Assembly: GCA_032718475.1 (NCBI GenBank)
Contig: JAUCBJ010000852.1
Span: 1 to 64,000, forward strand
Length of the DNA: 64,000 nt
Reading direction: 5' to 3'
Source: Nemertoderma westbladi
Lineage: Eukaryota > Animalia > Xenacoelomorpha
The notes below the pieces were generated by a model. The model was given only the letters and a program-made list of their open reading frames with translations. It was not told the DNA's origin and ran no database searches. Positions within the stretch are counted from its first letter, which is position 1. The number at the start of each line of letters is the position of its first letter. Positions 1 through 64,000 of this stretch are shown here, piece by piece. The translations under genes were made by a program, and so were the position numbers.

Positions 1-623
1 TCTCATAACCTGATTTTGTGATACAGTCGCACAATTTTAATTTGTATCTCATAACTGGGCCTCGTGCTGCGCGAAGGCCCCACGAACGTGTATCCTAGTG
101 GACCATCGAATCCTTTGACAATCAGTGAATAACTACTACCCACAGCCGCTCCACTCCCCACTCCCATCTCTCTCTCTCTCTCACAAACTCAGCTGTCCTA
201 CCAAACTAATGTGTTCTATACTATCTCCCTATAGAACCTGTTGTATTACATCTAACCAATATTAGTTAACTTATCTACCTTCATGAAGGGCCTATGATTT
301 CGATGGTTACACCAAATAATTCCACTCTGCTACTAATGACTCACCAGCAGATATCTTTTCCAGCGGCCTTCATTGATTGGCTAAATTCTTGGCTATCATT
401 TGGTTACATGTTCTGCTGTGCCGCCTATTAGCAAACCAACAACAATATCCTGTACATTATTACTGTTCTGGGTTTGTGTATTGCATTATTTTATATATAT
501 CTAATCTGCTAATGGCCTCAATGTGTAGATCAATGCGCGATCGGACCACTTTTCTTCATATTTGTTTAGGCCTAAGGCAGCAACCCAGGTAGCATACTGT
601 AACCGCATTTATATTTATTTATA

Positions 624-3600
624 TTAATTAATTGCTTTGATTTTAGGTGTAAGCGTAAGTACTTTGTAAACATAGGCCTGTCTACCTGTCACATAGGCCT
701 GTCTTTTTATATGCCTGTATAGTAAAATTCTGAGAATATATGATCGGAGAATATATGATGAGAATATAGGCTTCAGTTTGTTGTAAAATAGGTCGTATAT
801 CTGTAGCTTAGATAGATCTAGTATAGTGCAACCGATGAACACGCCCTGATTTAGGCAAACAGCCTCTTTAGTGAAAGTATGACCACTCAAGTTGGGGGTA
901 AAGACAACAAACGATTCGTGGTTGGGCTTGGCTAAGAGCAAATCGCATTGTTCGTCGCTATTGCATAACCTGAAAGAAACGCAGTCTCTAACCTTTTGGA
1001 GGCATTTCCCATACAAGGCATTGTTCATCAACTTATAAAATAGGACCTCGAATGGGTTATTTGCTGACTGTCTTTTATTTGTATTAAAACTAATGTAGTC
1101 CTTGAAAATATATTTTTGTGAGAAAGAGTAGACCCTGTGTACTTGTGTAAGTTTAAGACCGAGCTTCAAATAGAGCTGAAGTAGCTTAATATGGATACCG
1201 TATTCAACCTTATTAAACTGATGTAGTAGTAGCTTAGTACAGGTATCGTTGTATGGTCTACAGGTAGCCGTATTGGTGAGATTGTAATGCTCCCAAAGAT
1301 CTTCCATGTATTCGCTAAGACAGGATTTAGGGACTGACATCTTCTCCGCTCCTAGAGGCAGATCGGCGGTCAAATCGTGAATTTCTTTCAGGTAATGTAG
1401 ATCAACTATGCAATAATAACCAGTGTCCCCACTCGCGTCTACTGTAGCTAGGTCTATGGGGGTAGTTACGAGTTAAATATTAGTGTAGGGAAGTTTCTGG
1501 CTCAGGGCACAGCCGTATAGGTTATTCGCATCAATGGGAATTCGATATTTCTCAGGGAGACTGGAGTCGTAGTCGGGTTTATCGGGGATATTTGCGTCTA
1601 CGGAATGTGTATTCAAGAATACTAGACCACCCCTAATATTTGTTTCAAAGTCCGAGTAGATGGAAGCGTCTGATAGTAATTGAATTTCTGATTGCGTGAA
1701 TTTCAGGGCCGCGTCGTAAGTTAATCCCGGGGCAGTGAAGTGCATTACGGGTTCGAGTCCATAATTAGTAAGACAGAGGGATCGGAACTGCTCGAAAGTA
1801 TCAGCCAATAGGGTAACGTCTAGAACCAAATAGCCAATCATATAGTCGAAGATTGTTGCGCAGTTTAATTCATCCCAAGTAGTAAGCGCGTGCTGATAGT
1901 TGTCTGCGCTACATTGTTCCAATTTGAGATCATTATAGAAGCTTTCTATTGGGGGGAGGGTAGTTTCGTGTAGGTTTGAAATATTTTGAATGTAAGAATA
2001 TGGGAATACGCCCTTGTTTTTTATTGTGTTATCGCTAATGTTGGGGTAGAGTTGGGTCATTTGAGCTAGTGTATGGGGTATGGCTGTTGCTAGGTTACTA
2101 GTGTTGCTAGTGAGATAACTACTCAGATTATCTAGGCTGGCAGTCATAAATTGATAGGAATCTAGAAAATTAATGGAGATACTTTCTTTAGCGTTGGCTG
2201 TTGGTGTACTCGGATCGATTGGAAAGCTAACTTTAAGGTGAATATAAGTTTCGGTGTTTTTTGTTATTACAGTCATTTTCCAGTGTGTTCTAGAACTATC
2301 GGTCATTCCTTCTTTTAGTAGTAAATGCATATCGAATTTCCTCAAGTTATGAAATATAATATAAAAATTATTCTGTTTTAGGGAAAGTTTCCTGTTGCAG
2401 CTGACGCAAGAAGCCCCTCGATACTCCCCGCTATAATGATCATGATCGCGGACTTTGGTGCTGAGATTGTCATTGAGGTTTAAATTATGAGAATCGGGGG
2501 TTAAATTACAGTTGCAGACGTAGCATTGTGTAGCGTTATTAAAGTCAGTTTGTTGGCTAGTAGTGAGTTGCATGGGGGCGTGCGTGTTTGTACTAGAAAT
2601 GGACCAATCATATAACTCCCTACAATGACTTTCCATAGCGGTTAGAAAGTCGCACATTACGTGGTTACTGCCATCGTCACGGAAAATTTGAACATCTGTT
2701 TTAGGAGGGTTAATTAATTTCTGATTTGGTACTGTATAAAAGGCTGCCGCGCTAGCTATATGTTTCTGTGGGAGTTTAATATTGTTTGTAGGTTCTAGAA
2801 TAGTTTCAATGTCGGCGTATATACAGAAAGGTGGGGATAGAGTCTTATCGTACCGGTCAAATTTAACCAAGAGATTTTCGGGCATATACTCGAGTTGGTG
2901 TTTACCCGTATAGCAGCGGTGTCGGTTTTCTTGCAATGATTTGACAGTGTAAAAGGCTCTGAGGCAGCGTTCGCAGTGCGTCTTGTTGCCTTTAGAAGTA
3001 GCTTCAGTATTTATTAATCTATCTATGTTAGTAATAGCTACGTAGTGGGCTGGGTTTTTGGTTGTGGCTTCGATAAATAATAAATTTAGTACAGTTTTAC
3101 CGGAACAGTACGCGCTATCTGGCTGACTTAGAATGGAGAGTTCTTCCGTATTACTCCAATAAAGAAGGTTTATACAGTATAAAGGGTTTGCTTTCAGAAA
3201 CTGGGGAATACCAGTTACTCTGTCCACCGGAAACTTAAATTGGAAAAATCAAACATGTTTAGGAAAGGAGTATACGTTGAAATTCTACTAATATTATTTT
3301 GTTTTCTATCAGTTTTCTTATAATTCGCGGCGGCCAATACTGCGTATTTAAAGCATTCCCCCAGCGGGCAGTCTACACTTACGGTACAATGTTTATTTAA
3401 TAATAATTTAGAATTATTGAAGTCTTGACCCTTTAAATAGGGGTTGCGTTGGGAACATGCAATCTCAATAGTTATTCGCTCGATAGTTATTATGCACCAA
3501 CCCGAGCTGAGGCAGAGACACACGCTTAACAGCTGATCGATACGATTGACGGCGCTAGAAAAACCAGTTATTAAAGTCGCTATTATTTAGAATTTGATTA

Positions 3601-4324
3601 TTGTTACCGCTAGATTTAAACCAGTTATTAAAGTCGCTATTATTTAGAATTTGATTATTGTTACCGCTAGATTTAAAACAGAATGATTCAATATGAAAAC
3701 CCTCGCTGGTTTCACGCTCCATTACGATATTGATGGTTAGCCAGACTCTTAAAAAAAGTTCCCAAAGCACTATGTAAATGGCTACTAATGTGTTCTTGAA
3801 TATGCGGAAAATTTTCATTTAAAGTTAGTTCAACGTCGAGTCTTGTTTCGGAGAGGTCATTGTTATAGGTAAACAGTCGTCCGTGTGCGCTTCCATTGGT
3901 GGGGGGGTTGAAAGGGATTGTTTGGGGAAATAGAGTTATAATCTCGCGAAGTTGAAGGTTCATTATTGGAGCTGCTGCCGCCGACTTGTTCTGGAGTAGA
4001 GTTGATGGGGGATGAGTGGGAGGTAGATGGAGTTTTGCGTTTCCGTGAAAAAAGACGAGTGTAGCATTCATGCTCAGTAAAGGACGATAGGGTGAGCGAA
4101 TCCCCGCAGCGGCAATCGGCTGGCTCGTTTACGTAACTAAATCCTGTTCCCCCCTGAGGACATGATACCAGATGGCCAACCAGCGTCTTCTTTGCTGAGG
4201 ACCAAGTCGGGCAACAGTCGCATCTATATTGCGCGAAATGAGTTTTAATATGGGATTTTAGATTATCACTCCGCATCTCTTTGTCGCAGATGGGGCAGCT
4301 GACTTTATTTGTTAATCTTGGCAT
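624..4324 (-). pseudogene. Protein-primed DNA polymerase B of a Polinton/Maverick/adintovirus-like element, fragmented by frameshifts and stops, 3'-truncated
   Basis: Collinear minus-strand ORFs 3863-4324 (C2H2 finger CPIC..HIKTH), 3555-4071, 3215-3523, 1473-3227 (ExoI YADIE, endonuclease-VII-like RDHDHYSGEYRGASCVSCN, FHNLRKFD, FLDSYQFM, KGVFPYSY, motif A DANNLYG), 624-1373 (motif B YKLMNNALYGK). Homology stops at ILLY (~720), just before the expected YxDTDS motif. No TIRs, integrase or capsid genes seen. Confidence 0.9.
3562..3678. repeat. 57-bp tandem duplication inside the pPolB pseudogene
   Basis: aaaccagttattaaagtcgctattatttagaatttgattattgttaccgctagattt occurs twice in tandem; translation KSSGNNNQILNNSDFNNWF x2. 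Confidence 0.9.
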
Positions 4325-4575
4325 CTTGAATCTAGAAATAAAAATTGTTTATTTGTAAAAATATAAAAAATACTGTATACTTGCTAAAAATAAAGTAAAA
4401 CAGTAGATATTAATCGGTTACTAGGCAACAATACTGCGTTTGTATAGTTAGTGTAGTAGTGTTAGTGTACCAGCTGCCAGATAGTGGCGATAACCAAGAC
4501 ACAATAGCGATGGCAGTTATTATTCGTGGAAAGAGGGTCTATAAACAGCAGTCAACAGTCAGTCAGTGCAGTAGT

Positions 4576-4827
4576 GCTAATGTTGGGGTAGAGTTGGGTC
4601 ATTTGAGCTAGTGTATGGGGTATGGCTGTTGCTAGGTTACTATTATTTTTAGTGAGATAACTACTAAGATTATCTAGGCTGGCAGTCATAAATTGATAGG
4701 AATCTAGAAAATTAATGGAGATACTTTCTTTAGCGTTGGCTGTTGGTGTACTCGGATCGATTGGAAAGCTAACTTTAAGGTGAATATAAGTTTCGGTGTT
4801 TTTTGTTATTACAGTAATTTTCCAGTG
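4576..4827. repeat. ~250-bp direct copy of internal pPolB segment 2034-2285
   Basis: gctaatgttggggtagagttgggtc...ttttccagtg matches 2034-2285 with a few substitutions; sits at the junction with the BEL/Pao fragment. Confidence 0.9.
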
Positions 4828-4895
4828 ATATTCCCTATAGACTTGATCATAATCCGAGGAATTTATATACCGATAACTCGATATTAAATAACACG

Positions 4896-7552
4896 ATGGC
4901 CCAAGAAAGTTTTACGCGTCAAATGGCTAGAACCGAAGCCCGTCAAGTGGTAAAGGTGGGAGAGATAGTCATGTTCAATGGAGATGAGATGAAATGGTTA
5001 CCTTTTAAGGAATATTACAAAGATAACATACAGAACTCTGTACTATCTAATGGAGAGAAACTTAGATTATTCCTCATCGAGTGCTTGGAAGGATCTCCCA
5101 AGTTAATGGCGTTAAAGTTTATTGGACATCCAGAAGGATTAAGACAAGTTTGGGATACACTAAACATCAGGTATGGTAATAGGACTAACATAGCTAGGTA
5201 TTTATATGCGAAATTAATGGCGCCCCGAAAGTTTCTTAGCAGCGGGATTATAGAGTTTTTCCGACGAGATTCAGGAGATCTGTAGACAACTAGATTGGTT
5301 AGGTAAGTCTCATGAATACCAGAATTCTATGGTTGTAGGAGCCTTAGCATCTAATTTGCCCAAGGGCGGAGTAGGTACACACACGCTGGGACAAGACAGT
5401 GTTATATATGATGGAACAACAACGAAGAGATCCTACCATGGCTGATCTCATGTCATTCTTAGATGGAGAGGTAAAATTACAGCTCCTAAAGCAGTCCAGA
5501 GAGAAGACACCGGAAAATAAGGTAAGTGAGAAACCCGTTTCTAGGAGAAAGGTAATACCAGTGTGTTATACAGACGACGGCGAAAGCCAGGCTTCTCAAG
5601 AGGAAGACAGCGGGAAAGACACTGCAAGATCTTACTATGACAACACAGCGCCTAAGGACGTAAGTAAATTCAAGTCTCGAACCAATGACAGGAGAGAACA
5701 GGTAAGAAAAACTCCTCCTACGTCTCCTAAGAGAATTCATGTAGGAAAGCCCGAAGAAAGAACGAGTGTGCACAACGTTACTCAAAGTAAGGTAAGTAAC
5801 ATCAAACCAAAATGTGTGCTGTGCGACGGGCCCCACCGTTTAAGTGTGTGTGATGAATTCCTAAGGAAATCATTAAAGGATAGACGGGAAGTCATGTGGG
5901 ATAAGTGGTTGTGTTATAATTGCCTCAGACAAGGACACCAACGGCGAACCTGTTACTCCGACGCAAGGTATGCGAAGTGCGACGCAAAACATCATCTCTT
6001 GTTGCACACTGAATTCGAACGAAACAGCCCGAGTCAGGTAAGTGAGTCCAAACTACATGTCCAATTCAGTGATGTGAACGACACTGACCAAAGTTCTGAG
6101 ATGGAAGGATTCTATACGGACGAATTCTCCGACGAAAACGAATCCTGTTACCTGATAAATACCGCAGTGTATCGAGCACTTACGTATGAAAAGGACACTG
6201 ACAGCGAGCTCCCCCTAACTACTTCTGACCGACAACCATCTTGGAAAGCACCAACTTCCAATGTAGGAATCCGAGAATTTCCTGTAGTACAGTTAAGGGT
6301 CCACGGACCTAAAAGGAGTTATATAGTGAACGCCCTCCTTGACTCCGGTAGCACAGGAACATTCATCGACAAAGAACTAGCCGAAGACATATTTGCTGGA
6401 CAACCCAAGTTCCAAACTAAGTTAAACATGTCAGGAATTATGCAGGTTTGGAAATCTACAGTAATAGCGGATTATTATGTAGGTGCGTTGTCCACCCCAC
6501 AGGATGAACTAGGAGAACATAGTATAAGGTCAGTAAAAATGGTGGCGATAAAGAACTTTGCTACCAGACAAGTAGAACCTTATAACTGGGATGAGGACGA
6601 TTCCACCCAGCAGCTTAATATACCTAGATTCAACACAGATTACCCTGGAGTGCAAATACTCATCGGCCAAAATGCGCATGAAGCGCTTGAGACATTGGAG
6701 AAACGGCCTGCTCAACCGCAACCATTACAAGTCTATGCGGGAAGAACTAGAGTAGGTTGGTACTTTACTGGCCCTTCTCGTAGAACTCTTATGGAAAGAT
6801 TACCAAAAGAACAGGTATATCAATTAAGTGAACGGGAAGTGGAGAGCATTGAAGTTGACGACCCAACTGAGGGAACACCATACTCCTCAGATAATGACGA
6901 TATTAACTCCAATGTAGATCAATGGAGACATTGCCCCGAGACGATTAATCTAGCCGACATCGCTTCCAGAGTAGCAACTCATCAAGAACTGACAGATACT
7001 CCAGACTGGTTAGGTAGACCCGACTTCCTAAGTAAAGAAGATGAATGGCCCCCCCATCTTACCACGGCTGAGATTAGACAAGCCAAGGGAGCGGAGAAAG
7101 TCAAACCTAAATCCTGGACGAGTAAATCAAGGTTATTTAAACCCGTGATAGATCTGTCTGTACTACACATAGCCAGGGATGACGCTGTGGATCTAAGCTT
7201 CCCCACCGCGAACCGATCTGTTGTGGAGATCAGAGAGAGAGACTGGAGATCTGGAACACCAGACGTCTCGCCGGGACTCTCACCTCTCCTGCCGGGAGCG
7301 ATGGACCACTATAGATCCTGGAATCGGCTTTGTAAGGCCGTCGTGTATTTGAAGCGATGTTTCTATCGTCACTATTCCAGGACGAAGAGGAAACCGGGAA
7401 TTGTCTTCGAGACACAGCAGCTCAATCGCCCAGTTGGTCGTTTATGTTTACTGGAAAGAGACAGAGAACTCTCCGGAAACTATGGAAGGCAAGATACTCT
7501 TCCCACGACCACCTCCCTAATCCAACAAACATCTAGGGACTCCCCAACTTAA
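4896..7552 (+). mobile_element. BEL/Pao LTR retrotransposon fragment: gag and aspartic protease, internally deleted (RT and most of RNase H missing)
   Basis: DUF1759-like FNGDEMKWLPFKEYY..LSNGEKL..L..RYGN; three BEL zinc knuckles (CVLCDGPHRLSVC, CYNCLRQGHQRRTC, C..KHHLLLH); protease ALLDSGSTGTFI; then a jump to the RNase H end motif QWRHCPETINLADIASR..WLGRPDFL. No LTRs recognised. Confidence 0.88.
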
Positions 7553-7912
7553 CAATGGCTGGAGTGGGTGTGTGACTATATTTTATATTTGTTTTTATTA
7601 TTTTATATTTATGTAAGTATTATTGTGTAATTTTATTATAATCGTTTTCTTAAATTTTATTTAGTAGAATGTTATTTTAGCGATTATTTAGTAGATTAGT
7701 GCAATATATATTCGCGTTTATTACTTAATTACTTATATATTATATATTTAGTGCGATGGCGAGAAATAATTCTTTTTCGTTGTCGTGGTGTAGCTACATG
7801 TTGGCGAAAACACAGCGGCGACGGTACATCGGCGCTGAGAATCTCGCACTGTCCGGGGGCAGAGAGGGGTAGGCAGCGACGCCCGCTCGCCTAAATATAA
7901 ACTCATTATAAT

Positions 7913-9513
7913 ATGGATAAACTTATATAGCAGATATGATTGAGTTGATAGAAGATGATCTTGGTATCAGGGAGCGATATACTCTACCTTTACAAGCGTT
8001 TGTTGATAACTTGATACGCGGCGACGCTGGTCCAACTACTACGGAGGACGATGGTCGTTATATCGAACCGCCAATGTCCTGGGAGCAACTTGCGCATGGG
8101 TTGGACTGTAGAAAATTCACCGCTCGCTGTGCGCGTCGTAAATGGTACGTATATGGACTTCTTAACTACTGGTCATCCTATCGACCTACACGATACGAAC
8201 GATATAGACACCAAAAGGGAAATGGTTTTATTTAAATATCATACCCAGCGGAAGCGGAACGATAAACTGAGACTCGAACACGAAAATTCTATTCGAAACC
8301 GACTCGAAAGTGAAGATGTTGAAGAGCCGGATAAACGCAGCGACTTCACCAAATATCTGTAATTCTTGAGAGAAACATATCTCGATATTACCAGTCAACA
8401 GAATCTAGAAACTCGATATCCTCAAGGTATACATCATGACTGCATGGTAGAACTCAAACGGCTCTATTCCACTATGATGTATCTTACCGCCGATCAACCG
8501 CTACCTGTTGTACCGGATAGCTTCGAACAGATGGAGGAATATTGTAAGCTGGAGAAAGATCACTCGCGTTTCCCCTACAAGACGTGCGTCTTTGGTATTA
8601 TTGCGATGAATGCCCTAGACCCAACCAACAAACGGAAAGACCTAAACATCCGCGGAGACGTTGCACTAAACACGGTTTTACTCGCTATACTTGCGGGAGT
8701 TTCGAGCGAAATTTGTTTGACGTATCACCTACGCTCGTTCGACTCAGACGATCCTTAAATAAACCAATGATCAGAGTTTCGGAATACTAGATCAGACCTC
8801 CTGATTCCCTAGTGAGACCTCAGACTCTTGATCCTATTAGTATGACGGATCCTCCTGAGCTGTACTCACTGTTCAAAGATCTAGTGTTACCTGAACAATT
8901 AGTTGGTGGCACCCCGGTTGTGGGCTTCCTAGATATTAGCCCATCCTACCTAGCTGGATTGGGACGCGGACATTTAATATCGCCGTTTAACCCTTACCAT
9001 CGTCCCGGTTTAACACCGATACAACCTGTCACCAAAGTGGCGGAGAGCGTTGTACCAAATGAGTTAGACGCTATTCTTCAAAAGATCAGAAAAGGAACTT
9101 ACGCTTGTTCAGATAAACGTAAATTGCACTAGCAAGTCCAAGCAGTAATCAAAGTAACTTTATCTCAGTTCGATCGGGAAATCCAGAATCTCTAAGAAGT
9201 TATCGAACTTGGACGACCCTATTCTCCGCGAGAATTTTTGGACAGACACATCCAACGACAAGCGGAGGAAAATCAGCTCGAGGAGAAGCATATCGAAATG
9301 GACGAGACACCGACCGTAACCCTAAACCTTCTGACGCAATTGTATTACACCCTTTGCCCAGGAGTTATAGCCCTCCTAGTAAAGTGGCTCGCCCCAAAGA
9401 GAAAAGGACTCTCGCTAGCCTCAAAAAACTGCGTAAACGCCGTCCGCGCAAGAAAGACTGACTGTTTAGAGTATTTTTATATTTTAGAAACTGTGATTTT
9501 TTATATTTTATAG
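7913..9513 (+). pseudogene. Unidentified decayed long ORF (~500 codons in collinear pieces)
   Basis: ORFs 7936-8235, 8051-8362, 8366-8758, 8812-9132, 9238-9513 abut or overlap on one strand, separated by single stops or frameshifts; coding-like GC content between AT-rich flanks; TATA-like taaatataaa at ~7891. No family recognised. Confidence 0.5.
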
Positions 9514-10749
9514 AATTAAATCCCATTTTCTGGGAGCGGTGTAAAAGCTTTTGCGAGATGTAACTGGCCCTTTTTCTCCGCAATCCAGTTTTCCCTCAAT
9601 GCGCTCAAATACTCTAAAACTGCCTTGCTTGAGTGATGCATTCTGCTGGCTGATTGGCTGATTTGCTGTACGGGTATGGCCTCTTTGTTCTGTTCGATTA
9701 ACCAATCAGAACAATGATCGACCAATCAGAGCGATTTAGCCTTGTGTGGGCTATGGGCTGCAAAAACCCGAATAGTTCGGCATTTAGACATTCGTGGAAC
9801 CTACAGAATCTGGAGTTCTGCCAATGAGAGCTTTTTCTCTTTGTGTTGAAAGCTACCTACAACAGCCCACAGGTTTCAGTGTGTTGTTTTTCCTGATGCC
9901 ACGAACATCGGCTATGGAGTTATTCTATGTTTCAGACGTTAGCAAAACATTAGAACGGCTTTGATTACCAGAACGTATAACCGTTATCAAGTCAAGTCAA
10001 GTCAATCCTGCCACATCCTGCCTGTCAACTGCATTATATACACACCGCATTATTTTACTGCTATTTACTGTCAGTGTTTATTAATTGTATCTGTTGATGG
10101 AATATCGTGATATTTGGATAATATCGATAAATAATCACAAACCCCCATCTTTTGATATACTGAAGGTAAGAGACAGGTTACATATAGTAATTGCGACTCA
10201 TATGATATTGGTTTTGAAGTGAATCTAATGCTATTTCATAGGCACTACATGGGTCAATTGCTGTTCTCTTTATATGTGACTAAAATTTGTGAAGGTCGGC
10301 AGATCAGTGTGCAGTATTGTGCGGTACCGGTAGTGTGCATGACTGTGACAGATAACGAAGCATCTCCTAAAGAATGCGCCTTATACGTGAATCATTAGCC
10401 ATCCCGTTGTGTTTAGTATAAGTCATAACTCTGTTTACATATTTAGAGCGCCACGTCCTAAAGGAACTGTTAATATTTCCCGAAAGTGAATAATATTTGT
10501 CAGAGATTATATATTAACGATCAATTGAATATTACAGTAGGCTTACACCGCAATAAGGTCAAAGCTTCCGAATCCAGTCTCCCGGGTATATCCAGCGGGT
10601 GAATGGTCGCGCATAGGCTGGCTTCGGCTAATGTAGTGTTTATTTGTATCAAATACTTGTCATAGGCTAAAGTCGATTTACAAACTAAAAGACACCTAAA
10701 TTAGGCGGGTTAAACTGCCTAAGGTCTAAAAGCGCGAACAGATTGTAAT

Positions 10750-12868
10750 CAAGAAGCATCACAACCTTCTTCTAAGAAAGCAAAGACAACGATTAATTGG
10801 AGATCAGGGTCTCTTGAAAGGTCTGAAGAAGACAAGATGTTCAAAGGTGATTCTAAATTAGGAGATGAGTATTTGGTTCTTGATACTCCCACAAAACTCT
10901 TCCTTAAGTTCTTCCCTCCAGATCTCATTGAACATATTACAGAGCAGAGCAACTTGTTTTCTGTACAGAAGAGTTGTTCTAACTCGAGCGGCAAACAAAC
11001 AAAACCGTTAAATGTGAAAGTGGAAGAAATGGAGCAGTTCATTGGAACTTGTATTATAATGTCGATAATCTGTGTTCCAAATATTAGAAGATATTGGTCA
11101 CCACAGATTCGTATAAACGCAATAGCTGATATAATGACGTTGAAATGTTGGGAAAATATAAAGCAGAACCTACACTTTAATGACAACTCAGTTATTAACT
11201 ATTCAAACTTAGATCCATTATTTAAAATACGCCCAGTGTTGGAGAGAGTTCGTAACGAATTTGCAAAGGTACCTAAAGAGCACAAACTGTTGGTTGATGA
11301 ACAAGTCATCCCTTTTAAGGGGAAGAGTCAATTAAAACGCTACAATCCTCATAAAGGAAGCCTCATAAATGGGGTTATGTTATGTACATGTTATGCGGCA
11401 CTTCTGGATTTGCATATGAACTCGAATTCAGTGCAGGTAAAGTTGAGATGATACCTGAGGAGGACATTGGAGCCAGTGGAAATGTAGTAATTCGTCTCTG
11501 TCGTTCTATTACTCATAACGTCAACCATCAGGTGTACTTTGATAATTGGTTCTCCAGTATAACCTTAGTACAGACCTTAGCTAAGAGAGGAATACTTTGT
11601 CTTGGAACCGTTCGAAGCGATCGTTTAAAGGGCTGTATAATGAAAGATGAAATGAAACTTCGGGGAAGTTATGAGGAGAAAGTATGTGATGTCGATGGCG
11701 AGACTATTAGTTGTGTTTAAGTGGAAGGATAATAAAATTGTTCATTTTATCTCATCTTTTGTTGGTGTAAAACCCGCCACTACTGTTCAACGATGGAGCA
11801 AATCAGAGAGACAGAAGATAGATATATCGAGCCCTGCTGTGGTTGGGGAGTACAACCAGCACATGGGAGGGGTAGACCTTCTGGATTCCCTTATAGGGTT
11901 GTATCGTTGTCGAATTAGATCAAGAAAGTACTACATGAGTCTTTTTTCACCTGATAGATCTAGTTATAGTCAATGCATGGATATTGCACCGCCGAATTTG
12001 CGAACAGAATGGCGAAAATATCAGATATAATCACCTGTGTGATTTCAAGCGAGAAATTGGGATAGTCTTATGTAATGCCGGAAAAGCTACAACCAGTGGT
12101 AGTAAGAGAGGTCGACCAAGTACGACGGTGGAGGAGTCAACGATCATGAAGCGACGCAGAGGTCCAGTAGCTGTTGTACCTGTAAAGGAAATTCGATTGG
12201 ATGGTTTGAATCACTGGCCTGTGTGGGCACGGGATCAGGAAACAACTAAGAGTGTTCGGGGCCGCTGTAAATACCCACATTGCAAGGCTGCAACATTTAT
12301 ATCATGCAACAAGTGCCATGTGAACTTGTGTCTTAATGGTGATCGAAATTGCTTCAAACTTTTTCACACTGAACAATGAGGAGGTATTGGTTTTCCATAC
12401 GAAATTAAATTTATAATTTTGTTAATAATAAATATATTAATAACAATTGAATTAATAATACATTTGATATTGTATATTTAATTCTTCAATAATTATTTTG
12501 TACTTTTGTACTTACTAACAGTAACAACATCAAATTATCTCAATTTACTAAATTGAGTAAATCTCAAAATTTATAATTCTGGATAATTGAAATATATAAT
12601 AATCAATTTAAATGTTCGTTTATTACAAATAATATTATTTTCTGTCAAAAGTTAATATAATATATTACAAATTTCCCGGTTTGTATCATATATGATACAA
12701 AGTTGAAATCGCAGAGTGTCATATTTGATACAAACTGCTAAAGCCTTACCAAAATATGCCAAAAATTTTTTTTAGTGTTTTTCTCCATATTTGAGGTCAT
12801 TTCAACTAGGAAAACACAAAAAAAAAATTTTACAACCGAAATTCATAATTTAAGTTGTAGAGGGTTAA
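10750..12868 (+). mobile_element. piggyBac-like transposon, frameshifted transposase, right end intact
   Basis: ORFs 10837-11451, 11382-11720, 11671-12030, 11984-12379 give DPLFKIRP, VDEQVIPFKG, YFDNWFSS, YNQHMGGVDLLD and a C-terminal Cys-rich domain; ends ...gtagaggg|TTAA at 12864/12865-12868 with subterminal palindromes (gtatcatatatgatac ~12683). Left TIR not found. Confidence 0.92.
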
Positions 12869-14540
12869 GTGAATGAAGGCCTACCTGTAAGAATGCTACA
12901 AAAACAGTGGCACAGTGGAATAATAGTAACATCAGTACAGTATGTGAGGTGTGAAAGTACTATGAGCGCTATTAAAATTAAAATTGAACTACAAGAAATC
13001 ATACCAGTAACTTCCGGGTAGAACTGAGTTATGAGTTCACAACCCAAAGAGACTTAAATAAATGTGTGAAGTACAGGTACATGGTTTAGATAGAAAGATC
13101 GAAGTAGCAATAGGAACCAGCGGCCAAACCAAGAAGCTATCAGTGGTTGAGCAATCTATCAGTTTTTACTTTCCTTTTCTATTACAAATTTCCAGTTTTT
13201 ACTTTCCTTTTTTATTAGGCCTACCAGACTTTACTTGCCGTTTTTTCTTACTGGTTTTCTTCCCATTTCTTTATTATTAGTTTTTACATTCTTATTTTAT
13301 CACCAGTTTTTAAATGCCTTTTTTAACCTGGTTTTTACTATTCATTTTTTCTTTATTGCCTATAAAAGTTTTGACTTTCCTTTTTAATTACCATGATTTA
13401 TTTGCCTTTTTCTTACTGTTTTTTACTACTGTATCTTTTTCTAACAAATACAGTATATATTACCACCCTATATAAGGCTCCTATTATTATAACAAGTACT
13501 TCTACTACGGTACTGAGAGTTTCAGTGTTTACCATTCAATATTATGTATTACCTTGCCTAAGCTTAATATACTGCTGTACTGATCGAGGTCATGTTTTAT
13601 ATATACAGTATATAATATTTCTGTTCTGCCATTCCTGAACATTCAGAACATATAGGAACTGATCTAGGGATATAACTTTTATTGACGCAATGGTGGGACT
13701 ATTTCCGCCATCACAATATATACTCAAATATACTACCCCCCCCCCCCATCCCGTCTCAATAGGGCTCCTATCTGTGCCCCCAGCTCATTTCTCCATTACA
13801 ACCTTTATAAAGTATTAGTTAACATAACCAGGTATTGTATTAGTCAACCAATAAGTAAAGTGATATTAACCTTTATTGGTGTTACAGTGGATTGTGTGGG
13901 CTCTACATCATACAGTAGGGGCCTACCATAATTGTGGTTAGGCCCAATCACGCAATCACCTGCTTTAATTTAGTTGTTTGTGATTGGTTACAGCCAACAG
14001 CTGCTCTGTTAATTAAATTTAAGTAGTATAAGAAGAGCGATGAAAATGTTTCTCCTATCCATTTGTGCCAGCCACTTCATGTATTTTCAATATGGCAGCT
14101 ACCCACAAATCGCGTTTTAATCTATCAAACCCTGATTTTACCAAGGTTTGTCCTGTGGGGCACCTCCACGAGGTTGCCATTGTCGGTTCATCCCACCCGG
14201 ATCATCTCTTTGATTTCATCCAGCGTGAGCCAAATGCTGACAACAACTTTGGGCTCTCCCCGACAGTTGCCAATGTTCGTTTTCAGTGCGGATTGGGTCG
14301 TGTATTCGAAACACATAACGCCCAGAACATCATGCACTCATGGGAGTGTAATCCCTGTATCATTGTTTTGATGTTTGGAGGGAATGAGCTCTGCGATCCT
14401 AACAAGACCGTGGAATTTGTTGCTTCTAAATTAAAAACTCTGATATGGGATTACGCGAGCCTGGGTGCTGTTTATGGCATCATATCTGGCTCAAAATTCA
14501 ATATTTGAAGTGGGGTTGCAATATTTAAAAAAATTACAAA

Positions 14541-15069
14541 ATATTGACACAGTTCAGTTTAAATATTGACACAGTACAATATAATATTGACACAGTACAA
14601 TATAATATTGACACAGTACAATATAATATTGACACAGTACAGTATTATATTGACACAGTACAGTATAATATTGACGCAGTACAGTTTAAATATTGACACA
14701 GTACAGTATAATATTAACACAGTACAGTTTAAATATTGACACAGTACAGTTTAAATATTGACACAGTACAGTATAATATTGACACAGTACAGTATAATAT
14801 TGACACAGTACAGTATAATATTGACACAGTACAGTTTAAATATTGACACAGTACAGTATAATATTGACACAGTACAGTTTAAATATTGACACAGTACAGT
14901 ATAATATTGACACAGTACAGTTTAAATATTGACACAGTACAGTTTAAATATTGACACAGTACAGTATAATATTGACACAGTACAGTTTAAATATTGACAC
15001 AGTACAGTTTAAATATTGACACAGTACAGTTTAAATATTGACACAGTACAGTTTAAATATTGACACAAT
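14541..15069 (+). repeat. 21/22-bp minisatellite within left TIR (atattgacacagtacagt[tta/at]a, ~24 units)
   Basis: Directly visible; inverted counterpart at 21441-21908. Confidence 0.95.
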
Positions 15070-15718
15070 ATGAAATGACAATTCAAATTTCCCTCTCCAT
15101 ACATGTACTATTTTTATTGGATTTAATCCACAATGTAGCAGTATGCAGTACTGCATACTGCAGTACACTGCATTACTTATACCCAGCAGTACTGCAGTTT
15201 AGTTCTGTACAACAGTAGCCTACTACAGTACTAAGGCCTACTGCAGTTCCATGGTTCCATTCCTGTAGGCCCACTGCTGTACTGTAAATAATGACTCAAT
15301 GCTGCAATGACTGGCACGCATACACAACACTGCAGCACTACCCATGACCCATACCGCAGTACCGTGAATCGGTCCGCTGGTAGCCTTCCTTATTGTGCCG
15401 CTACAGCGCTATAGCTGTATGGTGCTACCGGCTGGCTGCAATTCATTTACATTTATTATGAACAATTTACTACATTTCTACACCAGGCTGCAAATTGAGT
15501 TCAAAAATCGCAACACATTGTGCAAGATTTAAATAAAATGTCTAAAAAATAACAAGTGCTGGTTGAGCACAGATTTGCCATACATTTTTACTAATACGCT
15601 CACAAGACAATGTGATTTTTGCACCCTATTTGCAGCCTGGTTTACCGGTAGCACGTACCTCTTTTGCTCTTTAGCAAGTTAGACAGTTAGAATTTATTTT
15701 TGTTATAATATAGTAGGA

Positions 15719-18700
15719 ATGGAATGTGGAATAGATCGCCACAGGTTCTGTTCATTAGATGGCTACGAATTTCGGGATGGAGATAACCGGTGTGCAATAT
15801 GCAATACTCCACGAGGAACTTTACCTCAACCCAATTGTGTCCAAGACATAGCAGTAGCACCAACACTGAGACCTAATGATAATCAGTCCATTGCGGTTCC
15901 ATTAATGCCAACAGGCCTTACTAACAATAGAATCCGCAGTGGAACTCTTCAGGAAGTTTCCCGTTGTTTTGCCCCTTACCAAGTGTCAACACCAGTTTTG
16001 AGTCCTCCTTACACCTTTAATCCGAGCTCTACACGTTACCAGAGACATAGTTTCGGGAATAGAAATGCATCCAGTAGGCACTGTGTCAATAGTAGAAATG
16101 GAACTGGAACTTCTCGTTCAAGTAAGCCTAGTCCTCCATCGCAAGAAAGAGTTGAGAGTGAATATATTCGCGAAGTAAAGATACTTAGGCCTTTCCATGA
16201 TAATGAAAAAACAACACTACATGGTTCAGTTGTTTGGAAATATTCTGTACTTAAATTTGGCTTATCCGACACTGCTGATGAAATAGAACATAAAATAATA
16301 AAAATCCTATGTGATCTCAACATTAATACAGACACTTCCATGGTTAATAATTCAAGCTATCGGTTCGTTAAATGTGCCAGAGTAAATGTTCATGATTGGA
16401 ATCTGGGTCCAGAGTTTCACTTTGACGGAAGATCTCTCAATCAACTTTACCGGAGAATGCCAATCTATATTCAGCTTAAAGATAATCCAGAGCCCGAGTC
16501 CGTTGAAACAGATGATATGGAGACAGCAAGGCCAGCACGATCTCGGCAAACAACATTACCTGTCTATTTAGAAGACTACGACTTAACAAATGAAGGCAAT
16601 GACAATGGTAATTTTAATGTTGAAGATCGAGATGGTGATGTCGATGTGGATCTGGATGTAGTCATTAACGCATTATGTCCTAATGATAATTTTCACAACT
16701 AGGTATGATGTTTGCCATGTGTGTTATCCATGGGGAACAGATGGTAGGAATGGTTCATCCATTAGTTGGTCGTTACATCACTTACGATGAAGTGGAAGAT
16801 GGCTTGAACTTCTTAGAGAATATTAACAAGGTTCCTCCAATGATTGTAGACTTCTTAATAACAAGTTGTGTCTCTGATGAGTTTCAATATAAGGCAAACG
16901 AACTTGGTCTCATACCAAACAGCAGTGAGTCACATCCAAATAGACGAAAGTTTGCTAATTTATTTCTAAAATCTCTCCTCTTAGCAAACATATCGGCGAT
17001 AGACTCACTGAAAGTAGAATTTCTCAAATTCTTTCGAACATCTGTTCCCAATGCCCCTGCCCTGATCATATAATCTATAAAGTTTTATCGTGAGACCTAA
17101 TGATAATCAGTCCATTGCGGTTCCATTAATGCCAACAGGCCTTACTAACAATAGAATCCGCAGTGGAACTCTTCAGGAAGTTTCCCGTTGTTTTGCCCCT
17201 TACCAAGTGTCAACACCAGTTTTGAGTCCTCCTTACACCTTTAATCCGAGCTCTACACGTTACCAGAGACATAGTTTCGGGAATAGAAATGCATCCAGTA
17301 GGCACTGTGTCAATAGTAGAAATGGAACTGGAACTTCTCGTTCAAGTAAGCCTAGTCCTCCATCGCAAGAAAGAGTTGAGAGTGAATATATTCGCGAAGT
17401 AAAGATACTTAGGCCTTTCCATGATAATGAAAAAACAACACTACATGGTTCAGTTGTTTGGAAATATTCTGTACTTAAATTTGGCTTATCCGACACTGCT
17501 GATGAAATAGAACATAAAATAATAAAAATCCTATGTGATCTCAACATTAATACAGACACTTCCATGGTTAATAATTCAAGCTATCGGTTCGTTAAATGTG
17601 CCAGAGTAAATGTTCATGATTGGAATCTGGGTCCAGAGTTTCACTTTGACGGAAGATCTCTCAATCAACTTTACCGGAGAATGCCAATCTATATTCAGCT
17701 TAAAGATAATCCAGAGCCCGAGTCCGTTGAAACAGATGATATGGAGACCGCAAGGCCAGCACGATCTCGGCAAACAACATTACCTGTCTATTTAGAAGAC
17801 TACGACTTAACAAATGAAGGCAATGACAATGGTAATTTTAATGTTGAAGATCGAGATGGTGATGTCGATGTGGATCTGGATGTAGTCATTAACGCATTAT
17901 GTCCTAATGATAATTTTCACAACTAGGTATGATGTTTGCCATGTGTGTTATCCATGGGGAACAGATGGTAGGAATGGTTCATCCATTAGTTGGTCGTTAC
18001 ATCACTTACGATGAAGTGGAAGATGGCTTGAACTTCTTAGAGAATATTAACAAGGTTCCTCCAATGATTGTAGACTTCTTAATAACAAGTTGTGTCTCTG
18101 ATGAGTTTCAATATAAGGCAAACGAACTTGGTCTCATACCAAACAGCAGTGAGTCACATCCAAATAGACGAAAGTTTGCTAATTTATTTCTAAAATCTCT
18201 CCTCTTAGCAAACATATCGGCGATAGACTCACTGAAAGTAGAATTTCTCAAATTCTTTCGAACATCTGTTCCCAATGCCCCTGCCCTGATCATATAATCT
18301 ATAAAGTTTTATCGTGTTCCTTTGAAACTAAGTTAGCAACAATCTGGGACAGGACCACGTACCTTAATCGATCAGATGTAGGTTGCAATTTGTACAATAG
18401 AGAGGATGATATAATATATTATATTGGCTCAGTTTTCGATTATCTCGATGAAGGTAACTCATTAACTGATGGAAACTTGGTTTTAACGAAGAAACAGCTC
18501 TTACAGTGGCTGTTTGGCTCTACTAGTCCCGTTATGACAGCCAACTTAACCGTAATCTTTAAATCCTGTAGTTATAGTGATGGCTGCAGGTGTCGTTTGA
18601 CATATTCCACTTGTGCCAAACAACTTATAATCCCACGCCATATAATCTCAGAGGACGGAATGAAACAACAGTTTATTAATTCATATTTCGAATCTGGCGC

Positions 18701-18719
18701 AGGATTTGGGAGAATATGA
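15719..18719 (+). CDS. Transposon passenger gene: N-terminal Cys motif, acidic linker, HECT E3 ubiquitin ligase-like C-terminus; probably spliced, disrupted by a 1224-bp tandem duplication
   Basis: N-lobe-like GMMFAMCVIHG (16703/17927, after an AG) and C-lobe LLQWLFGS..F..C..CRLTYSTCAKQLIIP.H..GAGFGRI* (18390-18719) with the catalytic-type TC and terminal GFG. Exon structure uncertain. Confidence 0.65.
15867..18314. repeat. 1224-bp near-perfect tandem duplication (15867-17090 / 17091-18314)
   Basis: Identical ORF translations offset by 1224; I saw one synonymous difference (gagacagca vs gagaccgca); TG microhomology at the junction. Confidence 0.95.
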
Positions 18720-19413
18720 CTGAGTACTGGTACTTACTCCTGAACATTGAAAATATTAATAGATTCATAGATTGTTTTAGTGTTTTTTCATAGCTACATT
18801 ATAATGTCTGTGTCATTTGTACAGTACCTCGTGCTGCGCGAAGTCATGATCCATACCGAATTTAATTAAAAAATAATCGATCTTGGTTTCAATGTTTGGG
18901 TAGCAAGATGGACTTGAAATTCGGCATGGGATCAAGTCTCTCAGCGCCAGTTGTGACTGAGATCCAAGTGTATGTAGCCAATAACTTAGAGTATGATTAA
19001 CAGTGTAACAATGTAACCCATAATTTAGAATATAATTAATATTATTATTGTGAAAATTTATGAAACGCGAGAAAGCTGATGTCTGTGCCGCGCCCCCCCC
19101 CCCCCCCCCCCCCTGTCTCCAAGTGTGAGAGGAAGAAAATACGTTACATACTGTATTTTTAGACTAAATAATTGGTTTGGGCAGTGGCGTACCCAGGGGG
19201 GTCTGAAACTGAAAAACGGGTTTATTCGAACTGAAACAGAAACCTAAGTGTCCTCAGCAGTTGATAGCATATTATTAGCAAATATTAGATCTGTTAGAGA
19301 TATATGGAAGAAGATATTTTTTAAATAAAAAAAAAGTAATACAAAATAATATGAACAATTTGTTTTTATATTACATACTAACTAAATGTGTTTACACTTA
19401 ACAATATATTGTT

Positions 19414-21289
19414 TTAACAATCATCCAGATGGGCAATAGCACGTCTGCAGTCTATATAATATTGAAGTCCATAATCCCTACAGACTATTGTAGGATCTGG
19501 AACAGTATTACTCAATATTGTGAGCAAAGCACTGTCCCCTGCGGTGTCTATGGCATCATCTACATCAACATAAGAAACATCTTCGTCTGTGACTGGTCCC
19601 TCCCAATCTATACCGTAACTATGTATTTCATGCACGTTAAGCGATTCGTTAATGGGCCCTGTTGATCGAATATTGTCTCGAATACAACTGTTTGTAAAAA
19701 TTCGATTTGGTGACCAATTATTCTCTGTGCGAATTGGATGGGCATTCCATCCGCAAGAAAATTCATATAGTGATCTGTTCAGTCGCGGTATAAATATATA
19801 ATGTAGTATAACTAAATCAGAGTGGTTATCAAAATTAAGTAATGAGTTTTGCTCTAAGAAGTAAAATAAATTGTAGTATAAATGACATACTACTCTAAAT
19901 ACATCACGCCATAGCCGCTCTATACGCTGGTTATGGGTGCTCCGGCCAGCAATATAGCTTCCTCTATCTGTTCCTTGGTATTCGATCATCCAATAAGCGA
20001 CTCGGCGATTTTCGCCACCTTTGTCACCACGAACTCTTGATGGAACTCCAAACAAATTGATTGCTTCGATGAAGGACGTAAACACAGTCTCTGCACGGTT
20101 ATTTGAACTGGCTCGTAGATATACTATCGACCGAGAGTATCCATCAACTCCTCCATGAATAATAATACCCCATCTGTATAACAATTAAAATATAAAATAA
20201 ATATAATCTAAGACCAATATAAATAAATACTGTATGTATAGTTATGAACAGTAAAACACTACTGTATATATAATACAGTAATATACCGGTAGCTTAATTG
20301 GTGGATGTCTATTAAGTGAAGTTCCGTGTTCAAATCCCACTCGCCACCATTTTGCAAAGGGATTTTCACTATCCAAACTGAAAATCTGTATCATCAATAA
20401 TTATTGTTTATTGTATAAGATATTTAGGATTGGGCCTAATTTAAATGCTTACAAAAAAGCAAACCAACCTTATCAAACTGTGATGTCCATCTATGTGCCA
20501 CAGAGAATTTGCCCCAGGAACAAAGTATTTCCTTCGGGTGACAAGGGCGCCCCATCGTTGAGAAGATAAAACAGGGTCAAGTTCAGTTAGAATTCTGTGA
20601 ACTCTATTCATCTGTACTTTAATTCCCTTCGCCTTTAGGATTCCATACACCAACTTACAACCGGCGTGTGTATATTGTCCATGTATTTCAACAATTACTG
20701 ATTTTAATTCCTCATCTGTCATATCTGTGTACTCCCCGGCAGCTTGTATATCAAATTCGGTGACCCTCCTTGTTATAGTAGACCTACTCACCCCAAAGAT
20801 ATTTGAAATATCCACCCAAGTAAAGCCCATTTCTCGCAGGTTTACTAATAATTCTTTAGATATATCATAAGACGGCCGCCCAGAACTTCTACTCGAAACA
20901 CTGCCACCTGATGGCGAACTCAAGGTATTTACAGTTACCGCTACTGGTACACTAAGTCTCATAGGAGATGTGCAGCACGGGGATAAATTCATATCATCCG
21001 GAGCAATGGCAAGAAACCAACGCTTCCAACTCAGTAAGTCTGTTAGGAGTTGTGGTAAACATCTGAATGGGTTGATACCGGTATCACTAAAATTACGTAA
21101 TATAATTTCTATTGTAGTAATGAAGTGTTCCAATGATCGCACAAGAAAATCGTATTGGAAGTCGTCTTGTGATAGTGAATTGTCCCTCGCAAAGCGTAAA
21201 CATGACTCAAGAACTTTCTCTAAATCTCGCAGAAAGAGCTCAGATCCACTAACTACAGACGCCGGCAGGTCATCCATATCATATGTCAT
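19414..21289 (-). CDS. DDE transposase (integrase-core, IS3EU type), two exons 21289-20469 and 20173-19414, apparently intact (~526 aa)
   Basis: GT-AG intron 20468-20174 joins LWHIDGHHSLIR to WGIIIHGGVDGYSR; RVRGDKGGEN; STHNQRIERLWRDV; N-terminal HTH (GFTWVDISNIFGVSRSTITRR). Confidence 0.88.
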
Positions 21290-21440
21290 ATATCTCTGTA
21301 TCTTTCTAACAGTCTGTTCACGGTCAGACAGTAGGCCTAATTTAGTTATAGTAATACTGCTGTACACTGGTACAACATCCCACTTTATATCCAATCAAAG
21401 GGGATGTGCGTGGGGTAGAGGGAAATTTGAATTTCCATTT

Positions 21441-21908
21441 CATATTGTGTCAATATTTAAACTGTACTGTGTCAATATTTAAACTGTACTGTGTCAATAT
21501 TTAAACTGTACTGTGTCAATATTATACTGTACTGTGTCAATATTTAAACTGTACTGTGTCAATATTTAAACTGTACTGTGTCAATATTATACTGTACTGT
21601 GTCAATATTTAAACTGTACTGTGTCAATATTATACTGTACTGTGTCAATATTATACTGTACTGTGTCAATATTATACTGTACTGTGTCAATATTATACTG
21701 TACTGTGTCAATATTTAAACTGTACTGTGTCAATATTTAAACTGTACTGTGTTAATATCATACTGTACTGTGTCAATATTTAAACTGTACTGCGTCAATA
21801 TTATACTGTACTGTGTCAATATAATACTGTACTGTGTCAATATTATATTGTACTGTGTCAATATTATATTGTACTGTGTCAATATTTAAACTGAACTGTG
21901 TCAATATT
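21441..21908 (-). repeat. 21/22-bp minisatellite within right TIR (~22 units)
   Basis: Reverse complement of 14541-15069, including the same rare variant units. Confidence 0.95.
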
Positions 21909-23136
21909 TTGTAATTTTTTTAAATATTGCAACCCCACTTCAAATATTGAATTTTGAGCCAGATATGATGCCATAGCTGTTGTCCTGTGGTTGCATGTGT
22001 TTCCACGTTTCATGGCTCGAAATGGGCTTGCGTTGCAGGTGGATTTTGAAGAGAGAAGGGTGGCGTTGAATGCAGAGATGGACTCGTGGTTGTGTCGGAC
22101 ATCCACTGCCTCCGCTATCGTCCTGCAAGGATGTTTGAACGTGCCGACCCGGGGTGCCCTGGATCATCTGAGTGATATGGGGCAGTGGAAGCTGTACCAT
22201 GCCGTCATGAATGCGCTTCTTACTGCAGTGTGGCGCCTGCAGTAAGATAGCAAACAGGGCCCTCGGGCATTGCATTGCCCCATTATTGGGGCATTACTCC
22301 TGCCTGCCTGCCTCCCTTTGTTACTTTGAAATGGCCTGAATGTGAGGCCTTTCGAAGGATTAATGCAGTATGGTAATTGTACTGTAAAGGGTTATGATTT
22401 TGTTTACTTGTTAAGTATTTCTTAATATTGCTTAAAAACAAGTAAACATGTGTAAACAAATAAATCAAACATAATATTAGGCATATACAATTCTTATTGT
22501 AGCCAACATTTCACATTTTTATTGGGGTATTTACACTAAGAATACATGCTTGCAATTACTGGCTACACCGGACTGCTTCTAGCTCTACAGTATGCATATG
22601 ATCGTTGAATCTGAAGATGTTGATCTCAGTTAAATAGGATTTACCTCAATATTAGTTTATTGTTTTGTTGTATCTCAACAAGACTCTTTAACCCGATTTT
22701 TTTACTAATCCATTAATATACAGGCGTACAGGTACACGTAGGTGGCGGTGTGAAATTAACACACATTTAACTCAGACCCCCCCCCCCCCCCCCCCACCGC
22801 CCGTTTTCTTGACTTCTGGACGTACTGTAATAGAGATTTTTTCCGTACCGGATATGTGTAATTGATTAATGAAACAATAATTGATTAATTTCCCTAAGTT
22901 TGAACTATTCTGTTATTTCCTTTTTAGATTGTTGCATTAGCTACCCAATAGCTTATCTTCCAACAATTACACTGACTTGTTTCCATGGCTAACTATAATC
23001 ATTTTCAGATTCATCAACATACATTTGATATTTTTAAATTCAATGCTGGTAAGTGATACCGGTTAGCTAACAGTAACTAATCAGAATAAATTAATGTCAG
23101 TTTAAATATCTCTGTCTGTTTTATGCTATTATAGTA

Positions 23137-24599
23137 CAGTCCCAATCCCAATAAACTTTAACTTGGTCGTTTTGGCGGCCAAAATGACCAAAATCACCAA
23201 AAAAATGCAGTGTATTCCTATGGGCTACTTGGTCGTTTTGGCGAAGCGATTTAACTCGAATCAGCTAAGTCCAGACATTCAGTCTCCTTGGCCATCCATT
23301 TGGTGGATCTGACTAAATGTTGGCTCGCTTTCATTTTTATTATTGACAGATTGTTAACTTACCTGGCGCTGAGCCTTGCAGTACTGGAGTCCGCCCACTG
23401 AGGCATTGATAGAGTAGACATTCTTATAAAAGGAGTTGAATGGGGCTTTGTTAAAGGAGGAGTATGTATAATAATCTGAACGTCCCGAAATTAATTTATG
23501 GACGTCCCGAAATTAACTTATGGACGTCCTGAAATTAATTTATGGACGTCCCAAAATTAATCTATCAACCAATCAGAATCGTAATGAAATAACTAATTAA
23601 TGGACGTCCATAAATTAATTTCGGGATGGTAATTTCGGAAATTAATTTCAATAATATTTTTTTTAATAATAAAATTTTTTTTTAATATTTTTTTACAATG
23701 TATAATTCGCGGACACTGCGGGGTGACTACAAAACAAAGACCCAATTATAACGACCTACATAATCTTGTTACATGTGTTAACTTTCGTTAATTGTTTTGA
23801 ATCCCCCGTCACGCCTCTGTAACTTGCTCCTTTACTAACCTGCTCCTTTAAATAGCAATGGTACATAACGCTCATTGTGACCTGTACAAAACAAAGAGGT
23901 AAAGTCGCATTACGTCCCAAAGAGCGTTAGGTTCCAAAGAGCTTTAGGTCCCATTGCCAGAGAGAGTGAGGTCACATTGCCATTTAAAGGAGCAGGTTAG
24001 TAAAGAAGCAGGTTACAGAGGCGTGTTGGGGAACCAAAACAATAAACGAAAGTTAACACATGTGTTTTGTATTTGTACAGGTCTTTATTATTTGGGTCGT
24101 TGGTCTTTGTTTTGTAGTCACCCGACACTGCGGTGTTGCGTGGGGGCCACCAATCCACCCACCCACACTCAACTCCCAACTTCCTGGACACTAGGATACT
24201 GAGTAAAAGCGTCTAAAACTACTACAGGAACTCCATGACAGACTATGGGCTAGCGAGGGACTGGCGCCCTTGAACATGTAAACTGTAGTACCTACTGTAC
24301 CACCTACCTTAAAGTGACCTGTGGGACCAGCCCATTATTAGTGAGGTCGGCATTTCTCTTTATCCTGCCGCTCTCTTTGTATTACAATAGCATACAGCTA
24401 ACCAATGGCAATGGTCTACCCCCAGTGCGGATTTATATCTGCCATCATCCTGGGCTTTACTTACACTCAGCCTATATTCACTGGCTGTGATTGACAAGCC
24501 AACTTGCCTCAGAAGTTGAATGCCGCAATTTATATTTGGCCATTTTGGTCGTTTTGGCCGCCAAAATGACCAAGTTTATGTTTATTGGGATTGGGACTG
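23137..24599. mobile_element. Non-autonomous Tc1/mariner(pogo)-type element with ~58-bp TIRs
   Basis: TA|CAGTCCCAATCCCAATAAAC..TTGGTCGTTTTGGCGGCCAAAATGACCAAAAT ... ATTTTGGTCGTTTTGGCCGCCAAAATGACCAAG..TATTGGGATTGGGACTG|TA; TA flanks at 23135-23136 and 24600-24601. Confidence 0.8.
23721..24123. mobile_element. Mutator-like MITE nested in the previous element
   Basis: Long imperfect TIRs GGGTGACTACAAAACAAAGACC...GGTCTTTGTTTTGTAGTCACCC; perfect 9-bp TSD GACACTGCG (23712-23720, 24124-24132). Confidence 0.82.
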
Positions 24600-25115
24600 T
24601 ACTCATATAATTTGAGATTTTTAGCACTGTCGCCTACATTTTAAATGGTTTTCTCAGTAACGTGGTATGTATGTTTCCTCAATTGGTAGCGGGATTGTAT
24701 TGTATATTGGTTTGGTTAGAAAAACGGGCATCTGTAACCTGCTTCCTTCCCTCAATTGTTTTGGTTGAAAAATACCTCCTTTGTAACCTGCACCTTTCCC
24801 TCAATTGTTAACAAGATTGTTTTTATTGTTTTGGTTAGAGTAGCTCGTCTCTGTAACCTGCCCCCCCCCCCCCCCCCCCCGTACATTTCCCATTGTAATA
24901 TAAAGTAACGGTAAATACATTACATACAACAGCATTAGTGGGTGAATTTGGAAGATTGATTTGCCACGACAGTGTTAAGGAATACTGGGAATCTCTATTT
25001 CCAACAGGTAATGAAGCTGTTTTTATATTATGGAACAGTAAACGTGGTATATCAACTTCTATCAAATCTGATGCACCACCAAGCATTGTGAAAATGGGTG
25101 ATGGAAGTGATTGGC

Positions 25116-25493
25116 ACGCGAACTTAAATCCTATAAGCGAACTTAGATCCTATACGCGAACCTGATCCTATACGCGAACTTAGATCCTATATGCGAACTT
25201 AGATCCTAGACGCGAACTTAGATCCTAGACGCGAAATTAGATCCTATACGCGAACTTAGATCCAGTACGCGAACTTAGATCCTAGAGGCGAACTTAGATC
25301 CTAGAGGCGAACTTAGATCCTATACGCAAACTTAGATCCTAGACGCGAACTTAGATCCTATAGGCGAACTTAGATCCTATATGCGAAATTAGATCCTAGA
25401 TGCAAACTTAGATCCTATAGGCAAACTTAGATCCTATACACGATCTTAGATCCAATACGCGAACTTAGATCCTAGATGCGAACTTAGATCCTA
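25116..25493. repeat. 19-bp minisatellite acgcgaacttagatccta(t/g), ~20 units
   Basis: Directly visible. Confidence 0.9.
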
Positions 25494-25549
25494 CAGTTTA
25501 ATTTATTTTATAACCTTATATATCGCATCATATATTAAAGAATATCCTT

Positions 25550-26080
25550 GTGCCATCCAGACTGAGGTGTACAAGGGAACTTTCACCTTGTGATTTTCTA
25601 GGAGTTCATAAATGTGACAGAGCGGCATGTGTACCCTGTAAAGTATTATTACCTTTAAAATATGTCAGCTCAACAACTAACAAAAGCCACAGGGTTTATA
25701 TAAAGAATGATTTATCTTGCAATGCTAAAAATGTTATTTATGTGGTGACTTGCCTTAAATGTAACTTATTTGGTATCGGTTCAACAAAGGACTTAAAGCC
25801 TAGGATAGCCAACTACAAGACAAAGATAATTAATGACAAACCATCGACTGCCATCGACAGACATTTTACTACCTCGGGTCATTCTTACAATGCACACTTC
25901 AGAATTACACCATTTGATTGTCTACCGATCTCAGCAAACAAAAAACTGAACCGAGGGAGAATTAAAGAGGGAGAATGGCAGTGCCGGTTGGAAACTTTAC
26001 AACCAATGGGTTTGAATGTTCTCAACGAGGCAGTGATCAATAACTTTGGACTTGATGTTTTCAATCCTAAAGAATTATAA
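25550..26080 (+). mobile_element. Penelope-like retroelement 3' fragment, GIY-YIG endonuclease
   Basis: C..C..C motif, CNAKNVIYVVTCLKCNLFGIGST..LKPRIANYK, KEGEWQCRLETLQPMGLN; no RT. Confidence 0.85.
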
Positions 26081-26164
26081 AGATTAAAGATTCACAGATT
26101 TAAAAAACTCATTAGTTGCTAGGGTAGTATTATTATTTGTAGTGCATTAATTCTAGAATATCGT

Positions 26165-26204
26165 TTATTTGAAAACGATAGAGAGAGCTATCGAAAGCTA
26201 ATAA
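26165..26204 (+). ncRNA. Degenerate minimal hammerhead ribozyme downstream of the Penelope-like ORF
   Basis: ttat-TTGAAAA-c-gatag(agagag)ctatc-GAAA-gc-TA-ataa: stems and GAAA in place but core CUGANGA mutated at two positions. Confidence 0.4.
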
Positions 26205-26399
26205 TAAAAAAATAAATTTTTAGTGATTGATCATATAAGTTGTCACTTTTTGAAATCTTAAAATATTATTATATATATATATATATATATACGTATATGT
26301 ATTGTATTTTGTATATACAAAAATATGTACAAGCATTTTAAATGTTTTACAATGTAATGAGTTATTGTACAATATCATGGTATAATACAGTAGGCCTAC

Positions 26400-27430
26400 A
26401 TGTAATACATATCAGAAAAAAACCAGTATATTTGATGTGCTATATACAGTCTGTATCTACAGATGGCAGTCATGTGCGTGTGTGGTAACCCATAAAACAT
26501 TTCACATGTATGGGTGGGTACCTGACATTTCCCGCAGATCATTCGCGTATATTTCTTGCAGTGTTTGCACACTCGGATGAGTCCCGCATTACTAACAAGA
26601 TCGTGACCAACACCATCATAGCGAATGTCTGGTATCACAGACCTAACTGGGCAGGGTTCCAACCTCTGATCTCAGCATTGCCTGCACCACAACTCGATAG
26701 AAATCTATTTGCTTCACCTTAGAATCGGCATGACTGATTTGGAACAATCGCCAGGATGCTACCATCACCACATTGAAGGCATGTATAAGAAGAGGAAAAT
26801 ACCACTTCTTCCCATGTATGGATGGGCGAACGTTGGATAATGCCCTGTCTACCAAGTCCACCCCTCCCATATGTTTATTGTACAGCTTGACAGCCAATGG
26901 CTGACTTATGGCAGTCTTGCTCCAGCGGTTTACATGCTGGATAGGTTCTACACCAACAGCGTTACTCCCCATCGTTACGACCGAGTTGTCATTCCACCGA
27001 ATAAACTCAATACCATCACCTGTACGATAGTCGAAAGTACCACGTTCTCTCTTCTTCATAACATCGACAGCTAGGAGGGGACAGCCCCCAATCCTATTTA
27101 CTCGAACTGTGCCTGTAGCACTAAAACCAATTGTTGACAACTTTTGAAGTAGGTCAACAGACGTAAAAAAGTTGTCGAAGAAAACATGGTGCCTGCTGGG
27201 GTTCTCACAAACCTTCAGACCACCTAGCACTACCTGCATTCCCAGTGGATATTCATTCCGGTTTGACCACTGGAGATCTTCCTTCATATTATATGTGGAC
27301 ACAGTATGGATATGGAGCTGCCTGTCATCCAGCATTTAAACCCAAACCTTACAGGTTTATTACGAATGAATTGCTTGCATGAATGATGGCCATAATATGG
27401 GACCATACATTCATCGACACTAAGGTTGGT
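26400..27430 (-). mobile_element. Second piggyBac-like transposase fragment (C-terminal ~60%)
   Basis: VDECMVPYYGHHSCKQFIRNKP (~27420-27355), FFDNFFTS, RWNDNSVV, YNKHMGGVDLVD, C-terminal CKHC..C.KC; frameshifts. Confidence 0.9.
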
Positions 27431-28506
27431 ATGCACGCACAACCCCATTAGCTAAAGTTTAGGAAAAGTCATAAAATTTCAGATTCCCAACTGCGTTTGT
27501 TTCAGAATTATAATAAAAAAACCACGGGGGGGGGGGGGGGGGGTCATATTGACCCCCCCCCCCCCCCCGGGTTTAATAGAGTGAAAATATTGTAGAAGGA
27601 GGTAGCATTACCATATGTATGCGGTTCGCAGATCGCTGACAACACTGCAATGCATGCAGTTATTCTTTCTGTTAGCTATGGGCCAGCAGGGAAGAAAAAG
27701 GCAGCTGGAGCACCAACTGCCAAAAAACAGCGCACTTCATATCACACGCTGTTGTTCGCCCTGTAATTTAATAAAATATTTAATAATTAAATTGAATATT
27801 GAAATTGAAATTAATACCTTTTTTGAAATAATATGTTACCCACTTAATATACATTTAACAGACGTGAAACACAGGATTCGATTTTCAGGAATTATAAAAA
27901 TACCATAGCATCATTTAAACTGTTAAATTTTTTTTTTTAGTTACAATTACGTACGTCAAATTTTTAGCAGTTTATATTCATTATCAAATTACAAATTTTC
28001 ATTAAGTATTATAGTCAAACAGGTATTAAGTTAATCCAATGCAGCTGCCTAAAGTTAGTTATTCTAATAATGCCTGAAATGGCGGTTAGACTATGTAGTA
28101 CAGTAGAGTTTAATCTACCACCCGTCTATACGTGCCTCCACCACCGCTGCGCTGATGCCGGTCTCCCTCAAGCTACGCGAGTTCAACTTTGCCCTTGAAC
28201 TCCGTGCGCCTCTCAAGCACATTATTGATGCCCGTAGTATAAATGTATAAATATAATGAGTTTACCTCATTATTCTTCGATAAAGCGCACCTAGAAGTGA
28301 GTAATAAATAAATAGGAAATGTACCTTATGTGTAAAGTAAAGCACCAGTGTCTATTGTAACGGAAAACAAGTTGACTTTCAGTGTGATGAAAGATCTAGA
28401 CATATAAAGTAGTTGACTTTCAGTGTGATGAAAGAGTCTAGACATATAAAGTATCTTTTCTATTCTTCCCTATATTGATTTTACAGAGCTCTAATGTTAA
28501 AGTTTA

Positions 28507-29476
28507 TTAGATAAAATATATTACGTCCCCCTTGTCGGCAATGGACGACTTTGCCCTTTCAAGAGCCTTCTGGTATCTAGGTTTCCTTCTGACTGCCTGG
28601 ATAGCATTAAGGGTTTGACCTGTTCCCTCGGTCTTACTCCAAAGGCGTGGTGCAATTGAGGGCGCCTTGAAGTCTACTCTCATAGCTGCTTCCCGCTTTG
28701 TGAGTTCATTGATCTCTGATTTAGTCCAGCGAGATTTCCTTCCTTTTCTGGTTGCTCCTGTTTGGTCAGTGTCCACATCCTGCGGATTTGTGGATGACAA
28801 CTCTGGACTACATACTTTTTCGACTAGCTTAAGAGGACAGCTAGATGATATAACCGGTTCCCTGGGTGGAATTGTCTTGTGACAGGATTCGCTTCGCTCT
28901 TCCTCAGAGTCTGAACTGTTAGAGGGCCGCTTAGTTCGGCCCTTACGGCTTCGACTGATCGATCCTACTGGTTCGGGTAACATCACCAGTTTTCCTTTCA
29001 CGTCCCCCTGAATCCACTTCATAATCCTGTTTATCCCGAAATGGAGGGGGGGTCCTAGGGGGGACTCTTTCATCGTCTGTCTCTTTACGTTCACTGAGGA
29101 TGTCATTCAGAGTGTCTCTGTACCTCTTGAGCTTACGACAAGCTCTTATGGCATCTTGAGTTCTGCCAGGCACCACTTTGAGTTCGAGTAGTTCCATATT
29201 TTTGAATTTGCACCTAGGTGATAGGTTACTCTCCGCATTGGCTAGTCTCCAAATCTCCTCTTCATTCCACCTGACATTGACTCCTGGAGCCATGTTATCC
29301 TCGCAATATTCATTAGGGTGGCGCCTGCGGGTGTGGAGGCTGGCTGCTGCCTTGGACCCCCAGGAAGTGCTGCACCATTTACAGTAAATTCGATTTGGTG
29401 TGCCAGTGTGTTCCCTTGTCAAAGGTGAGGGTGGTGGTTGCTCGTCCGAGCCTTCCTCACTGCTCTTGTATGACAT
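28507..29476 (-). mobile_element. R2/NeSL-type non-LTR retrotransposon N-terminal fragment (C2H2 finger + two Myb-like repeats), no RT
   Basis: CKWC..SLHTRRRHP, RWNEEEIWRLANAE..PGRTQDAIRACRKLKRYR, second RWTKSEINELTKREA..TLNAIQAVRRKPRYQ; one frameshift; ends abruptly at ~28520. Confidence 0.75.
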
Positions 29477-30048
29477 GTCACATTATTTCAGCGTCGTCTG
29501 CAGTAATGTGTTTAAGGGTCACCTTGCAGAGGCAAGGTTTACACGCGTTATGGTTGGGTATATCCCCTTAAATAGACCTTTCGGGTTTCTAGCTTTTCTG
29601 GCTAGTCAGTTCTCTGTGTTCAACCAGAGGTCCGTGAATCGCACACATAAAGTATGAGTTTCGGGTTTAGTCTTTCAGTATTATCTAATACTAATTCTCC
29701 GAGGAGTTTCTGACTATGGATGTCAGTCCCTTTGTCTTCGAATATTATTTCTTTATATCGCTGTGTCACTAATCATTAAACACCAATGTAAGTCGGGCTG
29801 TTGCCTAATCTTAGAAGGTAATCCTTTGCGCTGTTCCTTAATATTTGAATGGTCAGTGCACAAATTAGCCCAAAGGCGGCCCGAAGGCTCCCTAAGGTTA
29901 ACAGCCTGAGGGTGGATATCCCAGGAGAATATCCGGACCCTTTGTGCACCTAGCGACAGCCAAAAAGTTTCAATACTTGAAACACCGGATCGCGGCAAAA
30001 CAATTTATCTACACTTTTCAATAACAGCTGTAGCCATCAGGCCAATAC

Positions 30049-30377
30049 GGTTACTGAAATTAGTAACTGGTTACTGAAATTAGTAACTGGGTACTGAAAT
30101 TAGTAACTGGGTACTGAAATTAGTAACTGGTTACTGAAATTAGTAACTGGGTACTGAAATTAGTAACTGGGTACTGAAATTAGTAACTGGGTACTGAAAT
30201 TAGTAACTGGTTACTGAAATTAGTAACTGAGGCCTACTAAAATTAGTATCCGGGTACTGAAATTAGTAACTGGTACTAAAATTAGTAACTGGGTACTAAA
30301 ATTAGTAACTGGTTACTGAAATTAGTAACCGGATACTGAAATTAGTAACTGGTACTAAAATTAGTAACTGGGTACTA
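30049..30377. repeat. 20-bp minisatellite gg(g/t)tactgaaattagtaact, ~16 units
   Basis: Directly visible. Confidence 0.92.
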
Positions 30378-31633
30378 AACTGGGTACTGGGTGCTTTGAG
30401 GGCCTTTGTGAGTATATTGAGGGGGTTGGGGTCTATCAGGCAGGTTGTTGTCATTGAGGTCACGTAATACACTATAGTAATTCCTGTCAGCTAGCTCAAT
30501 TGTTTCTTTTGATGAGCGGACATTAGCATTGGTGGGGTTGCAATGGGCCTTGTCCTTGGATTGGCGGTGGTTAGTAGGGTTGCAGTGCGTCACATCTTCT
30601 GATGGATGGTTGCTGTTGGAGTTACTGTGTCTCTGTCCCCACATTGTATGAGTTTGGGGTTTGGGTACATTCGTCTATTACTAGCCAAGTATTACTGAGT
30701 TCGTTGTCGTCTAGGAAGGGAGTTGTGGTCACTGTCGATTTGTTGCTGACATCTTTCACTGTGGTCTGATATTGCTGCATTTTGCGTTCGATCACGAGAC
30801 GTGCATGCCGCTCGTGCTGTAATTCGTCCGCTAGATTTTGGAAGCGTGTAGTTAGGTTGGCATAGTTAGCCTCAGATTTGCAAAGTCTTGTCTGTAAAAC
30901 AGATATAGTATTTATCATATCATTCCTGAGGTGGTCAAAGTCTGCTTTAAGGTCAGTGGTAGTGTGTGGTGTATTGTCGTGTTTTAGCCTTTTTTTGCAG
31001 TTTTCCGTAAAGTTGTTTTCATATTTGCATTTGTAGAGCTCAATAATGTCGTGTGCCATTTCAAGTGATGATGATCGTGACCTGAGATGCAGAGAGGCGC
31101 TGTTCACGGGAGACATAAGAAATTTAGTGCTGTCAAACAGGTGTTCTCTTAGTTTATGTTGAATATCTATTGCAAACTTTGCTACTATGGCCCCAACATC
31201 CTTTCTTGGTCGCATAGCAGCGTCATGCAGGATAGAGTAGGGCTTAATAAGGGACAGTGGTGTGTTGTCTTCATCCACATTCGCTACACTGTGTGTATTG
31301 TATGGGGGGGATAATGTCTGATTATATATCTGAGGGATATCACTGGGTGCTGTATTATGGAATTCATCTATTATTTTTACCGATTTCAGAGTACTTTCCA
31401 GCCATGAGCGTAGTTTTACACTATTAGTGTGTACTGATTGTAATCATGTAGAATCGGTAGTCTTGGCAAGGGCAAAAGTCTTCATCATTTATCAAATGTT
31501 TGTTAACGAAATTAATCAATAATAGATTGAACAACGTTTCAATTGTAACAAATTTTTCTATATTATGGGAAATTGTGTCAAAATTTAGTTCCCAAAATAT
31601 TAACTGGGGAGGTTTTCTTCTAAGTTTCTCCAT
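30375..31633 (-). mobile_element. Probable LINE (CR1/L2-like) ORF1 remnant
   Basis: Collinear ORFs with coiled-coil heptads (LQTRLCKSEANYANLTTRFQNLADELQHE) followed by an NYYSVL motif resembling the NRF/YxxL motif of LINE ORF1; weak evidence. Confidence 0.4.
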
Positions 31634-32257
31634 TACATTTCTAATTTCGTCTCTAGCCGTTTTATTTAGACAACTACCAGAAACCGATGTTATTCAATTA
31701 ACCTCACGTCGTGATATTAAATTTAGATAGAACTCTTTCTAGATAAAATATATAGAAAATTCTAGAAAAAATAGAAATATCTATCATTTTTTTTTCAAAA
31801 AATACTAGCTATTAAAAAAACACACTAGCTACCATAAAAAAATATCTATTAAGGTTCTAGAACATTCACCAATATCCAAAAAAACACTATAAAGCAATAT
31901 TATATTTTTTAATTTTCAAAAAATAGTAGCTAGTAAAAAAAACGAGCTACCATTAAAAAATTTATACTAAGGTTCTAGAACAATCACCAATGTTCTACAA
32001 CATAATAAAATGGCATAAAACACAATAAATTTACACAAATGTGCTGTATACATACATACTGTACTAGTACTGGTTATACATAATACTTGTACCAATATCA
32101 CAAAATTACTAGCTACCATCTTGCTGTCAAAAGGTCAAAAGGTCAAATATTTATTTCTAGAACATAAAACCACTTGGCACAGTAATAACTACTGAAATAA
32201 TACAATAGTATTCAAGTGCATGGTGGTGTTCTTATTTGATAAATAATAAACATTGTT

Positions 32258-32269
32258 AGCAATAGCAAG
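32258..32269 (+). promoter_or_regulatory. Putative viral segment terminus AGCAATAGCAAG
   Basis: 10/12 identical to the influenza A conserved end AGCAAAAGCAGG, 25 nt upstream of the PB1 ATG, at the boundary with AT-rich host-like DNA. Confidence 0.7.
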
Positions 32270-34500
32270 AGGTTCAGATACAATGTTTTCCAAACTAGCC
32301 AATAAGGCCTTAGGTCCAATAGTTAATAACCTGTACGCTTATGTAGGCGCACCTCCTGTTCGAACCGGGACCTGTACGCGGTATGTTTTAAATACCGCGG
32401 TGCGAACTCTAAAATATCATGGGACCAGCAACGATTCCCCTTATACCAGGACGACGGACTGGAAAGAGTTAAATCTCAATCACAACCTTATCAATTCTAA
32501 GGTAGACCTAGACATTGTCCAGGGATGCGCCGCACTGTACCGAGAGGGACTAAAAACAGACCCCGACTCCCTGCTTGCGACCTGGGTGGATAAGTTAAGT
32601 ATTCGGCGTGCTGATGAGCTCCAAAAGGGAAGAATGACATACTCCCCATTCTTAGACGTAAACATACCCGCTGCTGACGCATATCTTGAGACACATCAAT
32701 TCCTCGAAAAGAACCTGGGGTACCCCATCGGTCCTAGCTATTTTGACCATATGCGTGCGACCTTAGCCGTATTATCGCTTCCCGTTGTATACTACCGAGT
32801 TAATACAATCGGAGGATTTGTCCAGAAAGAATTCTCTCAAGAGCAATTGTGGAACCGTATTACAACACTATCTACCTTTATAAAGCAACTTGAAAGAGGT
32901 CAAAAAGACGCACGCTCTATCGCGTTGCCATGCATAATATTTCGCTTCTTCCAGTACGCAATTGAAGAACTGTCAAAGATTACCTTAGAAAAGCACGAGG
33001 GAAGTGCGTTGAAGGCCGGGACTGTCGACAAGGTGTCTAAAATCTATGGCAAAGTCACTGAGATCTCTGACAATCTATGCATGGTCATCACAGGTGATAA
33101 CTCCAAGTGGAACGAGTGCGTCTCAATTCCCGCTTTAGTCCGGATTCTAATGACAATTTTTAAGAATTGCGACACACATAATTACCAGACACTAACAACT
33201 ATCTGCTTGATGCTCGAAAATCTGTTTGAATCCAAGAGCCTGAGATTGGGGAAGGGGTTATCGGTAAAGGACAAAAATGGGGTGTTAACCAATGGCGCAA
33301 TTACCAGGGAATTAATCAGGCTTTGTCCGGATGTACACAATATCGTAGATGGCTACCAGGACTTCATAAACGAAGAAGAGCAAACAATTTGGGTCCCCCC
33401 AGGGATGGTGATGGGGATGCTCAATACTGGGTCTACGCTAGTGGGAATGGTCTGTTCACTTCCTGAATACCTTATGAAGATCCAAAGTAGTGACGACTTC
33501 GTTTCAATATTGAAAGCAGAGTTAGTCGTAAAGGAGTACGCCAGGGAATGGATTAAAGCAAACCAACCGGACGATTGGCAAGAAATCTTGGAGAACCACC
33601 GGAAAGTTAAGTTCTTTTCAATGTGTCTAGCTGCTACTGCTACAAGCCTTTTTGAAAGAGCCTTAAGACCAATGATTCAATACCCAAAACCTACAGTATC
33701 GAGAAAGGGGATTACTGGGAATATAATTCTGTCCATAATTTAGGTAAATACCTGGGAAACTTCTCGACAGAGTTACCAACTCTACTCCCATTGGGTAAAA
33801 ACCCATCTGTGGATTTGGAATGCCTCGCTAAATCACTAAGAGAGAGTTGTCAGAAGGGGGCATTGGACCCTTGTTTGGTCCCAATCGCACTAGGTATTGT
33901 CGAGCGTAACTACAAACTAGATTACTTTGCCAATCCCAACCCGAGGGGCGTTGCTCACATGCGCGGCCCGGTTCTGAGTAAGCTATACGAAGAGACACCC
34001 AATCTGAGTGTTAATTCTACTCATCCTTGCCACGGTGGTCCCTTATTATGGTCCACTAGTACTCTTACTTGCAATCACTGGGCCTAGGATGGCATCTAGG
34101 CATATACCCCGACTTATATATACAAAGGGTTATGAACCCCATCAATCCCACCAATTTTACTTCGGATAATAAAGACCTAGTATTGTTTTCGAGCAGTAAA
34201 CGCAGCGAGGTTGAAGCTGAATTCTCTCCAGGATGCATGTCAATAGCTTTCAGGGACAATCGTAAATGTTTGAACACTACCCAAGGAAACCTTAGGATCA
34301 ACCGTGCACGCAAATATAGAAGGTTCAACACCGGACTGGGGAAATGCGCAAGGGACGTAGCTATGTTTAACATGCAAAGTACAGCTTCAGTAGCCAAGAC
34401 ACTGTATAATAGATACAGCGCTGTAAATGAACTGTCTGAGTTGACACCCGATGAGGGGAACGCATTAAATGAGTTAAAACAGATTTGTGATACATTGTGA
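32258..34500 (+). pseudogene. PB1: Endogenous viral element: near full-length orthomyxo-like (Articulavirales) PB1 RNA-dependent RNA polymerase segment, two frameshifts
   Basis: ATG 32283; N-term YAYVGAPPVRTGTCTRYVLNTAVRTLKY (influenza [28 protein letters not shown]); motif F KQLERGQKDARSIA; A ITGDNSKWNE (33093); B GMVMGMLNTGST; C IQSSDDF (33483); after a shift at ~33670 SIPKTY..WEYNS..GNFSTELP..GKNPSVD; after a shift at ~34083 RVMNPINP, DNRKCLNTTQ; stop 34500. Confidence 0.95.
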
Positions 34501-34508
34501 ATATATAT

Positions 34509-37500
34509 TAGGGTGCATCATTTGCCCCACGATTTTCAAAACTTTTATAGATTGTCTTGTACCTCGGCAAAATAGTTCCTTTTAATGAAAAAATCAAGTA
34601 TGTGAAATATTACCTCAAAATATTTATGTCTACCTGGTCCACCAACTTCATTAATAATGCCCCCTGTAGCGACACTTCGATGCGATTATAAGCTATAAGC
34701 AATTTTTGAGATAGCGAATATTTGGCACCCCTGTGTTAATGACTGAATGATATTAACTCAATAGATCCACAATTGTCGACTTAGTGGGGGTAGACACATT
34801 CAATTTAAGGATCGAGTGATCAGTTCTTGAGATATTACATAAGATGAATAGACTCTCACTCTCACAATGCAACATAACTACAGCAATGAAATGGGTATTC
34901 ATTAAAAGTAAAATGTAACATACTTATAATAGATCAAACAATCAAGAATTATGCTCTTTCAAACCACAATGGACCATTTAGATCCTTGAGTCCTAATCAA
35001 TCAATTTTTACTTCATCTATTTATTGTGATACTTTAAAAATTTGAGTCAACTTGCTATATAATAATATAGTATTATATAATCAATGTTATGTTCATCATA
35101 CTATTTCGATTATGATAAAAGTAAACTCAAAATTTCGGTTACAGAGACTACATTACTAAATCAACAACTGAATCAACAACTAGCTAATATATTCACTAAT
35201 ATATAGAAGCTGACAATAAAATGTTCATAATAATTGGATGAGTTCATGACAGTCCGTCTCTGAATCATTTCTTTCCATACTGCTTCTTCCGCTTTCTTAA
35301 GTTCGGCATGGATTTACGATCCCTCTCCACTACTTGTAGTACATTCTGGAAATGTTCTTCTTTCTTTGCAGCCTCCAAAAAGTCGGAACTCAATTTGACA
35401 CCCCTCTCTGAAATATCATTTAAATTATTGATGGCCTTTATATTTTCTAATGAGTTTTTATATACCTCCAGGGTCGACCAGTCATTCACATTGGTATTCA
35501 AGAAAGAGCTGTCTAGTTTCAAGAGATGAAATGTATACCATGAGTCTGGACCAACAAGATCTGGTAGTGTGGTTGATGGAGAAATGTCTGGAAATTTGGG
35601 TTTCCCATAACTTGTTCCAAATCTATTCTGTGGAGCATTGGGTAGCTCTTTAGGTTTGATGTTCAACAGTGCATCAGCAAGCGCACGTTTCTCATGATTA
35701 GTCAGTTTGCTACTGAACAGAGCCAATGGTATATATTCTTCAGTGAGATACCAGAGGTGTCTATTCAGTGCTTTCAATGCACTACTTGACACCTGTGGGT
35801 TAAGTTCTGCATAAGAAACAATATTGCGATAAAGAATGAGATCATTGATAGGAGCATCAATCGTATGTCCACAGGAAAACCACCAGCTGCTATAAATCAA
35901 AGTGACAAAGTTAGTAAATTCACGAAGCTTAGTCATCTGGTATTTGGATGCAATGGTTCCCTTTGGTAGAAGATTGATCTGTTTTTCCATCAAACACATC
36001 TTCAGAGCATACAGTAACTTGCTCATCCATCTAGCTTTGTGCATTGCACCAGGATATTTGAACTTGTATGGGTGTTCCTGATCCTTTCCAAGAAAAACTT
36101 CACAAAGTTTAGCAAATTCAGCATAGTCTTCCCTACAATACTCTGCTGTTGATTGTGATTGTAAGAGGACATCATTTTTCCAGTTATTAACAATAGTTGT
36201 GGTTTCTAAATTCTCAGACACAGAAAGACCAGACAATTGGTGAACATCATAATCACTTTCAAGCATCTGGAAATGTTTTTGAAATCGAACAAAAATCATG
36301 ATCTCAGGAGATTGGGATACCTCAATGTATAAATCAGTGAACACCTGTGTTAATATGATCTCCCCTATGTGGTGGCGACACCCCGACCATAGAAGAGCTC
36401 GATCTAGTCTTTGCTGAACTGATATACAAGCTGCAGAAATGTGGCCAGTGTTACTTGATGTTGTATCAAAAACGAGGTTGACAATGGATTCCGTACACCC
36501 CCATTTATCTAACAGTTCACCTGTTTTCTCAGATATGATAGAACCAGTGGTTTTATCTGACCCTGGTTTGTATGCTGGTACACCAAGCAGTTTTGTATCT
36601 GTACTTGTACCAACATAGACAGCAAGTCGCTCTTCTGCATCATACTTGTTTTGTAATGTTGGTAGGAGCTTGTTATCCCAATGAAGAGAAGCAAATTTCG
36701 GAGGAACCCACTCACAACGTGTTGTTGTAGCAATCTCTTCATTCACTGTCCTACGGGCTTTATCAGCTGTCGCATATGATGTTGAGATTTTTGTCTTATC
36801 ACCCCCTGAAACTTCAACAATAGCTTCAGTAAATGCAGCCTGCTGAGCTGGAGTCATTTTGATCCTTGTGGCTAAGGACACAATTTGTGGCGATTTCAGA
36901 ATATCATGAGGGATAAAAGCTTGTGTTCCAGTGAATTTGGTCCTGTGATGACTGCAATAAGTGGTAGTACTACTGCTTGGTTGGTCCGTGGCAGTACATC
37001 CCTCATTGCTGCTTTCATCTGTGGAAGTGTCAATGTCTAGTAATGCACTCTGAGGATTATCTGCAATAGCCTGTGCATTTTTTAACCTTTTTTCACATAT
37101 TTGATGGCGATCTTTAATTCGTTTCACTTTCGCAGCAAGGAGCTTATCAAAACTTCCCATGGTTGCCTGCCTGTCACCCATCATTGACTTCAGAAACTCT
37201 AAATCATCTTTATTTTTAATTGTTTCTAAGGCATCTGTTGTCCACAGTTGGAAAGTTTTATCAAGTGTAAATTGTGCTGCCTGCAATCTTTCAATTATGG
37301 TTGTATTGTTTCGACGTGATAATGGTATTTGCCGAAGTTTGGCATTTTCATCCATTAGTTTTATTATTTTCTGAGCCGCTTTCTTCTGGGTCATCATTGG
37401 AATATTAGCTTTGGAATAAAATACATTTATTTGACTTAAAACTGCCATAGCTGAATCCCACTTAAATGGTGTTGTTATTTTTTTTGACATGCCTTCTTGA

Positions 37501-38499
37501 ATATGATAGAGCATGCACCGCAATACTTGACGACATGTTGGTAAACGGCATCCTGTAATAACCTTGTCATTTATTGTTATCCCCTCTCCTAGACCATATA
37601 TTTTATTTGATTCGCGTGTCTGTGTAGTTGATTTCGAGCTTGTTGCCATGTTTTAAAAACTAAATACTAAATATATAAGGCATAATTATAGTGTCCCAAT
37701 ATAATTTATTATCAAATTATACTTATGAGAATAATCAAAGTTTACATAGCCTATATCATTAGACACTGCTGGTACTGTCTGACTGTATTTTTAAAGTTTA
37801 ATAAGCCAAATAAGACATACATAGACAAGGTAAGTGTGTACTGGAAACCAGTAAAATACTTATATCTTCTATACACTATTAGTTACCAAATAGGCCTAAT
37901 ATGTGATCGTGACTGCCAGTGCAGCCAGAATTAGTCTACCAGGTGGACTGGACTGGACTGGATAGGTACTCATACATACATCAAGACAGAGTGACAAATT
38001 CAACAAAGCGATATTACCTCAAACTGCATTAATAATAGGCTCATTCAAACTGCAATGTGCAAGATGGTGGGTATAGGCGCCTTTAAAACAACATTAAAGT
38101 GATTAGATCTTGATATATTGCATGCGCAGCTACTATATTGCTTTTGCACGAAGCAATGCCCTTATGTGAAGGTATGCTGGTATACCCATTTCAACAATAT
38201 ATCGAGAACTAGACATACTCTTGTTTTGAATGTTTTTACCCCCACTAAATCGACCATTGCTGTTCTAATAAGTTACTATCACTAATGCAAGGATACCAAA
38301 AGTTGGTTATATCGAAAATTGCTAATTTGTAATGTCGCGTCAAATGTCGCTGAAGCGGTAATTACAAATGAAGTTGGTGGACCAGGTAAATATTATTTAT
38401 TTGCCAAAATACTTCACATGCATTATTTTCCCATCAAAATGAACTATTTATGAGAGGTACAAGACAATCCATGATGTAAGGGGCAAATGATGCACCCTA
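34509..38499 (-). mobile_element. Full-length hAT (hATm-type) DNA transposon
   Basis: TIR TAGGGTGCATCATTTGCCCC / GGGGCAAATGATGCACCCTA plus ~300 bp of imperfect subterminal inversion; flanks atatatat / ataattat (6/8 match). Confidence 0.88.
35265..37649 (-). CDS. hATm-type transposase, 794 aa, uninterrupted
   Basis: LHWDNKL, FDTTSSNTG, CRHHIGE, PGAMHKARWM, HLWYLTEE, NDISERGVKL. Confidence 0.9.
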   Translation of the reverse strand: MATSSKSTTQTRESNKIYGLGEGITINDKVITGCRLPTCRQVLRCMLYHIQEGMSKKITTPFKWDSAMAVLSQINVFYSKANIPMMTQKKAAQKIIKLMDENAKLRQIPLSRRNNTTIIERLQAAQFTLDKTFQLWTTDALETIKNKDDLEFLKSMMGDRQATMGSFDKLLAAKVKRIKDRHQICEKRLKNAQAIADNPQSALLDIDTSTDESSNEGCTATDQPSSSTTTYCSHHRTKFTGTQAFIPHDILKSPQIVSLATRIKMTPAQQAAFTEAIVEVSGGDKTKISTSYATADKARRTVNEEIATTTRCEWVPPKFASLHWDNKLLPTLQNKYDAEERLAVYVGTSTDTKLLGVPAYKPGSDKTTGSIISEKTGELLDKWGCTESIVNLVFDTTSSNTGHISAACISVQQRLDRALLWSGCRHHIGEIILTQVFTDLYIEVSQSPEIMIFVRFQKHFQMLESDYDVHQLSGLSVSENLETTTIVNNWKNDVLLQSQSTAEYCREDYAEFAKLCEVFLGKDQEHPYKFKYPGAMHKARWMSKLLYALKMCLMEKQINLLPKGTIASKYQMTKLREFTNFVTLIYSSWWFSCGHTIDAPINDLILYRNIVSYAELNPQVSSSALKALNRHLWYLTEEYIPLALFSSKLTNHEKRALADALLNIKPKELPNAPQNRFGTSYGKPKFPDISPSTTLPDLVGPDSWYTFHLLKLDSSFLNTNVNDWSTLEVYKNSLENIKAINNLNDISERGVKLSSDFLEAAKKEEHFQNVLQVVERDRKSMPNLRKRKKQYGKK

Positions 38500-41400
38500 A
38501 TAATTATATGTGTACATAATTATATGTGTATATCGTTATATGTGTACATCGTTCTATGTGTACATCGTTCTATGTGTACATCGTTCTATGTGTACATCGT
38601 TCTATGTGTATATCGTTCTATGTGTATGTCAATCTATGTGTATATCGTTCTATGTGTACATCGTTATGTGTACATAATTATATGTGTATATCGTTATATG
38701 TGTACATCGTTCTATGTGTACATCGTTCTATGTGTACATCGTTCTATGTGTATATCGTTCTATGTGTAAGTCATTCTATGTGTACATCGTTCTATGTGTA
38801 TATCGTTCTATGTGTATGTCATTACATGTGTATATCGTTCTATGTGTATGTCGTTCTATGTGTATGTCATTCTATGTGTATATCGTTCTATGTGTATGTC
38901 ATTATATGTGTATATCATTCTATGTGTACATCGTTATGTGTACATCGTTCTATGTGTACATCGTCATATGTGTATGTCGTTCTATGTGTACATCATTATA
39001 TGTGTACATCGTTCTATGTGTACATCGTTCTATGTGTACATCGTTCTATGTGTACATCGTCATATGTGTATGTCGTTCTATGTGTACATCGTACTATGTG
39101 TATGTCATTCTATATGTAAATCGTTCTATGTGTACATCGTTCTATGTGTACATCGTTATGTGTACATCGTTCTATGTGCATGTCGTTCTATGTGTACATT
39201 GTTCTATGAGTACATCGTTGTGTACATCGTTCTATGTGTATGTCATTATATGTGTATATCGTTCTATGTGTACATCGTCCTATGTGAACATCGCTATGTG
39301 TACATCGTTCTATGTGTACATCGTTCTATGTGTACATCGTTCTATGTGTACATCGTCATGTGTACATCGTTCTATGTGTATGTCATTATATGTGTACATC
39401 GTTCTATGTGTACATCGTCCTATGTGAACATCGCTATGTGTACATCATTATGTGTACATCATTCTATGTGTACATCGTTCTATGTGTACATCGTTCTATG
39501 TGTACATCGTTCTATGTGTACATTGTCATATGTGTATGTCGTTCTATGTGCACATCGTTCTATGTGTATGTCGTTCTATGTGTACATCGTTCTATGTGTA
39601 CATCGTTATGTGTACATCATTCTATGTGTACATCGTTCTATGTGTACATCGTTCTATGTGTACATCGTCATATGTGTATGTCGTTCTATGTGTACATCGT
39701 TCTATGTGTACATCGTTCTATGTGAACATCGCTATGTGTACATCGTTCTATGTGTACATCGTTATGTGTACATCGTTCTATGTGTACATCGTTATGTGTA
39801 CATCGTTCTATGTGCACATCGTTCTATGTGTACATCGTCATATGTGTATGTCGTTCTATGTGTACATCGTCATATGTGTACATCGTTCTATGTGTACATC
39901 GTACTATGTGTATGTCGTTCTATGTGTACATCGTTCTATGTGTACATCGCTATGTGTACATCGTTATGTGTGTACATCGTTATGTCTACATCGTTCTATG
40001 TGTACATCGTTCTATGTGTACATCGTTATGTGTACATCGTTCTATGTGTACATCGTTATGTGTACATCATTCTATGTGTACATCGTTCTATGTGTACATT
40101 GTTCTATGTGTACATCGTTCTATGTGTAAGTCATTCTATGTGTACATCGTTCTATGTGTATATCGTTCTATGTGTATGTCATTACATGTGTATATCGTTC
40201 TATGTGTATGTCGTTCTATGTGTATGTCATTCTATGTGTATATCGTTCTATGTGTATGTCATTATATGTGTATATCATTCTATGTGTACATCGTTATGTG
40301 TACATCGTTCTATGTGTACATCGTCATATGTGTATGTCGTTCTATGTGTACATCATTATATGTGTACATCGTTCTATGTGTACATCGTTCTATGTGTACA
40401 TCGTTCTATGTGTACATCGTTCTATGTGTACATCGTCATATGTGTATGTCGTTCTATGTGTACATCGTACTATGTGTATGTCATTCTATGTGTAAATCAT
40501 TCTATGTGTACATCGTTATGTGTACATCGTTCTATGTGTACATCGTTATGTGTACATCATTCTATGTGCATGTCGTTCTATGTGTACATCGTTCTATGTG
40601 TACATCGTTGTGTACATCGTTCTATGTGTATGTCATTATATGTGTATATCGTTCTATGTGTACATCGTCCTATGTGAACATCGCTATGTGTACATCGTGC
40701 TATGTGTACATCGTTCTATGTGTACATCATTCTATGTGTACATCGTTCTATGTGTACATCGTCATGTGTACATCGTTCTATGTGTATGTCATTATATGTG
40801 TACATCGTTCTATGTGTACATCGTCCTATGTGAACATCGCTATGTGTACATCGTTATGTGTACATCATTCTATGTGTACATCGTTCTATGTGTACATCGT
40901 TCTATGTGTACATCGTTCTATGTGTACATCGTCATATGTGTATGTCGTTCTATGTGTACATCGTTCTATGTGTATGTCGTTCTATGTGTACATCGTTCTA
41001 TGTGTACATCGTTATGTGTACATCATTCTATGTGTACATCGTTATATGTGTACATCGTTCTATGTGTACATCGTCATATGTGTATGTCGTTCTATGTGTA
41101 CATCGTTCTATGTGTACATCGTTCTATGTGAACGTCGCTATGTGTACATCGTTCTATGTGTACATCGTTATGTGTACATCGTTCTATGTGTACATCGTTA
41201 TGTGTACATCGTTCTATGTGCACATCGTTCTATGTGTACATCGTCATATGTGTATGTCGTTCTATGTGTACATCGTCATATGTGTACATCGTTCTATGTG
41301 TACATCGTACTATGTGTATGTTGTTCTATGTGTACATCGTTCTATGTGTACATCCCTATGTGTACATCGTTATGTGTGTACATCGTTATGTGTACATCAT

Positions 41401-44400
41401 TCTATGTGTACATCGTTCTATGTGTACATCGTTATGTGTACATCGTTCTATGTGTACATCGTTATGTGTACATCATTCTATGTGTACATCGTTCTATGTG
41501 TACATCGTTCTATGTGTACATCGTCATATGTGTATGTCGTTCTATGTGTACATCGTTCTATGTATACATCGTTCTATGTGAACATCGCTATGTGTACATC
41601 GTTCTATGTGTACATCGTTATGTGTACATCGTTCTATGTGTACATCGTTATGTGTACATCGTTCTATGTGTACATCGTTATGTGTACATCGTTCTATGTG
41701 TACATCGTTCTATGTGTACATCGTCATATGTGTATGTCATTATATGTGTACATCGTTCTATGTGTACATCGTCCTATGTGTACATCGTTCTATGTGTATA
41801 TCATTCTATGTGTAAGTCATTCTATGTGTACATCGTTCTATGTGTATGTCATTATATGTGTATATCGTTCTATGTGTACATCGTCCTATGTGAACATCGT
41901 TCTATGTGTACATCGTTCTATGTGTACATCGTTCTATGTGTACATCGTTCTATGTGTATATCATTCTATGTGTATGTCAGTATATGTGTATATCGTTCTA
42001 TGTGAATGTCAATCTATGTGTATATCGTTCTATGTGTACATCGTTATGTGTACATAATTATATGTGTATATCGTTATATGTGTACATCGTTCTATGTGTA
42101 CATCGTTCTATGTGTACATCGTTCTATGTGTATATCGTTCTATGTGTAAGTCATTCTATGTGTACATCGTTCTATGTGTATATCATTATGTGTACATCAT
42201 TCTATGTGTACATCGTTATGTGTACATCGTTCTATGTGTACATCGTTCTATGTGTACATCGTTCTATCGTTCTATGTGTATATTGTTCTATGTGTATGTC
42301 AGTATATGTGTATATCGTTCTATGTGTACATCGTTATGTGTACATAATTATATGTGTACATAATTATATGTGTATATCGTTATATGTGTACATCGTTCTA
42401 TGTGTACATCGTTCTATGTGTACATCGTTCTATGTGTACATCGTTCTATGTGTATATCGTTCTATGTGTATGTCAATCTATGTGTATATCGTTCTATGTG
42501 TACATCGTTATGTGTACATAATTATATGTGTATATCGTTATATGTGTACATCGTTCTATGTGTACATCGTTCTATGTGTACATCGTTCTATGTGTATATC
42601 GTTCTATGTGTAAGTCATTCTATGTGTACATCGTTCTATGTGTATATCGTTCTATGTGTATGTCATTACATGTGTATATCGTTCTATGTGTATGTCGTTC
42701 TATGTGTATGTCATTCTATGTGTATATCGTTCTATGTGTATGTCATTATATGTGTATATCATTCTATGTGTACATCGTTATGTGTACATCGTTCTATGTG
42801 TACATCGTCATATGTGTATGTCGTTCTATGTGTACATCATTATATGTGTACATCGTTCTATGTGTACATCGTTCTATGTGTACATCGTTCTATGTGTACA
42901 TCGTCATATGTGTATGTCGTTCTATGTGTACATCGTACTATGTGTATGTCATTCTATATGTAAATCGTTCTATGTGTACATCGTTCTATGTGTACATCGT
43001 TATGTGTACATCGTTCTATGTGCATGTCGTTCTATGTGTACATTGTTCTATGAGTACATCGTTGTGTACATCGTTCTATGTGTATGTCATTATATGTGTA
43101 TATCGTTCTATGTGTACATCGTCCTATGTGAACATCGCTATGTGTACATCGTTCTATGTGTACATCGTTCTATGTGTACATCGTTCTATGTGTACATCGT
43201 CATGTGTACATCGTTCTATGTGTATGTCATTATATGTGTACATCGTTCTATGTGTACATCGTCCTATGTGAACATCGCTATGTGTACATCATTATGTGTA
43301 CATCATTCTATGTGTACATCGTTCTATGTGTACATCGTTCTATGTGTACATCGTTCTATGTGTACATCGTCATATGTGTATGTCGTTCTATGTGCACATC
43401 GTTCTATGTGTATGTCGTTCTATGTGTACATCGTTCTATGTGTACATCGTTATGTGTACATCATTCTATGTGTACATCGTTCTATGTGTACATCGTTCTA
43501 TGTGTACATCGTCATATGTGTATGTCGTTCTATGTGTACATCGTTCTATGTGTACATCGTTCTATGTGAACATCGCTATGTGTACATCGTTCTATGTGTA
43601 CATCGTTATGTGTACATCGTTCTATGTGTACATCGTTATGTGTACATCGTTCTATGTGCACATCGTTCTATGTGTACATCGTCATATGTGTATGTCGTTC
43701 TATGTGTACATCGTCATATGTGTACATCGTTCTATGTGTACATCGTACTATGTGTATGTCGTTCTATGTGTACATCGTTCTATGTGTACATCGCTATGTG
43801 TACATCGTTATGTGTGTACATCGTTATGTCTACATCGTTCTATGTGTACATCGTTCTATGTGTACATCGTTATGTGTACATCGTTCTATGTGTACATCGT
43901 TATGTGTACATCATTCTATGTGTACATCGTTCTATGTGTACATCGTTCTATATGTACATCGTCATATGTGTATGTCGTTCTATGTGTACATCGTTCTATG
44001 TGTACATCGTTCTATGTGAACATCGCTATGTGTACATCGTTCTATGTGTACATCGTTCTATGTGTACATCGTTATGTGTACATCGTTCTATGTGTACATC
44101 GTTATGTGTACATCGTTCTATGTGTACATCGTTCTATGTGTACATCGTCATATGTGTATGTCGTTCTATGTGTACATCGTCATATGTGTACATCGTTCTA
44201 TGTGTACATCGTACTATGTGTATGTCGTTCTATGTGTACATCGTTCTATGTGTACATCGCTATGTGTACATCGTTATGTGTGTACATGTTCTATGTGTAC
44301 ATCGTTATGTGTACATCGTTCTATGTGTACATCGTTCTATGTGTATGTCATTATATGTGTACATCGTTCTATGTGTACATCGTTATGTGTACATCGTTCT

Positions 44401-45650
44401 ATGTGTACATCGTTATGTGTACATCGTTCTATGTGTACATCGTTCTATGTGTACATCGTTATGTGTACATCGTTCTATGTGTACATCGTTATGTGTACAT
44501 CGTTCTATGTGTACATCGTTCTATGTGTATGTCGTTCTATGTGTACATCGTTCTATGTGTACATCGTTATGTGTACATCATTCTATGTGTACATCGTTCT
44601 ATGTGTACATCGTTCTATGTGTACATGGTCATATGTGTATGTCGTTCTATGTGTACATCGTTCTATGTGTACATCGTTCTATGTGAACATCGCTATGTGT
44701 ACATCGTTCTATGTGTACATCGTTATGTGTACATCGTTCTATGTGTACATCGTTATGTGTACATCGTTCTATGTGTACATCGTTCTATGTGTACATCGTC
44801 ATATGTGTATGTCGTTCTATCTGTACATCGTCATATGTGTACATCGTTCTATGTGTACATCGTACTATGTGTATGTCGTTCTATGTGTACATCGTTCTAT
44901 GTGTACATCGCTATGTGTACATCGTTATGTGTGTACATGTTCTATGTGTACATCGTTATGTGTACATCGTTTTATGTGTACATCGTTCTATGTGTATGTC
45001 ATTATATGTGTACATCGTTCTATGTGTACATCGTTATGTGTACATCGTTCTATGTGTACATCGTTATGTGTACATCGTTCTATGTGTACATCGTTCTATG
45101 TGTATGTCATTATATGTGTACATCGTTCTATGTGTACATCGCTATGTGTACATCGTTATGTGTGTACATGTTCTATGTGTACATCGTTATGTGTACATCG
45201 TTCTATGTGTACATCGTTCTATGTGTACATCGTTATGTGTACATCGTTCTATGTGTACATCGTTATGTGTACATCGTTATGTGTACATCGTTCTATGTGT
45301 ACATCGTTATGTGTACATCGTTCTATGTGTATGTCATTATATGTGTACATCGTTCTATGTGTACATCGCTATGTGTACATCGTTATGTGTGTACATGTTC
45401 TATGTGTACATCGTTATGTGTACATCGTTATGTGTACATCGTTCTATGTGTACATCGTTATGTGTACATCGTTCTATGTGTACATCGTTCTATGTGTATG
45501 TCATTATATGTGTATATCGTTATATGTGTATATCGTTATATGTGTATATCGTTATATGTGTATATCGTTATATGTGTATATCGTTATATGTGTATATCGT
45601 TCTATTTGTACATCGTTATGTGTACATCGTTCTATGTACATCGTTATGCA
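38500..45650. repeat. ~7.1-kb satellite, 16-bp unit tatgtgtacatcgttc with 14-bp variants and higher-order duplications
   Basis: Directly visible; identical variant order recurs at offset 3844 (ORF-track 38526 vs 42370, 38684 vs 42528) and ~1360-1406. Confidence 0.97.
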
Positions 45651-45973
45651 TAGGGGGAGGGGGGGGGGGGTACTTAAGAAAGAAAAGAGATTATACTCTA
45701 CTAGAGGTACTAAAGATTATACAAACTCAGCATCTAATAAGGAGCACAAAGTATGGTGTAAGACAAAAATTCAACCATTAAATCAGATCCATTGATACAG
45801 ACCATCAAGTAGGTAAGGCATTGCTTAGTTAACCTAATGATAGGGCAGATGAGTTAGTAGAGAGGAACAATTAATTAATTAATAATAAATACATATGCAA
45901 TAAATACAATATGGTACAGCATACCATGACCTACTATAGATACATTAGAAAAGATATAAACATAATATCACAA

Positions 45974-46014
45974 TCACAACGCGTTTCGAACTTATTAAAT
46001 TCGTCATCAGGTGA
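45974..46014 (-). ncRNA. Minimal hammerhead ribozyme (Penelope type)
   Basis: Minus strand tcac-CTGATGA-c-gaattt(aat)aagttc-GAAAC-gc-GTT-gtga: stem I tcac/gtga, stem II 6 bp, palindromic stem III, GUU cleavage triplet. Confidence 0.75.
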
Positions 46015-46635
46015 GAACAATAATAAAACACAATCAGCAGTATTATTGTAGTACCAACGACAAGATAAACTTTAAAGTGTATCGGTACAGTAGAAAACTG
46101 CATAATATTTCAATTTGAATGTCCCTCCCAAATAATCCCAATTTGCATAATATTTCAATTTGAATGTCCCTCCCAAATAATCCCAATCCTTCAATCATTG
46201 TCTACAACTCTGGTGACCCGTGGGTACCACCAGAGTTGTAGAGAGACTCCTAGCTCCGTTGCTACCTTGGAATGATACCGTGAGCTGCATCTGTATACTA
46301 CTCTAAAATCTTCCACGGCTGGGCGTCCTTGGCTACATAAAGGCCAATGTTCAGATACAGTAGTGTTTCCAGCCGGTCGCCTATATTCACCAATCCGCTC
46401 ATGATAAAGGCGCACTGTGTGGCCAATGTAATCCTTGTTACAGGATTGACAGTGGTATGAATATACCAAATTTGACCAGAGTGGTTGGGGAACACGGTCC
46501 TTATTGGGAAACAATTTGTGGATTTTATTCGACCTGAAACCGAACAAAAAACGATAACCCACAGGATATTAGAGAATATTATCCAGTTTCCTACTGTAGA
46601 CTTTACAGTTTATCTTGTCGTTGGTACTACAATAC

Positions 46636-46860
46636 GGGTCAGAGTAAAACGCGGATCCGGATCCGGATCCGGATTCTACACATTAACATTGTCCCTATGG
46701 AAGTCGATTTTTTTTACATTTTTATAACTCCCAAAAATAAAACTATAAACTGTTCTATTGACTTTAGTTTATTGTTTTGGTTAAAATAACGTGCCACTGT
46801 AACCTGCTCCTTTCCCTAAGTGATAATTTTGGAATACGGATCCGCGTTTTACACCTACCC
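46636..46860. mobile_element. 225-bp Mutator-like MITE
   Basis: TIRs GGGTCAGAGTAAAACGCGGATCCG / CGGATCCGCGTTTTACACCTACCC; perfect 9-bp TSD CTACAATAC (46627-46635, 46861-46869). Confidence 0.85.
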
Positions 46861-46880
46861 CTACAATACTGCTGATTGTC

Positions 46881-46921
46881 TCACCTGATGACGAATTTAA
46901 TAAATTTGAAACGCGTTATGA
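46881..46921 (+). ncRNA. Second, slightly mutated hammerhead copy in the opposite arm
   Basis: tcac-CTGATGA-cgaatttaataaattt-GAAAC-gc-GTT-atga; first base pair of stem I mismatched. Confidence 0.6.
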
Positions 46922-47125
46922 TTGTGATATATTATGTTTATATCTTTTCTAATGTTGTCACTTGCTTCTCTTGCATTTATCTACTATAGATACAGTTGTA
47001 GTAGGTGAACATAGAACGTCAATGACACTCAACAATGGAAATAATGAACGCATAAATAAACTACAATACTATATAGTACTCACCTCGTATGTGATTGGCT
47101 GGATATATACAACTATAGAACTTAC

Positions 47126-47304
47126 CTTGTCTCCTGATTGGGTAACGGAAATAGGAACTCCCTATCGAATCTACCGGGACGTCTGAGAGCGGGATCAATA
47201 GCGTCCAACCGATTTGTTGCTCCTATGACAACCACTTCACCACGGGAATCCAATCCATCCATGAGGGCTAACAGAGTACTCACAATGCTAGAGTGAATTT
47301 GATC
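47126..47304 (-). CDS. ATAD2: ATAD2-family AAA+ ATPase exon (sensor 1 / arginine finger)
   Basis: AG|[60 protein letters not shown]|GTAAG. Confidence 0.93.
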
Positions 47305-47394
47305 CTAATAAAGAATAAATAATTTACATTTAATTATAACCCGAGCCGAACCCCAGTCGTCATGGAACTCGGCTCACAACCATCGATTTGGAAG

Positions 47395-50087
47395 TGCGAC
47401 AAGGTGCCCAGCCATCGATATAAACACACCTGTTTGGAACTGCGACAAGGTGCCCAGCCATCGATATAAACTCACCTGTTTGGAACTGCGACAAGGCGCC
47501 CAGCCATCGATATAAACTCACCTGTTTGGAACTGCGACAAGGTGCCAAACCATCGATATAAACTCACCTGTTTGGAACTGCGACAAGGTGCGCAGCCATC
47601 GATATAAACTCACCTGTTTGGAACTGCGACAAGGTGCCCAGCCATCGATATAAACTCACCTGTTTGGAACTGCGACAAGGTGCCCAGCCATCGATATAAA
47701 CTCACCTGTTTGGAACTGCGACAAGGTGCCCAGCCATCGATATAAACTCACCTGTTTGGAACTGCGACAAGGTGCGCAGCCATCGATATAAACTCACCTG
47801 TTTGGAACTGCGACAAGGTGCCCAGCCATCGATATAAACTCACCTGTTTGGAACTGCGACAAGGTGCCCAGCCATCGATATAAACTCACCTGTTTGGAAC
47901 TGCGACAAGGTGCCCAGCCATCGATATAAACTCACCTGTTTGGAACTGCGACAAGGTGCCCAGCCATCGATATAAACTCACCTGTTTGGAACTGCGACAA
48001 GGTGCCCAGCCATTGATATAAACTCACCTGTTTGGAACTGCGACAAGGTGCCCAGCCATCGATATAAACTCACCTGTTTGGAACTGCGACAAGGTGCCCA
48101 GCCATCGATATAAACTCACCTGTTTGGAACTGCGACAATGTGCCCAGCCATCGATATAAACTCACCTGTTTGGAACTGCGACAAGGTGCGCAGCCATCGA
48201 TATAAACTCACCTGTTTGGAACTGCGACAAGGTGCCCAGCCATCGATATAAACTCACCTGTTTGGAACTGCGACAAGGTGCCCAGCCATCGATATAAACT
48301 CACCTGTTTGGAACTGCGACAAGGTGCCCAGCCATCGATATAAACTCACCTGTTTGGAACTGCGACAAGGTGCCCAGCCATCGATATAAACTCACCTGTT
48401 TGGAACTGCGACAAGGCGCCCAGCCATCGATATAAACTCACCTGTTTGGAACTGCGACAAGGTGCCCAGCCATCGATATAAACTCAGCTGTTTGGAACTG
48501 CGACAAGGCGCCCAGCCATCGATATAAACTCACCTGTTTGGAACTGCGACAAGGCGCCCAGCCATCGATATAAACTCACCTGTTTGGAACTGCGACAAGG
48601 TGCCCAGCCATCGATATAAACTCACCTGTTTGGAACTGCGACAAGGCGCCCAGCCATCGATATAAACTCACCTGTTTGGAACTGCGACAAGGTGCGCAGC
48701 CATCGATATAAACTCACCTGTTTGGAACTGCGACAAGGTGCCAAACCATCGATATAAACTCACCTGTTTGGAACTGCGACAAGGTGCGCAGCCATCGATA
48801 TAAACTCACCTGTTTGGAACTGCGACAAGGTGCCCAGCCATCCATATAAACTCACCTGTTTGGAACTGCGACAAGGTGCCCAGCCATCAATATAAACTCA
48901 CCTGTTTGGAACTGCGACAAGGCGCCCAGCCATCGATATAAACTCACCTGTTTGGAACTGCGACAAGGTGCCAAACCATCGATATAAACTCACCTGTTTG
49001 GAACTGCGACAAGGTGCGCAGCCATCGATATAAACTCACCTGTTTGGAACTGCGACAAGGTGCCCAGCCATCGATATAAACTCACCTGTTTGGAACTGCG
49101 ACAAGGTGCCCAGCCATCGATATAAACTCACCTGTTTGGAACTGCGACATGGTGCCCAGCCATCGATATAAACTCACCTGTTTGGAACTGCGACAAGGTG
49201 CCCAGCCATCGATATAAACTCACCTGTTTGGAACTGCGACAAGGTGCCCAGCCATCGATATAAACTCACCTGTTTGGAACTGCGACAAGGTGCCCAGCCA
49301 TCGATATAAGGTCACCTGTTTGGAACTGCGACAAGGTGCCCAGCCATCGATATAAACTCACCTGTTTGGAACTGCGACAAGGTGCCCAGCCATCGATATA
49401 AACTCACCTGTTTGGAACTGCGACAAGGTGCCCAGCCATCGATATAAACTCACCTGTTTGGAACTGCGACAAGGTGCCCAGCCATCGATATAAGCTCACC
49501 TGTTTGGAACTGCGACAAGGTGCCCAGCCATCGATATAAACTCACCTGTTTGGAACTGCGACAAGGCGCCCAGCCATCGATATAAACTTACCTGTTTGGA
49601 ACTGCGACAAGGTGCACAGCCATCGATATAAACTAACCTGTTTGGAACTGCGACAAGGTGCCAAACCATCGATATAAACTCACCTGTTTGGAACTGCGAC
49701 AAGGTGCCCAGCCATCGATATAAACTCACCTGTTTGGAACTGCGACAAGGTGCCCAGCCATCGATATAAACTCACCTGTTTGGAACTGCGACATGGTGCC
49801 CAGCCATCGATATAAACTCACCTGATTGGAACTGCGACAAGGTGCCCAGCCATCGATATAAACTCACCTGTTTGGAACTGCGACAAGGTGCCCAGCCATC
49901 GATATAAACTCACCTGTTTGGAACTGCGACATGGTGCCCAGCCATCGATATAAACTCACCTGATTGGAACTGCGACAAGGTGCCCAGCCATCGATATAAA
50001 CTCACCTGTTTGGAACTGCGACAAGGTGCCCAGCCATCGATATAAACTCACCTGTTTGGAACTGCGACAAGGTGCCAAACCATCGAT
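47395..50087 (-). repeat. 46-bp intronic minisatellite (~58 units) = last 36 nt of ATAD2 exon + donor GTGAGTTTAT
   Basis: Minus unit ATCGATGGCTGGGCACCTTGTCGCAGTTCCAAACAG|GTGAGTTTAT; first unit is the true exon end (IDGLAPCRSSKQ). Confidence 0.95.
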
Positions 50088-50217
50088 TTCATCAAAGAAT
50101 ATAATACTGGGCCTCATAGTGTAAGCTTGGTCGAACAATAACCGTAGCTGACGTTCACTTTCTCCGACCCATTTACTCAACGTATCCGCTCCTTTTCGCA
50201 TAAAAAACGCAACTTTC
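50052..50217 (-). CDS. ATAD2: ATAD2-family exon (Walker B)
   Basis: AG|(R)KVAFFMRKGADTLSKWVGESERQLRLLFDQAYTMRPSIIFFDEIDGLAPCRSSKQ|GTGAGT; phases agree with neighbours. Confidence 0.95.
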
Positions 50218-50535
50218 CTGTTGACAGAGTAACAAATACAACAAATAACAACAAAGTACAACTAAGTACAACAAGTGCAACAAATACACAAAGTAACAAT
50301 TAAATTCAGTTAAATGGCTGTGAAACAATAACGGAACACCGTTAAGTACTACTACTACAAATAGGTCGAGTGAGCTCAATGGTCAAACATTCCGTAGACA
50401 CACAGAATAGGAATTTTATATAACGTTGATGAAAATATTGATAAAAGCAAATGAAAGTAGAACAATAAATAATGTAATTAACACGGCCAGATAGATGTAT
50501 CTCAACGTATTATATCTATCTGCCTCACATAATTA

Positions 50536-54003
<3,468 letters not shown>

Positions 54004-54081
54004 ATTACAAAAATATCCATTGTGTCAATTTCTCTGGATAATACAAACAGATTGTTCTAGAAGGTTTTTTCCCTTGCCTAC

Positions 54082-54641
54082 CTCCGGGTACACCAACGGG
54101 AACACGACCATCTCCTTGAGGGACCGGATGTGTTCCTCGAGGCCGCCGACTGAATCGGCGAAGTTTATCGACCTGTCGACGTGCATGGGGTCTACGTCGG
54201 CGAGCGAGGTCCCGATCCGAGCGCGGTCTCGTTGCACCATACCCAGGTCCCCCGCCCGGTAGTTCATCGGGAGCAGTCGCTCCCTCGCCAGTTGCATGCT
54301 CTTCGCCTTTCGCCGCTGGAAGTCGCGCTCGTCCTCCTGCGTATCGTCCGCGTCGCTGTCGGTCGAGGTCGAGCTGCCCCGGCCCGCCGAGTGTTGACGG
54401 AGACCGCGGCCAGCGGATCGGCCCAGCGGCGGACGTTTACGGAAAGCCGGCGATCGAGGCGAGTGTTTCCTTAGCAACCGGGTGTGGCGACGGTCGCTAC
54501 GCGGCTCGGAGCTCTCGTAGACCAGCCTCAGGGGGGCGTCTCTCCGCTCTCGGAGGTTGTACGTCCGACTCTCCTCCTCCTCGGAACAGCTCGACGATTC
54601 CGAAGAGGTTTCCTCGGCGTCCGACTCGCTCGGAACCGCAT
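54082..54641 (-). CDS. ATAD2: ATAD2-family exon (acidic/basic N-terminal region into AAA domain)
   Basis: tttctctttag|..EEEESRTYNLRER..DERDFQRRKAKSMQLARERLLPMN..IGTSLADVDPM..VGGLEEHIRSLKEMVVFPLVYPE|GTAGG. Confidence 0.92.
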
Positions 54642-55403
54642 CTAAAGAGAAACATCGAGACGATTAATTTAATAGTAACAGTTTTTTTTAATTTTAAAAT
54701 AGCTAGCTAATTAAAAAAAATATATTTCTAAATAAATTTCTGAATACATTTAAATTAATACCCGGTATTGATTATAGAGTTTTTGTATAACGATGTAACT
54801 AATTAGTTTATTTATCCATTGGGTTACTTAATCTATTGGGTATTGGCTTTTTTTTCCTTTGGCACTTTGGATACGACATGGGTATCTACATTTTCAAGTT
54901 TCTTTTAACCCTGTGTATTTTATGTAAAACGTATGCATTGTACATTATTAATAATATATTATGATATATTTTACTTATAAATATGTTTTGTTCTAGAACA
55001 AATAATGTTACTAGAGATGTTTTACATCAAACAGTTACGTTTTGGAGACATGGTAGCTAGTATTTTTGTACTAGCTAGTTTGTTAATTATATTTTGCATT
55101 GCCATTATTAAATATGAATTATTAATTATTGTTACTTTTTAAATATACCTAATATGGAAAAACACATAATAGGGTTGAAAAAAAAATTCCATAAACACGT
55201 TAACAAATTGTAAAAAGGTGTGCTGATCACGAATCTGAAAACCGTTTTTAAATTCATCGAGTTCCGGCTGAGATTGAGGGGTTTATACACGAGCGCGGGA
55301 AAATCTTAGTTTAAACGCTCTGATTTATTGTTCCATTTTCTGTTCCACTTTGTCGATAGGCAACGCTAACAACATTAATTAGCTAACAGCATACAGTTTA
55401 CTA

Positions 55404-55686
55404 GGCTAGAGTTCCGTACGTCCCCCCATTTTTAAAATGACTTGAATTGCCCGTGTATTGTCATTTAATGTTATGGAATTGATTTTTTATACCTATAATA
55501 TATACTATATATACTAAATATATATATATATTATATATATTATATAGTATATATATATATACTATCTATATATATACTATCTATATATACTATATACTAA
55601 TATTTGATTAGTGTCGCTCAAGAAACATGGTGTTATGGTATAGTAAAAAAATCTCGCAAAATGGGGGGACGTACGGAACTGTTCCC
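55404..55686. mobile_element. 283-bp MITE with 8-bp TSD (Merlin-like ends)
   Basis: GGCTAGAGTTCCGTACGTCCCCCCATTTT ... AAAATGGGGGGACGTACGGAACTGTTCCC; TSD GTTTACTA (55396-55403, 55687-55694); TA-rich core. Confidence 0.8.
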
Positions 55687-55989
55687 GTTTACTATTGTTT
55701 GATGTAGGCTAATTTTAGTTATAAAGATTAAGATATTTAGGGAACAGTTCCGTATGTGCCAACATTTTCATTGTTTTTTTTTCAACAAATTGTCATGCTT
55801 TTTTGTCAAGTTTTTCTCTTGATAAATGTTCTAGAACGTATATTGAGTGTTCTAGAACTTAAAAAAAATGTTCTAGAACATTTTAATTATGAATTTTCGA
55901 GAAAATAAATCACTTACTCTTAAAAGGAAAATTATTAAAAAAATTGTTCAATTTTAAAATTGTTTATGCTATTTTTCCTGCTTTTATTA

Positions 55990-58900
55990 CTAGAAAGGCA
56001 TTTCCTAAAGGAAATGCAACAACGAAGTTAAGGAAAATTAGACACTCTTTGACTCATCAGTTCATTGATTTACCGAGTTAAAAGAACTCCCGGTATTGCC
56101 AAGGTAACTGGACTTTTCTAGAAATGCTGAGTTTTACATTAAGATCTAGTTTGTGGTTCCAGGTTACACATCGACTTCAAGGAAGCTTCATTGAGTAGTT
56201 TATGTGCAAAATTAATTATTAATTTGTTAAAAAGTCTGTTTGCAGTGGTTGTCAAGGTAACTGGCAAATAGAACAACGTAGATTGGATGCAGAATAAGTG
56301 ATATTATGGTGGTAGGGGTTGGTCCCAAGTCATAATGCCTTTAACTTGTGTTTCTAATTATAATTTTTTAAATTATAACATCTGTTTAGCCTGTAACTGG
56401 ATTTTCTAATTAACCACAATTGGCTCCTCTAAGGACCTTCCTTATAGTTGAGTTGGGAAACCCAATATTTATATCTAATACAGTTTTCCTACAAACAAGA
56501 GTTAAAAATATAGACTAATTTCTGATTATGTGTTTCTAATTATAATTTTTTAAATTATAACATCTGTTTAGCCTGGTTACCAAGGTAACTGGATTTTCTA
56601 ATTAACCACAATTGGCTCCTCTAAGGACCTTCCTTATAGTTGAGTTGGGAAACCCAATATTTATATCTAATACAGTTTTCCTACAAACAAGAGTTAAAAA
56701 TATAGACTTGAATGATATTGACTTTAATAAGCTCCAGTTACCATGGTAACTAGATATTTCTGGAATGTTTTGAGTTTCACTAAAAGTTCCAACTAGTGGT
56801 CCAGATAACACATACCCAGTTTTGTAAAATTTTATCGTGAAGTCTATGTCCAAATGAATAATTGTTGTATAAAAACATCTGTTTTCAGCGGTTGTCATGG
56901 TAACTGCAAAATAGAACAATCAAATTCGGACGCAGAATAAGTTATATAGTGGGGGTAGGGATTGGTCCCAAGTCATCACACCTTAACCTTAGGCTTCAAA
57001 TTAACATTTTAAAAATTTTAACATCTGTTTAGCCCGGTTGCCAAGGTAACTGGATTTTCTATTTAACCTCAATCGGCTCTGCTATGGACCTTATAGTTGT
57101 GTTGAGAAACCCCAAGTTTATATGTATTATAGTTTTCCTACAAATAGAGTTACAAATATTGACTTGAAATACATAGACTTTTTTCTAAGTCCGTTGCCAT
57201 GGAAACCAGATTTTTCCTGGATATGAGACCCATCCCACACGACGCGCCTTGATGAGTTGTATATACATGCAAAATTTCAGGGTACTTTTAAAGGCTAGTT
57301 TTTTCACCTATCAAAAAACACTAAATCTGCTCCATACAAGTAAAACAGCCCACTATGAATAGACCATCTCAGCTAAGGAAAATCTTTCTTAGCGAAAGTA
57401 GTTGATTTTCCTTAGCTTCGTGGATATTGACAAGAGATACAGACCATTTATTCAATGTTCTAGAACATGTACCAAATGTTCTAGAACATTTTTATTATAA
57501 ATTTTGGAGAAAAAAGAATATTCTAGAATACGAGAAAGGCATTTCCTAAAGGAAATGCAACCACGAAGCTAAGGAAAATTAAACAAACGGCCACAATTTG
57601 GTTCGTTGCTTAGCCTAGTTTAGTAGCATTTGCCAATAAATAACTTCTATTCCCATGGAAACTAGAGTTCTCTGGAACTGTTGGTTTTACCTTTGAAAAA
57701 AGATTCAGTCCAGATTGTTTTTCAGATAACACATCGAGTTTCAGAAAATATTGTAGTTTATGTCCAAATTACAGATTTTCTATCAAAATGCATCTGTTTG
57801 CAGTGGTTGTCATGGAAACTGAAAAATAGAACAATGTAATTCGGATGCAGAATAAGTCATATAGTGGGGGTAGGTGTTGGTCCCAAGTCATAATACTATT
57901 AAATTGTGCTTCAAATTATCATTTTATTAATTTTAACATCTGTTTACTCTTGTTGCTATGGTAAATGGATTTTCTAATTAACTTCGAACGGCTTGTATAT
58001 GGACCTTATAGATGAGTTGCAAAACCCCAAGTTTATATATATTACAGTTTTTCTCCAAATAGAGTTATGATTATAGACTTGAATGATATATAACTTTAAA
58101 AAAACTACAGTTACCATGGTAACTAGATATTTCTGGAATGTTTTGAGTTTCACTAAAAGTTCCAACTAGTGGTCCAGATAACACATACCTAGTTTCGTAA
58201 AATTTTATCGTGAAGTCTATGTACAAATGAATAATTTTCGTATAAAAACATCTGTTTTCAGCGGTTGTCAAGGTAACTGCAAAATAGAACAATCAAATTC
58301 GGACGCAGAATAAGTTATATAGTGGGGGTAGGGATTGGTCCCAAGTCATCACACCTTAACCTTAGGCTTCAAATTAACATTTTAAAAATTTTAACATCTG
58401 TTTAGCCCGGTTGCCAAGGTAACTGGATTTTCTATTTAACCTCAATCGGCTCTGCTATGGACCTTATAGTTGTGTTGAGAAACCCCAAGTTTATATGTAT
58501 TATAGTTTTCCTACAAATAGAGTTACAAATATTGACTTGAAATACATAGACTTTTTTCTAAGTCCGTTGCCATGGAAACCAGATTTTTCCTGGATATGAG
58601 ACCCATCCCACACGACGCGCCTTGATGAGTAGTATATACATGCAAAATTTCAGGGTACTTTTAAAGGCTAGTTTTTTCCCCGACCAAAAAACCCCAAATC
58701 TGCCTCCATACAAGTAAAATAGCCCACTATGAATAGACCATCTCAGCTAAGGAAAATCTTTCTTAGCGAAAGTAGTTGATTTTCCTTAGCTTCGTGGATC
58801 TTAAGAATATTATGATTGTTTATAGAACCAATGGAATCGACTATTATACTAGAAAGGCATTTCCTAAAGGAAATGCAACCACGAAGCTAAGGAAAATTAA

Positions 58901-60112
58901 ACAAACGGCCACAATTTGGTTCGTTGCTTAGCCTAGTTTAGTAGCATTTGCCAATAAATAACTTCTATTCCCATGGAAACTAGAGTTCTCTGGAACTGTT
59001 GGTTTTACCTTTGAAAAAAGATTCAGTCCAGATTGTTTTTCAGATAACACATCGAGTTTCAGAAAATATTGTAGTTTATGTCCAAATTACAGATTTTCTA
59101 TCAAAATGCATCTGTTTGCAGTGGTTGTCATGGAAACTGAAAAATAGAACAATGTAATTCGGATGCAGAATAAGTCATATAGTGGGGGTAGGTGTTGGTC
59201 CCAAGTCATAATACTATTAAATTGTGCTTCAAATTATCATTTTATTAATTTTAACATCTGTTTACTCTTGTTGCTATGGTAAATGGATTTTCTAATTAAC
59301 TTCGAACGGCTTGTATATGGACCTTATAGATGAGTTACAAAACCCCAAGTTTATATATATTACAGTTTTGCTAGAAATAGAGTTATCAATATAGACTTGA
59401 ATGATATAGAGTTTAATAAACTACAGTTACCATGGTAACTAAATTTCTGGAATGATTTAAGTTTCACTAAAAGTTCCAACTAGTGGTGCAGATAACACAT
59501 ACCCAGTTTTGTAAAATTTTATCGCGAAGTCTATGTCCAAATGAATAATTTTTGTATAAAAACATCTGTTTTCGGCTGTTGTCATGGTAACTGAAAAATA
59601 GAACAATGTAATTCGGATGCAGAATAAGTTATATAGTGGGGGTAGGGGTTGGTCTCAAGTCATAACACCTTGCCCTTAGGCCTCAAATTATCATTTTATA
59701 AATTTTAACATCTGTTTATCCCGGTTGCCAACGTAACTGGATTTTCTATTTAGCCTCAATCGGATCTGCTATGGACCTTATAGTTGTGTTGCAAAACCCC
59801 AAGTTTAAATCTATTATAGTTTTCCTACAAATAGAGTTATAAATATTGACTTGAAATACATAGACTTTTTTTGAAGTCCGTTGCCATGGAAACCAGATTT
59901 TTCCTGGATATGAGACCCGGCCCAAAAGATGCGCCTCGCCGAGTAGTATATACATGCAAAATTCCAGGGTACTTTTAAAGGCTAGTTTTTTCGCCTATCA
60001 AAAAACCCCAAATCTGCCTCACACAAGTAAAATAGCCCACTATGAATAGACCATCTCAGCTAAGGAAAATCTTTCTTAGCGAAAGTAGTTGATTTTCCTT
60101 AGCTTCGTGGAT
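55990..60112 (-). mobile_element. Three copies of a non-autonomous Helentron/HINE(DINE-1)-like element: 55990-57425, 57531-58799, 58849-60112
   Basis: Each has asymmetric subterminal inverted repeats (ccacgaagctaaggaaaat / attttccttagcttcgtgg), a terminal hairpin gcatttcctaaaggaaatgc next to CTAG, no TSD, and internal ~480-bp subrepeats. Confidence 0.7.
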
Positions 60113-60821
60113 ATTAGTATGGCCTGTGACCCCACTTTTTGATGAAAAAAACGAACTAGATAGTCTATTTAGATAGAGTCTAACTAAACTGAAAAAAACT
60201 AACTAGATAGAACGATCTATTGCGATGTTCCAGAATGTTATTTGACAGTTGCCATGGTTACCATTTTGGTTGGAATCACTAATAAAATATTCCCTTGGAG
60301 TTGCAAAGACGAAAGTGGAACGTATTCGCACATCAGTGTAAAACACTGTACAAAGGGTAAAGGAAGATTCGTGAACCCTGTAAATGGCGCTCATACCCAG
60401 AGGATAGAAGGGATGTGGGGACATGCCAAGCTAGGCTTGATGAGGAACAAGAGAGGAATCAATAAGAACCTGTTACAGAATCATCTCGCTGAATTTTGGT
60501 GGCGAAATTACAACAGGGAGGCCCCATTCAGCAAACTAATAACACTAATAAACAATAGCGAATTATAGAAATCTGTTTAATTCAGTTCAAAAACAAAAGA
60601 CTAATCAATTTACATTGTTATATTCATTAAATAACATATTAGATTAACCTTCAATAAATCATTATTTACAACACTTGGTTACCATAGCAACACAAGAAAA
60701 ATGTTCCAGAATGTAGAACTTGAGTGGGGCAAACATAATACCAACATATGTAGCTAGTATATCATAAATTACTAGCTAGTTTTTTTCATCAAAAAGTGAG
60801 GTCACAGGCCATACTAATACC
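60112..60821 (+). mobile_element. Internally deleted Merlin (IS1016/ISXO2-like) transposon
   Basis: FVNPVNGAHTQRIEGMWGHAK..HLAEFWWR (60242-60568); TIRs tattagtatggcctgtgaccccactttttgatgaaaaaa / ttttttcatcaaaaagtgaggtcacaggccatactaatacc. Confidence 0.85.
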
Positions 60822-61855
60822 ATACAGAACAACTAACTATAACGATAGCATTCCAAAACATTTTTTAAAATGTTAGCTAGGGCTATAGCTATAGATATAA
60901 CTAGGCCTATAGGCTATAGACTATAGGCGGCTATAGCTATAGATATAAATCACTAGCTATAATTGTAAATTATTACTTGAGTACATAAAATTACTAGATA
61001 TATGTTAATTATACAAAAAAGTGTTAAAAAAAACAAAACAATACAATTTTTTTTTAAATGTTCTAGAATAAAAAATGATATGTTCTAGAACATTATTTAA
61101 CAAAAAAATAATTCGAAATATCCTAGAATACTTCACACTAACATTAAAAAGTAGTAGCTAGTAAACTAAACACATTTTAGAGCAAACTGAAAATGTGGCC
61201 GTACGGAACTCTAGCCGATATTTATATTATTAGTTATAGACACAACAATGTAATGTTAATTGTTTGAGATTATTTGTATTCGTTTGTAGCGGCACTGTAG
61301 GGGTTGTCTTACCTCGTATTATCGGCCTACTGTATTTACGAATGTTATTAGGGCTACAAGTTTTGGACCTTATTCTGTTTAAACCCAATTCTGGGCTAGA
61401 TTTAGCGATTATTGGGTGAAATTAGCTATTTATAACCCATGTTCTGGAACATTACTAGAAATTTTTTTATGGTAGCAAGTGTTTTTTTTATTAGCTAGTA
61501 TTTTTTGAAATTATAATAAAATTTATTTTTATCGGATTTTTGATATGGCGAAGTAGTACCGTAGGTACCCATGTCGTATAAGTGCATAATAATGGTACCC
61601 TGGCCTTTAATATCTCATGGAATCCGTATATTTTTACTTTTCTCCTATTCTGTCAGTTTTTCGGATAATTTATCTTCACAGTTAATGCACTCCTCACACA
61701 ATGCTCTCTCTGGCGTCGTATAATTATCTTATTTTTCTCCGTAACTGTCTTTCTTTTCATTGCCTTAATTTGACTTTTGTGCATTTCGCACCTCTAATTT
61801 TTTTATAATTTTTTTAATTACTAGCAATTTTAAATTTGAAAAATAATTAGCGGAA

Positions 61856-62284
61856 TTAGTGTGGCCTGTGTGCCCAGTTTTTGATCAATTTATTTCATGT
61901 GAAAATTACTATTATCGTAAAGTTTTTTTGTTCTAGAACAAAAATTTGACCTTTTTTGTTAGTTTTATAACATTTATAAAAAATGTTGAAAAAACTAGCT
62001 AGTATAAAAAATAAATAAAATATGTGTTCTAGAACAAAGAAAGTGTTCTAGAAAAAAATATTTTTCTAAATTGATAACTAACACGTGTTCTATAACAATT
62101 ATAAAAAAAGTTGAAAGAACTATAGCTAGTATAAAAAATAAAAAATGTTTTCTAGAGTGTTCTAGAACAAAAATATTTATCAAAATTGATAACTAACAAG
62201 AGTGTTCTATAACATTTATAAAAACAATTAGCTATTAGGGCCTAATGCTTATGCTACAACAATGGGCACCCAGGCCACACTAAT
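61856..62284. mobile_element. Probable small MITE with Merlin-related TIRs
   Basis: attagtgtggcctgtgtgccca ... tgggcacccaggccacactaat; TSD not clear. Confidence 0.5.
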
Positions 62285-63208
62285 GCGTAGGCCTAATTAG
62301 CTACATGTTCTAGAACATTATATTTTTTATTTTATTTATGTTCTAGAATAGTTTTTAATATTTATATTTTGTTCTAGAACTCTACAATGTTGCCATGGTA
62401 AAAATGATTTATGTTATAAAAATGTAGTGCTATACGGAGCTGTTACACAAATTACAAAAACAAGATTTATTAATTATTTCTATTGGGAGAATTCAATAAA
62501 CTAATATAAACTAAAATAAACTAAAATAAATTTTTTTAAAAGCCTTTTTCATATGAAAAAAAAAACTGTCAAAATGTGGTACTACTTTGGCTGAATTTAA
62601 ACGTTATTTGTTGAAATCTAATATCAATTAATAGCTGCGTTCTAGAACACAGCGTTGTAGAACACAGCGTTCTAGAACACAGCGTTCTAGAACACAGCGT
62701 TCTAGAACAAACCTTCTTGTTTTAAAAATTTACTTTTAGGGCACAATCAAACGTGAAATAATTTCATAAAAACACATTTAACATTTAAAATAAAAAAGTA
62801 CGATGAAAATGGTGACCGAAGGTAACTAATGCCCCTTAGATTACTGGTCGTATGATCGTCCTCCTAATATTTTATCATAGCTACTACGGCTAGATGTGTT
62901 ACTATTGTATGACAAGTGTTCAGGGATATATTATAGCTAGTAATTAAAAAAAGGCTATAAGGCAAATATTTATAAAGAATTTGGATTTATACAAATTTGG
63001 GATGGTTAAAAGCAGTTAACACAAACAGATGTTGGTATTATTTAACACTGAAATTACATACAATTGGGTTTCTCTGTGGATTTGCGAGGATTTTGCTTGA
63101 GTCTTTCCGCGATAGATAGACACTGAATGGCCCTAGAAGGTCTTCGGACTACCAGATTATTTACTGTTGAATTCGACATTATGTTACGTTCTTATAATCA
63201 AATCAATT

Positions 63209-63325
63209 GCTTTAATACTATAACGGTAGAGGATTATGCTTTAATACTATAACGGTAGAGGATTATGCTTTAATACTATAACGGTAGAGGATTATGCTTT
63301 AATACTATAACGGTAGATGATTATG
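63209..63325. repeat. 29-bp tandem repeat x4
   Basis: gctttaatactataacggtagaggattat. Confidence 0.9.
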
Positions 63326-63780
63326 ATAAATACCGCAGTAGAATAATTTACCCTACAAATTATTAGAAATTACTTCCAACGCTACAATCTAAATCAAATT
63401 ATATATTCCAGAACATTAACTTTCCAAGGCAACTAACTATTTATTACAACTAGCCCTTTGGGATAGTAAACTAAGATTTATAATTAATTCCGGCCCATTT
63501 AATATTAAATACGGTTTAAATATTAAAATTACTTAAGTGTCGCAGTGCCCGAGTGAATACGGCGCCTGAACTGCAGAACTAAAACTTACAAGGACTGATT
63601 TACGAAAAATGTGGGGGGGGGGGGGGGGGGGCTACATCCAGAACACATCCTGCGTCTTTGTTGTCTACCGCTAGAGGGAGAAAATGGTCCGAAAGTAATA
63701 ACATTCTCAATTTCGGTGATCTTAACCTGTTTAAGCTGAAATTTGGCATATGTGTACTAGAAAACTTTGCGTCTTTGTCG

Positions 63781-64000
63781 GACGGAACTCTATCTACACT
63801 TAGTACAGTTTGCTGCTCGAAGGAGACGGAACTCTATCTACACTTAGTACAGTTTGCTGCTCGAAGGAGACGGAACTCTATCTACACTTAGTACAGTTTG
63901 CTGCTCGAAGGAGACGGAACTCTATCTACACTTAGTACAGTTTGCTACTCGATGGAGACGGAACTCTATCTACACTTAGTACAGTTTGCTGCTCGAAGGA
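63781..64000. repeat. 44-bp tandem repeat x5, runs off the window end
   Basis: gacggaactctatctacacttagtacagtttgctgctcgaagga. Confidence 0.92.

What the first reader, a model, noticed from the sequence alone, without database searches (positions are those of the whole stretch)
47395..50087. Intron made of ~58 tandem copies of the exon end plus its splice donor
Seen: each 46-bp unit repeats the last 12 codons and a consensus CAG|GTGAGT donor; almost all donors are intact. Only the first gives the correct frame: +1 or +2 units shift the frame and the third unit contains an in-frame stop. Inference: a large decoy-donor/U1-binding array that the gene must ignore or exploit (NMD-coupled regulation, protection from premature polyadenylation, re-splicing).
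Basis: partly seen in the sequence, partly recalled or inferred. Interest (0 to 1): 0.7.

Follow-up and report, generated by a model that had tools for sequence, protein, structure and literature searches.

The report
Repeated splice sites in ATAD2 introns
In an animal ATAD2 gene, one exon end with its splice signal is copied 58 times into the next intron and a nearby exon start 105 times into the intron before it, yet the spliced sequences found use only the true sites, so these are likely harmless repeats of a kind ("mirages") already known from lancelet and human genes.

Summary
58 units of 46 bp (minus strand) copy the last 36 nt of an ATAD2 AAA-domain exon plus GTGAGTTTAT; 57 of 58 keep GT and 52 read CAG|GTGAGT. 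Every downstream donor tested (+1 to +9) gives a premature stop. Spliced contigs from two runs in two studies join donor 1 straight to the next exon; one of them also uses the last acceptor. Three DNA runs hold the 46-bp unit; in the two I measured, its depth roughly matches the assembled copy number. Donor positions are not better conserved than the rest of the unit, the intron has no AATAAA, and a seed of this size touching a ~100-nt intron straddles a splice site about half the time by geometry. This is a 'mirage' minisatellite (amphioxus Adh3 and globins; human F7, CBS, IFI6), larger than the published cases I read, and likely neutral, tolerated because the exon-proximal site wins. Leaky use removed by NMD is not excluded. 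The scan has found this kind before in other genomes.

The parts
47387..50087 (-). 46-bp donor-side minisatellite: 58 donor-bearing units plus a partial last unit; unit 1 is the real exon end
50052..50217 (-). ATAD2 AAA-domain exon (166 nt; KVAFFMRK...APCRSSKQ); real donor after 50052, CAG|GTGAGT
   Evidence: tblastn; Pfam AAA; boundaries from spliced contig
47305..50051 (-). 2,747-nt phase-0 intron that holds the donor array; unique 3' end with its own acceptor
47126..47304 (-). next ATAD2 exon (179 nt; DQIHSS...), joined to donor 1 in contigs of runs X4 and X5
49956..49958 (-). TGA inside the third donor; first stop for any donor three or more units downstream
50647..54001 (-). 32-bp acceptor-side minisatellite: 105 acceptors, 104 identical units (CTAAC/CTAAT branch-like motif, pyrimidine tract, CAG|GTTTAT); only the last (AG at 50654-50653) keeps the frame
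   Evidence: last acceptor used in the X4 contig
50537..50652 (-). ATAD2 Walker A exon (116 nt; [24 protein letters not shown]...)
50218..50536 (-). 319-nt intron without a large array, skipped in the X4 contig
   Evidence: table 5
54082..54641 (-). upstream ATAD2 exon (560 nt; its 5' boundary is inferred from sequence), joined to 50652 in the X4 contig

Best explanation
This is a minisatellite whose 46-bp unit straddles an ATAD2 exon end and its splice donor, with a twin 32-bp array on a nearby acceptor; spliced contigs use only the exon-proximal site of each, and the arrays are likely neutral growths that survive because that site wins. Steps: (1) Inferred: slippage or unequal exchange duplicated 46 bp across the donor of a ~100-nt intron; ATCGATGG stands at the unit start in the exon and again after the array. 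(2) Inferred: repeated unequal exchange expanded and homogenised the array; exon-type and majority-type units are interspersed. (3) Shown for the dominant mature RNA: donor 1 and the last acceptor are used. (4) Inferred from F7 minigenes and exon definition (recalled): the site that closes the shortest exon next to the unique exon body is selected. (5) Inferred: rare mis-splices all carry early stops and would be cleared by NMD, so the cost is small and the decoys are neither kept nor purged.
For: X4 contig (2,208 nt, depth 921) runs exon-exon across all four window exons: it skips 50218-50536 (GT..AG), joins 50052 to 47304 and joins 50652 to 54082. The X5 contig (970 nt) shows one exon-type unit followed by unique exon sequence, joined to 47304. 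DNA runs X1, X2 and X3 hold the collapsed unit; unit/flank depth is 38-43 in X3 and 46 in X1 against 36 expected from the assembly (rough). Donor -3..+6: 7 of 38 variant occurrences against 7.4 expected; 6 of 17 distinct variants against 3.3 (p 0.12). Folding gives donor 1 no access advantage (P unpaired 0.007; others 0.0005-0.115). Geometric chance of straddling a splice site is 0.47-0.65 for introns of 93-125 nt. Seven large arrays cover 23% of the window. Precedent: F7 uses only the most upstream of 5-9 identical donors whatever the unit number, 1-12; amphioxus mirages at either boundary do not disturb splicing.
Against: Contigs drop rare variants, and every alternative product tested is an NMD candidate, so decoy use is not measured. 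X4 and X5 are listed as 'DNA?' with no library record; I infer RNA from exact intron skipping and from a word share (0.85) equal to the exon share of the query (560/661). X5 has the sample label of the possible source DNA. In F7 minigenes the sequence CAG/gtgagt did draw 70-90% of splicing from a weaker upstream site, and IFI6 and CBS use the next one or two pseudo-donors, so some leak is plausible. No contig spans either array and no related genome could be examined, so conservation is untested. Neutrality is inferred from within-array variation only.
Confidence: 0.8

Rival explanations
1. Regulated unproductive splicing: the decoy donors and acceptors divert a tunable share of ATAD2 transcripts to NMD, and array length sets the dose.
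For: All tested alternative donors (+1 to +9) and acceptors (-1 to -7, and the first) give premature stops. IFI6 and CBS use the nearest pseudo-donors. Depth ratios for the 32-bp unit differ between samples (65-68 in X2, 149-206 in X3, 104 assembled), a weak hint of length variation.
Against: Stops follow from unit lengths not divisible by 3 and need no selection. There is no excess conservation of donors. In F7, unit number did not change donor choice. No contig with extra units was listed in X4 or X5 (absence in contigs is weak).
Confidence: 0.08
2. Self-correcting ratchet: both units contain AG|GT, so a mis-splice leaves a GT..AG remnant of whole units whose removal restores the exact mRNA, or the intron is removed stepwise.
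For: Sequence logic holds for both arrays at +1, +2, +3 and +10 units. The 32-bp unit carries branch-like motifs and a pyrimidine tract.
Against: The 46-bp unit has no YTRAY branch-like motif and has a second AG 10 nt upstream of the junction AG. The regenerated donor of the acceptor array, GAG|GTTTAT, is weak. AG|GT is the ordinary splice consensus, so the property comes free. The EJC blocks re-splicing of regenerated sites in Drosophila (PMC8184009, abstract only).
Confidence: 0.05
3. U1 sink or telescripting device: 57 U1 sites protect the transcript from premature polyadenylation.
For: 52 of 58 sites are near-consensus CAG|GTGAGT, and the following intron is long (over 47 kb if the assembly is right).
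Against: The array intron has no AATAAA and a single ATTAAA, at its acceptor end. The AATAAA sites at 46901 and 46773 lie behind the next exon's own AAG|GTAAGT donor. Donors are not conserved above background. It does not explain the acceptor array.
Confidence: 0.03
4. Assembly artefact or untranscribed gene copy.
For: The 32-bp array is 100% identical, no contig spans either array, and the rest of the gene is not in the window.
Against: Collapsed unit contigs at high depth in DNA runs of two studies, with flank contigs that run into the array. The 46-bp array has 16 unit types. Spliced contigs match these exons with 0-1 differences per piece.
Confidence: 0.02

Closest known systems
Amphioxus 'mirage' minisatellites (Adh3, globins BflGb6 and BflGb9, TnC, PGBD5); PMC3087553 (six passages read) and PMC3902484 (one passage read); the original Adh3 paper known only through these
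   Same: Tandem repeats that span an exon-intron boundary, at either end of an exon, carry AG/GT signals and leave normal splicing intact; unit sizes of 10-72 bp in Adh3 include 46 and 32 bp.
   Different: Copy numbers here (58 and 105) far exceed BflGb6 (3-6); the acceptor array is 100% identical; the host appears not to be among the species whose ATAD2 was retrieved (best identity about 81% over the AAA region).
Human F7 intron 7 37-bp VNTR, with IFI6 (6-16), CBS intron 13, LMNB2 and PDGF cases cited there; PMC1557585 (parts 1, 3 and 4 of 6 read)
   Same: The first monomer spans the exon-intron junction, identical pseudo-donors follow, and the most upstream donor is the one used.
   Different: The F7 unit holds 4 exonic nt and a weak donor (CV 74) in 5-9 copies; here the unit holds 36 exonic nt and a donor that paper scores as CV 100, in 58 copies against at most 26 in the cases it cites; here an acceptor array sits in the same gene.
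Recursive (ratchet) splice sites and EJC-suppressed re-splicing; PMC8184009 (abstract only)
   Same: AG|GT juxtaposition in every unit, which would regenerate a donor.
   Different: No branch-like motif in the 46-bp unit, spacing of 46 or 32 nt instead of kilobases (typical spacing recalled), and no intermediate observed.

Membership tests
Mirage / splice-boundary minisatellite | Head-to-tail repeat whose unit spans an exon-intron boundary of the host gene | tested here: met
   46-bp unit = 36 exon + 10 intron nt; 32-bp unit = 26 intron + 6 exon nt
Mirage / splice-boundary minisatellite | Most units keep GT or AG splice signals | tested here: met
   57 of 58 GT; 105 of 105 CAG
Mirage / splice-boundary minisatellite | Normal mRNA is made from the exon-proximal site | tested here: met
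   X4 and X5 contigs use donor 1; X4 uses the last acceptor; dominant form only
Mirage / splice-boundary minisatellite | Length instability between alleles or individuals | tested here: inconclusive
   Depth ratios: 32-bp unit 65-68 against 149-206 (104 assembled); 46-bp unit 38-46 (36 expected); depth is not a copy number
Mirage / splice-boundary minisatellite | Homogenised interior with diverged boundary units | tested here: met
   Mean 1.2-1.35 differences between units at any distance up to 15; the last full unit and the partial unit are variant; only the first 32-bp unit differs
Recursive splicing array | AG|GT that regenerates a donor | tested here: met
   strong donor for the 46-bp unit, weak for the 32-bp unit
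Recursive splicing array | Branch point and pyrimidine tract before the AG | tested here: not met
   No YTRAY in the 46-bp unit, AAAC before the AG and a competing AG; met only by the 32-bp unit
Recursive splicing array | Intermediates (lariats, saw-tooth coverage) | not testable with these tools
   Only contigs were available
AS-NMD regulatory element | Alternative site gives a premature stop upstream of a later junction | tested here: met
AS-NMD regulatory element | Conservation of the alternative site above background | tested here: not met
   Within-array test only; no related genome was available
AS-NMD regulatory element | Regulated isoform that rises on NMD inhibition | not testable with these tools
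   No raw RNA reads listed

The most novel reading that the evidence does not exclude
Both arrays are self-correcting: because each unit contains AG|GT, transcripts mis-spliced at a decoy are re-spliced in whole-unit steps back to the exact ATAD2 mRNA (or the intron is ratcheted out), which would explain how 58 strong donors and 105 identical acceptors are tolerated in one conserved gene.
Probability: 0.05. Interest if true: 0.6.

Novelty: new member of a known kind. Interest (0 to 1): 0.17.

Why it matters
It is an ordinary member of a described class, but an extreme one. Identical strong donors (58) and identical full acceptors (105) flank two adjacent small exons of one well-expressed gene, so splice-site sequence is held constant and only position differs. 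That makes it a clean natural test of exon definition against scanning. A 5'-to-3' scan for the first acceptor would pick the wrong one of 105, whereas exon-proximal choice explains both arrays. It also warns annotation pipelines that such arrays produce repeated false exon fragments.

Tried and rejected
No whole genome is held, so a genome-wide count of boundary arrays and a look at relatives were impossible. The run search listed no holder on record as RNA ('no RNA holder listed'); two holders proved to be spliced when laid. X4 and X5 showed no cover inside the introns, which is not counted as evidence. The joint 47303-47429 looks like use of donor 58 but is an artefact of a reference that lacked the real exon: the piece has the two exon-type letters and continues into unique exon sequence. 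One search used exon borders that were off by 1-2 nt for two exons; its frame, U1-score and acceptor-access lines were discarded and the frame tests redone. RNA structure as the reason donor 1 wins: rejected. Intron gain by tandem duplication of exon sequence: rejected, since the unit contains intron sequence unlike the next exon and the intron has its own 3' end. A mild excess of distinct variants at +1..+6 (6 of 17, expected 2.2, p 0.017) is post hoc, absent by occurrences (7 of 38) and for -3..+6 (p 0.12); I do not claim selection against decoys. A GGG in 46 of 57 decoy units but not in the true exon end might act as a silencer; F7 G-triplet mutants had no effect, so it was left. Paper searches found no further acceptor-side case; one search found three papers with 'mirage', two of them relevant. 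PMC2812944 (8 passages) and PMC10078293 (12 passages) were only background. Supplements were not read.

Full report
Observation. TRF finds a 46-bp array at 47387-50087 with 58.7 copies and 97% matches. Read on the minus strand it has 58 donors at exact 46-nt spacing, the first after position 50052. Each unit is the last 36 nt of an exon plus GTGAGTTTAT. 57 of 58 keep GT, 52 read CAG|GTGAGT, one reads CAG|GTAAGT and one is dead. The array has 16 unit types. The true exon end (GGTTTG) recurs in 4 decoy units, while 53 of 58 units carry GGCTGG.

Gene. The host is ATAD2. The upstream exon retrieved 78 proteins, nearly all named ATAD2 or ATAD2B where a name is given, at best 48% identity over 90% of the query. 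tblastn of 9 of them finds four colinear exons. 72 of 78 homologs have RSS[RK]QDQIH across the junction that donor 1 makes. Borders are 54641-54082, 50652-50537, 50217-50052 and 47304-47126, and they join into 339 codons without a stop. Donors +1 and +2 shift the frame and stop in the next exon; +3 to +9 stop at 49958.

The intron 54081-50653 holds a 32-bp array (50647-54001) of 105 acceptors, 104 of them identical. Each has CTAAC/CTAAT, a pyrimidine tract and CAG|GTTTAT. Only the last keeps the frame; acceptors -1 to -7 and the first all stop within the unit. So two adjacent small exons are flanked by 104 decoy acceptors upstream and 57 decoy donors downstream.

Is it real and transcribed? 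Five runs in three studies hold the upstream exon. X2 and X3 cover exons and introns alike and contain collapsed unit contigs at high depth; X1 does too. Unit-to-flank depth is 38-43 in X3 and 46 in X1, against 36 expected from the assembled k-mer counts. For the 32-bp unit it is 65-68 in X2 and 149-206 in X3, against 104. These are rough figures and no contig spans an array. X4 and X5 are listed as 'DNA?' but behave as RNA: their share of words (0.85) equals the exon share of the query. The single X4 contig laid (2,208 nt, depth 921) skips the 319-nt intron, goes from 50052 directly into the exon at 47304, and from 50652 into the exon at 54082. X5 (970 nt, depth 49) shows the same donor-1 junction from the acceptor side. 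The dominant mature RNA therefore uses donor 1 (2 runs) and the last acceptor (1 run). Contigs drop rare forms and every alternative tested would be an NMD target, so decoy use is unmeasured.

Is there a sign of function? Among the 57 decoy units, donor positions -3..+6 hold 7 of 38 variant occurrences (7.4 expected) and 6 of 17 distinct variants (3.3 expected, p 0.12). There is no extra conservation, and no donor-dead variant has spread. Folding gives donor 1 no advantage. The intron has no AATAAA. Collapsed to one unit, the two introns would be about 93-125 and 101 nt. A 46- or 32-bp seed that touches such an intron straddles a splice site with probability 0.47-0.65. Seven large arrays fill 23% of the window, and the other arrays checked carry no donor motif on this strand. 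Two boundary arrays in one gene therefore need only a high minisatellite birth rate and short ancestral introns (inference).

Mechanism. Shown: anatomy, frames, and exon-proximal usage in the dominant RNA. Inferred: origin by slippage at the ATCGATGG repeat seen in the exon and after the array; growth by unequal exchange; choice of the site that closes the shortest exon; clearance of rare errors by NMD. In F7 minigenes the most upstream of identical donors was always used and unit number (1-12) did not matter, although CAG/gtgagt decoys outcompeted a weaker first site. Here the first site is as strong as the decoys. A pure 5'-to-3' scan cannot explain use of the last of 105 acceptors, whereas exon definition (recalled) explains both arrays.

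Re-splicing. Removing the whole-unit remnant from a mis-spliced RNA would restore the exact mRNA for both arrays. But the 46-bp unit lacks a branch-like motif, the regenerated GAG|GTTTAT donor is weak, and the EJC suppresses such re-splicing in flies (PMC8184009, abstract). I give it 5%.

Comparison. PMC1557585 lists donor-spanning minisatellites in F7, 6-16 (IFI6), CBS, LAMIN B2 and PDGF. PMC3087553 describes amphioxus 'mirages' at both 5' and 3' boundaries, with 10-72-bp units in Adh3, length instability and no interference with splicing; PMC3902484 adds TnC and PGBD5. The locus meets the defining features that I could test; length instability is inconclusive. Earlier notes of this scan report the same kind in other genomes and gave me the term 'mirage', which I then checked in the papers; there are no notes on this genome. 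What stands out is scale: 58 and 105 copies against 3-26 in the passages I read.

Verdict. Real, expressed and correctly spliced; a new, unusually large member of a known class; likely neutral. Interest 0.17.

Noticed in passing
window 50647-54001 (-): 105-copy, 100% identical 32-bp acceptor array in the same ATAD2 gene; the last acceptor is used in X4; depth ratios differ about 2.5-fold between two samples.
   Followed up: yes
window 1-47125: The next ATAD2 exon (reads EKILRIHTRK in the X4 loose end) is not in the window, so the following intron exceeds 47 kb or the assembly is broken here.
   Followed up: partly
window 32250-34500 (+): Endogenous orthomyxovirus-like PB1 polymerase sequence, broken into three reading frames, each matching Pfam Flu_PB1 (E 8e-51, 7e-12, 4e-5; profile positions 17-449, 470-599, 613-714).
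   Followed up: partly
window 38507-45645: 7.1-kb 16-bp minisatellite (about 458 copies, TATGTGTACATCGTTC) with higher-order duplication; no donor motif on the gene strand.
   Followed up: partly
window 35265-37652 (-): Intact 795-aa ORF without a Pfam match; looks like a DNA transposase by eye (recalled, untested).
   Followed up: no
window 624-4348 (-): Protein-primed-type DNA polymerase B pieces (DNA_pol_B_2, E 1.5e-11, with a weak endonuclease VII match), as in Polinton/adintovirus-like elements (label recalled).
   Followed up: partly
window 47343-47375 (-): 13-bp hairpin with G-U pairs between the end of the array and the acceptor, about 40 nt before the exon.
   Followed up: no
window about 50068-50070 (-): The exon reads IDGLAPCRS where 76 of 76 homolog matches have V in place of C; the X4 contig agrees with the window.
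   Followed up: no
window 14539-21908: Inverted 21-bp arrays (14539-15067 and 21446-21908) flank a block with a duplicated 1.2-kb ORF pair and a Harbinger- or integrase-like ORF (by eye), possibly one large transposon.
   Followed up: no
window 50264-50290: The X2 contig lacks 27 nt in the 319-nt intron's short repeat and has 6 other differences: a second haplotype.
   Followed up: no
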